Shown: positions 1 to 64,000 of the stretch, piece by piece | Numbering within the stretch: position 1 is the first letter of the stretch | Layout of the letters: every line of letters starts with the position of its first letter | Assembly: GCF_037042905.1 (NCBI RefSeq) | Contig: NC_087250.1 | Location: forward strand, 6,202,001 to 6,266,000 | Origin: Lytechinus pictus | Taxonomy: Eukaryota | Length of the DNA: 64,000 nt | Direction: 5' to 3' | Program-made: the position numbers and the translations under genes | The notes under the pieces: generated by a model | What the model was told of the DNA's origin: nothing | The model's input: the letters and a program-made list of their open reading frames with translations, nothing else | Databases searched by the model: none

Positions 1-828
1 CCTACACATGGGTTTCATCAGCTTGTTCATTATTTAAGCTATGCTTAAATAATCCAGTTTAATATCAGAATATTATTTTTTTTCAGTTTTATGTAATCAG
101 GATGGCCTCATCAGTTAACAAACTGCTGTCCCTTGAGTGCCCTGAGATAAAAAGCAATATGTATAATATTTACAAATAATGAATACATAAATCAAAATGG
201 CATACACTAAAACAAATATATAAGAAACATTAAAAATACAATCCAATAAAAGATCAACTTTAAATTTCAAGAAAAAGACAAAGGAAAAAGAAAAGGCTAT
301 TAGAAACTGCTGCATACGATTTAACGGTAAAAGGATGGATTACTGATGACAGAGTAACGTTCATTTGATTGGTAATAATTTGAGTAGCGATTAAAATGTT
401 TGCCAAATTAGAATATGAATCAATAACACAATGTGACTCCTCTTGCTTTGCAAGGCCTATCAATGTTTCATTTGTTAAATGGGGGCACGGAATGAATTGG
501 GGGGCGTTAATCTTTCCTAAGATTATTCCATTCTGTGGTCCCGATGTACTGAAAAGTCCTCTTGCCACTCTTATTATGTAGAGGAGCACTGTTTACCTGA
601 AGGGAGGCAGTGGACATGGATCTAATTCTTATATCATAATTAGGTTTAATAAACCGTTCACTTAAATATGGGGAGAAATACAATTAAGACATTTAAATAC
701 TTCACACATTCGGTGGTAATGCCGTCTGGAAAAGAGATGTTTCCATTTTAGAACGGAAAATAAATCACAAATGTGAGTTCGCGGATGGGCCCCTAAGATA
801 TTTCCATTTTGGAACGGAAAATCACTGA

Positions 829-1278
829 TACCGTGTTTACACTTAATCGGCATTTGAATCGGCTCGCGGTTCTGAACCGCGAGCCGATTCAGCATCGGCT
901 TTTTCATAGCGTGTAAACGCGAGCAACTTGAATCGGCTCGCGGTTCAGAACCGGCAATTTGCACCACCAAAGTAGTAGGTTCTGAACCGCGAGCCGATGC
1001 AGAATCGGCTTTTTACTACGTGTAAACAGAAAGCCGATTCTGCACCGGCAATTTGTGCGCATTTCAATTACTTTACCATTGTGACGTAATTGTAAGCGCA
1101 CTGATCCAGCGTCGTCTTTATTGTGACGTATATTGTAGGTATGCGTACCATTTCAGGTTTTTGCATCGGCTCGCGGTTCTGAACCGCGAGCTGTAACAAC
1201 GTGTAAACGCAATCCAAATGCCGATTCTGCATCGGCATTTGGTTCAGAACCAATTGCCGATTAAGTGTAAACGCGGTA
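829..1278. mobile_element. Palindromic MITE (non-autonomous DNA transposon, possibly Harbinger-type)
   Basis: TIR taccgtgtttacacttaatcggca (829-852) vs tgccgattaagtgtaaacgcggta (1255-1278). Internal repeated hairpin atcggctcgcggttc-t-gaaccgcgagccgat. Flanks are tga/taa (or TA). Confidence 0.8.
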
Positions 1279-1407
1279 TAAATCGGTTTGCGCGCGCGCG
1301 TGTGCGTGTTTGTGTGTGTGGCAGGGGGGGGGGGGTGGGTGGGTGGGGTGGGTGCATGTAGTGGAGGTGTCGTGGAGGTGTCGTGGCCGAGTGCTCTAAG
1401 GCACCTG

Positions 1408-4400
1408 GGCCCGTATTCCATAAACGAGATAAGCTTTTTGCTTAAGTCTTAGCAATTTGTCTTAGCATTTTGCTTGTCTAAGAAATCTTCCCTAACGATA
1501 TTCTATAAACTTTAAGACATTTGTCTCAAGTCAGACGATATGGCTAAGCCAAAGTCTCAAAGTCAAATTCTATGACCTTCTAAACTGCTACAGGGGTGAC
1601 TGCAACAAAATAGCAAAAATGTCATTGAAGTTGTTTTTTCTTAACAAGTTTGATTTTATTGAAACTAATTACAACTATTGTAGTAAAAGAAGAGCATTCA
1701 TCACCCATATATGGTAAGAATTCTTTATTCAGATTATTCTATATTTTGTTAATTACCAAAACATTTCAATCCCAAACCGAGTGACTTGCACAGTTTTTTA
1801 TGTATCAGTCCCATTCATTACTTTTCATGTATTGTTTGTCAAAATCTAAATGGAATAGGGTAGATTCCTCTCGACATCTTTATTCTACTTCAGTTGAAGT
1901 AGACCTAGGGTCTAAGGGAAAACATTTGTAACTTTTGAGACTAGTCTTGGGTCTAACATTAGGCCTAGATCTAGCCTAGGCCCAAGATCTACAACTAATA
2001 TCCGTCTGTTTGGAGGAGAATTGAACATTGTTTTTACTTTTTACTTTCCTGAAGGCTGAAGCAAAACGTAACTTTGTTAGTCTAGTGCCGTAGTGGAGCA
2101 ACTGAGACTGAAGCTACATATAGGCCTAGATCTAACGATAGACCTATATTAGTATTGGTCTAGGCCTAGAACATGCAGGACTTAGCCTGGCTTAGCCTTA
2201 AGACAGGGATAGATCTATCTAGATCTACATGTAGGTCTAGAATAGATCTGACTTAGGCCTAGACCAAAAGCTTCAGTCTCCGACTGTATTTTGGTTGTTC
2301 CGCTATTTTAGTATTACGAGTACGACACTAAACAGTCTAACGTTAAGTTGACCTAGTCTCACCAATGTGATATGACAGTAAATGTCAGAAACTTTTAAAT
2401 AAATCCCCAGAAACGACGGTTATTCCTGTCAACAGTGCTAGATATATCGCTATGCATTGCTTGCCAACTATGCCTAAAGTTAGATCTAGTCCTAGTAGTA
2501 GTCTAGACATCTATCTAGATCTACTCCTGCTTTAGGTCCATCTGTTTGTTTGGAGTTTTTATTTTATACATTTTGAGGACTTGTTTAGATCTAGGTTTCC
2601 AGGACTAGAAAACAGGCCTAAACCTAGACCAACACTGGCAACAGCTCAGTCTAGACTAGGGCCTAGATTTATATAGAATTTAGATCTAGGGCCTAGGCGG
2701 CCTAGCCTGTGCTTTCTTCTATTCATTCTAGATTTTATTTCTAGCCTATCCGGTAGCCCTAACGTTAGGACTTGCTGATCTAGTCTACTGTTTGATCTAG
2801 AAATCTCTAACCTAGGCCTAGATCTAGACTAAATGACTTACTCACTTAGACTAAAAGTTAGACCCTATCTAGATCTAGAACTATACCAATCTAGGTGTAC
2901 ATAGGGTCATAGTAATAGGTCTAGATCTAGAGACTTGTAGACTCTATCTCAATGTAGATTCTAGATCTAAAAATAGTAAATGTAGGCTAGATCTAGTCTA
3001 GTTCTACTCATCTAACGTTAGGCCTGAGAAAGGAAGTAGGCTAGGGATCTAGCATTGGATTATTTCTAGGACTAAAGAATCTTGATCTAGGCTTAGATCT
3101 AAACTAGGGGCTGTAGTTCGAAATCTTGAGGTCTAGCCCCCCCCCCCCAAAAAAAAAAAAAAAAAAAAAAAAAAACTAGAACTAAGCCCTCAGCTACATG
3201 TAGTTCTCTATGTAGCCAAACAAAAGTTAGCATTGACCATTGTCTTAATCTTTTTTGGCGTATACATGTAGTTATCATACAAACACATATTTTGATGAAT
3301 GAGAAAATGTGTCTTGCAGATTATTTTAGCTCAAAACCTACATTTCATGGACATATAGGCCAATGTCATAAAATGAAGAAGTAGTTCAATACACATCATG
3401 CTGTTTACACATTTATTGATCTGATATGCTGTTACCATGGCAACACATTTTCAAATATATGTCTTGCAGATCTACACCTCAAAATCAATGTGTGAGCCAA
3501 CTTTTCTAAGAATTGGTAAAACTAATAAAGGGATTCAAACCACAAGATTTTCACCTAATTTCTTTATAAATATAATATGTTGTTACCATAGCAACACGAA
3601 TTCTGATACAGGCAAAAGTATATCTTAGACATCTTCAACTCAGGACTATTGTGTTCGCCAACATTTTAGGAGAATTGACCAGTTGAAAACTGATAAAGTA
3701 ATTCAAATTACAAGATTTTCATCTAGTTTTTGTTATTTTATTTGTTGCCATGGCAACGCAATTTTTTATAAAGGCATAAAATATACTTTGCACATCTTCG
3801 CATCAAGACTAACGTTTGTGCCACATTTCATGAGAATTGATTAAAAACTGAAGAAGTCGTTGGAACTGCAAGATTTTTACATAATTTTTGCCCTAATATA
3901 CCGTTACCATGGCAACACAATTTCCGACACATGCGAAAATGTGTCTTGCACATCTTTACCTCAAGACTTATGTCTGTGGCAAACATCATGAGAAGTGGTT
4001 GAAATATTGTAAACTTGTTAAAACCACAAATTTTTCACCTAATTTTCGTTATTTAATAAGTTGTTACCATGGCAACGTAATTTTTGTATATAGGCATAAA
4101 ATATGTTTTGCACATCTTCACATCAAGACTAATGTTTGTGCCACATTTCATGAGAATTGGTTAAAAACTGAGGAAGTAGTTGGAATAGCAAGATTTATAC
4201 ATAATTTTTGCCATAATATACTGTTACCATGGCAACACAATTTCCGACACATGCAAAATTGTGTCTTGCACATCTTTTCCTCAAATCCAATGTGTGAGCC
4301 AACTTTCATGAGAATTGGTAGAAAACCGATGAAGTAATTTAAATTTTAAATTTTGGCCATAATATACTGTTACCATGGCAACACAATTTCTGAAAAAGCA

Positions 4401-4843
4401 AAAAAAAAATTTTTACACCTCCTTACCTTAAGACCAATGTGTGTTCCAAATTTCATTAAAATCGGTTAAAAACTGAGGAAGTAGCTCGAAATGCAATATA
4501 GGTATAAATTCTTTAAAAAAATTGGCCATGATTTGTTGGATTTAAACGTTGTCTTAAAGCAATTAAGACAACTCACAACTGTCTTAAAGTTAGGGCAAAA
4601 TTCTTAGCCATGTAGAATTTATGAAATACAGACTCTGCATATTTAAGAAAAGTTACTTAGCCATTCATCCTAAATCTGTCTTAGTCGCGCAAAAATTCTT
4701 AGCCAAATTCTTAGACAAAATTCTTAGCCAATTCTTTATGGAATACGCGTTTTGGCTAAGAATTTTGTCTTAGACAGAAAACTAAGACAAAATGCTTAGA
4801 TTTTTGACTTAAGCATGCTTATCTCGTTTATGGAATACGGGCC
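1408..4843 (+). mobile_element. Non-autonomous PIF/Harbinger-type DNA transposon, complete copy (3.4 kb)
   Basis: TIR GGCCCGTATTCCATAAACGAGATAAGC at 1408, reverse complement ending at 4843. Flanked by CTG (1405-1407) and CAG (4844-4846), i.e. CWG targets. No transposase ORF. Confidence 0.8.
3340..4500 (+). repeat. ~150-160-bp tandem repeat array inside the transposon, each unit with GTTRCCATRGCAAC
   Basis: Motif at 3431, 3582, 3744, 3903, 4063, 4223 and 4369. Mirror array in the second arm (~5110-6470) has 8 units. Confidence 0.85.
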
Positions 4844-4846
4844 CAG

Positions 4847-7800
4847 TAAGACAAAATTCTTAGCCAAAACGCGTATTCCATAAAGAATTGGCTAAGAATT
4901 TTGTCTAAGAATTTGGCTAAGAATTTTTGCGCGACTAAGACAGATTTAGGATGAATGGCTAAGTAACTTTTCTTAAATATGCAGAGTCTGTATTTCATAA
5001 ATTCTACATGGCTAAGAATTTTGCCCTAACTTTAAGACAGTTGTGAGTTGTCTTAATTGCTTTAAGACAACGTTTAAATCCAACAAATCATGGCCAATTT
5101 TTTTTTTTGAATTTATACCTATATTGCATTTCGAGCTACTTCCTCAGTTTTTAACCAATTTTCATGAAATTTGGAACACACATTGGTCTTAAGTTAAGGA
5201 GGTGTAAGATTTTTTTTTTTGCTTTTTCAGAAATTGTGTTGCCATGGTAACAGTATATTATGGCCAAAATTTAAAATTTAAATTACTTCATCGGTTTTCT
5301 ACCAATTCTCATGAAAGTTGGCTCACACATTGGATTTGAAGAAAAGATGTGCAAGACACAATTTTGCATGTGTCGGAAATTGTGTTGCCATGGTAACAGT
5401 ATATTATGGCAAAAATTATGTATAAATATTGCTATTCCAACTACTTCCTCAGTTTTTAACCAATTCTCATGAAATGTGGCACAAACATTAGTCTTGATGT
5501 GAAGATGTGCAAAACATATTTTATGCCTTTATACAAAAATTGCGTTGCCATGGTAACAACATATTAAATAACGAAAATTAGGTGAAAAATTTGTGGTTTT
5601 AACAAGTTTACAATATTTCAACCACTTCTCATGATGTTTGCCACAGACATAAGTCTTGAGGTAAAGATGTGCAAGACACATTTTCGCATGTGTCGGAAAT
5701 TGTGTTGCCATGGTAACGGTATATTAGGGCAAAAATTATGTAAAAATCTTGCAGTTCCAACGACTTCTTCAGTTTTTAATCAATTCTCATGAAATGTGGC
5801 ACAAACGTTAGTCTTGATGTGAAGATGTGCAAAGTATATTTTATGCCTTTAAAAAAAATTGCGTTGCCATGGAAACAAATAAAATAACAAAAATTAGATG
5901 AAAATCTTGTGATTTGAATTACTTTATCAGTTTTCAACTGGTCAATTCTCCTAAAATGTTGGCGCACACAATAGTCTTGAGTTGAAGATGTCTAAGATAT
6001 ACTTTTGCCTGTATCAGAATTCGTGTTGCTATGGTAACATATTATATAACGAAAATAAGGTGAAAATCTTGTAGTTCGAACTCCTTCATCTTTTTTCAAC
6101 CAATGCTCATGAAATTTGGCACACACAATAGTCTTGAGTTGTAGATGTGCAAGACTATTTTTGTCTGTATCAGAAATCGTGTTGCCAAGGTAACAACATA
6201 TTATATAAAGAAATTAGGTGAAAATCTTGTGGTTTGAATCCCTTTATTAGTTTTACCAATTCTTATTAAAGTTGGCTCACACATTGATTTTGAGGTGTAG
6301 ATCTGCAAGACATATATTGGAAAATGTGTTGCCATGGTAACAGCATATCAGATCAATAAATGTGTAAACAGCATGATGTGTATTGAACTACTTCTTTATT
6401 TTATGACATTGGCCTATATGTCCATGAAATGTAGGTGTTGAGCTAAAATAATCTGCAAGACACATTTTCTCATTTATCAAAATATGTGTTTGTATGATAA
6501 CTACATGTATACGCCAAAAAAAGATTAAGACAATGGTCAATGCTAACTTTTGTTTGGCTACATAGAGAACTACATGTAGCTGAGGGCTTAGTTCTAGTTT
6601 TTTTTTATTATTTTTTTTGGGGGGGGGGGCTAGACCTCAAAATTTCGAACTACAGCCCCTAGTTTAAATCTAAGCCTAGATCAAGATCCTTTAGTCCTAG
6701 AAAAAATCCAATGCTAGATCCCTAGCCTACTTCCTTTCTCAGGCCTAACGTTAGATGATCCGGAGTAGAACTAGACTAGATCTAGCCTACATTTACTATT
6801 TTTAGATCTAGAATCTACATTGAGATAGAGTCTACACATCTCTAGATCTAGACCTATTACTATGACCCTATGTACACCTAGAGGCTAGATTGGTATAGTT
6901 CTAGATCTAGATAGGGTCTAACTTTTAGTATAAGTGAGTAAGTCATTTAGTCTAGATCTAGGCCTAGGTTAGAGATTTCTAGATCAAACAGTAGACTAGA
7001 TCAGCCAGTCCTAACGTTAGGGCTACCGGATAGGCTAGAAATAGAATCTAGAATGAATAGAAGAAAGCACAGGCTAGGCCGCCTAGGCCCTAGATCTAAA
7101 TTCTTATATAAATCTAGGCCCTAGTCTAGACTGAGCTGTTGCCAGTGTTGGTCTAGGTTTAGGCCTGTTTTCTAGTCCTGGAAACCTAGATCTAAACAAG
7201 TCCTCAAAATGTATAAAATAAAAACTTCAAACAAACAGATGGACCTAAAGCAGGAGTAGATCTAGATAGATGTCTAGACTACTACTAGGACTAGATCTAA
7301 CTTTAGGCATACTTGGCAAGCATTGCATAGCGATAGATCTAGCACTGTTGACAGGAATAACCGTCGTTTCTGGGGATTTATTTAAAATTTTCTGACATTT
7401 ACTGTCATACCACATTGGTGAGACTAGGCCAACGTAACGTTAGACTGTTTAGTGTTGTACTCGTAATAGCGGAACAACCAAAATACAGTCGGAGACTGAA
7501 GCTTTTTGTCTAAGTCAGATCTATTCTAGATCTAGATAGATCTATCCCTGTCTTAAGGCTAAGCCAGGCTAAGTCCTGCATGTTCTAGGCCTAGACCAAT
7601 ACTAATATAGGTCTATCGTTAGATCTAGGCCTATGTAGCTTCAGTCTCAGTTGCTCCACTACTACGCCTACGGCACTAGACTAACAAAGTTACGTTTTGC
7701 TTCAGCCTTCAGGAAAGTAAAAAGTAAAAACAATGTTCAATTCTCCTCCAAACAGACGGATATTTATTATTAGTTGAAGATCTTGGGCCTAGGCTAGATC

Positions 7801-8354
7801 TAGGCCTAATGTTAGACTCAAGACTAGTCTCAAAAGTTACAAATGTTTTCCCTTAGACCCTAGGTCTACTTCAACTGAAGTAGAATAAAGATGTCGAGAG
7901 GAATCTATTCCATTTAGATTTTGACAAACAATACATGAAAAGTAATGAATGGGACTGATACATAAAAAACTGTGCAAGTCACTCGGTTTGGGATTGAAAT
8001 GTTTTGGTAATTAACAAAATATAGATAATCTTAATAAAAAATTCTTACCATATATGGGTGATGAATGCTCTTCTTTTACTACAATAGTTGTAATTAGTTT
8101 CAATAAAATCAAACTTGTTAAGAAAAAACAACTTCAATGACATTTTTGCTATTTTGTTGCAGTCACCCCTGCAGCAGTTTAGAAGGTCATAGAATTTGAC
8201 TTTGAGACTTTGGCTTAGCCATATCGTCTGACTTGAGACAAATGTCTTAAAGTTTATAGAATATCGTTAGGGAAGATTTCTTAGACAAGCAAAATGCTAA
8301 GACAAATTGCTAAGACTTAAGCAAAAAGCTTTTCTCGTTTATGGAATACGGGCC
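4847..8354 (-). mobile_element. Second, inverted copy of the same Harbinger-type element lacking its last ~71 bp
   Basis: 4847-8354 is the reverse complement of 1408-4772, with scattered substitutions, short indels and one extra ~156-bp repeat unit. Ends in TIR ...ggaatacgggcc followed by CTG (8355-8357). Confidence 0.85.
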
Positions 8355-10464
8355 CTGGCTATACATGGAAATTCCGGGGTTCGATCCCGGCCGCGGCACC
8401 TATGCCCGTGAGCAAGGCATTTAGTCTACAACGCTCTTTTATCCCGCTATCAAATAAATGGAAATGCTATATGCTTTATTGGTAAAAAAAAAAAAAAAAG
8501 TGTATGGGGGGGTGTGCGTGTGTGTGTGTGTGTGTGTGTGTAGGGTTGACTTAGATGGGTTGACTTCATGTTAGGTAGGGGTATCTTTGTAAGAGGTGTT
8601 TTTTTTTTCACTTAAAAGAAATACGTTTTACTTACTTATTTTTAAGATCATTTTCATATCATGGAATCTTTATACAAGAAAATAATAAACCAACTCTCAC
8701 TCCGAAGGGCTTACGCTCATGAAATCATCATTATTAAATCATTAAAAGTACAAATAAAAGTGACTACATATTTTCTTTTTTCGGGTGTTAATTATCGTTG
8801 CACTCGGTTAGGAGAATTCGGTTACAGGACCTTGCTTCCTGAATCATCAAGAGATTTTGAGATCTCAGAAGACAGGATTACCTTCTCAACACGCCATCTT
8901 CAACACTTCGCTTTGTCTTCAAACAATATCCATGGAGTTCAATTCACTTGTGAGGTATCGCAACCTCTTTTCATGAGCAACTCCCAACAACCCACCATAC
9001 GAGTCCGCATAGCACATCCTTACAACAGAGACAATGTGGTATGTACATGCAGGTCTTATAACATGATCAATTGTGTTATTTATTGCATAAGGAACACAAA
9101 TTGTATTCATGCTTATATGAATCAATATTGGTTAGGTCCTTACTGATTTGGGGTTACAGGCTTGTTAATAAATGCTTGGTGTGTGAGCAACAAGATTTGC
9201 AAAGTAAGCATTCCATGTCTTGTCCATATAGGCTGGATTTTTGTCGTTATCATAATTCTGTTTAACTACATCTGGAATTTAATATGCTTTAGTATTGAGT
9301 CGTATGATACAAGAGCAAGGCTCTTTGACTTCCTTTGTGCTTTGTATTTCGATGTATAGTAACAATAATTTCAAATCTATTATCATATAACGATTGTTTT
9401 TTTAGAAGTTAGGAGAAAGAAACGAAAGTAGCTCAGAGCCATTCTATCACGTGACTACAGTGATCAAATTCAATCTGAAATCATCTGAAGATGGCATCAA
9501 GCTTTCCTGTCTATCCGACCGAGAAAAGACTCAAGAGACTGTAAGCCTCTAAAACAGATAAATTGTTCGTGATTTGTTTTTTCTGTTTTTAAATTTTCGT
9601 CAGAAATCGAAAGTCTGTTTTAATTTACTTGTATAAGGCAAATTTACCTGAATTTGTTCCTGTTCAAGATTTGACAAGAAAACACAATGACAAAGCTACA
9701 TCGAGATAAAACAAATCTGAAAAAAGAGTGCCAACGATCATTGTACTTTTCAAAATTTCATTAATTCAAGATCTCGAGACAAATTGCTGCACTAATTCCA
9801 AATTCCCACCCTGACATTTCGTATGAAAATAAAATGTAATTCAATTCATATTAAGACATTTTTTAAAAAGAAAAAAATCACGGTCTTTGGATAACAAGTG
9901 ACAGTATATAACAGGGGCAATTGCTTAAGGAGATTGGCACCGCTAGCCGTTGCAAAAAAAATGTTTACCTCGCACTGAAATGGTCAAGCTTCTGTTTGTA
10001 AATATACATAATCATAACATATTGATTAGGATTAAAACTAAATGGTAACGTTGCAAAAAAATTGTAATAAATTACATCACTTATTCATGATTTCATACTT
10101 GAGATTATGATGTCATTGTCATTTTTTTTGTCTTAAGGTTGATGTTCGCTGTCTTCTGTCTGGGGGTAATAGTACTACAGATTTTTGACTACCGCCCTCT
10201 GCCGATCAGAAGAGTATTTGTGTTTGCATCGAGCAAGGTTTATTTAATTTGGCAGAACAGCAAGTACACATTTGTAGATAAGGTATATATGGATGCATCA
10301 TCATTTGAAATAGAGAGGGATCATAATGTGGTCTGTCTCTGACAGATCACCCCTTAATTTCGTCAGATTGTTCTTTATTACTTTTTTAGCTCCAATGTTT
10401 GTCGCCAAGTTTACTCAAAATCTGGCAAAAATATTGGCAGCAATATTTATCCATTATATCAAAA

Positions 10465-10827
10465 CCTATCTATCTTTCTGTCCGTCTATCTAATAATCTA
10501 TATTTTTTCTAACTATCTCTATGGCTATCTTATATATATCTCTTTAAATACGTCTATCTATTTACCTTTCGATCTAATATCTATTTTTATCTCTTTAATA
10601 ATTGTGTATGTTTATCGACATAAATCTATCTTTCTCTCTATGTTCTATCAATCTATCCACCTATTTTTCATCTATCCACCCATCCATTTTCATGTATCTA
10701 TCTATCCATCTATTTATTTATCTAACTATCTTATATCTATCTGTTTAAATATGTTTATCTTTCTATCTATCTTTTGTATATGTATCTGTGTATAATATAT
10801 CTATCTATTTATCTATCTATCTATATC

Positions 10828-10890
<63 letters not shown>

Positions 10891-11060
10891 GTCTGTCTAT
10901 TTATAATATATATGTCTGTCTTCTATTAACTTACCAACCTATCATTTATCCATCCATCCATCCGTCTATCTAATTATCTGTCTTACATGTATATGTTGAA
11001 ATATGTATGTCTATCTGTCTGACTGTCTATTCATCTTCAAATGCCCGTTTCTCTATCTAC
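10465..11060. repeat. (TCTA)n/(TCCA)n microsatellite-rich tract
   Basis: Pure (ctat)n at ~10830-10890 with degenerate flanks. Confidence 0.95.
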
Positions 11061-11752
11061 GACAGACCACTTTATTCGTCCGCATGACGAATTAAAATCT
11101 AGTTCAAAATATCTTTTTTTACCGTCCCAACTAGAAAAATATTTTAATCATGTGCCCAAGTGAAAGTATATGATTAGTATAAATAATCACTGTTTGGAAG
11201 TTTTATTGTATGACATATTAGGCGGATTTACCTGATTTAATTCCTGACGAGAATTTCATAATAAAAACACATATAATGGCTGCATCATGATAAAAATAGA
11301 CTTATATAATTTTATGAAATCTGAAATAATATTTGAAATGTATTACCTAAAAACAAAGAGTGAAAACAATTTGAAATCATTTACAAGGCATGTGGGGTTA
11401 TCAACTTTTCTTTATTTTTATTCTGAACAGTGGAACCTGATTACGAACAAGCTCACATGTAAGAGACGTTGATCTTTCCAACCAATCAGAATAAAACGTG
11501 ATCACATTACTTACAAAATCCTAAAAAAAGACAAAGTCAATATGTGTTGATAAAACGAACTACATGGAACATTCTTGTCTTTGGAAACAAAAAGTTTGAC
11601 AACTGATTGACATAAGATGACACTGTAAACACATCTCATGAAGTTGGACATTTGTAGTGATTCATAAACTGGATAAATTTTTGTTTCCAACATATTTTAT
11701 GACTTGTTTGCGAATTTGATATATAAATGGAAGATATCTTGAGTAATATTGT

Positions 11753-12058
11753 GGAGCGTAATTGTGGCCCAGTGGATTAGGCTCCGGACTTTGAAACAGA
11801 GGGTCGTTGGTTCGAATCCCAGCCATTGCGTAATTTCCTTCGGCAAGAAATGTATCCACATTGTGCTGCACTCGACCCAGGTGAGGTGAATGGGTACCCG
11901 GTAGAATTTATTTCTTGAATGCTTTAGCGCCTATATGGCGGCTCAGCTACAGCCGAGGTAATAATATATCACGTATATTTTCTGCGCCTTGAGCACATAA
12001 TCAAATTGTAATCAAATTTTGAAATTTAAGAAATACTCTATATCATTATTATTATTAC
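11753..12058 (+). mobile_element. tRNA-derived SINE
   Basis: A box tggcccagtgg and B box ggttcgaatccc, central gctgcactcgacccaggtgaggtgaatgggtacc core, (ATT)n tail. Confidence 0.85.
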
Positions 12059-12749
12059 TACTGTACCTCCTCTCTGTGCAGGCTGTACTGTTCATCTACA
12101 TCCAAATTTGATTTGGATGGCGGGCTTGTAAAGTGACATGGGGCTAAAGAATATTGGAAAGAAGGACCTCTGCCAATAATTTCTTTAATGTACACAATAC
12201 ATTGGTACTCTTTATTGCAGAAGAGGCCGAATGAGGTTCGTCTCGACCAAGGTACTACACGAGTTAACTGGCTTAATCTGTAAAACAAAGAATGTTCGTC
12301 AACTTGGCTTCTCCTATTCAACGGTGGAAAGATACCTCGTCAGAGCAGACTCCTCGGCCAGAAATGTCTGAAGATCAGGTCTTAAAGAGATGCTCCAAGA
12401 CTGGAGAAAGCGTATCCGACCTAGTGAACAGCTTACCAAACTTCGCCTTGCTTTGGAGGCCGCGGGGCTAGGACGTGAATCGGAAGTCATCTTCCACGGA
12501 AATTAGAATGTAGTCAATCGTCATGGGCCAAACTGAAATATCTAGGTTTTCGAACGACGGGAATGTGTCAGCTTGATTAATGTACCAAAATCATAAAATC
12601 CTCTTAGAAAAATTAGAGTATTATATAATAGGGATTGCAGTGGTTCCAGCGTTACCTCTCAAACCGATCACAAGTATTGTCTTACAAGGATAAAATATCC
12701 AGACATGGAGCTATTTTATAGGTCCATGATCCAGATATAGATGTATTAC

Positions 12750-14020
12750 ATGAGCGTCCCACAAGGATCAGTCCTTGTCCCCAACATGTTTTTATGATAC
12801 ACTAATGACTTAACTGATTATTTTCAGTTTAGACGTTGTGCTGACAATTCAAATATTTCCATACTTTCCCCATAAATAAAAAAGGAAATTGATATGAATG
12901 ATATAGAGTAATAATTGAAGGAAGTACAAAAGTCGTGCATATTAAATACATTGACGATTATTTTTTTAAGAAAATAAATCATATGATCATTAAAGGACCA
13001 AGACAGTCAGTTTATTATTTTATATATTTCATTATTTATTCATTTATTTTCCACTCGTGGGCTGGATGACCTTCTTCAGCCACAGGCTGTTCTTCTGAAC
13101 ATACAATAGTAAACACAAATACACACATAGAATATAACATAAATAAACAACAAAAGTCATACATGCGTGTAATTAAAGACTACAAACAAGTACGACAAAA
13201 ATGTACAATATACTATATAATAGTTGGATGGGAGGGTGAAATTAAAGGTATGTTAATATGCATATGGAACAATAATAGTGGCATATTTGTAGGAATTCAA
13301 ATTGCATGATTGATGAAACACTAATGTGGAATGATCAAATTCAAAGTATTGATAAAGCATTAGGTGCAAAATTAGGTGTGTCTTTCAAATTAAGATATTA
13401 TGTTCCGAGACATGTTCGTATACATACTTTATGGAATTGAAGTTTGGGGAGGCTGCAAAAGCTACCTTAAGTGTATATTTTTGGCATACAACATGGCAAT
13501 GAGAGCGATTACATTTTCACCACTAAAAGCAAGTTCTATGCGACTATTTGCTAGTCTGAATGCATCATATGTTTTTGATCCGCATAAACTTGCTGTATAA
13601 GCAATAGTTTGTCATTAACACTAGGGAAATTTACTGACTGACTGGAATACTCGCCAGGGAGTGGAGGATGTGCACACATTGTGTGCGGGAATGACTGATT
13701 GAATCCGATGACCGGGGTAATAATATATCTGTAAAGCGCTTAGACATGTCGTTCCGATGGATTAAGCGCTATATAAAAGCGGATTATTATCATTACCCTA
13801 CTCTTTAACCAAACACTATGAAAGGATAAGTCATATTTATAGAACTAGAGGCAAAGAATATTTCATGCCTATAATTCCAAAATGCACAAAATATGGTACA
13901 TTTTCAATTTATTTTGTTGGAACAAAACTCTGGAACAGTTTACCTTAAAGAATTCCAGAGGAAAGAACAAGACTTTCATTTCTGGGGAAAATTGAGGAAA
14001 CACTTGTTAAATGAAGTGTA
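12750..14020 (+). mobile_element. Degenerate LINE (CR1/L2-group) ORF2 3' fragment
   Basis: Translates as SVPQGSVLVPNMFL*YTNDL...CADNSN (RT GVPQGSVLGP and FADD motifs, decayed), then YGIEVWG (~13430) and GTKLWNSLP (~13920). Contains stops and frameshifts and is interrupted by other fragments. Confidence 0.8.
13640..13796 (+). mobile_element. 5'-truncated SINE/LINE tail inserted in the LINE
   Basis: gtaaagcgcttagac...taagcgctatataaaagcggattattatcatta tail. A similar tail occurs at ~17010-17075. Confidence 0.55.
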
Positions 14021-14794
14021 GTTTTGTGTAATTGTCTACTAAAATGTATTTCAATGTGATGTTTTTCGAGCATGCATAACACATTTTTTGGTCGTTTTTT
14101 TATTTGTTTATTTTCATGCTAAGATCAAATCAACTACTTAATATATATAGCTTTTCATGCAATATAACATACTTCAGTGAAATGTGCGATTTATGGCTGT
14201 AAGTGCTTTAAAATTTTGTTTGTATTCATGTAATGTAAATTTCATGTCACCGTAATCAGATGTACATATGTAAATATGTTGTTAATAAAATGTCAATAAT
14301 TGTGATGCAGATTTTACATGCCTACATAACCTCTGTAAATACCAATTTAATTATTCATTCCGAGTGTCTTACTACTTGTAATTCATTCATCTTGCATCGG
14401 TGACCCACCTCCCGCAGTCTTTGTTTGAAAAGTGTAATTTCCGTCTTTTATCCTTCTCTAGGTTTACGTATTAAACTATGTACGTATATGTTTTAAAACT
14501 ATTGTTTTTATCTGCGTTTGCTTGTTTTAAATGCAGATGTTTGATTACAATATACTTTATTAGCTGTTACAAAGGTGATATGTGCTTAGCAAACCACACA
14601 GCCACACCTCTTTCCCATTGTTTCGATATTTCAATATCACAGTTCATAAGATTTATCATAATTGTATTTGTGAACATTATTTGTATTGTAGACAAACATG
14701 TATGTACTGATGATGTGGAAGAGGTTCATCGTGGTGAAGGATTGAGTAGAAGAAATAACGAGTTGTCTCACGATGTAGCAAACGTAGTGTGAAA

Positions 14795-14832
14795 GCGACG
14801 TTTCGTCTGCAAGCTGCTAGACTTCGTCAGGC
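14795..14832 (-). ncRNA. Minimal type I hammerhead ribozyme motif
   Basis: Minus strand reads GC-CUGACGA-A-GUCU(A)GCA-GCU-UGCAGAC-GAAAC-GUC/GC. Both core boxes are present, with a 7-bp stem II, a loopless palindromic stem III (ACGU) and a GUC cleavage triplet. Stem I is only 2 bp. Confidence 0.7.
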
Positions 14833-14860
14833 AATGAGCAAAGACGCTACTGCGCACGGG

Positions 14861-14951
14861 TTATATAGCGTCGGGAGCTATTGTCTGGCTCCACTCGGGC
14901 GTGAGCCGCGCTGTGATTGGCCGAAGCCGCTGGCCAATCACGCTGGCCAAT
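14861..14951 (-). promoter_or_regulatory. Putative Pol II promoter of the Penelope-like element
   Basis: TATATAA on the minus strand at 14861-14867, ~30 nt upstream of the hammerhead. CCAAT boxes at 14916-14920 (-), 14934-14938 (+) and 14947-14951 (+). Confidence 0.5.
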
Positions 14952-15221
14952 AACCGTGAGACAACTGGTTATTTCTTCTACTCAATCATGTATGTACTGT
15001 TTTTTTGGTTATAACGAGAATGAAAATAAATGAACTTGGACTTGTATAGAAAATACTTTCATCCTCGTAAATCACAAATGAATCAATAATAAACCGATAT
15101 GAAAATCAAATGAAATGCCACATCTCTTCAAGGTTTAAGTGCTGTGGGCTCAAACAAATGATGGGTGAGTTGCATAGCATCTGACTAATGAACTCACCAA
15201 GGCACATACCAAAGACTTTAA

Positions 15222-15398
15222 AGGGGAATCCAGCCTTGGTCATAATATGTTGTGTTTGAATGAAGAAAAACAAATAAAACAGAATGGTGAAAGTTTGAAA
15301 GAAACCGGACAAGCAATACGACAGTTATGGCTGTTTTAAAATTGAGATCTCTAAGACTAGGTAGATTTCAAATTGGCAACTGGGTAAGTAAACTATGT
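15222..15398 (-). mobile_element. Terminal fragment of the Kolobok-like MITE found complete at 41035-41630
   Basis: ttaa-aggggaatccagccttgg... matches the reverse complement of ~41455-41634. Confidence 0.75.
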
Positions 15399-16097
15399 TT
15401 TACAACACTGTAAATATCAACTAGGTTTTTTATGGTCAGACTCAAACTTCACCTATCTCTCACCGCAAGCCACATTTATGTACATATGATGTTTATCTAC
15501 ATTACCAAACATTTTACAGTTTCCCCTAATGTTATGGAAAAAATAAAGTTAATAGCAAAGATATATATTTGTCCATTGATAGTGATTCAAACTTGACCAT
15601 TGAGTTTTAGAGTTAGCTATAAACATTTGCCTTTTCTCACCGTGAGTAAATTTTGTATGAGATAGTTTTGTACAATACATTGTGACACTTACCATAACCT
15701 TAGGAGGGGGGGGGGGGGCACAGGACAGTTGCCCCTCCCAAAAAAAAATTGAAAGCGTACATTTTGACTGAAAATGTGTACAAACGTATGCAGTGTGCAT
15801 AATATATATATTCGGTAAAAACATGGACCTCCTACTATGTCCATGGTAAAACCCATCATTCCTATTCATTACTAGAAATGAATATTTATATTTTGTTTGA
15901 TCGATCAATTACAGTAAGACAAGGCCCACTCGTTGACCACTGGTCAATGCTACCCGAAGAGTCGGTGAAGTGTGTTTATTTGTTATATGTGTTATTATGT
16001 AAGAAAAATGATTTGTATCAATATTTATGTCATTTCTGTTGGAAATAAATCTGAATCTGAATTTGTGTTTGCCTCCGGCTGTGTAGGATAATGCTTA

Positions 16098-16253
16098 AGT
16101 CACATTTCCCCTACGATGTCTGCACGGTGATTCTAAAATAGCCGTTTTCCGGAAGAAAAAAAACTACATCAAGGAAGCTGGGATTAAAAAAAAACATAAT
16201 AAAAAACGGCTGTTTTAGACTCGCCGTATGGCGACCGTAGGCGAACTGTGACT
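16098..16253. mobile_element. Small palindromic MITE
   Basis: Imperfect long inverted arms agtcacatttcccctacg...ctaaaatagccgtttt / aaaacggctgttttag...cgtaggcgaactgtgact. Confidence 0.6.
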
Positions 16254-19096
16254 AGACCATTGAAAGGTATATTATACAATATTCTTTTTTAGCGATAGTT
16301 AATTGGTACATAATAGGTATACAGTGGTGACCCGTGAAAAAAAATGCATGTTCGTAATTAAAAGTCATATAATAGAAACGAAACCAAGTTTGGGTAATTT
16401 TGTACAAACGTGTTATTACCAATTCGATTTTAAACAGACGAGTATTAACTTTAAGCCTCATAAATAAAATGTAAATGTATTAAAGGTATAGTCGCACGAT
16501 GTTCCACTTTGTATTTCTGATTGGTAAATGTATTTTACTTTTTATTGGTTACTGTACATATCTTGCAATAACTGTACAAAGAAAATGTGAAGTAAAATCT
16601 TTAAATTGCAATACATTGAACAGTGTCAATATAACGTATGCATAGAAAATTAGAAATACAAATTATGAATAATACGTCAAGCTGCAATTTAGTTTCCTCA
16701 GAAGAATTTATCTCTGTTTTATTATTTACATTTTTACGAAATGCAATAACCACGATAATTGGAAGTTTGGAAAATTTATTGCCAAATCATATTTATCTTT
16801 ATTTGGATGAAGTATACAACGTGACTGATAACATTCGACACATATTTTGTGTTAGGTTATACAGTCTGTGATAATCATCATTTCAGCAGTATCGTTTATG
16901 TTTTTATTACGTGGTACTAGTAATCAAAACACGGGGGAAAACAATACAAAACGATATGAACTATTACAATCCAATGATAAACTTTGCATTTAAGATGCTT
17001 ATATAGAAAAGTGCTTAGAAACTGTATTGTATTAAGCGCTATATAAAAGCTCCATATTATTATTATTATTGTTATTATATAGTCTGGTAAAAATATTGTA
17101 TGATAATTATTAAGAACAAAAGAATAACAATGATAATTTCATATTATGTACTTTATACCTAAAAAAATCCTAGAAAGTCGTAATGAAGGAGAAGAAATGG
17201 CCTAAATATTAAAAAGCTTGTATAGCTGCTGAATCCAAATGTATTTGACATCAATTGAAATGAATGGCAAAGGATGTAATATATCCTCTCACACAACATA
17301 GGCCTAAATATTTTAAGCGCATGCCTCAACGAATCTTTGCTATAATGTAAATTAGAGATGAATATCACAAAATGAGACAACATTACAAAGTTAATAATTG
17401 AAGAAGCTCAGAAAACATTGATTGGTTTATAGTTTTCACTTTTTCAGTTAATGTAATAAATGAAGTTTTAAATTGATTTGTATTGTTAAATACATACATA
17501 TTTTTTAATATATATTTAATCCCCCTTTCCTTTTTTTTTAATTTTTTTTTTTTTTTTTTTTTTTGGGGGGGTTAAGTGTGGAATATTTGTCAATAAGTCG
17601 TTTGCATAAAATTGTTATGACATTCCAGCTTTGCGTAGACCATATCGGTATTTGATAAACAGACCAAAAGGCTATAAGACGAATATACTATAGACCAAAT
17701 AGCCATTAAACAAATCAACAATTTGAACAAACAGTAATTGAACGAAATCATTGTCATGGCCCTTGAATTTGGCTGGGCCTGTTACTGTTGTGTGTGTGTG
17801 TGTGTGTTAGGAATCGGCAAAACCTTTCAAAAGAATTGTAATGATAATTTCGTAATCGATTATAACTAATTTGTCTATAATCAACCTTACTTTAAAAGAT
17901 TATCGTGGTCATGTTGGGCGGTTGAATTTTTTAATTGCTTTCTATTTGGCTTTGGTAATGGTAAAATATTTTTTCAACGAATTAAAAAGTTTTTTTCTTG
18001 ATGGGGAAAAATGATAAAGAGTATTTATCACTGAGAAAAAAAATGATATTTTAATCGCTCATACTGATAGTGTTTATCAATATACTGATTACATTGTCAG
18101 TGTTTAACAACGAGGATTAGAATCCGACGACGTTGAAATGATTGGCATGATTTACGATGCACTTCCGGTCAGCAGGAAATTAAATATGAAAAAAGATAGA
18201 GACACAACTCCTGATGAATCCTACATAACCTTTTTTCAGGTAGAAATATTGCATTAATAAATGCTATTGCATAAAAAAATCATACATTTCTTTACCAGAA
18301 AGCAATAACGCCTGGAGAATTCACAAGACTAAAATGCAAGTATCGTGTTCAGATAAAGACAGAGAATATAAAGATAAGAACAAGGTAATGCACATTAAGT
18401 AGCCAACTTAGAGAGTACATATTTAAATCAATACACGGAATCATTCATTTGCAATTATTTGGGAAAGTTGATTATGATCTGCGTGGTTACTGTAAAAAAG
18501 AAGAAAAAAAGAGTCTTAGCGTTATTTATTTTCTTTTAGTGTGAAAAGACAAAATCAGCATGGAGTGATTGCGAGTATATTTTCGAATTTGTTTCATCAA
18601 ACTTACTTGGGACGATATTTTTTTTTTTTTTTTGGGGGGGGGATAAAATTAGCAGATCAAGAAAAAAAATTATTAACTACTTTATAATCCCTGTGAAGTG
18701 TTTGGATTTCAATGGTAGAGAAAAAAATCAGAAATATATTTGAATGAAATTAAACATAAATTTAAAGACAGAAAATTGGCATCAAACTAAAGTGTCCATA
18801 TATTTCATTCTTACTACTCAGAAGAGGAAAAAAAAAGAAGGGTTTACCGCCCTCACGCGAGTAGAATGTAAAATAAGGTATCGGTGAAGGGCATCTACCA
18901 ATATTTATGAATCAGATCCAACCGTTATAAATTCAAAGATCATGAACAGATGAATTATGGTATTATAAAAATAAAATATAAAAGATTACTGCGAGCGCGA
19001 AACACGTGTTGGATATCTTGAGATTTAAACCTTAATCCACATGAATATGTGATAAAATCAACTTTTCTCATTGCTATTCAACTACCCATTTCTTAA

Positions 19097-19961
19097 AGAC
19101 CCTGACCGGTGTAAAAACAATCATATATCAAAATTAAGGTAATGATTCATACAATACAAATATACCAAAAATATTACATATATCTCCTTCCAATAGTTAA
19201 AAATATTAAATAAAATTCAAAGAAACTGCTCCTCCAAAGTACGCTTCTATTGAGCACCCCCACGTCGCCTGGAAATGATGACGTCACGTTGTGTCAGGAG
19301 GGTTGTGATTCCATAGGTTTGTGTACAAAAGCATTGGGTATCTTCTTCCATTCCCATGTTATGAATCCATTTTTTTTTCGTTTTCAGATGAAAATGGCAC
19401 TCAAAATTATTCACTGTTCAAATTGTTGTAAACCTACAACTATTCACTACCTTTTTTGTGATTTCTTTGTTTGGCTCTTATTGGGCCTAAATTGCTATGT
19501 CAGGAAAAGTTGTTATACATAATCTAAATGCAGATAGAATTGAAATCTGCGCCAAATAAGCAGGAAATAAAATATGGCAAAAACTAGTTCAAAACTGCAG
19601 ATTTCATAAATTCAAGCTTGTGGGTAAAAATATATGTGATATCCCTCTGTGATAGAAGTGAAGAGAATGAAATGCGTTATCTGGAAAGCAAAAAAATCAC
19701 CCAGTTTTTCTGTGTACAAACCTATGAAATCACGACGATTCTTACACAACGTGACGTCACGGTCTCGAGGCAGGTGAAAAGCACAATAAAGCCTATTTTC
19801 TAAGCGGGGTTCGAAACCCGATAATTGGAATATTCTTAAGCAAAATACTCAGCTGGGAAGCGGTGAAAATGCATAAAGCTTACCTTGGTGTATTTAGTAG
19901 CTTATAAGCTTTCGATTGGTATATAATTTATCAATTTCATTTTCGGGTCCGGTCTGGATCT
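19097..19961. mobile_element. Kolobok-like non-autonomous DNA transposon (TTAA TSD)
   Basis: TTAA at 19093-19096 and 19962-19965. Termini agaccctgaccgg / ccggtctggatct. Subterminal inverted repeats ~19279-19330 vs ~19707-19759. Confidence 0.7.
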
Positions 19962-21993
19962 TTAAATTTTAGATATCGACCATTTTTAACATTACAATCA
20001 AGACCATTATTTGCTTGTACAAAAATCTCAGTCAATACATTTATTTAACTTCATGACTATTCATCCTATTCCAATATTATGACTAGGGACCCTCTTTATC
20101 ACCTTTTTTCTCTATCAGAGCTTACATTGATATAGGTGATTGTCAGTAAATGAAGCTAAATGGTTAGAATTGTACATTAATTGATTAATCAATTATTGGA
20201 TTAATAAATTACTTTTGCATAGTTATTCTGTTTCAATCTTGTGATTATTGAGCCTCGTGATCCTTTTTCTCCATCAGCGTTTATATTAATACACGTGATT
20301 GCAGTCATTAATTGTACATTGTGACTAGAAATGATGCATCAAGAGAATTGCTAATATTCACAATAAATTTAAAGAAATATAGACTGGATGAATAATATTG
20401 AATTATTTGTGTATGACCTTAACAAAAATGAATTATCAAATGTATTCAACAATATGTCTTTTTATCATTCCTCTCCTAGAACGACGACAATATTTATGAA
20501 AAAAAAAACCGTTCATATATTCTGGTATCAAACTTTGGAATGCTCTTTCAAGCTTTACGAAATAAACCAACATATCTGATAGTTTTAATAGAGCATTCGA
20601 ACAGAATCTCGTTTCTGTAGACTTTTATTATATATATTTATTTTGTTTTTTATTCATTTATTTATATTGTTTTATTCAATTTTATTTCACTTTTGTTTAG
20701 TTGATCTTACTTCATTTCATTTCATTGTATTTTACTTTATTCAATTTGATTTAATTTGATATAATTCGATTTGAATCATTCATATTGTTTTACTTTGCAA
20801 TTAGTTGGAAATATAAAATGAAATAAACGTGTTATATTATAATGAAGTCTATTAGTGGTATTGTGATAGCTTAACCACATGATCAATTTGGTTTAAACCT
20901 TTCTCATTTGCTATTTTTGTGTTTGTCCCGTTCATTTACTCGTTTATTTCCCTTTCTGTCTTGCCACTAATGCTGCTTTTCGTGTTTGGTATAATCTAAG
21001 CCGTAATTCAGAGACTGACCAAGCACTATTAAAGTTTATGGAAACGTTTTTTTCTAGTTGTTTCTTTTTCTCTGGAACATTATTATCTTCGTTGAACATG
21101 TTGAAAGACCCTCAAAGGACAGGTGGGCTGAACATTTTTTTTTACTCGTGCAGAAGTGTGAAAATAAATAGCATTAACATGCTTTTTGCACGTCATTTAC
21201 CCTTCCAATAAAAAAAATTGACCCTCAAAAGACAATTTACAAGTCAATAACATTTCAGAAAAAAAAATCTTCTGCTGAGATTACTTTTTTCGTTTTACCA
21301 CCTGACCCAGCTTTGTGATCATTAACTCTTAACTGGGGAAATTGTTATGAGCTTTATCGAGTTCATAACCATTAAATTGGTATTGATATAAGAATAAATA
21401 CATGTTTACCCAACTCTGTAAAGCACGCGATCTGCCATTGTGTGCTAAAAGATCTTTCTATCAAGTTTAAGTAGACCAAGTCATGGTAAAACGAAAGCTC
21501 TGAGCCTTTTGTAAACTGCATAATGTGTCACGAGGGTGTACTTTCCCAGTTTCGATGTGTGTGTGGGGGGAGGGGTGTTACGAAGTTGCACGTCCAAAAA
21601 AGAGGATAAACTTCTCTTGAAAATAAAAGGTCAAAGAAAAAAAATCATCTCGGCAAGGGGCGGTTGACTTTATTCTAAACTAATTGAACATCCCTCCCGC
21701 GCGCCCGTCTCTTTCTGGGAAACTTTTAAAATCAAAACACAAAAACAAACAAACAAGCAAACACGAAAATAATCATCTTCCTTTTTTTAGTTTTCATTTT
21801 GATGCACTTTCCTGACCAATGACATCTTTCTTAATTTCTATTTTAATCATTTTCTTGAAAAATAATGCTACATCTCGTCTATCACAGGAAAGGAGGGAGG
21901 GTACCCCTTCAATATTTTGCAATACCGGGCTTACTATTTTATTTTCATTTTGTTAATATTGTACTGAAGAGTGAATTATGATGCATGATAATG

Positions 21994-23160
21994 AATCAAT
22001 CCCTCCATAGTTATTATCGTATATTATATTTGCATAACCTCACGGCATCATTATATTCCTTGACTTTCAAACTAAAGGGGCGTTTTATTTACCATTGAGT
22101 TATAAACAAAATGTTACATAAATTTACATTTTTTCGACATTTGGCTGCTACATTCAATTATTTTGACTGGTTATGACATCTTTGGGCATGAATACAGGTG
22201 ACACATGTTTAAACGAGGAGCAAGTCGGGTATTCATCTTTCGGAAAGCAAACTAATCATTTTATCCCGAGATTTGTTGAAAACGATCTCTTTACTGGGAT
22301 ATTTCTTCTAAATTTTCTCTTCATGAGGAACAACATACTTTGAAAGAAACGATTGTCAAAGTGATTGGCCAATATTTTCATTTGCAGAATAGCATTTCCT
22401 TTTAACTTGATCTACTAAAACTGGTTTTTGTAATACGTCTTTCATTTATGTTTATCTCAACATCTCTTGCAATCATGGAGAGTTCGTGGCATCACCATTC
22501 CCACTCTAATTTTCACCCCGTTCATTGAGATATCATGCTATAACTCCTGTATTAAAGAAATGAAGGGGCTCCATTTAAGACTTTTGTGTTTACTTTATTT
22601 GATTTTCATTATATTTGTATTTTCTTCGAGAAGCATTATAACGCATGAAGCAATTGCGGGAATCAATCCTCGTGACAACCGATGTCCTTATTCATCTCAT
22701 TTATTATCGTATATTATGTTTGTATAATATCACGGCGTCATATATTCCTTGACTTTCAAACTAAAGGGGCGTTTTATTTACAATGGTGTCATAAACAAAA
22801 TATGTGAAATAAGTTGACCATATTTGGTCGTGAAACTGCTACATTCATTTTGATTGGTTAAGAAATCGTTGGACATGATGTCACGTGACACATGTTAAAA
22901 TAAGGAACATTTCGGGTGTTCATCTTTTGGAAAGCAAAGTTATCATTTTACCCCGAGGTTTACTCGTCCTCTCACTACAATGGAAGATGTTGAAGATTTC
23001 TTTATTGGGACATTTCTTCAGAATTTGTTGCTACATGAAGAAGAACAAGATACTTTTAAAGAACCGATTGTCAAAATGATTGGCCAATATTTTTATATGC
23101 AGAACGTGATTTTGTAAATCGATCTACTCAAGTTAGTTTTTTGCTATCTCCGTTTTCATG
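21994..23160 (+). repeat. Diverged tandem duplication (~450-500-bp units, ~690-bp offset)
   Basis: 21994-22445 aligns to 22661-23160. For example, tatattccttgactttcaaactaaaggggcgttttatttac and tgattggccaatatttt occur in both. Confidence 0.8.
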
Positions 23161-23889
23161 GTTCTTGGTCGTCCATTGTACCTGCCATGCATTTAGCCAA
23201 AGGGAGGCCATGTTAAAAACAACCTATTAACGTTAGTACATCGGGTCTTTTTAAACTTTAAGCTGTTGGATTTCCAATAAAGAAGTAAGTACATTTTAGA
23301 ATAAGTTTGTTTATGCACCACACCAAAAACACAACAACAGTAGAGATGGGATAAAAGACAAAATGCTGGGGAAAGGGAGAGAGAAGAGAAAGAGTTAGAC
23401 CTGAGGGAGTGAGGTATGAGGAGGGGGAGACGGCTGGCGAGGGAGCGGTATGGTGAAATAATTGTGTAGAATTAAATCAAGATGAAATAAATGCTGGTCG
23501 AATAGAGCAGTTTTTGTTTGTGTGTTTGGTTAGTTAGTTTTTTTGTTGTAGAACATCATTGAGCAAAATTCTTAAAGGTCCTTATTTGGACAAACTTTAA
23601 TGTAGACTAAATTCGAGTGAGCGAGGTAATGGAGCCTTAAAGTGGTTATGAGTTTTTTTTTTTTTATTTAGGAGGCAAGGGAAGTGATTTTACGTTTTTA
23701 GATCAAGTAATAAATTGGCTCTATGACATCCTTAATATTTAAATAAATTAAGTGGATTTTGTACAAATGAAAGAAAATGAAATTGAGACTAAATAACGAA
23801 ATTGAATCAATAGATGTTTTCCTACATATCAAAATATTATTTGTATACATAACAATTTTTTAAACCTTTTTCGGTGTAATATTACGCCG

Positions 23890-23921
23890 ATATATATACA
23901 CGTGTATATATATATATATAC

Positions 23922-23961
<40 letters not shown>

Positions 23962-23965
23962 TGTA

Positions 23966-24028
<63 letters not shown>

Positions 24029-24039
24029 ATGTATATATA

Positions 24040-24109
<70 letters not shown>

Positions 24110-24120
24110 ATATATATACA
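23890..24120. repeat. (TA)n microsatellite
   Basis: ~230 bp of interrupted TA repeat. Confidence 0.97.
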
Positions 24121-27100
24121 TTCTATTTTCGATATTATATCACAGCAAATTTGACAACCCCTTTAAAAACGATGTTTTATGTTTTATTCAATTGAGAAAA
24201 AGTGAGTACCCCATAGTGTCATAACTCCTGTGGGATGGGCGATTCTACCTATGTTTTATTCGCTCTTCCATGCTTTGTTTGGTGAAATAACGCATATAGA
24301 ACCCGGCTGTACAGTCATGACAGTACTATGTGTATTTTAACGAAATTTCATCATTCTAATTTCCTGTCTAACCATGCGTACGCGAGTGTTGATTTCACGG
24401 GCGTAAATTCAGGGGGATAGGGGATACATCTATAGGGCTACCGTATTTGGACAGACGAAATACGGGACACTTCGAGATCAGATGTAGAAATGAACCTTTT
24501 AATGGGGCTACTGTCCTGATTCTCAAGTGATACAACGATCAGTAAGACTAAAATAAGTGCTGGTCTATCAATTAATAAATATATGAACAGTTACGATAAT
24601 TGTTTAATCCTTTCTTCACAATCAATTGACTTGTTACAATCTTTTTTGTTTACTATAAATCACAATCAGTGGTAGAGGTATAGTCTAGATAGAGGTATAG
24701 AGGTATAGTATGGGGGATTAAACTGAATCGTGGGGGGGGGGCAAAAAAAGGAAACAATTTTCTCGTAAAATGAACCGGGATAAGTATGATAATACAGCCT
24801 TTCATTTGATGACAGATAAGACCAATGAGTTTAAATTAGGCATATAGACATAACATTTTCATTGTATCAATTTTCTATCTCATGATGCAGTAGATGTATA
24901 AGACCATATAACGCGTCAGGGTCAAGATTTGTTCGGGTCTTTGTAGATAAGTAAAAGCGAGGGAACATAGCGATTAAGAAAGAGGTGTTTCATAATCTTA
25001 CTAGTTAAAAAATTAGAAAAAAAAATAAAACCCCTCCTCCTGATTATGAATTAAATATTGGTCCTACTCCCCTGCATCAGCGCCTGCCAAAGACACGCAC
25101 ATATTAAAGCAGGGGCGTAATAGGGGTTGATGGCCGGGGGTGGGGAAAAGCCAAAAAAAATCCCAGTTATATCATGATGTTCCATGATATGCACGCGAGA
25201 GTTGCCGGGAAGCTGTATGCGAGAGTAGCGAGATGAGTAAAAGAAAAATAAAAAAGTAATAAAGGGGACACAGCATGGCGTCTGTGGTAAAAGTATATTA
25301 GTAAAACTCCCGAGGGAGCGAAGCGAACGATAATTTTTGTCACCTCTTCTTTACAGTCTATTTAGTGATTGATTTTGACATGATATAAAAAAAAACAATC
25401 ACATTTAATTACGCTTTTTCAGCCCTTTTCTCTTCTTACCTTTTGTTCTTGGTTGTAGATCTTTTGGGGCCATGCCCCAGAACCCTTCAATTGGTCTAAA
25501 AGTACCATGTTGGTGAGGTCCTGGGGCGGAGCCCCCGAAAGTTCTCGAGATTCATCCAATTTTTTTTTTTTGCTAGGAGTTTCGTGAAGTTTACAGCCAT
25601 TTTCATTCAAATTTCGGGTATTATGTTTTAAAAACACAACGCTTATACGCAGTGACGCAATAAACCAGATATTTTGGTAGAGGCACAAAATGGGAAATGT
25701 GAACAAAATTCTAGAACGTCACGAGCGAGTGAAGTGTGCGAGAACATTTTTGGCCGTCTAAAAACGAAGTCAAAATTTTGTTATTAAAGGGGCCTATCTA
25801 GCTATTGGCTAGATTGAAAAATGAATCGAAATCAATAATAGATTTCATACACATATGCCCTCCCATTCTTTCTTCCAATTATTTGTTTTTCACTCTCGTC
25901 AGCCCGGTCTTGATCTTAATATATATATTTTTTCTCAATTGTTTTCCGATTCAATTTCCCCTAGCATTCTAGTTCATTCCATCCTACCACATTTCCTTGT
26001 TTTTTCCTCGTTTTTTCCCCTTTCCCGCCTTAAAGTCACGTTATAAATGCCCATCTCTTAATTACTCTGTTTCCCCTTTCTCACTTATTTATTAGTATTT
26101 CGGGATGATTTAGTCGTTTGTTTTTGTCATGTCCATTTTCTTCTTTTCTTCTGCTTCCGTTTTGCCATTCTCCTCTTTATGCTCTTCCTTTCGATCCTCT
26201 TCTTTTTCCTCTTTCCCTTTAATCTCTTGTTTTTCTTTCCCTTCCTTTCTTTCTTCATTCCCCACTTTTTCACCTTTTATTAAACTAAACCAAGGGGGGG
26301 ATTGCCCCCCCCCCCCCCGTCTGTAACGCCAATGCCTAATAAAAGTCGTATGAAAGAGGTAGAACAAAATACCGAGTCAAATCATATTTCATATCTCATC
26401 ATGTAACTCGCGTCCTGAAGCAAATACCGCTGTGACATTATGCGTTGCGACATGTGACGTTATGTGTTAGAAATTTACTGCGACATTATGCGTTGCGACA
26501 TGTCACGTTATAAAATAAATTAAAGAAATATAAGGTGAATCACGGTGAGAAAAAAAACAAATATATTTAATGGAAGGAAATAAAAGCAACCAACTTTTGC
26601 GCGATGCATGGACCACCAACTCGTAAACATGACGATTTTTGTATTTTCCAGCCAAATTGTACTCGCTTGGGGTACGTGGACTTGAACATTCAAACCCCTT
26701 TCGTTGAAATACACCGCAATGACACAAAGAAACGACTTTGGTTTATCATGAATTATATTATCATAAGAATAACCTATCTTCAAAATGATTCATGTATATC
26801 AGAAACCGGCAAAACAAACTTTGCGTTTGATATAGAAAACAAACAACCTCTCGTCTAATGTAGTTTGAAAATAAAAGTATAATACCACAACAACAACAGC
26901 GAATATAATCGGGTAAGCATTTAATTGTTTAGCATTTTCTACTTTCTTACAAAGAAAGCAACGCTTTTATGATAGCAAGCATGCAATATATTCACAATAG
27001 AATGGTTAAATACCGTCCATGCCAAATTTAGCTCTTTTCAACATTCGTACGATAAACGTTTTGCTCAGGAACATGAGCATCACACATCTTAAAAAGTGCA

Positions 27101-27412
27101 GTGAAGTTACTTCAGCTGTAATCTTCCAATTAGGTTTTATAAATATTTTCATGATTATCTGTTCATTGTAGCCAATGCAATCAATCGTAAGAAATGTTGT
27201 ACGATGTTTTACAAAGCTTTATATTACGGGTCCCAGATCGACAAAAGCTATTTTCGTATTTCCAATGACATATTATCGGTAGATTCAGCGTGGATTTTAT
27301 TGGTGTAACTGTATCATGAAAGGACAGTACGTCCCTCTTTAATCTGGTCAAAGAAGAAAGTCGAGTATACCGACATCATTATCGGAGATCATACGAATCA
27401 TAGGGCATTTAC

Positions 27413-28907
27413 AACTGGCGTAAATCAGTGTTGATGGGTGGGGGGGGGGGGATTACTGAAATATTTTGGCATTTTTTTGCAATCATGTTTTTAGATATGC
27501 AAGGAATTGCCATTGATATGTTCACAGTGGCGTACCGTGGGTCACGGCATGGGGGGGGGGGGCACCAGCAAAATTTTTGAATCACTGAGTGAGTGCGCTA
27601 GTGAGCGCGCTCAGTTGCCAGTTATACTGACCTAATAGAGACATTTTAAGGACTATGTCATTAAACTGATATGTATCTCACTGATCAAATAATGCGAGCG
27701 CGAAGCGCGAGCTGATTTTTTTTAATATTCACACCTAAAAAGGGACATTATAATCAAATTTGTGTAATCATGATAGGTACCTGTCTCGCTAAACAATGCG
27801 AGCGCGAAGCGCGAGCTGAAAATTTAGATAATTTAGACCTGAAGTGGGGCATTCTAAGGTTTTTTGTAAGAATTAACTAGGACCGTACGTATTTCATTAA
27901 CCAAATCATGTGAGCGCGAAGCGCGAGCTGAAAATATTTGATATTCAGATCAGAAGGGACATTTTAAGGACTGATTTTAGGAATTTATGAAAAGCAGACA
28001 TATCTCACCAATATATATATGCGAACGTAATCACGGAGAGGAAATGTTTCATATATACGAAGACCTTAACATGGGGCAATCACTTTTTGAGTCGTGAAAA
28101 AGAAGCATATGTCACTACATAAAACAATGATAACTCAAGTGCTAGGAAATATATTTGGTTTATATTGACTTGAAAACGGGATGTTTTAGTACAACAGGAT
28201 TATATATCACGTTAAACAGACAATGCGAGCACTAAGAACAATGAAGACGTAGGCCCTGGGCAAATTATGTTTCATAAAGTTATGATAAATATGTTTCTTA
28301 TGTAATGTAACATAACATAATTATAATATAATATAACATTATAATGAATAATATTTTCTTCTTTCCCACTACGTTTCTCTTCCTTTCTCCCTCTTTTCTC
28401 CTTTTCCCCTTTCCCCTTTTTTTTTGGGTCAGCCGATGGGGGGGGGGGGGGGATGTGCCCCCCATGCCCCCCGTAGTTACGCCACTGTTTGTCCATATGG
28501 CAAATACCCCTCCAATATTATTATCTTTTTTTACCCCATGATGGTTTAATGGTTTTATTAGAGATTACATTAAAAAAAATTTGACATTCCATCTTAATCC
28601 CTTCCCAAAGACCCCAACATTGATGAATTGGAAGAAACAGAGGTTTCTCTTCAATGTTATAATAAGGACATAAGTATTTCGTTTGGAAATGGTGAACTGG
28701 CTCTTTATTTGCATTTTATGATTCAATAATATTGTTTTATTTGTTAAGCGGTATTTTAGGAAGAATTTTCACCAATAAAACAATTATCTCTTGTGATTTT
28801 TTTTCATTTTTTTCGTAAAAAGTGGGGGGGGGGGGGTTGTTTGTACAGGCCATCCCCCCTCCTCGAAAAGTGGGGGGATATCCCCCCCCCCGGGATTTAC
28901 GCCAGTG
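27413..28907. mobile_element. hAT-like non-autonomous element, 8-bp TSD
   Basis: TIR (a/c)actggcgtaaatc / gatttacgccagtg. Perfect TSD gcatttac at 27405-27412 and 28908-28915. Confidence 0.85.
27525..28487. mobile_element. hAT-like non-autonomous element nested in the previous one
   Basis: TIR cagtggcgta / tacgccactg. Imperfect 8-bp TSD tatgttca/tttgtcca. Internal repeats gcgagcgcgaagcgcgagctg. Confidence 0.8.
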
Positions 28908-30119
28908 GCATTTACCAATAACCTCGCAGACGCTTTCTCGAACGGAGAAAATCTGTTGTCAAAAGCCCTTCATAACAAAACAGCCTTTGTCGAAAATCGG
29001 TGAGTGAAACATCAGTGTAGTCCTAGACTCTGCACAAACGACATATTTGCAATTTTTTCGGTCCGAATCTTGAAACGATGTGCTGTCCCCGTCCACCTAC
29101 TTTCGACCTCTTATCTGTCCATTGTGATTTGACCAACATTTTCAATAGATTCCGAACGGTGCAAAAAGCGTCTGCGAAGTGATGGTAAAAAACGATATTA
29201 ATTAATGACGCTTCATATCACAGTATCATTTGACATCTCACCTACATCTACCGATAATCATGGAATAAGATAAGCATTTCAACCCTCGGTACACATTTCA
29301 AAGCATACGAACGATAAGAAATCACGCAAGCAACCAATTCCGAAATACAACTTTATTTGAAGAAGAAGATGTATCATTTTAAGAGCGTATTAACAAACCG
29401 CTTAACGGTACCTGATTATCTTTGGTGTTTTTGTTATGAAAAATATCAAATTTTTTTTTAGATCTATTTCCAGACGGCATTGAGAAAGTGTTGGTGTTTC
29501 AACAGCCTACACAGACGATTTATCTCACTTGAACCGTATTTTTTTCTTTAATAATGGTCATTCGTACATCATTTCTTTTGTCTTTGACTCTAAATATAAA
29601 TCAACATTATTGTGATATTGAATGATAATAAAAGTAAGTCTTGAAGGTTATGTATGGAAAACCCTAGCTTTTAAGAAGTAAACCAGCCACCCCAAATTAA
29701 ACGATAAATCACAAGGGTCTTTTGTAGATATCCTAAAAGAAATTTGGTCATTAAAAAACAATTAAATAATTAGACTCCAGCAATGGTGAAAAATGGAGCG
29801 AGAATGTCCCGCTTCGCGGGGATTCACGCCAATGCCCGGCGAAGGCAATATCGTTCAGCTTGGTTTTCTTGGAAAGAGCGAGTTATTTTGCATGATAGCG
29901 TTTTTATTAGTACATGAATAATAAGCTCACGAAGTACAAGAAAAAGACAAAATAAGTCAAATTTGAGGTCCAATTATCACTTGTATTCGTCACCTATGTC
30001 ACATTTCTGCCCGAACTGTTCTCGACGGAAATCATGTTTTCTTGCGACAAGGGACCATTTTCTTTTCCACTAATTTCCCTAATCTAAGATTTTTTCCCCT
30101 TCCCTACTGTATTACAGCG

Positions 30120-30423
30120 ATGACAACACAAGGAGCTGTTACCGATGATCTTCTTTCCAAGCTGGCTGAAGACATCGAGACAGGTGAACAGATGGAGGGC
30201 TTAGGACGAACACTAGGGTTCAACGCTGCAGCCATCAATAGATACACAGAAACTAACAGACTAGAAGGACGAGTCACTTGCAAGGGAACACGTGACATGC
30301 TGTTTGACTGGAGACAGACCGTGGAGCCTGCCGACCAGCATCTCAGGCTGAAACAAGCTCTTATTGATGCTCATCTAGTCACGCTTGCTGAAACTCATCT
30401 TAAAGAGACAATAACCACTCCGG
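30120..30423 (+). CDS. NLR exon: N-terminal death domain
   Basis: Acceptor tacag|cg at 30117/30118, ATG at 30120, donor g|gtaggt at 30424. Protein: MTTQGAVTDDLLSKLAEDI...LGRTLGFNAAAINRY...DMLFDWRQ...LKQALIDAHLVTLAE. Confidence 0.9.
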
Positions 30424-31542
30424 GTAGGTTTAAAATTCCCACATTCTATATCATAAAGGTAACAAAAGAATACACATGTGTTTTGTTTTGTTTTGGTGCA
30501 TTTGGTGGATGACTGTTTGCATACTCACTCTGTCTCTCTCTCTCTCTCTCTCTCTCTGCAATCCATCATCAAGTGTCACGTTGTTTGGAAATTAATGAGT
30601 GCTTCTTTTGAAAAGTAACGAAAGCATGCTAAATGTGTGTTAATGTCTATCGTATCAGAAATCAAATTCGTATCAGATATCAAAACAATAAAACAGCATG
30701 TATAAGGAAAATTACATTTTGGGGAAAGGTGCATCATGAAGTAGATTTGTTAACATTTACAGAAACTTTTATTTTTCTATATCAGATGATACTCAAATGC
30801 AAACTTGTATGCTTTACTGAATAAACAAAATTGCATGCGTTTAGATATGCCTGTGGAATATGCGTTGCATATTTTCAAGCTTCCTTGCATACGGTGATAA
30901 TATTTGATTAAAACAACGCTCAATACTATTTTGTTTGCATTTTATGTATATGTTTTTGTCATATATTTGATTTGGAATATGTAATCGAATTGAATGGAAT
31001 TGAACAAAATGACGGATATCATATATTATATAAAGTTAGCAATCTCAAATCTACACACAAAAAAAGAAGCTAATTATACCTGTATCCAAAGAACACAATT
31101 TATTTCATTTGGAGAATTCTATTCCACCTTCTATAAAATTTTGCCGAAAGTTATTTATTGCAGCCTCGAACAAAATAAGGAGTATTATCGAGCAACCAAG
31201 AAACCAAAAAACAATTATCGGTGTCATCTGACAGAGGAGATTTTGCAGCATTCTTCATCATATAAAGAGACACAGTAACAGCTTTTCCAAAATATATTTA
31301 TTTTTTTTCATGACATGCACTCTATACTATCCACTTCAATATTACGCATTTGTCTAGTACTGAGTGTAAATATATTATCTGTGAAAAAAAGGGCTCGATA
31401 CGACGTTTTTTTTTTCACACGGGGTTATCCCTTTGATATGAATTATATCGATTTATCTTAAATCCATTCAAATTCAGATTTATTTATAAATAAAATTACA
31501 TTACAAAATGTATTGAAGTATTACATAAGGTGAGATAAAATT

Positions 31543-32363
31543 GAAGAGCTCACTTGCAAAAGGGGATGGGTCCATTTTTCATAAAATTTGATTTTTATTT
31601 CTTAATGTATAGATTTTTAGTAGCTCTATAAGATGATACCAAAGAAAAGTTGAAATTCCTATTAAAAAGTGAACTAAAATGGCAAAGAAAAATCCCTTTT
31701 TTTTTCACAAGGGGTAAGGTCCATTTCAGTTTAGTTGCAAAAGGGGTTAGGTCCACACATAATTTTTTTGGAAAAGAATATCTTCAAAAATATGAAGACA
31801 GCTAGATTTATCTTATACCCAATTTTATGTTTTCATGGTAGGGTATCATAAAAATTCAGTTTCGCATAAGAATATTGCATTATGGGAGAATTAAAAAAAA
31901 TATTTTCTTGGAGTGGACCTAATTCCTTTTGCAACTTAACTCTTCTGAAGAACTCATTTGTCAAAAGGGGTTAGGTCCATTTTTCATAAATTTTATTGTT
32001 TTCCGTCTCTAAACCTCTTAATTTTTAGTCACTCTGATGATACCAAAGATAATTTGAAATTCAAATGAAAGCGTGAATGAAAGTGGCAAAGAAAAACTAC
32101 TTTTTTAATCAAAAGAGATTGGATTCATTTCAAATACTTGCAAAAGGGGTTAGGTCCACAATGATATATTTTTTAAAAGTATAGACAAAAATTGAAGACA
32201 GGTAGATTTCTTTTATACCCAATGTTATGTTCACATGATAGGGTATATATATATCGTGACAATTTAGTTTATCTTAAGAATATTGCATTAAGTGAGAATA
32301 AAACACATGGTTTTCTCGGAATGGTCCAAAGTGGACCTAACCCCTTTTGCAACTAAACTCTTC
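31543..32363. mobile_element. Head-to-tail dimer of a ~410-bp MITE (Sola-like AWWT flanks)
   Basis: Copies at 31543-31945 and 31947-32363, each with TIR gaagarytcayttg..aaaagggg / ccttttgcaactwaactcttc. Outer flanks are aatt/aaat. Confidence 0.75.
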
Positions 32364-33852
32364 AAATATAAAACATAAAATGACACAATACACGCTATAC
32401 GGCATAAACATAATAAGAGTGTAAGGGGTAGTCAAAATGAGTTTCAGGATCAAACCGGTTTTTTTTGGTCACCAATCACCACATATCATGTACCCCAAGC
32501 ACCCTTCTTTTATGTATAGAGAGCTATGATGAAGTTAAAGTACATATTAGTAACTGCAGTGAACAACAATCATACTGAATTAAAGTTGTTTATTACAACT
32601 ATATCATTTCCCGACGAATTGAGAAATCGTTGGTCTTCTGTTTGAATTCGCATCTCTTATTAGTCTGCGGTAATCGTTAGTTTATCGTTCGTGTTTTATT
32701 GTCACACATAGTCCCTCATCGCGCTTTTGCCAAAGTGGACCGATCTCGAAAGAACCCGTAACGAAGCAACACGATGACACAACGAACAAGATTGCCCGAT
32801 CTGTTCCCTCGTCTTCGTTTCTGATCGCACGCCATATCAAACCATTGCTCACTGTTCGTTCGTCTTATTGGGTTATATCAACCCTTCGCTCGCCTTCGGC
32901 CGCAATTTTCTCAAAGAGGTGAACCGAAAATCGATATTCCTTCGCATGTCATATTTATCATTTGCTTACCGTTCGTGGATAAAATTTGACAATAGTTACT
33001 GATCGCATTATTTGACTGAAATTTTATTCGAATTCGCGTGCATTTCGTTAATTTTTCTAGTTCGTCACCGTTCGTCCGCCTACATTCGGTCAGGTGTGAG
33101 GGGGCTTTTAACAATCTATGAAACATAAATTCACATATACAAGTTATTGGTTTTCAAATGATTTAGAACAAAAAAGGGTTTAATTCTATCCGTTGAGAAT
33201 TTGTCCGGACAGTATTGAAAGGTTTATTAAATCAAAATACTTCCATGATTAATCTTGGATGCAGTCCTTTTTATGATGTCGATGAAATAACGACAATTGA
33301 CTGAAATCCCGGATATTCGATGACCTTGAAGAATGTTGACGCAGAATAACGAATATCGATGAATACAAAAGATCTATGAAGATGTTAAAGAATGGCGTCT
33401 CCGAAGATTAGGTCCTTACGACCTGACGCATTGCGTCGAATAAAACTCAAGAGTAATTCACGATTAACGACTCTGGAAAAATCATACATGTAATTTAGGG
33501 CTGACAATAACTGAAGGTGTGTACTAACTTTATAGCCCCAGAATATAATGACTGTCCTGAGTAAGAGCTCTCTGACCCAAGGACTCACCGTTGTGGGTAG
33601 GAAAACTCGAAAATTACCAAAAACTGAGGGTCATTTCTTCCTTGCTCCTCAGAACACAACCTCTCTCAAAGAGTAACAAAACAAAACTGATCCTACTCTT
33701 TGTGCACAGCAAATAGGTGCACTGTACAGTCATTAGACCTTGGGATGTCAAATGTTTATTCCACCTGTTACTAGAACTTACCAAAAAAAGGAGCTACGAG
33801 AGCTGAATACATGATAGCCCGTCCGAGTTAACGTTATTAAGTACATCGATTT

Positions 33853-34413
33853 TTGACGAGTGGATACCATGCGCGACCAAAAAACACGTAAAAAGGATGT
33901 TTTTTTTTTCAAGATAGGGCACGTTACGTACGTAACGTAATAAGGGTGTCAAAAACACTAAAATAATTAATAAAAAGGTATCTATTTTCGCTAGGAAGCT
34001 ACGTGTTTAGGGTCAAATTTGAGATGGTATAAAAAATTTAGACTAAATTGTTTTATAAAGGATGAACTTTTTGCCCCAAGAGTCAACACTATACGTGTCT
34101 AGAGTACGATTTGCGTGAGGTTTGGGAGGTGGGGCTGTACTAAACCCAACGATGTAGGTAAAATGTAAAAACTGACGACCGACCTCCGTGACATAACAAT
34201 TAAAATATTGTTGTACTTGTTTAGGGGTTCAATTCAGTGAATACTTGCCAAGAGTATCGTTTTGTTTCCAATATTTGTAAGGATATGGTTTCATCACACG
34301 CCAATACTTGTTAAGGGGTGCATTTTCAGAATATGCAAAATACGTGTTTAGGGTGCTTTTGAGACCCCATGGTCGCGCATGGTATCCACTCGTCAATGGA
34401 ACTGGCCCCCGGG
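33853..34413. mobile_element. Non-autonomous DNA transposon (CCCGGG-type terminus, EnSpm/CMC-like)
   Basis: 27-bp perfect inverted repeat ttgacgagtggataccatgcgcgacca at 33853-33879 / 34370-34396. Right end is ccccggg; left end is decayed. Confidence 0.65.
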
Positions 34414-36066
34414 ATTCTACAACTCAATCAGCAATACTGCCACCACAAGGCCAAATTTAGTAATTTATCATTATAATTTTTAGTATAATCATACATGGAT
34501 CAAAGAAATAACGAAATGAAATAAGAATATATTCACTTGTTTTTATCTTTAACAACGTTAATAATTGAAAGGAAATTTATTTTTTTTGCGAGAAAACCCA
34601 GATACTTTCCTCCATTGTTTCTGTAAATCGGACACTGGGGTCAGTATTTTAATACTGGTCAGCGGTTAGAGAAAGTCTCCTTCGAGGCTGATGATACGTC
34701 TTACATGTCTTAGGTGGCTGGAGGAAACGGCCGATGAAAGTACCTTCCGAACTAGTTCGTCAGTTACCCAGCTATTTTAGGAGCAGTTATGCGGACATTC
34801 GCCCATGATCACGGACATATGAATGGAACCAATTGTCCATTCAAATGTCCGTGTCCATGAGCGAATGTCGGCATAAGAATATTATATGGATGTCCGATTA
34901 GGAATTGCAAATGTCCATGTAGGTTGAAAGTATCCATATAGCTATATTAAATATCCGATTAGGGACCCCAAAAGTCACATAAGGAAGTAATTGTCCCATT
35001 GGAGAGAGTAATATCTCACTTTGGAAAAACGTATAGGGATTATAATTGTCCACAGTTTGAAATAATGAATACTCGAACATCATAACTTTCTCTCTTTTTT
35101 TATGTCACTCAGCTTCCCCTTTAAATGCCTGCTCTATTCAAATTTTCAGGCAATACAAGGAATTTAGGCCCCCCTCCCAGTTTCACAACTTCGCTGACCC
35201 CATTCATTTTTATCCTTATCCTTATTTTTTAATTAATTATTTATTTATTTATTTTTTGGGGGGTCTCGGCCCTTAATGTTGTTGTCTTATTCATTTTGTA
35301 GAAATGTATATAATTATTTATTCCCTTTTCATTCTATCCCCGCCCCTGTTTTGAAACCGTTTATGTCTTGGTGGGGATGGAGCGCCTTTTCGTATCAGGC
35401 TATTTTCTCTTCTTATCATTCATTCCACCTTTTTCAATGTTTCGATTCATTTGTTGTAGGCAAACAAAATGATTTCACTTACCCTATGGGTGTAAAATGT
35501 TACCATGACAACAATTTTTCTGTTCTTTGTTTACCAAATTATTTTATTACTTCCACTACGTATCGACCGCCACACAACATGATCTACAGACAATATTTAC
35601 AATATTTTAATCAAAGCCAGAATAAATCTTGACGTGGCAGGAATTTCATGATTTATATGAAAACTTCATTTTTTTGTGAACAATGTTGTTCCTTACAGTT
35701 ATGAAACCTATTCAAGTCAGTAAAATAATTACTGCTTAATTATTCTTAAGTATCCGATTGGATATAAATTTCCACAGTCTCTCCGTCATCCTCAACAGGT
35801 AATTACTATTTTTGTTCATACTCAAATGAAAATTATTTGTATGTATATTATGTCTTTATTCTTATTATGAATACATCTACACCCTTAAGATAATTAAATT
35901 GTGCCATATATGCTTAACATCTCTTCATAAAAATGCATGTTAATCGGTCAATGCGGGTTAAACAAAGCTAAAGCATGTAAAGCATGCTTGTTTATGCATG
36001 TTGCAATATGCATACACATTATGATGGTTTCGATCTAACTTTGATGGTTCATTTATGAGAAGTTGC

Positions 36067-36540
36067 ATTGTATTGTATTTATTTTCCGTCAAATAAAAAT
36101 AATAAAAACGATAGATATATTTACAATAACAAAGAAATGATCAAAAAAAAAAATACGGAGGGACTGCCCTACTCAGCGTTGATAACATATCAACGCTGTT
36201 TTACTGAGGGGGCCCTTACAGAGATATACATGTGAATATAATACCGGAAAAGAAAAACTTAGTTAACTTACGATAAAGACGTTGACAAAATGTGAAAAAA
36301 GTAAGAAAAAATGTATTTTCAATATACATAAAAGATAACAAAGTAAAAAAATGAGAATGAGGGATCTGAACTTAAAATTACAAGAAGTCTGGAAAAAATG
36401 TTTTTAAGGCCTTTTTTTAATGCATCGATATTTTCCAATAATTTCATGTGATGGGGAAGAGTATTATAAAGAGATGCACCTCTGTATTGGATAGTGCGTC
36501 GAGAATATTCTGTTTTGGGTTAGGGTAAAGCAAAGTAATG
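36067..36540 (-). mobile_element. LINE 3' end fragment (CR1/L2 group)
   Basis: Minus strand translates FALP*PKTEYSRRTIQYRGASLYNTLP...LKKGLKNIFS, followed by a 3' UTR with a hairpin and an aataaatacaatac tail. Confidence 0.7.
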
Positions 36541-36957
36541 AGAATAAGTTCATGAAAGACTGTGACTAAGGAGGCATGACCAATACAAAATGAGTTACAG
36601 AGGTTTAAGGTCCATTATTGACTGTTCAGCGGATTAAAGTAATCTACGGTATCGAATTGGATTAAGGCTATTATTTGATGTTACACAGGAGGTGTTTGGT
36701 CCTATGTCGGCAAGGTGTCGTCAATTCATTTCTACAATTCAAAGAACCTAGATCAGTGTGACATATTATGAAAAAAAATTCAGTAATACAGAAGTTACAT
36801 CTTTTTTGAGGCAGTTGAGTAAGCTTTGCACTTCTTCAGTAGTTTCTAATGGATGGAATATGGCGTGTTGCTATCTTTTAATGTCCAGACGTATTGACTG
36901 AGGGCGGTGGCATTGCTGTGACTGCTTGTTGCTTTTGTGTCCGTTATATCCGTCATT

Positions 36958-36960
<3 letters not shown>

Positions 36961-37020
<60 letters not shown>
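36961..37020. repeat. (TA)30 microsatellite
   Basis: Pure TA run. Confidence 0.97.
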
Positions 37021-37026
<6 letters not shown>

Positions 37027-37349
37027 GTCTGCTTCGATATATATATATACTGTATATACAATTTCTGCCTCCAAATTTTTTTTTTACAAATTATAGATAC
37101 ATAAAAGACAAAGAAAATGCTATGCACGTAACACAACAAAACAATTATAAACATAATTTTTCAGATTATTTTCATTTTTCTCAATATAAAAAAATAGCAT
37201 TGATATCAGAGGTACTTTTGCCATAGTGTTACTCTTTATCAAATTTGCAACAATGCATACTTATCATTTCATTTTGATTTGTATCATTATTTTGAAGGAC
37301 GGTTATCGCATTTATTTTCTTTACTGTTTTTTGTTTCTTATTATTTCAG

Positions 37350-38920
37350 ACATATACAGTGAGAAGATTTCGGAATCTCTGACTGTTCGAAAATGTCGCA
37401 CAATCTTGGAGGATACATACTCGACAGAGCTATGCAAAATTCAAATGAAACCGTGGGACAAAGATGATTATGCAGAGTTTGAAGAAATGCACACCGTTGT
37501 TACTATGGTAAAGAAAGACTCTCATGGAGAAGATATTAAGGAAAAGGAAATACTTAAAGGCTCAGCTGGGAAAATATTTTCAGCAAAAGTAAACGGAAGG
37601 TTTCCACCTCGAATCCTTATTTCGGCTCCAGCAGGACGAGGAAAGACGACAGCTGTGGCTAAGATGGCACACGACTGGATTCACAAAGAACATGGGTCAG
37701 GATTAGAGGACTTGCCACTTCTGTTTGTTGTAAAGTTTCGAAATACAAGTAAAACAACATCGATTGGAGAAGCCATCATATCGCAACTCCTGAGTGATGT
37801 TGATGATCTGACACCAGAGGGGCTAGAAAGTTTTATCAGACAGCATCAGGGAATCTGTCACATTGTACTTGACGGGCTAGATGAGTATGCTGGGATTTCT
37901 TCCACAAGCAACATCTTAAGCATTCTCCAATGGAAAATGTTTCGACAATGTCGAGTTCTTGTTACAACTCGACCTCACCTGGACGACTTTTTCAGTCAAG
38001 GGGATCTACCAAGGGTATACACGAAGATGGTGATCGAAGGCTTCTCACCAGAGAGCTCCCGTAATTACATCGACAAGTTCTTTACTTCCATTAACAAGTC
38101 TATGAGTGCAGATGGTCTGAAGGTTTATCTTGATGAGCAACCATTAATTGAGGAACTGGTAAAAACGCCACTGTTTTGCCTCATGGTTTGTCACCTATGG
38201 TCTGAAGATCCACTTCAAAGTGATATTACAAATCAAACAGCATTACTCGACAAAGTGAACGTGTTTTTAATGCACCATGCGAATGCTCGTTCACCCGGCT
38301 TGATAGAATCAACCCAAAATCTGACCAAAATAATCCTCAAACTTGGTGAAGTTGCTCTAACTGGTTTGCTCAATGATTCTAAGAAGTTAGTATTTAAGTC
38401 TCGTGATTTTCTGAGAATTCCTTCTATCCTGCATATGGCATGTGCCCTTGGAATAGTGTCTAAGACAGTTGTTTCAACCGGACGTCTTCCTCAAACAAGC
38501 GAAACATCTATAACTACTATTGAGTTTTATCACAAACTTGCTCAAGAACATGCAGCTGGGAAGTTCCTTGCCGATGAAACAAATCGCTTTATGTTTGCTT
38601 TCAAGATTAGTAAGATAGACCGAGTACTGCGAAAGATTAACAGAAACATTAGTGAATATGAAAATCTTATTCGCTTTGCTGCTGGTACGAAGAACAACCT
38701 CTGCGTAAGAATAATGGAAACGCTCCTTACAAATAGCTATTTATCTGAGAGTGAGCGATATCGTATTCTCCTCGATTGTTCGTCAGAGTCTGGGGTTAAC
38801 GTTGGGGGTGTGTCATCGTTGATTCGGAGGTGTGTGACGGCACAGAGTATGATCTTAAAGTCACCAACAGTATATACTGCAGTTGGGATGCGAAATCTTC
38901 CTAGTGAGCTGAAACAGAAG
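37350..38920 (+). CDS. NLR exon: NACHT NTPase plus helical/winged-helix domains
   Basis: Acceptor tttcag|ac at 37349/37350, donor aag|gtattc at 38921. Walker A APAGRGKTT, Walker B IVLDGLDEY, sensor-1 VLVTTRP, TPLFCLMVC, and winged-helix EFYHKLAQEHAAG. Confidence 0.95.
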
Positions 38921-39240
38921 GTATTCTAGCCAGATAATGATTTCTAGAGCAATTTACGTGATTTATAATTTTACATATTTTGTTGTCATAAATAACCAAA
39001 AAACATATTGATCGTAAAAAACCAATACAAAATCAACAGTCACTTAAAATATATTCATCTATTCATCACATGGTCAACTTTTATTTAGGCTCATGCAATT
39101 ACGTCTAATAACCAGATAGTACAATAGCCATTTAGTATATATGTCATTTGGTCTAAATGGACTAAGTATTAAATCGTGGAAAATTAATGAAAATGAAATT
39201 GATATCAGACCATCTGGTTATGAGACGAAATGGTGATTAC

Positions 39241-40344
39241 CAGTCAGTCGGCAAGCCCCTGTGTTAATTAGCAAATGAGCAAGATTTATCCAAGTCCTCT
39301 CGTGGCTGAATTCATGTCCCTGCAAAATCTCGTGAATTTTGAGACTTTCTATCTCGAAGAATTTTACCTCTTTCTTCTTGAGTAATATTGATTATTTTTG
39401 TACCATGGGAAAGACTAAATGTTACTCTTTTATATTAGTCATTTCTTTGGAATAAAATATTTTGATAAATAAGTGATTTTTTTTTCCTGAAGATATGCAT
39501 CAAACAGAATTTTCTTCCTTCGTTTTCACGTGCAAATTGTGCGACATTTTGTGTTTTAGGCACAAACATTATATATATCATCAGAAAGCTCAAACTCTAT
39601 ACTCTCTTACAATGTCATTCTTAATATGTGGCATCTTTTAGATGGGTCAGCAGCCAGCTTTTTCCATCAAGATGCAAAACGAGATTTCTGAAATTTCTGA
39701 GTAACATAAAATCCAGAGTTCTGATTAACTGAACAATATTTTCAAAACAACAGGCGCGGGTAATTTGAAGAGATTACCACATGGTGAGTGTGACCTTGCA
39801 GAGGCCCAGTGTGGGGAACATTGGAATTTGCATGGGTGTGTGGTCTCTTTGACCATGGACCTACGCTATGACCAATCAGAGCGCAGTATCCTTGTTTTTG
39901 AGCTGCTAAATGTACTTGGCCTATGAAAAGCTGGCTGCTGACCCATCTAAAATACTCCTTCATATAAAAAAATTATATCATATTAAAGCTTAGATCTTCA
40001 GCTTTATCATGATTTAAAAATCATTTGTGCTTAAACAGAAATCAAGTGTGAAAACAACAACTTATGTTGCATGAAAAAAAGTTATTTCATTTCATGTTTT
40101 AGATCAAAAGTTTTTCCTATATAACAACATCCTTTTAAAAATCCAAACACATGACATAAAATAATAATTCGTCTTCTTTACAAACATACCAAAAACTTGA
40201 AATGTAGACAATATTTAGAGCAGCAATGGTCAGATAAAAAGAGGTGTTTGGGTTCACACCAAGCTCATTAACAATGCAAAAACCCTCTAGTCATGAATAT
40301 CACTTGGATAAAAGAAGCTACTTTTTGGGCTTGCCGACTGACCG
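39241..40344. mobile_element. Non-autonomous DNA transposon with 4-bp TSD
   Basis: TIR cagtcagtcggcaagccc / gggcttgccgactgaccg. TSD TTAC at 39237-39240 and 40345-40348. It interrupts an older repeat with periodic agaccaaatgg motifs. Confidence 0.85.
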
Positions 40345-41034
40345 TTACACGAAAAGATGATTGGACCAAATGGTTGTTAGACAAAATGTTTATCTACGAA
40401 ATGGCAGTAGACTTAATGAAAGTAGACCTTGTGGTGAGTGAATGAGCTGGCATTTGACGAATTGGCAATTTACCTTCTTTGCAGTGATGTAAATCTGCCT
40501 CCCTATGGAAAACGCAGCACCAACTTTTTGGGGAAGTTGAGATATCAAGCATTATATGTTTTCTTCAAATCCGTTCAAAACTACTTATTTCTAAGTATCC
40601 TTTTATAATCAAATTTAAGATTATATATTTATGTGCCTATTTTAACCCCTGTTACACCCACAAATGTAATAATCGCCCACAAATGTAATAATGCACTTTA
40701 CCCACAAATGTAATAATTTTTGATCGCCCACAAATGCGATAATGTCTTTACCCACAAATGTAATATATTTGAAGGGATTTTGGGCAAATTCGTTCTAAAC
40801 TAAAATACTATAGTAATACGTTCGTATAGCACAAAAGTCCAAAGTCTTTTTTCCAGACCCGGTTGTTTCAGAAATTATAATATAATTCCAAAGTCTTTTT
40901 TCCAGATCCAGTTATTTCAAAAATTATAATATAAGTCCAAACTAAGATACGATAATGATATTCCAGTGGAATGAAAATGAGAATCGAGCTTAGTCTTTTC
41001 TCCAATCCCTGTTGATTAAAACTGGTGGAGTTAA

Positions 41035-41630
41035 AGGGGAATCCAACCCAAATAAAAACTTTTTTTATAAGGTAAAGACAAATCAGACAAGTTGATAGGT
41101 GAACGTTTGAACAATATTGGACAAACAACAAGAAAGTTATGATTTTTGTAAAGTTGTAAACATTGGTAATCACTATACCCATGGAGATTTCCAAATTGGC
41201 CGCATATGGGATGTCACAGTGATGTAAGGCAAGGACTACTCTTCCATGTCCTCCAACACATATTATGGCTAAAATGTCATTTTTCCCCAAAGTTTTATTT
41301 TAAATTATATTTTTCTTTCATGAGGACATAAAACAATATACTATCTGGGTTATATTTAGATTACTGCCCCAAGGGGAATGGGTACTTAGGAGAAAACCAC
41401 AAATTCCTGATAATAAAGTACATGGCCTATGGGAGAGTTGTCCTTGCCTCTTGTCATAATTTACTTACTCAGTTGCCAATTTGAAATCGACATAGTATTA
41501 GTGATCTCAATTTTAAAGCAGCTATAACTTTCTTATTGCTTGTCCTATTTCTTTCAAACTTTCACCATTCTGTTTCATTTGTTTTTCTCCTTCTCAACAC
41601 AACATGTTATGGCCAAGGCTGGATTCCCCT
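41035..41630. mobile_element. Kolobok-like MITE (TTAA TSD), complete
   Basis: TTAA at 41031-41034 and 41631-41634. TIR aggggaatcca / tggattcccct. The empty site is visible in the paralogous repeat at ~41911-41960. Confidence 0.9.
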
Positions 41631-42209
41631 TTAATGTCTTTGTTGTTGTTTTAACTCATACGGCGCGTATTGTGAATATATGCGCTAAGAGTAAATTGAG
41701 AATCAAGTATAGTTTTTTCTCCAGACCCGGTAACTAAAAACTAAAACCCTATAGTATTGCGCTCATATAGCACAAAAGTGCAGTCTTTTTTCCAGACCCG
41801 CATAATTCAAAAATTATAATATAAGTCCAAACTAAGATACGATAATGATATTCCAGTGGAATAAAAATAAGAATCGAGCTTAGTCTATTATCCAGACCCA
41901 GTTAATTAAAACTGATGGAATAAATGCCTTGGATGTTGTTTTAACTTATTCGGCGCGTATTTTGAATATATGCGCTAAGAGAAAATTGATAATCAAGCGT
42001 AGTCTTTTCTCAAGACCTGGTATCTTAAAATTAAAAACTAAAACCCTTTACCCACAAATGTAATAATTTCACCCACAAATGTAAACAATGCACTTTACCC
42101 CCAAATGTAATAATTTTTGATCGCCCACAAATGTAATAATGACTTTATCCACAAATGTTTTACATTTGAAGGGATCTTTGGCGAATCTGTTCTAAACTAG
42201 AACCCTATA

Positions 42210-43274
42210 CAATGCGATTCAGAAAAAAGGTAATCCAAATCTAGAGGGTTGGTATTCGAATTATATTTAATTTGTGAAATTATTCTGCATGGATGTGAAA
42301 GAAAAACTGATCAGCTTTCCATTGCTACCCTATTTGTACCATTTGTGCCATCCATGACCGAATTAAGAACGTTGAAGACAACGGCTGCATGTACCACTTT
42401 TTCCAAGTTATCGAAAACTTGATGAAATGGAAGATGACAATGTGAATACTTTTTTATCGACGCCTGAGCTTGCAAAACGAATTGATTGGACCCTTTTCTT
42501 CGAATGGAGTGTAAGTGGGCGAATGGACTTGCAAATGATTAACGAGGAGATCGTACCAAAGTCGTCGGACCAACATTTTGAGAGGCAGGTTCGAAGAGTG
42601 TACCTGTATCTTTGGTAGATTCATGACAAACACTCATGTCCTTCGATCCAACGTCGTTCGAGATAGATTCAAAGAACACTTTGGACATCAAGTTGTTGCC
42701 CTCAATCATGACCTATAATGGCCACCAAGATCCTCTGACCTTGCGCCATGTGATAATTTCCTTTAGGGACACTTAAAATGAGGTATTTGTATTTCCTCCT
42801 CAAGATCTTGATGATTTGCAGGGCCGAATTCGACATGAGGTGGATGCTTTTTGTGCAATGATCCAGCAATGGTAAGACGAGCTGTCCAAGATATCCTTCA
42901 TTCCTCCGCGCTACCGGTTTTGTGTGCAAAGGCCGGAATAGAGGACAAGTTGAAGGTGTGGGTGGATAAGACCTTAACCTTTCAATAATCATTTCAGAGG
43001 AACGCCTTGACTCTTCTTTCCTAAAAGAACTTCTTTACATTCTATCAATCACATATTTTACCCACAAAAAAATCTTGGAAAATGTGGTACCTGCACCTGT
43101 TGTCTTCAACACATCAATTAATTCGGTCAGGCGTGGCAAAATGGTACAAATAGGGTATCAATGGAAACCTGATGAGTTTTTCTTTCATATCCATGCAGAA
43201 TCATTTCACAAAATTAAATATGATCCGAATATCGGCCCTTTAGATTTGGATTACCTTTTTTCTGAAACACACTG
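42210..43274 (+). mobile_element. Internally deleted Tc1/mariner-superfamily transposon with transposase remnant
   Basis: TA TSD at 42208-42209 and 43275-43276. ~140-bp TIRs. WPPRSSDLAPCDNFL*GHLK at 42719 corresponds to the WPPRSPDLTPCDFFLWGYLK motif. Confidence 0.9.
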
Positions 43275-43299
43275 TAGTAATGCGTTAATATAGCGCAAA

Positions 43300-44945
43300 G
43301 TCACAGTATTTTGTCTCCAGACCCGGTTATATAAAACATTTAAACAATCTTCTGAATAAAGATCCCAAAATTAATTCTTCTTGATGTTGAATAACATAGA
43401 AGTTTAGTGTATTCTTTCCTCCAGACCCAAATATTTCAAACAGCAAATTATAAATAATAATTAAGAAAAACAAAGACCCCACGATCTTATTAATGTTGAA
43501 CAAAATGTGAATATAGCATAGTTTTTCCTCCAGACCCAGTTATAAAAAAATCATTCAAAAACAAAACAACAACAACAACAAAAACCAAAAACAGACCCTG
43601 CAATATTTTCAACATTGAATAGCAGGGGGGATCATGAATATTATATTATTAACGTTTGTTAGCATCGAAATATGGTGTAGTCTTTGTTCCAGCCCAGGTT
43701 ATTTCAAAATAGCGAATCATAAAGAACAATATTAACAAAGAAACCACAATCTCATTGATGTTTAATGACTGAAAATATAGCGTAGTCTTTCTTCATGAGC
43801 CAGTTATTTTAAAATAACTAAAAATCATAAAGATGATATATAATAATAACAAAACAAAGGTCCCACAATCTTATTGACGTAGGATAACATGGAAATATAG
43901 CGTAGTCTTCCCTCCAGACCCACTTATTAGAAAATTACAAATCATTCTTTAAAGAGTCAACAAGTAACAAAGACCCCACTATCTTATTCAATGTTAAATA
44001 ACATGGAAATATAGCGTAGTCTTTTATCCAGACCCAGATCTTTCAAATAACAAAATTAATGACAATAAATAATAATAAATAACTTATAATAAGAAAAGAC
44101 TTACAATCTTATTTATGTTGAATAACATTAAAATATAGCGTAGTCTTTCCTCCAAACCCAGTTATTAAAAATCATTAAAAACAAACCAACAACAACAAAA
44201 CAAAGACCTTGCAATCTTATCAGCAGATAATATAATGGAAATATATGGTGTAGTCTTTGCTCCAGACCAAGTTATTTCAAAATAGCAAATTGTAAAAAAT
44301 AATAAAAACAAAGAATAATAACAAAGACCCTACAATATCACTGATGTTGAATAACTTGAAAATATACCGTAGTCTTTCCTCAAGACCCAGTTCTTAAAAC
44401 AAATCATAAAAAAGATAAATAATGATAAAACAAAGAGTCCATAATTCTATTGATGTTGAATAACATGGAAATATACGTAGTCTTTACTCCAGACCCTGAT
44501 ATTTCGAATAAAAGATCATAAAATAAAAAGATCATAAAATACAAAACAAAAATATTAAAAAACAAAGACCCACAATCTTATTGATGATGAATAACATGGA
44601 AATATAGTGTAGTCTTCCCTCCAGATCCAGATCTTTCAAATAACAAATAATTAATATTAATAATAAATTAATAATAATAGAAAAAACAAAGACCCACGAT
44701 CCTATTCATGTTGAATAAAATGGAAATATGGCTAAGTCATTCGTCCAGACCCAGTTATAAAATTCATTAAAAACATAACAACAACAACAAAACAAAGACC
44801 ATGCAATCTTATCAACATTGAATAGCATGGAAATATGGCGTAGTCTTTGTTCCAGACCCAATTATCTAAAAATAGGAAATTATAAGAAACAATAAAAAGA
44901 AACAATATTAACAAAGACCCAACAATATCATTGATGTATAATAAC
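43300..44945 (+). repeat. ~120-130-bp tandem repeat array
   Basis: About 13 units with ...gttgaataacatggaaatatagcgtagtctttyctccagacccagttat... Inverted copies at ~45100-45490. Confidence 0.85.
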
Positions 44946-46519
44946 GTTGTTGTTGTTGTTATCTTGGGTTTTAAGGCGCGTATCATTCAGATATGAATAT
45001 CCACACCTATGATTAATTTTTCGTTTTCGTGGTATGTGTTTTCACAGGGTTTTTATAGTTTGGAAGATGTTGGGGTCTAAGTTTTAAGATTAATGTTTCG
45101 CTTAATTTGTATTTTTAAGAAAACTGGGTGTGGGGTAAAGACAACGCTCTAAACCTAAGCATTTTAATTGCGTTTAATGTTGAAGATTGGTCTTAGCTTT
45201 GATTTGTTTTCTTCAATATTTGTTTATCTTTTAGATAGCCGGGTCTAGACGAAAGACTAAGCATAATACTCGTGTTATTTCACAGGAATAAGAATATGAC
45301 AAAGTCTTATGTTTTTAAGAATGTTTAAATTATTTTTTAAATGACTGGGTCTGGAATAAAGACAACGCTCTAAACATGTGCTTTTCTACATGGTCTTAAT
45401 TTGGAGGATTGTTGGTTCTTAGATTCGTTGTTGGGGGTTTGGTTTTAATGCTTTATTTAATCTTGAAATAACTGTGTCTGGAGGAAAGTCTACTATCGAT
45501 CTTCAATAATGACTTATTGCCAAATAAAAACAAGGAATGGAATGGTTATTTTTTCATGTTCTTTTTTTTTTACTCTCTCGATTGGTTTGCATTGATATAA
45601 ATCGGTGTGCAGTCGATTGGTTTTTACATACATATACGATCAGTAGCTGAAGCCTGTGTTTTTCCATTAATTTTTCCCATTTTCGCTCTTTGCTATTTTT
45701 CCAGGTTCTTTAAATTTGTGATTTATTAGGGAGGATTCCCATTTTTATAGTCCAAAAAATGGAAAAAAGGAAAAAAAAGGGGAAAAAAGGAGAAAAAGAG
45801 GACAGGAAAAAAAGGAGAAGAGAGAGAGGAGACATATTTTTTTTCTTTTCTTTCCCTTTCTTACCCTTTGCTAATTATCCGAGTTCTTTATTTTGGTGAT
45901 TTGTCAGGGGGGACAGAAATGAGATAAGGATGAAGAGAAAAGTTTCGTTGTTTATTTGTTCGTTTCTTTGGTTTTGTTTTCAATTTTTTTTACTTTCATC
46001 CCATACTTTAGTTTTCGGTGTCCCGAGACCTGAAGTTTTATCAGGCCACAAATCCAGTTTACTTTCTTTTTTTCTGTTGCAGCTTACTGTAGCAGAAGAA
46101 AATCAAACTTACTACAAGAAACAGAACGCATACAAAAGAAGAAAAAAAGAAATATAAAGAGAAATTAAAAAGAAATTAAAAAGAAATAGTAAGAAAAAAA
46201 AAGGGAAAAAATGAACAAAGGGGGAAAAAAGAGGGAAAAGAAAAAAAAAACAGAAGAAAATATTAAAAAAATAACAAGAAAAGAAACGGAAAAAAAAGAA
46301 AAAAAGAAAAACAAAGAAAAAGAAAATAAAATAAAAAAAGGAATGGAAATGAAAAAAAATAACAATAAGCTATTGAAAATGAACAAAAGCTGTGGCAAAA
46401 ATAGTCAATCTTGACTCGTTGCCAACCAAAGAAAGAAGAAGAAATAGAAGAAGTTATTCCACAGTAATTAGATTATTGGATATTGGTTTTAGAATATTTG
46501 TAAGAACTATTTATTTTTT

Positions 46520-48295
46520 TTACAATAACCAAGTCTGGAAAAGGATGGTTGCTTTACCCATGCAAACCACTTGGAGAGGAAACAGTAGGCTTTGTTCTAC
46601 CAGCTACATCTAAAGAAGTGACACATCGAAGCCTAACACTCAGAGGGGGGTTTTTGTTTAATATTACAAATTTATTTGAAAATTCACAATTTTGGACTCA
46701 ACGCAAAAAAGCGTTTGCGCTTTGTTGTAAACCCAATGGTATTGTTTAAACCACTTAGAAAAGAAAGAGTAGGTTTTTTTTACCAGCTACATCTAAATAA
46801 GCGCTGGCACATCGAACCCTAGCCCTCTCATGGGCTGTCTGAGTCACCCCCTATATCATGTATATTGCCGATTTATTGGATATTTCACCATTTTGGATCA
46901 CCCATTGAGGCAAAAGCGCGTTTCTACTATATGGTACAGCCAATTTTATATTCTTGCAATGACTTGGAGAAGAAAGTAGGCTTTGCTCAATTAACTGCAT
47001 ATAAAGAAGTGTTGGCAAATCGAAGCCCATCCCCTTAAGAATGTTCAAGGGGCTGTAGAATTTCCCCCACCAATTTTCGGTATTTGACTATCTATTGGAC
47101 AGTCACAATTTTGGATCACTTATCAAGGCAAAAGGGCGGTTCTTCAGTAGGCTTTGCTCTATCAGCTACATATAAAGAAGTGTTGGCAAATCAAAGCCTA
47201 TCTCCTTAAGGTTACCCCACTTATTTTCGGGATTTGGCTATTTGTTGTAAAGTCACCATTTTGGAGCTCCAACTGAAGCAAAAAGGCGTCTCTGCCACTT
47301 TTATTACCTTGAAACCACTTAAAGAGGAAAGAACAGGCTTTGCTATATCAGCTACATATATAAAGATGTGCTGGCAAATAATAGCCTACCCCCTTCTGTT
47401 GAAATCACCCCCTCCCCCTCCCTTTGCATTATTGCTTATCTATATATTTAATACACGCGCCCCCAACATGATAAACAACCTTTCTATGTGTTTTGATATT
47501 CGTGTAATTTTTTTTTTTTTTTATGTTGATTGTATTTTTATGTAAATGATTGTAAAAGGTTATGCAATTCGGCTTTTCAGCCTCTATAGATGCCTTGTTG
47601 AAATAAACCGTTTTTTATAAATAATTAGATACATCTATTGGAAATTCACAATTTTTGAGCACCCATTGAGGTAAAAATGCATTTCTGATATAAAGCAAAA
47701 AGGTGTCTCTGCCACTTTTATTGCCTTGAAACGACTTAGAGAGGAAAGGGTAAGTTCCCCTCTTTCAGTTGTATATAACGAATTGCTGCAATATCGAAGC
47801 CTGACCCACTTCAGGGGACTATAAATAATACCTCACATTTTTTACGATTTTTGCCAATTCATTGGAAAACTCGCCATTTTGGAGCCCCGATTGAGGCAAA
47901 AAGGGTGTATCTGGTATATAGTAGAGCCACTTCTTTATATGTAGCTGATAAAGGAAAGCCTACTCTTTCTTCCCCAAGTAGTTTCAAGGCGGTAATAGTG
48001 GCAGAACTATTAATCAGAACGGCCCTTCCGAAATGGTGAATTCTCCAATAAATAAGCAATAATGAAAAAGGGGTGGGGTGGGGTAAATTCGACAGCCTCC
48101 TGGAGAGAGTAGGCTTTTATTTGCCAGCACTTCTTTATATGTAGCTGATAGAGCAAAGCCTACTCTTTCCTATCCAAGTGATTGCAAGACAATAAAATTG
48201 GCCGTAAACGCACTTTTGCCTCAATGGGTGATTCAAAATGGTGTAATTTGCCAATGCATAGGCAATATACATAATATAGAGGGGAAGAGGTTGAC
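46520..48295. repeat. Diverged ~200-230-bp repeat family, direct then inverted
   Basis: Recurring gtaggctttgctctatcagctacatataaagaag and ccattgaggcaaaa. Orientation flips at ~47920. Confidence 0.7.
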
Positions 48296-49033
48296 TTAGA
48301 CTTTGGACTTATATTATAATTTTTGAAATAACCGGGTCTGGAAAAAAAATGGACTTTTATTATAACTTTTGAATTAACCGGGTCTGGAAAAAAAGACTTT
48401 GGACTTATATTATAATTTTTTAATTAACCGGGTCTGGAAAAAAAAGACTTTGCACTTTTGTGCAATATGAACGCATTACTATAGGATTTTTGCTGAAAAC
48501 GGATTCGCCCAAAATCCCTTCAAATTTATTACATTTGCGGGCAATCAAAAATTATTACATTTGTGGGTAAAGTGCATTATTACATTTGTGGGTGAAATAA
48601 TTACATTTGTGGGGAAAGTGTTATTACATTTGTGGGCGTTATTACATTTGTGGGTGCAACCCCCCTAAAACAAATATAATTTTTTTGTGAGTTCCAATCC
48701 CTACTCTGCCATTGTTTCCACTTTGATAAAAGGGCCCGAGAGTAATATCCGTCCTGTATAAGGTCAGCCACTGTGACTGATTAACCTAGACACAAAATAT
48801 GTCCCAGATAATTGGTTATTTACCAGCTATAGGAGTTACCATAAACATTACAAATATCTACAATTATGTCAAATTGTCAAAATACTACAAAAACAACATT
48901 TGTATGTTTCTGCCCGAAATGGGCACATGTATAATCTACGAATTGATGACAAAAGGAATACCTGATAAAGGAAATAGTTTCGAGCGACTTTGAAGGAATA
49001 AAATAAAATGTTTAATATCTCAACTTGTAGTAT

Positions 49034-52000
49034 CCCGATATTAGTAACCATCTGGAATAAAATTATTGGAAATGGTTTTTCAACTGATTTGAGTAGGTAT
49101 GGGTGTCAACATTTACAAAAAAAAAGTTAGGTAGAATACGGGGTGGGGAAAGTGTTTTTTTTTCAAGGTCAAATGGTCAATGACCTTTTCATATATCCTG
49201 TATAATGGTATCTCTGATATGAAAAGGCGCAGGTTGGCGATCATGGTGTCAAAATGCACAGATTCTTACAAGAAGATCAAATAAAATAAAATTAAGTACC
49301 TATAATGCACATTCACCCTTAAAATTCATGGTCAAAGCCATTCAAAGGTCAATGCCCTTTTATATATTATATACCATACTGTATAACAGTATCTCTGAGA
49401 TGAAAGGGCGCAGGTTGGTGATCTTGGTGTCAAAACGCACAGATTCTTGCAAGAAGATCAAATGAAATAAAATCAAGTACATAGAATTCACATTCACCCA
49501 TTAAATTTCAGGTCAAAGGTCAATGGCCTTTTATACATTATATACCATAATATATAATGATATATCTGAGATGAAAAGGTGCAGGTTGATGGTCTTGGTG
49601 TCAAAATACACAGATTCTTACAGGAAGATTAAATAAAATAAGAATTAAGCACCTTGAATGCTTATTTACCCATAAATTCAAGGTCAAAGCCTTTCAAAGT
49701 CAATGATCTTTTTTTTTTCATTATATATTATACGGTATAATGGTATCTCTGAGATGAAAAGGCACAGGTTGGTGATCTTGGTGTCAAAATGCATAGGTTC
49801 GTACAGGAAGATCAAATAAAATAAAAGTAATCACCTAGAATTCATATTAATCCACAATTCAAGGTCAAATGTCAATTACTTTTTTTTACATATGTATCAT
49901 ATAATATCTCTGAGATAAAACGCTGCATGTTGGTGATCTTGGTGTCAAAAAGCTATTTTTGCAAGAAGATAAAAAGGCACAAAAGAATCATAAAGGATAA
50001 TCATTCACCTTTGAAATCCAAATTCATAGGTCAAAAGTTAATATCTATATATATATATCCTTGCATGACCCCTGACCCCCCCCCCCCCCAAAAAAAAGAG
50101 AAAGTTATCCCATTTGTTCGTATTTTATTTGTGAATAATTTAAAGAAAGATGGGTATTTGTTATGAAAACCTTGCTGTAAAATAATTTCACTTGAATAAG
50201 GATAAAGACCAGGAAAATGTATTTAGGGGTTAGAGGTCACTTAACTATTTCAATAACGTCAGGGGAATTAAGTAATAGGTTGATAACTTGATTGTGGCAT
50301 GTAGGTATAGTGATTCTGATGGGATAAAGAAATTGAAAACGACTGGCCTGCATGGAAAACGAACACAAAATTAATAGTTGAATCCTTGATCAATTCTGCT
50401 GTCAAAATACAAGTTCGAGGTGAAATTGAGATCAAATAACACCTTTTAATATATATTGTAATGCATTGCCAAAAGTGAAAAAAAAATCATTTATATAATT
50501 TGAAAATGGTGAAGTTGTCTGAAGTAGCAGCATTTAGATGTACAATTTATGAATCTAAATCAAGGTACTCATTTATTTTTCTATGTAGCAATATGTCACT
50601 AACCTCAAATGCTACAATGATACTATAAACTACAACTTTATCTTTAAATGGATTGGCCTAACTCTCAGTCAGAGCAAGCATCATCCGAGAACATTTTCGA
50701 ATAGCCAGGGACAGTGATGAAGACTTAAAGTAAGGCATTCATTTGAGTTGCAGCTTTTGTCAAAGAAAAGGATGTTAAGTGTCCCAACTTCAGCAAAGAC
50801 TAATTAAACTCTGAAAGCCCTTCTGACATCTTCAGGTACTTTGATCTGGCCCATTCCATGAAAGCCTAACGTTCTGTCAAGGGTTAGCAAACAAGGATCT
50901 ATATTATTACTGATATGTTGCACAGCTTGATTCTCAAGAACTGGAAGTGGTGCTGTAGGAGTTTTGTTTGTTAGGTCGATAGATGTGTACTTGTAAGCTA
51001 CTATCTCCCTTTGAATTTCATTATTATATGCCTAATTTGTGCATTAATAACAATCAGTTGTTCTGAACCAAATATATGATCCCTTTACAAACTGATACCT
51101 AGCAGAAATAGCATCATGGATGATTTAAGGTTGAAGGAGATATGAAGTTTTTGTCCGGCAGCATTAGCATCTCAAGAGATTTCGGCAACTCGTAATGAGA
51201 GGTAATTAAAATAATAAGGGAATATGATCTTTGCTGAAGTTGAGATACGTAATGTCAGACATTTAATGCCATTTACTATGACAGAAGCTGCAGCTCTAAT
51301 GATGGCCGTTTTTTCATCATCATCCCTCTGCTGTTTTGAAATGCTCTCAGTTGATGCTAGCTGTGACATGATAATTGGACCTATCCTATCCATTTTCAGA
51401 AGATTAAACTAGTAGTTTATAGTATTTATTATAGCATTGAGGTAAGTGACCTATCACTGGAAAGAAAAAGACATGGCATAATTATTGATCAAGGATTCAA
51501 CTTTTAATTTTGTGCTCAAACAGTTTTAGTTGTTTTCCACCAGAATCACTATACCTCCATGCCACAATCAAGTTATCAACTTTGTTTAAACCTAATTTTC
51601 ATTGATGATTTAGAAAGAATTCATATGACCTAGGAGATTACCGTTAACATTTAAAAAGCCAAATAGTTTTGTTAATTCTAATTTTTTGGTATATAATTTC
51701 ATAGTTTTCTCACTTAGCTTTTTGCCCACTTTGTTTAACCAGAGTAACAGGGTATTGCCAAATTTGACTAGTCACTTTTAATTCACATTACACAAAGATT
51801 GGTCTATTTTACATCCACATAATTAATGGCTGGGCTGATAAAATCTTGTATCTCAAAATTTTAAAATTAATTTTGAGGGCAGCCTATAAAAGGCCGTGTT
51901 TTGAAAAATATAGTAATTGTGACAGTCTCATATTGTCTGAAAGCAGTCTCCTAATACCTGTGAAGAACTCGTTTGAGACAAAAGAAGGTTGCTACCCATG

Positions 52001-53148
52001 TTTATAACTCTAAAATCTAGCTTATTCTGAGCTGTCAAAAAAATATTTAAATTTTGAGATAAAGATTTGATCAGCCGCGATATACAAAAAGTGATGCATG
52101 CATTGCATTGTACAGTACATAGACAAAACTTATCTTTACAATAAACCAGTCAAAGTTTATTGTGAATTAAGTTAGCATAGTCCTTGCAAATCCCTTTTAA
52201 AGGTGCACCCTAACATTAATTTTGCACAGGAGATGTTTAAAAAAGTCCATGGTTGGCAAAAAGTTAATCATGCAAAAAGAGCGATCAAATTAAAAAAGTG
52301 CAAAAAGTGGCAAAGCAGTAACTATAACACTTTGTATGTTTTTTTTTTCAGGTACTTCTTCGGGAATACCACCATTGACCTATACCCATAAATACAGTCA
52401 CCATGACCTTCATTATTTCAGAGTGAAATTATGAAACTTCCATGTTTTCATTACAAATTAGCCATCTTTCTTTACATTATTCACAAATAAAATATGATCA
52501 TAAAGGACAAATTTATGGTTATTTTTATGTCATGTTTATATATTGCCTCTGACCTTGCATTTATTCTTTATGCATATTTTTGTCTTGTTTGATCTTGTTT
52601 TACAAATCTTTGCATTTTAGCATCAAGATCATCACCTGCGGTGTTTTATCTCAGAGAAACAATTATATAATGTTAAAAAGGTCATTGACCTTTGACCTTG
52701 AATTGTATGGGTGAATGTCCATTTCATGTACTTCATTTTATTTCATTTGACCTTCTTGCAAGAATCTGTGAGTTTTTACACCAAGATCACCAACCTGCGC
52801 CTTTTTATCTCATAGATACTGTTATACAGCGTGGTATATCATGTATAAAAGGGCATTGACCTTTGAAAGGCTTTGACCTTGAATTTTAAGGGTGAATGTG
52901 CATTATAGGTACTTAATTTTATTCAATTTGATCTTCTTGTAAGAATCTGTGCATTTTGACACCATGATCGCCAACCTGCGCCTTTTCATCTCAGAGATAC
53001 CATTATACAGTATATATGAAAAGGTCATTGACCTTTGACCTTGAAAAAAATCACTTTCCCCACCCCGTATTCTACCTACTTAAATCAGTTGAAAAACCAT
53101 TTCCAATAATTTTATTCCAGATTGGCTCTTTTGGGGTCTAATTTAGGG
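49034..53148. mobile_element. 4.1-kb EnSpm/CMC-like DNA transposon with long TIRs and decayed internal coding remnant
   Basis: CCC...GGG termini with 2-bp AT TSD. ~1.2-kb inverted arms contain ~180-bp tandem units (49050-50330 vs 51530-53121). Minus-strand remnant RDDDEKTAIIRAAASVIVNGIK near 51300. Confidence 0.7.
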
Positions 53149-54155
53149 ATACAATTGTGCAAAATGTAGATACTGTGATTTTTGAAGGGGAAACCCAAAG
53201 TTCAGTGTAGATAGGGCTACTCCGTTTTGCAGTTACTGAAAAGTAATTTTCCCAAAAGAAATGCATAAAACTGGATGTTTCATGTGAAAAAGGGTGGTTC
53301 ACCTACTACTTTTCTGAAAAAGGGTGAAAATTAAAGAAAAAAAAGTCAGATACTGCGGTTTTTCGTAGGGGGGCAGGAATTTTGATTTGCGCCAAAATAA
53401 GGTATGACGACATGAAATGAATCCAGATGTCAATGATGTCATTATCCTACAACTTAGGACTGCATAAAATCCGGTTCAAAACACATTTTCCATTAATTTG
53501 CATTATTATTGTTTAATAAACACTTTTCTATATCGATTCTCAACTTAATTTCATTGAAAAAGGATTTGCAAATATGTTTTCTAAGTCATGTAGGGTTATG
53601 ACATCATTTGCGTCTTGGGTTCATCCACTGCAGTCATGCCTTGCATTTTTATAAATCAAAGTTAACGTCATTGCCAATAATACCTACTGATTATTACAGC
53701 GCGAAAACATACCACATACCACATAAATGAGGTATCAAATTTATTTTGGAGAAGACACTCTTTCTTTCAAAATATATATATGATTATGCGTCCATGGCAT
53801 TTTTTTTTTATTGGGGATGTTCGAGGTGTCATTTTTTCACTCACACGTAATAATAGTACATGGGTAAATGAATGAGAATACTACGATTAGATTAAACAAT
53901 ATACAATCAGAAAAAAAAAATAACAGAAGAAGCTTTGTATTGCAAGGCGGTTTTACTGATTTTTCTGCTAATCGAAAGACGTACACATTCCTATGATAAA
54001 AAATGAAATAAATGAATCGACACTCCGTTTTCCAAATAGTTAAAGAAACCATATTGATTGATACATTAAATACTTTCATAAATAAACTTATCCGAATATT
54101 TCTCCTCCCTACGCTGATTATTTAATTCACCTTTTTTCTTGTATCTCCACAACAG

Positions 54156-54472
54156 GTTGTTCATGTGCAGTTCGAGGAGTCAATCCTGGCAACCGCTGTG
54201 ACAGATAGACTATGGTCCTGTCTTAAATCATTTCCAGAACTAGGTTACCTCACCATCTCAGACTCATCTCTCATTTTCCCTTCATCTCCTCCTGAACTAC
54301 CATCCGTCATAAAGCTATCAGTCAATAAAGTGACGTTACAATGCTACGAAGGGTTGATCTCATCACTACCTGGGTTGCAAGATATCGATGTCGAAGATGC
54401 AGCTAGAGATGACTTTGTTGAATATGTCGAATCTTCAACACGTTTGACATCATTGCAACGACTTGAGATAAA
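54156..54472 (+). CDS. NLR LRR cassette 1, long exon
   Basis: Boundaries aacag|gtt and aa|gtgagg. Protein: VVHVQFEES...LWSCLKSFPELGYLTISDS...LISSLPGLQDIDV...LTSLQRLEIK. Confidence 0.9.
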
Positions 54473-55204
54473 GTGAGGGTTCATGTTCTTAACTCATTAT
54501 TTGCCGAGGATGTTCATTGTTACCATGCCCGGATGCAATCCCCCTCCCGATTATGTGTTCAAAGCGCTCTTATATTAATTCGATACTGTCAAGCGCCCCG
54601 CCCTTTCCTTTATAACGGTCATTTATAATCGGATATCACGCTGAATGTAATATGTCGGCCTATTATAATATCCCAAACTGCTTAAAAAACCTTTTTAGGT
54701 AAACTGTAATGAGATCACAATACGCAGTAGGTAACACGTATTAAAAAACGTAGATCCAGTTAAACTGAATTCCTTTTCCATCGCTCACATTTACACCGAT
54801 ACAGGATGTGCAGGCAGGAGGCAAAATTATTCGGCAAATATGTTGAGCAAAGTGGTCGAGGTACTTGAACGGATTTTCCTCGCTCGTAGTCAAAATTCAT
54901 CTGGACAGCTGTTTGGCTGCATATTATATATAAAAAAGGGAGCAATAAAGTATATCATTACAAATGTATACGTCTATTACATCACAAAGTCCCCTCCCCC
55001 TCTCTCTCTTTAACTGGTCATAATTTTAACATTAGAACATCGCAAGAGCAGCTCATTACAATATTTGTCACAATAATATTGTCGTTACCTATAATTATGA
55101 TAATAAAAAGAACTTTAAACCTAAGGCACTTGGTTCACATCTGAATGATGTATTATGGTTTATTATCATTCCCGTTATGAATTTCTATTTTCTATGCAAT
55201 TCAG

Positions 55205-55253
55205 AACTCTTGATAGATGGCAATTCGACTTTGATACCGCGAAAGGTGTTCAG
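55205..55253 (+). CDS. NLR LRR cassette 1, 49-nt exon
   Basis: Boundaries ttcag|a and cag|gtgagc. Protein (K)TLDRWQFDFDTAKGVQ; phase 2 to phase 0. Confidence 0.85.
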
Positions 55254-56484
55254 GTGAGCATAGGTGTATTATGTGGTTGTATATTATTTGTGTAACTTGC
55301 TTGTTGCTATATAACTGTAACATTATCAGGGGCGGATCTAGCTTTCACAAATAGAAGGGGGATATTTGTGATTATTAAAAAAAATCTTAATCATTTTGTT
55401 TTCCTCCTTAATGAAATAAAACAACGTTTGCTTCTCTATATATTCATTACTGTCCCAGGGGGAATCGGTACTTAGAAAAGAAAATCCGTGACATTGATAT
55501 ACATAGCATATGATTAAACTGTCCCTTCTAAATGTCATACTTTATTTACCAAGTTGCCGATTCGAAATTTAAATGGCCTCACCTATCTCAATTTTTAAAC
55601 AGCCAGAAATTTCCGGTTACTTCTATATAATTATTTCACTTTTTTAGCTGAATTGAAAATCGGACATTCAAAGCACCGTTTGAAATCACAAAGAGGATAA
55701 AAATCACACTTAACAAATAATTCGAGCGTGAAGCATGAGTAGATTTAAAAGAAAAATCAGTTATGAATATTGAATATTTAAGCATATTTTTTTAACAGAA
55801 AGTAATAACAAGTCGAATGCATCTGGCTGTCTGGCATGCATTATGCGATATTGTAACAGTGCTGACTTTGAAAACAGTTATTGAAAAATTATTCACAAAA
55901 GAAAGCTTTAATATGATAATAAAATAATATTTCCGTTGACCCAACATGATCTTTGACCAAAATCATGTGACCTAAGACGTGTTCAAAACATACTTGATAA
56001 CCCTTATGTATATGTTTAATGTGTAGATCCATAATTGTTCAAAGTTATGATGCCAATTAGAAAATACCCCCAACACGGCCAAAGTTTATTGACCCTAAAT
56101 GACCTTTGATCTCCGTCATGTGACCTGAAACTTTTACATGATATTTATGAATGCATGGTTATTCTTATGTTCAAGTTTCGTGAACTAGATTCCTAAAATG
56201 TCAAAGTTATAATGAAAATTTCACAAATCCCCCCAACATATTCAAAGTTCGTTGACATTGGCCATGTGACACTATTACCCTTTGTCTTATTTCAAGAAAT
56301 TGGTCCATATACTTTCTAAGTTATGACGACATTTCCAAAAATTCAATATAGCAACAGTGCTGACATTGAAAACAGCTGTTGAATAATTGTTCTCAAAGAA
56401 AACATTCATATGATAATAAGATACTATGTTCATGTTCAAACACCGTAATTCTTACCCAGCTTTTCTATTTTTATTTCCCTTCAG

Positions 56485-56786
56485 ATAAAAAAATGTCATC
56501 TGTCTTCTGAGATGACTGCTGGAATGTGGTCCTGTTTGAGATCGCTCACGTCACTGAACCATCTCACCATCTTAGACTCATCGCTTAGTTTCTCTGTATC
56601 AAGTCCTGAGCTACCGTCCGTCACAAACCTATCAGCCAATAAAGTGACGTCACAATGTTATAAAGGTTTGATCTCATCACTACCGGGGTTGCGAGATATC
56701 GATGTCCAAGATGCAGCGAGAGATGCCTTTGTTGAAATGGTAAAGTCTTCAACACGTTTGACATCATTGCAACGACTTGAGATAAA
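56485..56786 (+). CDS. NLR LRR cassette 2, long exon
   Basis: Boundaries ttcag|ata and aa|gtgagt. Protein: IKKCHLSSEMTAGMWSCLRSLTSLNHLTILDS...LTSLQRLEIK. Confidence 0.9.
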
Positions 56787-58648
56787 GTGAGTAAATGCTT
56801 TTAGCTGCTTTTTGCCGAAGATTTCCATTCTTACAATGGCCATATGCAAACTGCTTTCCTAGTTAGTTGCTTAAAGGGCTCCTATATGTCCTATATTAAC
56901 ACTGGATGTATTTTGTAGGCTTATTGTAATATTCTAAACTAATAAAACATTTTTGGTAAACGGTAATGAGATAATAATACGTAGTAACTTACACTTGGTG
57001 CAGTTTCCAAAACAACACGTAATTCCTGTTTCCTGCCAAGCTAAGCTTACTATCATTTATAACGATACAGGATGAAGGAGACGAATGATTCGGAAAATAT
57101 GTTGAGCAAAGTGGTCAAGGTCCTTTTAATTAAAGATTTTTACTCATCCTTTGTTGGCTCTCATAATCGAAAGTCACCTGGACAGATGGTGGGTAGGAAT
57201 TTTGGTATTAAAGCCAAATAAAATATAATTAACAAAAATCGGGGCCATAAGGTGTTTCATTACAAACTTATAAGTCTATATCATCATAAAATCCTTGTCC
57301 CCCGGGCAGCCCTTTCTCAAATATCAAGATACGGGATTATAGTTCAAAATATAATTGCAGTTCTACAATACAGCCTGGATTTAGAGAGCTAATTATTTTA
57401 TCTATCTAATGAGCGAGATGGTTGAATGTATGAATTATATTAATACTAGCCTAAGCTGCGCTTGATGACAGTTCATATGCATATCTGGATTGTACAAAAC
57501 TTCTGAGACTGTGTTGGTTGTTTGGAGAGTGTCAAAGGAGTCGTATTTGCGGGAAACCTGGCAAAATTATAATCGTTTGTCATAATGATATTTTTTAAAG
57601 GTGCACTTACTTCATAATGTAGATATCGTTTGCCTTCTCGCTTTACTCCGCTGTAAACAACGAATACCATAGTTCATACTAGCAATTTGGATAAAATAGT
57701 CTATAAAGTAGTATTGATCCTTTAAGAGTTTAAATGAAGAAAATAGGTGAAAATTCCCTTATTTCCATACACCACGCTGAATACAGAACGCACTCCATGG
57801 GCTCATCGTGGACCTAGTAGGTCCATGGGCTCAATAAGTGACTAGCCTGCTTTCGGTTATTTACAAGTTCAGCAGTAAGTAATTGAAGCTGCTTTCAGAA
57901 TGGTTTTCTATCATCAATACTCCCAGACATGTACCTTCTCTTTAAATCAGTTATTCTTAATCTATATTGCAATGACGTGAAGACAATTTTAAGTGATTAT
58001 TGCAGATGACCATTCACAACACTATTCATAAATGGTAATTGGTATTAAAGTTAAAAAGAGCCATATTTTTCAGTATTTTTTGTGTCAATTTCGAATGAAG
58101 TGTAAAGTTGCTTTTCTTATTACCTCCATGGCAACGGCGATTTATTTTTTGCTTCAAGAAACATGTGTTCTGTTTTGATAATGATTATGATAATAATGAT
58201 ACGAGGTAGATATTGTTTATATCGTGATGAGACTTATATATATTTCTGAGCATTATGATAGCGATAATAACTGTGATTTGTAATGTAATAATTATGATTG
58301 CCAAATACCTCTTTTATCAAGGATTTGTATGCGGTAGATACTTATCTGTTTACGGCGCCAGAGTTGAAAATTATCATCATAGAATTGCCGATAGACACCC
58401 GCAAAACACACACAAAAGGTCCCCCCCCCTCTTTACTTGTTATGATCTCAATGTTAGAACATCACAAGAGAAACTCTTTGCTGCAGTGCTTGTCACAATA
58501 ATATTGTTGTTACTCATGGTTATTATTTAATGACTTTAAAGCGTATAATAATTTTCGAGGCACCTAGGCCACATCTGAATGATGTTTCATGGCTAATTAT
58601 CATTTCCGTTACAAAATTATATTTTCTCTAATTTTCTCTACGACACAG

Positions 58649-58697
58649 ATCTCTTGATAAATGGCAATTCGACTTTGATACCAGCTCAGGTGTTAAG
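58649..58697 (+). CDS. NLR LRR cassette 2, 49-nt exon
   Basis: Boundaries cacag|a and aag|gtaagc. Protein (K)SLDKWQFDFDTSSGVK. Confidence 0.85.
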
Positions 58698-58809
58698 GTA
58701 AGCTTAGCTGTAATATGTTGCTGTATATTAATTTTGTAAATTGTTGGTTGCTATATAAAACTTAACGTTATCAGGGCCGGATCCAGCTTTCACCAATGGA
58801 AGGGGGAGG

Positions 58810-59179
58810 GAATATTTTCCATATGTTCCCACATGATATTTGCTTCCTTTAGGAACTTAATAGCTCCTGGTACCTGTCTGCATGCTTGAGTACCCACCTT
58901 AGATCGCATTGTTCCACTGTGGTGACACTTTGTTTCATACAGTGGGTCAGTGGTTGGTGTCGTGTCGTGGGTGCTCAAGCATGCAGACAGGGTATATTTA
59001 TGTATATTCATTTTATTGATATATTTATACTACATGTATGTATTATTTTGATGTATTGTATTTATAGTTTCTGAATGATTGTTATTTTTTTTATGCACTT
59101 TTTGTTAAGAAGTCCGAGGACAATTTTAGTGTTTTTTATACATGACAATAAAATGAATTGAATTGAATTGAATTGAATT
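58810..59179 (+). mobile_element. 5'-truncated LINE 3' tail ending in (GAATT)n
   Basis: Absent from the paralogous introns of cassettes 1 and 3. Ends aataaaat(gaatt)5. Confidence 0.55.
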
Positions 59180-60217
59180 CACAACTAAAGACTGAACTGT
59201 TACGCACATCTTAACTTTATTAATGCGAGCGGGAAGAGCCAGCTCATTTGTTTCATGAATTTAGATCTTGCAATTAAATATTTTGAAGAATTATGTTATA
59301 ATGATCAAGATATATCAAAATAAACAATATATGAGTGCGCTAAGTTCTGGCAGAGAATTTTCATATACTGACTTTAAAGTGGACCTGTTTACAACTGTTT
59401 GCAGTGACTCATTTTAAAGAAAATTTAAACAAGTAGATTAGGTGAAAAATTACATAATATGAGACGAACAAAATAGATATGAATTTTCAAAACTTTCAAC
59501 AGGAATTGATTTAGCTCTGGATACTTCAGATTGGTCCCATAGGAGATGTTATAGTGATGTAATGCGAGGACTATTTTTCAATTCAATACAGCATAACAAA
59601 ATAGTTAAAATGCCATCATTTGAAAAGACTAATTCATTTTTTTTTCTTCCATAATGAAATCAGACAACGTATGCTACTCTCTTCATGTATTTATAGCTGT
59701 CCCAGCCTCCCAGGGGAAATCGGTACTAAGAAAAAGAAAATCCGTGATATTAATCTGCACGGTATACGAGAAAACTATCCCTTCTATATGTCATAATTTA
59801 TTTACCATGTTGCCGATTCGAAATTTAAATGGTCTTACCTATCTCAGTTTTAAAACAGCCAGCAATTTTTAATAGCTTTTCCAGTTACTTTAAAACGTTC
59901 CCCTATGTATATAATTATTTCACAAGTTTATAGCTGATTTGAAAATCGAACATTCTATGCACCGTTTGAAATCGGGAAGAGGATAAAAATCTCACTTAAT
60001 AAATAATTCCAGCGTGAAGCATGAGTAGATTTAAAGAAAAAAAATATGTAATGAATATTAAATATTTAAACATATTTTTAACAGTAAACATGATATTATA
60101 TCGATTTACAGTATTCATGGTTTATTTATTCCAAAAACAAAACACATTTGGCAGCCAATGGCTGAAAAAATTGTGTTTACAAATGGATCATACATACACA
60201 CACACACACGTACACAA

Positions 60218-60258
<41 letters not shown>

Positions 60259-61301
60259 CAAATCCAAAGTAATACACTTTGTAATAATAGACCTCGTAGA
60301 ATAATCGTCGATATTATAACCATGTAAAGTCAATATTGATAGATCAGATAAATAGAAAACGCGATTAAAGTTTGATAAATTGATTTTTTTCTTTATTAAC
60401 TTTACCCTTTTTCCGTTGAAAGTAGTAGATAGATTACCTAATCATTATTTGCCAAAAATCGCTCAAAAGGAAATAACGATCAATTGAAAGCCAGTGCATT
60501 GAATACAAAATTTAGCAATCAATTAATTAATTAATACAAAGCTGAAGTATTATATTATGAATTGTTGAGTAGGAAAATGAAAAAACAATGAAGTTTTAAC
60601 AGATTAATCAGCAGTAATAACAAGCGGAACGCCTTTCGCTGTCTCGCATGCATTATGCGATTCAATGTGGTAACAGTGCTGACTTTGAAAACAGCTATTG
60701 AATAATTAATCACAAAAGAAGGCATTCATATGATAATAAAATTAGATGTCCATTGACACAACACGACCTTTAATCATAATAATGTGACCTAAGATGTGTT
60801 CAAAACATACTTCATGACCCTTGTGTATATGTTTTTTGTGTAGATCCATAAACTTTCAAAGTTATGATGTCAATGCAAAAATACCCCCAACACGGCCTAA
60901 GTTTATTGACCCTAAATGACCTTTGATCTCCGTCATGTGACCTGAAACTTTTACATGATATTTATGAATGCATGGTTATTCTTATGTTTAAGTTTCGTGA
61001 ACTAGATTCCTAAAATGTCAAAGTTATAATGAAAATTCCACAAATCCCCCCAACATATTCAAAGTTCGTTGACATTGGTCATGTGAAACTATTACCCTTT
61101 GTTTTATTTCAAGAAATTGGTCCATATACTTTCTAAGTTATGACGACATTTCCAAAAATTCAATATAGCAACAGTGCTGACATTGAAAACAGCTGTTGAA
61201 TAATTGTTCTCAAAGAAAACATTCATATGATAATAAGATACTATGTTCATGTTCAAACACCGTAATTCTTACCCAGCTTTTCTATTTTTATTTCCCTTCA
61301 G

Positions 61302-61603
61302 ATAAAAAAATGTCATCTGTCTTCTGAGATGACTGCTGGAATGTGGTCCTGTTTGAGATCGCTCACCTCACTGAACCATCTTACCATCTCAGACTCATCG
61401 CTCAGTTTCTCTCTATCACCTCCTGAGCTACCGTCCGTCACAAACCTATCAGTCAATAAAGTGACGTTACAATGCTACGAAGGGTTGATCTCATCACTAC
61501 CTGGGTTGCAAGATATCGATGTCCAAGATGCAGCTAGAGATGACTTTGTTGAATATGTCGAATCTTCAACACGTTTGACATCATTGCAACGACTTGAGAT
61601 AAA
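61302..61603 (+). CDS. NLR LRR cassette 3, long exon (recombinant of cassettes 2 and 1)
   Basis: Boundaries ttcag|ata and aa|gtgagg. The 5' half matches cassette 2 and the 3' half matches cassette 1. Confidence 0.9.
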
Positions 61604-62335
61604 GTGAGGGTTCATGTTCTTAACTCATTATTTGCCGAGGATGTTCATTGTTACCATGCCCGGATGCAATCCCCCTCCCGATTATGTGTTCAAAGCGCTC
61701 TTATATTAATTCGATACTGTCAAGCGCCCCGCCCTTTCCTTTATAACGGTCATTTATAATCGGATATCACGCTGAATGTAATATGTCGGCCTATTATAAT
61801 ATCCCAAACTGCTTAAAAAACCTTTTTAGGTAAACTGTTATGAGATCACAATACGTAGTAGGTAACACGTATTAAAAAACGTAGATCCAGTTAAACTGAA
61901 TTCCTTTTCCATCGCTCACATTTACACCGATACAGGATGTGCAGGCAGGAGGCAAAATTATTCGGCAAATATGTTGAGCAAAGTGGTCGAGGTACTTGAA
62001 CGGATTTTCCTCGCTCGTAGTCAAAATTCATCTGGACAGCTGTTTGGCTGCATATTATATATAAAAAAGGGAGCAATAAAGTATATCATTACAAATATAT
62101 ACGTCTATTACATCACAAAGTCCCCTCCCCCTCTCTCTCTTTAACTGGTCATAATTTTAACATTAGAACATCGCAAGAGCAGCTCATTACAATATTTGTC
62201 ACAATAATATTGTCGTTACCTATAATTATGATAATAAAAAGAACTTTAAACCTAAGGCACTTGGTTCACATCTGAATGATGTATTATGGTTTATTATCAT
62301 TCCCGTTATGAATTTCTATTTTCTATGCAATTCAG

Positions 62336-62384
62336 AACTCTTGATAGATGGCAATTCGACTTTGATACCGCGAAAGGTGTTCAG
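62336..62384 (+). CDS. NLR LRR cassette 3, 49-nt exon
   Basis: Identical to 55205-55253, with the same splice sites. Confidence 0.85.
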
Positions 62385-62624
62385 GTGAGCATAGGTGTAT
62401 TATGTGGTTGTATATTATTTGTGTAACTTGCTTGTTGCTATATAACTGTAACATTATCAGGGGCGGATCTAGCTTTCACAAATAGAAGGGGGATATTTGT
62501 GATTATTAAAAAAATCTTAATCATTTTGTTTTCCTCCTTAATGAAATAAAACAACGTTTGCTTCTCTATATATTCATTACTGTCCCAGGGGGAATCGGTA
62601 CTTAGAAAAGAAAATCCGTGACAT

Positions 62625-64000
62625 TGATTGATTGATTGATTGCATTTATTCTTTTTCATTCCAAATTTTAACAAAAGTTACAATGTATAGTAAAACACAA
62701 AATATAATATACAGAAATGAAAAAAGGGAACCCACTGGAAAGCAAAGCTTGTTATTATGGGTTCCCTGCAATAAATAGTTGATTAAAGTATGTAATTGAT
62801 CAGTGAAATTCAAATCGTAAATTAAAAAGGTTTATACAATGAAAAAGAATACTACTGGGGTCAAGCTTTTTATGTGTACTGTGTTAAAATTGACAAAAAA
62901 TATTATATTATACCCCTGCTGTATAAAAACAAACCATGAGTTCAGGAGTGTATGAACAAACAATCACTTGGAAAAGACAGAACGAATACTAAAAACAAAA
63001 CAAAGACAAAAACAAAAACAAAGAAGGCACGCAAACCACAACAGGACAAGACAGCAAAAAAGGGAACAGAAACAAAACAAAACACACTACAAAACATAGA
63101 CAAACAGGAAAATAAGAAAAGCAACAGAACTAGACATTAAAGGTGATAGGAAGAGAGAGAGAACAAAAGAAATATAAGAGGGAGGAGGAAAGAGAAGAAA
63201 GAAGAAAATAAGAAGGGAAGAAGAAGAAGATGTGGTAGCTGCTTACACAGAAATGTTTGAGTTCTGGGGTTTATACCCAAGAATAAGAATTTTCTTTAAC
63301 CCTCGACTGAAACTTAAATGTGTTGGTTTGTTACGTAATGATTCTGTAAGAGAGTTCCAAAGTTTGATACCTGTAAAAATAAATGTTTTATTCAAAAGGA
63401 TGGTTCTAGCTCTTGGTGGATGAAAGAGCCCGGCGGACCTAGTAGGATAATGATGAATATCGACATTTTTAGTAAACATGGAATAAAATATATTTGGAAG
63501 TTCATTTTTATCTAAACTATACATGAGTTTTCCGAGATTGTATCGATACAAGTCACCAATCTTCAAAATATTATATTTATAGAAAAGTTCGTCAGTGTGT
63601 GAACGAAAATCTGCATGACAAATAATACGAATAGCCTTTTTCTGCAAAAGTAAAATTCTGTTCAGGAGGCAGTCAGCACAATTCCCCCATGCTGTTATAC
63701 CGTAGTTTAAATGAGGCAGGATCAAAGTTGAATACAAATTAAATAGTATATGAGTGGGAAAGAAAAATTTTACTTTGTTTATAATACCAATATTTCTCGA
63801 AATAATTTTACAAATGTGATCAACGTGTTCTTTCCAGGAAAGATTATTATCAATGGTTACCCCAAGAAATTTAGTACTGCCAACTCTTTGTAAATTAGTA
63901 TTTTCGAAAATTATATTACCTGGAAGTTCATCTATGATATTACTAAAGAGCATATAATTTGTTTTTTGGAGATTAAGGGATAGTTTATTAGCTTTGATCC
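62625..64000 (-). mobile_element. Young LINE (CR1/L2 group), 3' portion, continues beyond the window
   Basis: Open ORF2 frame, ~600-bp 3' UTR and (CAAT)n tail. Absent from the paralogous site at ~55498. Confidence 0.92.
63243..63998 (-). CDS. LINE ORF2 reverse transcriptase C-terminal region (partial)
   Basis: IKANKLSLNLQKTNYMLF...KFLGVTIDNNLSWKEHV...LYSTLILPHLNYGITAWG...GIKLWNSL. The frame is open to the window edge. Confidence 0.9.
   Translation of the reverse strand: MKANKLSLNLQKTNYMLFSNIIDELPGNIIFENTNLQRVGSTKFLGVTIDNNLSWKEHVDHICKIISRNIGIINKVKFFFPTHILFNLYSTLILPHLNYGITAWGNCADCLLNRILLLQKKAIRIICHADFRSHTDELFYKYNILKIGDLYRYNLGKLMYSLDKNELPNIFYSMFTKNVDIHHYPTRSAGLFHPPRARTILLNKTFIFTGIKLWNSLTESLRNKPTHLSFSRGLKKILILGYKPQNSNISV

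Follow-up and report, generated by a model that had tools for sequence, protein, structure and literature searches.

Two inverted copies of an element with Harbinger-type ends form a 6.9-kb palindrome inside a SINE of Lytechinus pictus

The window analysed here is a 64-kb stretch of Lytechinus pictus DNA (contig NC_087250.1, positions 6,202,001 to 6,266,000). It contains a 6.9-kb mirror repeat comprised of one copy of a transposable element (copy A, 1408–4843), the triplet CAG and an inverted second copy (copy B, 4847–8354), with coordinates that held on rechecking. The repeat lies between the two parts of a tRNA-type SINE, and exons of a host gene follow downstream. The features of the locus, with the evidence for each, are as follows.

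1374–1404, + strand: 5' part of a tRNA-type SINE, with the A box at 1384–1394 (27 of 30 letters agree with the upstream consensus of intact copies).
1405–1407, + strand: left target site duplication (TSD), CTG (intact SINE copies have one CTG).
1408–4843, + strand: copy A, a complete 3,436-bp non-autonomous element with 27-bp terminal inverted repeats (TIRs) (alignment and TIR search).
1960–3100, no strand assigned: internal segment of A rich in AGATCT and CTAG, with its mirror image in B near 6660–7800 (motif count).
3457–4484, + strand: 158-bp internal tandem array of A, which bears the GTTRCCATGGYAAC palindrome (tandem-repeat and motif search).
4756–4799, + strand: predicted local hairpin in the right subterminal region, with a 12-bp perfect stem (4762–4773/4782–4793) and an 8-nt loop (DNA fold).
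4773–4843, + strand: sole surviving right end, 71 bp, forming the unpaired spacer of the palindrome (alignment; monomer ends in runs X1, X2 and X10).
4844–4846, + strand: central CAG, interpreted as the middle one of the CWG target copies, turned relative to the outer two (junction models).
4847–8354, − strand: copy B, inverted, 3,508 bp, with a right end that lacks the terminal 71 bp and the left TIR facing outward (alignment).
8355–8357, + strand: right TSD, CTG (alignment).
8358–8480, + strand: 3' part of the SINE, with the B box at 8378–8388 (high copy in all four runs aligned).
8811–9038, + strand: nearest host exon, corresponding to the segment after the ZU5 domain in ZU5/death-domain proteins (sequence homologues).

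In the inverted-repeat scan (25 of 536 pairs listed) the arm pairs chain inward from 1404/8358 to 4772/4847, and the innermost arms are separated by 74 nt. Global alignment of A with the reverse complement of B resulted in 3267 matches, 53 substitutions and 16 indels, one of which is a 156-bp repeat unit; the arm identity is 98.4%, and 71 bp at the right end of A are unmatched in B. The left and right TIRs of A are identical over 27 bp, and a full-length TIR occurs in the window only at 1408, 4843 and 8354, accompanied by CTG at the two outer borders and by CAG at the centre. No further copy of the element was found in the 64-kb window. Copy A contains 17 AGATCT motifs compared with 0–2 per 2 kb outside the unit, and many of the short A/B indels fall in the AGATCT/CTAG-rich segment. 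The 158-bp array of A is mirrored in B at 5294–6315, with one extra unit. The subterminal hairpin has a computed folding energy of −14.3 kcal/mol (z −4.47), with 0 of 200 shuffles equally good; seven Rfam matches at the centre, to miRNA-precursor models and below their gathering scores, are a mere consequence of the hairpin. The first-pass annotation had described a complete element, CAG and an inverted copy short by about 71 bp, with the same (left) TIR at both outer ends and CTG around the unit, and this anatomy is borne out in full. Its opinion that a read fold-back artefact is unlikely also stands, because the outer flanks do not mirror each other but are the two halves of a single SINE, and the arms differ by the substitutions and indels given above. 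Among the 24 listed sequencing runs the best shared-word fraction with the window was 0.40 and none came from the source individual, and the centre junction is therefore without confirmation by independent reads.

Four of the 24 listed runs were aligned to a reference made up of one arm, the spacer and the SINE 3' half. The host repeat fits a tRNA-derived SINE in having A and B boxes and a high copy number, the bin of its 3' part being the deepest or near-deepest in X1, X2 and X10. Its head, which may be tRNA-Leu-like, has an 11-bp tandem duplication at 1357–1386, and neither ARAGORN nor Rfam reported a tRNA in the split copy. Intact copies of the SINE in public runs (76 contigs in X10, 60 reads in X23 and 2 shorter contigs in X2) carry the upstream consensus followed by a single CTG, with 3 differences in 30 letters from window positions 1374–1403 when compared by eye. 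Since these intact copies have one CTG at this position in three public runs, the target duplication is real, and the earlier proposal that the unit splits a SINE promoter is supported. TSD readings of 1 bp, 3 bp (CTG) and 5 bp (CCTGG) all leave symmetric outer ends; the 3-bp reading is favoured from the sequence of the centre, where CAG is followed by T, and from the flanks of other copies, which agree through C or CTG/CAG and then stop or diverge.

The family represented by A and B is 3.4 kb long, without a transposase, with CWG targets and with ends resembling those of NuwaI and Harbinger3_DR. It is present in the genomes of relatives as ordinary monomers, with intact right ends in X1, X2 and X10 (for X1 and X10, among the matches listed). 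The longest stop-to-stop frame of A, 146 aa within the tandem array, has no Pfam match at the cut-off, and the DDE_Tnp_4 transposase and Myb/SANT open reading frame of autonomous NuwaI members are absent from A by ORF and Pfam searches; judged from its sequence, the element is non-autonomous. The NuwaI group, which includes HARBINGER3_DR, is characterized by a 3-bp CWG TSD and a TIR of 12–61 bp that usually starts with GGG (PMC4482050). The element agrees with NuwaI, including zebrafish HARBINGER3_DR (NuwaI-2_DRer; Han et al. 2015, PMC4482050), in its CWG TSD, TIR length and terminal G, and differs from it in lacking the two reading frames and in a perfect 27-bp TIR, of a length within the NuwaI range, that starts GGC and not GGG. 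A putative NuwaI membership is thus assigned from the ends of the element only. The 23 NuwaI rows of Table S5 in PMC4482050 include no echinoderm, and the TIR start had 0 matches in three supplements of that paper, one of them covered in part. No autonomous partner sharing the TIR came to light; a single metagenome match to the first 18 TIR letters was attributed to chance, with coding-like surroundings and no further similarity to the window. PIF/Harbinger elements have an extended target preference (PMC2836001), and CACCWGG is the core of the Harbinger3_DR target (PMC3016246). The Harbinger-type ends with a CWG TSD recognized in the first pass are supported by this agreement with the NuwaI group; the CACCWGG core noted there is present, but the full target match of the empty site is just 9/15, a score equalled by 119 of the 1288 CWG sites in the window.

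Copy A is closer than B to the copies in other genomes. Among the 40 variant rows listed (of 447), 37 lie inside the element and 25 of these are A/B differences, with the letter of A found at 25 of 25. At 19 of the 25 the letter of A is the majority in every covering contig run, and at 6 it is common to X2 and/or X1 and rare or absent in organism C (the other letter being unnamed); 2–3 of these six shared rows fall within the tandem array or next to it, and sequence from paralogous units can align there. The letters that A has in common with the copies of other genomes, and that B lacks, suggest that the arms come from two separate source copies. In three fully resolved X2 contigs there are 10 B-only versus 2 A-only changes (P 0.04). 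X2 contig 18 has at least 3 A-only changes and brings the worst-case count to 13 versus 9 (P 0.52); the asymmetry pointing to B as the older copy is fragile once this contig is added. In the 12 listed rows without an A/B difference the contig runs are in no case unanimous, and hence no change among the listed rows is private to both arms.

The truncation point of B corresponds to position 4772, one base before the hairpin loop, and has no microhomology. Directly after the surviving right TIR stands a CWG triplet of TSD length in turned orientation. Family members elsewhere have the right end intact with the letters of A at −71, which are not CWG, as seen across the strand-changing joint 4773–4847 in X1 (with a loose end), X2 and X10. 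The X2 contigs contain no centre junction, and one monomer contig (122 of 124 letters) accounts for the depth of 6.72 in bin 4773–4896; among the matches listed for X1 and X10 no such junction appears. Comparison of junction models with the observed centre resulted in an edit distance of 0 for double insertion with the triplet turned and 1 without turning, whereas nested insertion gave 3 and simple fold-back 64. Against the Harbinger3_DR target the internal triplet scores 1/15, the site after insertion of B 9/15, like the empty site, and the site after insertion of A first 6–7/15. A NuwaII-type reading (C/TNA/G) of the breakpoint was rejected: CTTA does precede it, but A holds 16 occurrences of this motif, many of them close to its ends. 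Gene conversion, considered for the identical inner 258 bp (P 0.005 taken alone), was likewise set aside, as an equally long identical stretch lies mid-arm at 3800–4059.

The explanation that we hold to be somewhat better than an even bet is a tail-to-tail dimer that arose from two insertions into one target site, followed by a stabilising central loss of 71 bp; the anatomy, TSD, empty site and monomeric form of the family are observed, and from them we infer the order of events and a break at the centre. Copy B, from a non-autonomous CWG-targeting Harbinger-type family, would have entered the CCTGG of the SINE and duplicated CTG. Because the TIR starts with G and finishes with C, each CTG duplicate would again have stood in a CCWGG context, and copy A, another family member, would have entered the upstream duplicate in the opposite orientation. 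The product, CTG-A-CTG-B-CTG, would be a nearly perfect palindrome of 6.9 kb whose centre measures 3 nt. Breakage of this centre may then have been followed by trimming of one right end by 71 bp to the local hairpin loop and by rejoining of the central triplet in turned orientation (CAG), the outcome predicted for a left end capped by the bottom-strand hairpin loop; a later crossover between the arms is an alternative source of the turned triplet. A one-step variant, in which the right end of A with a donor-site CWG was end-joined to a trimmed B, would give the same product. The 74-bp spacer and the later divergence would now stabilise the palindrome, and the unit itself would be debris of selfish DNA that serves no function. 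In favour of double insertion are the exact centre, the non-CWG letters at −71, the target scores, the A/B letters, the breakpoint one base from the hairpin loop, the extended target preference of PIF/Harbinger elements and the precedents among dimers and transgene palindromes described below. Against it, the central CAG differs from the outer CTG, so that either a turning step or a donor-derived triplet is needed; an allele with B alone at the SINE was not seen in the runs aligned. The local or aberrant transposition suggested in the first pass was right in spirit but missed the known combination of double insertion (PMC5932611) and stabilising central deletion (PMC8701086).

The composite two-left-end transposon that the first-pass annotation also proposed would be Tn10-like: the dimer would have formed and lost its 71 bp elsewhere and then moved into the SINE as a 6,947-bp unit by its two left ends, a foldback-type element with 3.4-kb arms. 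The one TSD around the unit and the left TIR at both outer ends fit this reading, and two left ends may be usable with left and right TIRs identical over 27 bp. A dimer built elsewhere and moved whole also needs no turning step, leaving the central CAG free to differ from the outer CTG. We nevertheless regard it as unlikely, as it requires one extra transposition, in competition with the complete copy A inside, while X2 lacks the centre junction and has bin 4773–4896 explained by a monomer, X1 and X10 have monomer right ends among the matches listed, and the window has no second copy. An in-place inverted duplication of one copy with subsequent neutral divergence, by fold-back at the local hairpin or by aberrant gap repair in which the template switched between TIRs, would agree with a breakpoint at a short hairpin and with arms 98.4% identical. 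It is improbable, however: simple fold-back predicts a spacer of 8–10 nt (64 edits away), gap repair predicts a central CTG (1 edit), letters are common to A and other genomes but not B at up to 6 of the 25 sites, and no change among the listed rows is private to both arms.

A nested local hop, with A inserted into B 71–74 bp from the right end of B, would yield sequential, independent copies, and inverted nested insertions occur in Drosophila (PMC5932611). The leftover end would have been lost through deletion between the 27-bp TIRs, by then in direct repeat, or would have stayed behind in a left-left transposition. This reading is the least probable of those considered, since the family has GAC and not CWG at the required position and both internal targets, scoring 1/15 and 4/15, give a centre 3 edits off. 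Only a slim chance is given to an assembly artefact in which a chimeric read joined two haplotypes with opposite orientations at the same hotspot. The centre is spanned by no independent read and the arm differences are of allelic size, but even an artefact would presuppose that the element had inserted twice, independently, at one and the same triplet, and would require a chimeric junction whose 71-bp loss stops at the hairpin loop; in addition, the flanks are unique, each being one half of the SINE, and the TSD is clean.

Tn10 with IS10 and the nested double Ds of maize are composite transposons in which two copies stand in inverted orientation. The unit resembles these in its two inverted copies, like ends outward and one outer TSD; it has no cargo and no sign of moving whole, and the nested structure of double Ds does not fit the junction here. 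Double insertion is known to yield dimers with the TSD at the junction, including head-to-head dimers (P element, 8 of 85 strains), with junction deletions in 24 of 36 hobo dimers (PMC5932611), and dimers favour good target sites (McGurk and Barbash 2018, PMC5932611). The Drosophila dimers, which involve P, hobo, jockey, R1, Rover and others, are mostly head-to-tail and derived from short reads (PMC5932611). As in those formed by double insertion, two DNA transposons of one family abut here with a target motif of TSD length between them; unlike them, the unit is Harbinger-type and tail-to-tail, with the central triplet turned and both outer TSDs and the host SINE readable. Perfect palindromes of mouse transgenes are stabilised by small asymmetric central deletions through a centre-break mechanism (reviewed in PMC8701086). 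The unit shares with them a long inverted repeat and a short one-arm central loss that creates a spacer, and differs in being natural and transposon-made, with arms 1.6% diverged and a break that would have to be assumed.

A double landing is thus already known as a kind, and what this locus adds is that both outer borders can still be read. If double insertion with central deletion is correct, three known steps are recorded at one site, namely the regeneration of its target by a site-selective transposon, a second insertion in inverted orientation and a one-sided central deletion stabilising a long palindrome, and double-insertion dimers are extended to a CWG-type Harbinger family. No earlier dimer of this kind in such a family was found in the literature searched, which included few subscription papers; Supplemental Table S2 of PMC5932611 may list more inverted dimers. 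The turned triplet at the centre would also offer a testable record of break repair through hairpin capping in a germ line. It is rather doubtful that the stabilised dimer is itself mobile, with its two left ends moving the 6.9-kb palindrome as a unit. If it were, double insertion and central deletion would constitute a route from an ordinary Harbinger-type element to a foldback-type element with 3.4-kb arms, and ready-made RNA hairpins would be dropped into introns; no general principle is altered unless the unit proves to move whole.

Further host exons lie near 9415, 10138 and 12219, and the one near 12219 aligns to the death domain of the homologues; the ZU5 exon is absent from the window. 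The unit was first placed next to an immune gene, but by the exon homologues it is probably within an intron of a ZU5/death-domain gene and not beside it. A weak recognition of the exon at 8811 as an Ig C2-set domain (ESM Atlas) was rejected, the homologues showing the post-ZU5 segment of death-domain proteins. The cruciform regarded as likely in the first pass is now unlikely, because the 74-bp spacer exceeds the 35–52 bp reported to block breaks in other systems (PMC8701086). In RNA run X23, 86% of the aligned sequence continues into dissimilar sequence, and A>G/T>C changes (34/33) are not in excess over G>A/C>T changes (34/39); these figures come from another individual and a multi-copy family and are uninformative on whether the dimer forms double-stranded RNA or is edited. 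Transcription of the host gene across the intron, if it occurs, would yield a pre-mRNA containing a 3.4-kb hairpin that is 98% paired, which could serve as a natural probe of RNA editing and splicing.

An inverted-repeat scan of the window, which is AT-rich animal DNA with a GC content of 27–41% per kb, placed the outermost arm pair at 1404/8358 and the innermost at 4772/4847, with 74 nt between the innermost arms. The unit and the SINE around it are arranged as follows.

1384–1394, SINE A box, 5' of the unit
1408–4843, + strand, complete element copy (copy A)
4844–4846, central CAG
4847–8354, - strand, inverted copy without its last 71 bp (copy B)
8378–8388, SINE B box, 3' of the unit

Alignment of A with the reverse complement of B gave 3267 matches, 53 substitutions and, counting a 156-bp unit of the internal array, 16 indels, and left the final 71 bp of A unpaired; the divergence between the arms is 1.6%. 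The palindrome is real, and both analyses bear out the 6.9-kb inverted dimer with a 74-nt spacer described in the first-pass annotation. Copy A has a perfect 27-bp TIR, and full-length TIRs occur in the window only at 1408, 4843 and 8354. CTG is found on both sides of the unit and CAG directly after the right TIR of A. The single CTG TSD proposed for the whole unit agrees with the CTG outside both ends and with intact SINE copies, which carry one CTG, and the proposed splitting of a SINE promoter was likewise found, the insertion parting the A box from the B box in a single copy of this abundant SINE. The split SINE copy should be silenced, with little consequence. At this site alone, the ends are symmetric under a 1-, 3- or 5-bp TSD.

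Comparison with 24 sequencing runs gave a best share of 0.40, indicating that the source individual is absent among them. Positions 4773–8483 were compared with four of the runs (928, 81, 3948 and 1284 matching records), and the best 40 of 447 variants, 15 of 199 joints, 24 of 880 loose ends and 24 of 5293 pieces were examined. Since all 30 bins were covered in all four runs, the element is, by this coverage, a multi-copy family common to three labelled organisms. An empty site is represented in the contig runs X10 and X2 and the RNA run X23, where the sequence upstream of the SINE 3' half is a consensus that has one CTG and agrees with 1374–1403 at 27/30 positions. Among the joints listed, monomers with the 71-bp right end joined straight to the arm occur in X1 (a third contig run), X2 and X10, and their letters 71 bp from the right end, where B is cut, are those of A and not CWG. 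Flanks of other copies favor a 3-bp CWG TSD because, among the loose ends listed, an X2 left end agrees through CTG and then diverges and two X10 left ends agree through the first C, an X2 right end carries C, and the shorter side of an X10 right-end joint has 74 letters, fitting the right end plus CAG. Among the joints listed, one between 4783 and the arm, found in X10 (three contigs) and X23 (two reads), apparently lacks the loop letters 4773–4782, which suggests variation among other copies at the subterminal hairpin loop where B is cut.

Copy A comprises 3,436 bp of non-coding DNA; its longest stop-to-stop frame, 146 aa within the 158-bp tandem array, matched nothing in Pfam at the cut-off. 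It contains an AGATCT-rich segment, and its internal array carries the GTTRCCATGGYAAC palindrome. The NuwaI group of PIF/Harbinger, which includes HARBINGER3_DR, is described as defined by CWG TSDs and 12–61-bp TIRs (PMC4482050), and the element shares the CWG TSD; its TIR has a length within this range but starts GGC, not the usual GGG. Unlike autonomous elements it is non-coding, and it appears to act like a non-autonomous NuwaI element, with membership judged from its ends only. Echinoderms appear in none of the 23 NuwaI rows of Table S5 of that source (PMC4482050). Extended target preference is known for PIF/Harbinger elements (PMC2836001), and the Harbinger3_DR target spans 15 bp (PMC3016246). 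The suggested likeness to this target holds for the CACCWGG core; overall the empty site agrees at 9/15 positions, a modest match because a score of at least 9 is reached by 119 of the window's 1288 CWG sites. Position 1403 is A in this SINE copy versus G in the intact-copy consensus, and the A creates the CACCTGG match to the core. Segments 7350–7400 and 7468–7512, mirrored in A, are common to a far more abundant repeat and show depth peaks and numerous loose ends in X1, X10 and X23; the element may carry fragments picked up from a different repeat.

The favored reading of the unit is an inverted dimer that arose by double insertion of a non-autonomous Harbinger family of the CWG type and was stabilized by a one-sided central deletion. 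When the center was predicted under five models from window coordinates and compared by edit distance, double insertion followed by deletion of one right end gave 0 edits with a turned central triplet and 1 without turning. The 71-bp deletion starts precisely where the TIR meets the triplet and stops one base before the loop of the right-subterminal hairpin (z -4.47), with no microhomology at the deletion. B would have inserted first and A then at the CWG site regenerated by B, which scores 9/15 against the Harbinger3_DR target, compared with 6–7 if A came first. From the geometry, a cruciform at the CTG-centered palindrome would be resolved along one diagonal and the left end capped with the bottom-strand loop CAG, so that opening and rejoining of the cap would give the turned triplet CAG in one step; a later arm crossover, or a CWG from A's donor site, could supply the same letters. 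The one-sided central deletion would then stabilize the dimer. Nested insertion of one copy into the other is highly improbable, as its predicted center is 3 edits off at either internal triplet, these triplets score 1 and 4 of 15, and the family letters at the cut position are not CWG. Duplication of one copy in place is quite improbable: fold-back on the local hairpin predicts a center 64 edits off, and duplication does not predict A letters that are shared with other genomes and missing from B. Such letters are present in the copies compared. Differences between A and B make up 25 of the 37 listed variant rows inside the element, with A's letter shown in 25/25, in a table that cannot show A-only changes. 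In these rows A's letter holds the majority in all covering contig runs at 19/25 sites, and at the other 6/25 A has it in common with X2 and/or X1 while it is rare or absent in organism C; three of these six (6397, 6667 and 6838) lie well outside the tandem array. Three X2 contigs, all fully resolved, gave 10 B-only versus 2 A-only changes (P 0.04); X2 contig 18 adds no fewer than 3 A-only changes, and with it the worst case becomes 13 versus 9, which is not significant. The evidence thus leans, not firmly, to two separate insertions with B older.

The composite two-left-end transposon of the first-pass annotation, a dimer formed elsewhere and then moved by its two left ends, is unlikely. It accounts for the center equally well with no turning step, and the outward left ends and single TSD fit it; however, it requires one extra transposition, and the further copies it predicts were seen neither in the window TIR search nor in the X2 contigs. 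The center junction is absent in X2, where the first-bin depth of 6.72 reflects one monomer contig covering 122/124 letters. The bolder reading that the palindrome moves as one unit is rather unlikely, and misassembly, which fails one or more of the tests applied, very improbable. Inverted double-insertion dimers are already a known kind, of which this unit would be another case. Transposable element dimers are described as arising by double insertion and carrying the TSD where the copies meet, inverted tandems as occurring for several elements, head-to-head P dimers in 8/85 strains and junction deletions in 24/36 hobo dimers (McGurk and Barbash, PMC5932611); as in hobo dimers, a deletion is present at the junction here (71 bp, one copy). 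No report of a Harbinger inverted dimer or composite was found in the literature searched, most subscription papers being outside its scope. According to a review, a perfect 15.4-kb transgene palindrome gained small symmetry-breaking central deletions, which made it 25-fold more stable, deletions were 93% of its 118 rearrangements, and breaks were suppressed by 35–52-bp spacers (PMC8701086). Going by other systems, the cruciform earlier considered likely is unlikely to form now, because the 74-bp spacer exceeds this range and the arms are 1.6% diverged.

The exon at 8811–9038 matches 13 proteins, and ZU5 and death domains were found in 8/8 scanned matching proteins. In the closest homologue (82%), ZU5 directly precedes the segment matched by this exon. 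Because the window has no mapped ZU5 exon, while later exons lie at about 9415, 10138 and 12219, the palindrome is probably inside the intron that precedes 8811, some 450 bp from the intron end. The immune-gene exon does adjoin the palindrome, as annotated, but the palindrome probably lies within that gene rather than next to it. If transcribed, the predicted intron could form a long hairpin. Farther along, a second, weak death-domain match at 29967–30512 and a NACHT exon at 37190–38929 may be parts of this gene, or of one beside it, of NLR type. Duplicated blocks of LRR-like exons, labeled by eye, occupy 54126–62275, with near-identical pairs at 56449 and 61266 and at 54735 and 61866. Together, 8811–12500, whose exons encode the post-ZU5 segment and a death domain, 29967–30512, 37190–38929 and 54126–62275 probably represent an NLR-type immune gene or cluster.

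The window contains other repeats.

831–1276, MITE-like element, 446 bp, inverted ends beginning CCGTGTTTACAC, TA flanks, many internal palindromic repeats
15210–15397 and 41455–41642, dispersed 188-bp repeat, two oppositely oriented copies, 89%
about 49130–53076, foldback-like long-arm element, inverted ends of about 390 nt, 91%

The 188-bp repeat probably forms the end of a different DNA transposon. The inverted ends of the foldback-like element are made of a 171-bp tandem unit, and TA flanks the symmetric end. The MITE-like element stops about 100 bp upstream of the split SINE.

Follow-up and report, generated by a model that had tools for sequence, protein, structure and literature searches.

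Gene content of the locus

The window, i.e. the complete stretch of 64,000 nucleotides analyzed here, harbors a Death-NACHT gene of Lytechinus pictus followed, in frame, by three two-exon cassettes (Table 1). This gene corresponds to the model P0001, "protein NLRC5-like [Lytechinus pictus]", which is identical to the NACHT exon along its length and is placed on the window at 30120-30422, 37349-38923 and 54150-54473. The NACHT exon ends in phase 0 at 38920, and the Pfam Death match in the first coding exon (E = 0.0011, 19.5 bits) falls under the cut-off of 22.6. A protein search retrieved 151 related proteins at E <= 0.001; of the 120 listed, every named one belongs to L. pictus, L. variegatus or S. 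purpuratus, and the closest among the matches listed are NACHT proteins of these species, with 63-100% identity. On the basis of this homology the gene can be assigned to the expanded sea-urchin NLR repertoire.

Table 1. Exons, identity patches and insertion at the locus (positions in the window)
Feature	Position	Strand	Basis
First coding exon, Death-like domain	30120..30423	+	start ATG 30120; P0001 residues 1-101 at 100%; donor read
NACHT exon, Walker A GRGKTT	37350..38920	+	Pfam NACHT E = 2.8e-15; 100% identical to P0001; splice sites read
Exon A1, 317 nt; first-cassette-type head, short-cassette tail	54156..54472	+	P0001 match, splice sites, paralogue comparison
Exon B1, 49 nt, 'a-type' (TLDRWQFDFDTAKGVQ)	55205..55253	+	tblastn, splice sites
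Exon A2, 302 nt, short cassette	56485..56786	+	tblastn, splice sites
Exon B2, 49 nt, 'b-type' (SLDKWQFDFDTSSGVK)	58649..58697	+	tblastn, splice sites
Patch P1	60878..61366	+	98.8% identical (6 differences/489) to cassette 2, 56061-56549
Exon A3, 302 nt, mosaic: cassette 2-like to 61366, older sequence 61367-61445, cassette 1-like from 61446	61302..61603	+	
Stretch between patches, 79 nt	61367..61445	+	first 54 nt: 7 differences from cassette 2
Patch P2	61446..62628	+	99.6% identical to cassette 1, 54315-55498
Exon B3, 49 nt, same sequence as B1	62336..62384	+	tblastn, splice sites
High-copy LINE-like insertion	62629..64000	-	(ATTG)5 at junction 62623-62642

Exon A and the 49-nt exon B are each present three times, with no further copies found in the window by tblastn, and all six cassette exons display an AG acceptor and a GT donor. 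A previous, sequence-only reading of this DNA had described the cassettes as phase-0 pairs of 302 and 49 nt encoding 117 amino acids. This description stands for A2+B2 and A3+B3, which comprise 117 codons each and are in phase 0 at both ends, but not for cassette 1: the acceptor at 54156, used by the RefSeq-derived P0001 and kept in paralogues ('KQK|VVHVQ'), makes A1 317 nt long and gives 122 codons with B1, while a second in-phase AG at 54171 yields a 302-nt version. The short module is thus a unit of 117 codons and about five LRR turns, with phase-0 introns on either side. Judging from identities of about 50-80% in the introns and about 80-90% in the better preserved exons, the three modules would be old duplicates; dN/dS is 0.4-0.65.

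Cassettes 2 and 3 are found in no gene model or RNA run examined. The earlier expectation that B1 and these two cassettes are joined to the NACHT exon gained no backing from gene models or RNA, the only model, P0001, ending in A1. One contig of run X1 (record 6) crosses the junction described below (61297-61551), differing at 9 of 255 letters (96.5% identity) and with 28 letters unplaced here; it may represent an allele, a paralogue or spliced RNA. The best counterparts of A3 in proteins reached 85% identity in a set of 71 longer proteins; in a set of 32 proteins of similar length the best was 80%, covering 61% of the query.

Predicted fold of the cassettes

Modeled with AlphaFold, the protein P0123, which has three modules, shows regular strand-helix turns at spacings of 28, 22, 23 and 26 residues (pLDDT 67.5). 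A Foldseek search with this model returned 17 matches at E <= 0.001; those listed are LRR proteins, headed by chain 8h93_A of the SCMC complex and NLRC4. The predicted cassette fold matches the LRR domains of NLRC4, NAIP, NLRP and ribonuclease inhibitor, and together with the NACHT match (E = 2.8e-15) it bears out the earlier identification of an NLR-type gene; the ligand-sensing role given to the region in that reading would be an assumption. No Pfam LRR family scored above cut-off in the cassettes (best E = 0.026-0.035) or at E <= 0.01 in five multi-module proteins, and a sequence-profile search with the modules against solved structures produced no match.

Mosaic structure of cassette 3

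Cassette 3 had been proposed to match cassette 2 upstream of the motif ctatcag, present at 54315-54321 and 61446-61452, and cassette 1 downstream of it. This switch inside exon A is confirmed by a recombination test: the informative sites left of 61446 group cassette 3 with cassette 2 in 47 cases, with cassette 1 in 4 and with neither in 3, against 1 and 16 for cassettes 2 and 1, respectively, to the right (Fisher p = 5.2e-11). Downstream, the count of about four substitutions relative to cassette 1 was accurate, with one 1-nt indel to be added, all at scattered places in 1184 columns; P2 runs from the tail of exon A through the intron and exon B to a point 244 nt further on. To the left of the junction, identity between cassettes 1 and 3 amounts to only about 54-64%. 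The upstream match to cassette 2 holds in P1, which consists of the intron end and the first 65 nt of exon A (0.49 kb), starts 424 nt upstream of exon A3 and shows no difference from cassette 2 in its final 263 nt. It does not hold further upstream, where identity to cassette 2 is about 83% (60613-60877; 44 differing columns, from 39 substitutions and one 5-nt indel), nor in 61367-61420, whose seven differences (3 private to cassette 3, 4 shared with cassette 1) make it more divergent from cassette 2 than P1 is (7/54 vs 6/489; Fisher p = 7e-5). The divergence of P1 (1.2%) and that of P2 (0.4%) are not significantly different (p = 0.09). The mosaic is statistically clear and, at the level of sequence, implies recent exchange between cassettes. 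The ends of P1 and P2 lie less than 80 nt apart in cassette 3, which is somewhat unexpected if the events were independent.

The LINE-like insertion, which carries an open frame (63243-63998) that leaves the window, cuts short the homology between cassette 3 and the other two cassettes. The nearest named cluster of this frame, 'Reverse transcriptase family protein' (score 0.93), is a lead only to a putative LINE identity. Depth is high at 62592-62905, and loose contig ends occur at 62624-62629 in three of the four runs (X1, X2 and X5); given this depth and these ends, the insertion is probably younger than P2, and P2 probably continues. Since everything in cassette 3 beyond 62628 is transposon, P2 may represent just the beginning of a far longer duplication. 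Its right end is concealed by the insertion and the window end, and its length is at least 1.18 kb.

Comparison with urchin paralogues

Similar cassette arrays are found in other urchin paralogues, of L. pictus, L. variegatus and S. purpuratus, in whose protein models exon B reads into the next exon A ('GVQ|I[ST]KC') and modules number up to 7 (P0121) or more (P0122, 1983 aa). Neighboring modules within one protein are 91-96% identical, yet have B exons of different type; modules 2 and 3 of P0125 share 107 of 117 residues, and in P0121 modules 1 and 2 share 175 of 184 and modules 3 and 4 share 182 of 190. Exchange between modules thus appears, from these sequences, to be common in this NLR family.

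By the same comparison, either cassette 3 or cassette 1 may be the chimera, where the earlier reading had named cassette 3. Cassette 3 joins a family-consensus head (93% to P0125 module 2) to an 'a-type' tail and a B exon like those of normal P0121 and P0125 modules, i.e. the usual short build, and at the one exonic difference in P2 (54393/61524) it agrees with cassette 2 and the paralogue modules compared, cassette 1 being derived. The head of cassette 1 is closest to first-cassette heads of paralogues (87%, 85% and 80%), and its tail most resembles short tails of 'a-type' (83% with P0121 module 5). Among the first cassettes of 21 NACHT-bearing family proteins, those matched by the pattern from roughly 120 NACHT matches, 19 have a long or other tail, one is truncated and only P0001, the product of the present gene, has a short one. 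On sequence grounds, then, cassette 3 would be of standard short-cassette build, and cassette 1 the odd one among these 21. No remnant of a long first-cassette tail was found anywhere in the window. Both L. pictus paralogues with both types (P0121 and P0125) have the order a-then-b, and here cassette 2 is b-type and cassette 3 a-type.

Origin of the mosaic

We consider that the region is best explained as the C-terminal leucine-rich-repeat part of a Death-NACHT-LRR (NLR-type) gene whose mosaic arose by non-allelic exchange, an explanation to which we give an even chance. Our verdict, drawn from sequence comparison, favors a recent recombination between non-allelic copies, by gene conversion or unequal crossover, within a modular LRR array. 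Non-allelic homologous recombination would recently have moved sequence between old duplicate modules, and cassette 3 would have been involved in at least two exchanges: a 0.49-kb patch with cassette 2 and a patch of at least 1.18 kb with cassette 1. The most likely form would be gene conversion of short patches, acting across the 4.8 and 7.1 kb that separate the cassettes, and the upstream bound of P1, beyond which identity drops to about 83%, is a conversion-type signature. We infer this mechanism and the direction of transfer from the observed mosaic, its boundaries and its statistics. The outcome would be partial homogenization together with new head/tail combinations, whose reading frame is kept by a junction at homologous positions, at the third beta-strand of the module.

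A possible course of events, although one we lean against, is an unequal crossover shifted by two cassettes, in which the original third cassette aligned with cassette 1 on the homologue or the sister chromatid and the crossover fell at the boundary between head and tail. This would be a 7.1 kb tandem duplication, with 54315-61445 repeated from 61446, and would leave cassette 3 with its own head and a cassette-1 tail; copies of the B1-A2 intron and cassette 2 would then lie beyond the LINE, outside the window, and P1 would stem from a conversion of its own. Over 1184 nt, introns included, the offset indeed stays at 7131 nt, the junction keeps both register and reading frame, and the last 121 nt before the transposon edge are 100% identical, with no older divergence to serve as anchor of a conversion tract. 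Likewise, the transposon terminus at 62629 is backed by the high depth and the divergent loose ends (X1, X2 and X5), and the near-identical adjacent modules of P0121 indicate that whole-module duplication occurs in the family. Nevertheless, the window stops inside the LINE, leaving the predicted copies out of view, none of the 71 longer and 32 similar-length proteins has a second cassette-2-like exon, the crossover would sit at the far left edge of the well-matched exon segment of roughly 150 nt, and a second event is still required for P1.

Alternatively, cassette 1 may be the recipient, the tail, intron and B exon of a long first cassette, of the type usual in the family, having been overwritten from an ordinary short 'a-type' cassette 3, which we regard as unlikely. 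This would account in a single event for both the hybrid cassette 1 and P2, and agrees with the isolated short tail of P0001 among the 21 first cassettes, the contrasting affinities of its head and tail, the normal head, tail and B exon of cassette 3, the derived state of cassette 1 at 54393/61524 and the window free of any long-tail remnant. Against it, the b-then-a order of cassettes 2 and 3 is opposite to that of P0121 and P0125, the order a-tail (cassette 1) then b (cassette 2) fits an older deletion creating cassette 1, the left anchor for conversion is just a 66-nt island at 83% identity, and the pattern matched only 21 of roughly 120 NACHT proteins. The P2 boundary lies at most 8 nt from the switch of cassette 1 from first-cassette to short-cassette type, and by this coincidence cassette 1, not cassette 3, may be the recipient.

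An assembly or polishing artefact, with cassette 3 or its cassette 1-like part absent from the animal, is improbable. Immune multigene clusters in highly heterozygous genomes are prone to error, the four runs consist of short contigs of which 63 to 696 records per run fit two places in the window, and no gene model holds cassettes 2 and 3. However, the join is homologous and in frame, and the low identity of cassettes 1 and 3 to its left means that no long repeat was there to mislead an assembler. Moreover, five scattered differences separate the two copies, three substitutions close to the junction occur in cassette 3 alone, the indel pattern is wholly cassette 1-like through 1.18 kb of intron, which mis-polishing of an about 75% identical copy would not give, the window holds no N, and the X1 contig, although ambiguous in origin, crosses the junction.

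Finally, a single unequal crossover between cassettes 2 and 1 in exon A, the version first put forward, fits the main switch at 61446-61452 and the close to 99% identity on both sides near the junction, but is most improbable as the maker of cassette 3: the order expected is cassette 1-hybrid-cassette 2 whereas the hybrid is last in the array, cassette 2 identity should fill the upstream intron and falls off beyond 60878, and the differences clustered just left of the junction leave two high-identity patches flanking 79 nt of older sequence.

Relation to known systems

Plant NLR (NBS-LRR) resistance genes are diversified by unequal crossing-over, ectopic recombination and gene conversion, and share with the urchin gene an NLR-type receptor with mosaic identity between repeat units or paralogues. 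The urchin units differ in being intron-bounded two-exon modules of one animal gene, with a NACHT rather than an NB-ARC NTPase, and in exchanging sequence between modules of that gene. Howe et al. 2016 (PMC4852459) describe the zebrafish NLR-B30.2 family as large and lineage-specific, with NACHT on one big exon, LRRs on separate single exons, 0 to 6 variable-type LRRs, gene conversion on gene parts with limited tract length, and exon shuffling; in their view the LRRs vary too little to serve in recognition. The urchin gene is similar in belonging to a large animal NLR family with a NACHT exon, separate LRR exons and putative conversion of gene parts, but its module consists of two exons, one of at least 302 nt and one of 49 nt, with about five LRR turns instead of one LRR per exon, it lacks B30.2, and the putative conversion is between modules within the gene.

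The SpTransformer (Sp185/333) genes of sea urchins and the VLR genes of the jawless lamprey likewise derive immune diversity from mosaics of repeated elements or LRR cassettes. SpTransformer is, however, unrelated in sequence to the urchin NLR cassettes and not LRR; recombination and microsatellites in Sp185/333 genes are the reported subject of PMC3091723 and PMC8634487. Lamprey VLR cassettes are inserted into the gene somatically, without introns or splice sites, whereas the urchin cassette exons all carry normal splice sites, with no sign of somatic assembly. For S. purpuratus, the passage of PMC3782705 that cites Hibino 2006 and Rast 2006 gives an NLR count of 206, about 200 genes. The open-access literature searched contained no description of a two-exon module architecture or of intragenic exchange in urchin NLRs, which is not proof that these are unpublished. 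The swapping of pieces between modules would be the ordinary evolution of LRR repeat arrays and calls for no new mechanism, and homogenization with new head/tail mixes would be its usual effect in tandem LRR modules.

Gene identity and gene model

The window, with a G+C content of 33-37% and no N, harbors a NACHT domain in a large open frame at 37190-38929 (Pfam PF05729, E = 2.8e-15, 57 bits; cut-off 26.7), and the Walker A motif GRGKTT is present in the NACHT exon, 37350-38920. This exon has 151 relatives (E <= 0.001), and the names found among the 120 listed are those of L. pictus, L. variegatus and S. purpuratus. It is 100% identical to P0001, a 731-aa database protein with the source name 'protein NLRC5-like [Lytechinus pictus]', which was placed on 30120-30422, 37349-38923 and 54150-54473; the placement of its exons implies a gene on the + strand with a 15-kb intron ahead of the cassettes, the tandem LRR modules composed of a large exon A and a 49-nt exon B. 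A Death domain is weakly matched in the frame 29967-30512 (Pfam E = 0.0011, 19.5 bits, below the cut-off of 22.6), the precomputed PF00531 is carried by two S. purpuratus relatives, P0027 and P0075, and the Death, NACHT and A1 exons are united in P0001. Within the 15-kb intron between NACHT and A1, a 171-nt tandem repeat (49050-50040) is present in ~3.6 copies at 49198-49950, and an inverted copy with 75-83% identity is found ~3 kb downstream (52561-53122).

The P0001 model ends in '...LQRLEIK', running one base beyond the A1 donor (AAA/GTGAGG) into TGA, and its stop codon consequently overlaps this splice donor. All A-exon donors (AAA/GTGAG) place an in-frame TGA one base past the exon (54472-54476, 56786-56790 and 61603-61607), and therefore an unspliced transcript would end in '...EIK'. 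P0001 and the related urchin proteins P0007 and P0123 all finish at this A-donor read-through, which suggests either genuine early termination or systematic truncation in models missing the 49-nt exon. Exon B1 and cassettes 2 and 3 are absent from P0001 and from every other protein of the collection searched. Since neither a long first-cassette tail nor a terminal module was found in the window (search at E <= 1e-3), the gene probably continues past 64000.

Architecture of the cassettes

With the cassette-1 product as query, tblastn located the large exon at three positions in the window and the small exon at three, with no further copies, and AG/GT splice sites flank all six cassette exons. 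Translation enters exon A in phase 0 and leaves it two bases into a codon, which exon B completes before itself ending in phase 0. The sequence-only reading had proposed that cassettes can be gained, lost or skipped in frame, and this property is real, because the NACHT exon and the B exons end in phase 0 and exon A enters in phase 0. A somatic assembly resembling that of VLRs was rejected, as the cassettes have splice sites and phase-0 module borders and paralogue models read from module to module.

Features of the cassette region
Feature	Position	Length	Strand	Remark
A1	54156-54472	317 nt		Acceptor as in P0001, kept in paralogues
A1, alternative form		302 nt		Second in-phase AG at 54171
B1	55205-55253			
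A2	56485-56786			
B2	58649-58697			
A3	61302-61603			
B3	62336-62384			
(ATTG)5	62623-62642			Junction with cassette-3 intron
LINE-like element	62629-64000		minus	Adjoins cassette-3 intron at (ATTG)5

The ~110 nt immediately following each exon B (55254-55365, 58698-58810 and 62385-62496) are conserved at about an exon-like level (~85% between cassettes 1 and 2, which are old duplicates) and may serve as an alternative last exon or as a splicing element. When the B donor is read through, each of the three cassettes yields a Cys-rich, hydrophobic tail of 13 aa with a shared stop position, and the paralogue models P0005 and P0014 finish in a similar read-through.

Probable LRR nature of the modules and family context

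In the window, Pfam matches to LRR_4 (E = 0.026) and LRR_14 (E = 0.035) are both below cut-off, and no LRR family was detected by Pfam (E <= 0.01) in five multi-module urchin proteins, including P0121, P0122, P0123 and P0125, so that these repeat regions are invisible to standard domain annotation. Other sub-threshold Pfam matches on the module proteins (EF_assoc_2, Jak1_Phl, RRM_9 and others) were regarded as spurious and disregarded. A profile search of solved structures (PDB) with the module alignment gave 0 matches at E <= 1. An AlphaFold model of P0123, which contains three short modules, was obtained from a 37-sequence alignment (pLDDT 67.5, pTM 0.41) and displays regular strand-helix turns with a spacing of 28, 22, 23 and 26 residues; judging from this model, each module would comprise about five LRR turns plus a short strand contributed by exon B. 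Foldseek returned 17 matches for the model at E <= 0.001, with TM-scores of only ~0.25; those listed are LRR proteins, led by the SCMC-complex chain 8h93_A and NLRC4 and including NAIP, CARMIL and ribonuclease inhibitor. An LRR structure thus has support at the level of fold and none at the level of sequence. Ligand binding by the repeat region is an assumption. Owing to the 49-nt exon and to repeats that escape Pfam, automatic models probably truncate genes of this kind.

When exon A3 (100-aa query) was searched against longer proteins, 71 relatives were found with bit scores up to 758, which for a query of this length implies many repeats in each protein. The family contains long (184-190 aa), short (117 aa) and distinct terminal ('...DLVYLIECCRHVK...') modules, and in two L. 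pictus proteins the order is long...long, short 'a', short 'b', terminal. Exon B reads TLD.W.FDFD.A.GVQ in short 'a' and SLDKWQFDF.TSSG.K in short 'b'; in the window cassette 2 belongs to the b-type, and cassettes 1 and 3 have a tail and a B exon of the a-type. Cassette 3 bears a normal short-module head (93% to module 2 of P0125), and cassette 1 the head of a first module following NACHT (87%, 85% and 80% to P0005, P0003 and P0007, respectively). The first-module pattern matched 21 of the ~120 NACHT proteins fetched; a long or other tail is present in 19 of these 21 and a truncated one in 1, and a short tail is found only in P0001. Adjacent modules inside one protein are often 91-96% identical, and module exchange or duplication is thus general in the family. 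Several multi-module relatives at other loci (among P0121, P0125, P0123 and P0122) are annotated as 'uncharacterized proteins' devoid of NACHT, possibly as a result of long introns splitting the gene models.

Mosaic structure of cassette 3

Cassette 3 had been described as similar to cassette 2 to the left of 61446 and to cassette 1 to the right, and this mosaic was confirmed. In the self-comparison, identity is 98.7% between 54249-55498 and 61380-62628, 90.5% between 55801-56887 and 60613-61706, and 81% between A1 and A2. From left to right, 60613-60877 displays ~83% identity to the matching intron ahead of A2 and is followed by a first patch, P1 (60878-61366), with 6 differences from cassette 2 in 489 nt (98.8%) and 0 in the final 263 nt. 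The next 54 nt (61367-61420) differ from cassette 2 at 7 positions, 4 of them equal to cassette 1 and 3 private to cassette 3, and 61421-61445 is exactly that of cassette 2 (25 nt, conserved 'ELPSV' codons). The second patch, P2 (61446-62628), differs from cassette 1 in 5 of 1184 columns (4 substitutions and a 1-nt indel; 99.6% identity), and the same stretch matches cassette 2 at 88-90% over its exon part and at 50-80% over the intron. The informative sites of exon A at which cassette 3 agrees with cassette 2 or with cassette 1 are distributed 47:4 to the left of 61446 and 1:16 to the right (Fisher p = 5.2e-11), and at 3 more sites on the left cassette 3 matches neither. The junction of P2 maps to the third strand of the module.

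The zone 61367-61420 is more diverged than P1 (p = 7e-5), and no significant difference in divergence was observed between P1 and P2 (p = 0.09). In this zone, cassette 3 encodes the family-consensus 'SFSLSPPELPSV' and cassette 2 represents a derived state. Among the cassettes dN/dS is 0.4-0.65, with no value >1, and positive selection is not indicated from these small counts. The intron between B2 and A3 contains a ~0.5-kb stretch (60087-60613) with no counterpart in the B1-A2 intron, inside which lies a compound (CA)n(TA)n microsatellite (60197-60260).

The homology of cassette 3 to both other cassettes ends at 62628, and beyond the corresponding position cassettes 1 and 2 remain homologous to each other (55380-55801 vs 59623-60087). 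On its right side P2 is truncated by the LINE-like insertion at 62629 and by the window end, so that only its left end is visible, and not the pair of ends that would separate conversion from crossover. An open frame of the insertion (63243-63998, minus strand, 251 aa) is unbroken up to the window end, and for this reason the element may be a young copy. The nearest named Atlas cluster of this frame is 'Reverse transcriptase family protein' (score 0.93), which is a lead only, and a Pfam search of the frame gave no domain. Contig depth is very high at 62592-62905 (contigs of four runs) and low-agreement loose ends pile up at 62624-62629 in three of the four runs (X1, X2 and X5), which looks like the terminus of a high-copy element. 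Given that the identity between cassettes 1 and 3 is perfect through the final 121 nt before the edge at 62628, the insertion would most simply be younger than the exchange between them.

Independent contigs and repeats

Contigs of four sequencing runs, out of seven of which none is recorded as RNA, were placed on the window; all are short, and parts of the window are uncovered. Record 5 of run X1 spans the B2-A3 intron (58665-58853 and 59190-60181) with 28 other letters, a divergence of ~2%, so that this intron is also present in a second data set. In the same record just 16 letters separate 58853 from 59190, which may reflect an indel polymorphism of ~320 nt or may be a mapping effect, 59139-59189 being reported as a skipped repeat. 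Record 6 of X1 aligns to 61297-61551 with 9 differing letters, and a further 28 letters of it match nothing in the window. Its alignment starts 5 nt before the A3 acceptor, these 5 nt being equal to the end of exons B1 and B3; this record across the junction is ambiguous between an allele, a paralogue and spliced RNA. Contig joints such as 55876>60897 were discarded, since on each side they rest on no more than 20-27 letters that belong to high-copy repeats.

Interspersed repeats of very high copy number occupy 55998-56311 and 60708-61021, within the introns preceding A2 and A3, as shown by contigs from all four runs, and loose contig ends are numerous at 56088-56340 and 60672-60897. On its left side, the near-identity patch of cassettes 2 and 3 begins (56061/60878) close to one such repeat boundary, and direct repeats of ~83-94 nt flank the area (55848-55930 and 56346-56427; 60660-60753 and 61158-61250).

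Origin of cassette 3

The high-identity segments switch partner at in-register points and stand well above their flanks, as expected of non-allelic recombination, and overall we are fairly confident that homologous recombination between non-allelic modules took place. We favor, at roughly even chances, a history in which two bounded exchanges (gene conversion) would have shaped cassette 3. A serious rival, even if it appears somewhat improbable, is an unequal crossover with a shift of two cassettes, in which a 7.1-kb duplication would continue outside the window; it is the best model for an identity that reaches the transposon edge. Cassette 1 might also be the recipient, having taken its tail from cassette 3, a direction of transfer that we hold to be unlikely. 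The boundary of P2 lies <=8 nt from the position of the type change in cassette 1; either cassette 1 received its tail in this way, or an exchange with cassette 1 can start only where its short-module homology begins. An assembly artefact seems very unlikely, considering that cassettes 1 and 3 are only ~54-64% identical to the left of the join and that the copies differ at scattered sites.

The sequence-only reading had attributed cassette 3 to a single unequal crossover between cassettes 2 and 1. Such a crossover predicts a hybrid located between cassettes 1 and 2, cassette-2 identity throughout the upstream intron and no older zone at the junction, and is disfavored by the order of the cassettes, the intron identity and the older junction zone. 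For an NLR gene with recombining LRR modules the observation is confirmed and the interpretation is partly supported. One multi-template repair event behind both patches is rejected, because older sequence (61367-61445) survives between P1 and P2.

Significance

Sea urchins possess some of the largest NLR repertoires of animals and, to our knowledge, the build and diversification of their NLR repeat regions are little described. In the open-access literature searched, no description of urchin NLR module architecture or intragenic exchange was found, nor anything relevant in the way of an L. pictus genome or NLR paper. Elsewhere, the evolution of plant NLRs by unequal crossing-over, ectopic recombination and gene conversion is textbook knowledge (PMC3782705). 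In the zebrafish NLR-B30.2 family, PMC4852459 describes LRRs on single exons, 0 to 6 of them, and gene parts that undergo gene conversion of limited tract length. The gene in the window resembles sponge NLRs, whose LRRs can be missed by sequence searches according to PMC3879445, in that its repeats escape such searches.

At present, the event is of a sort to be expected in a gene of a familiar class. The locus illustrates, at precisely mapped positions, in-frame LRR modules bounded by introns, recent exchange between modules of one gene and a first module that is a hybrid. Should the number and order of cassettes turn out to be polymorphic, it would be an animal counterpart of the LRR shuffling of plant R genes. 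More speculatively, and with odds that we regard as low, we may hypothesize that the boundary between head and tail of exon A (third beta-strand, near 'ELPSV') is a preferred point for swapping halves in echinoid NLR modules, and that individuals differ in module number, order and head/tail combination. Both odd features of the locus, a first-cassette head joined to a short tail in cassette 1 and the mosaic of cassette 3, would then have arisen at this boundary, and the NLR repertoire of a population would be far above that of any single genome.
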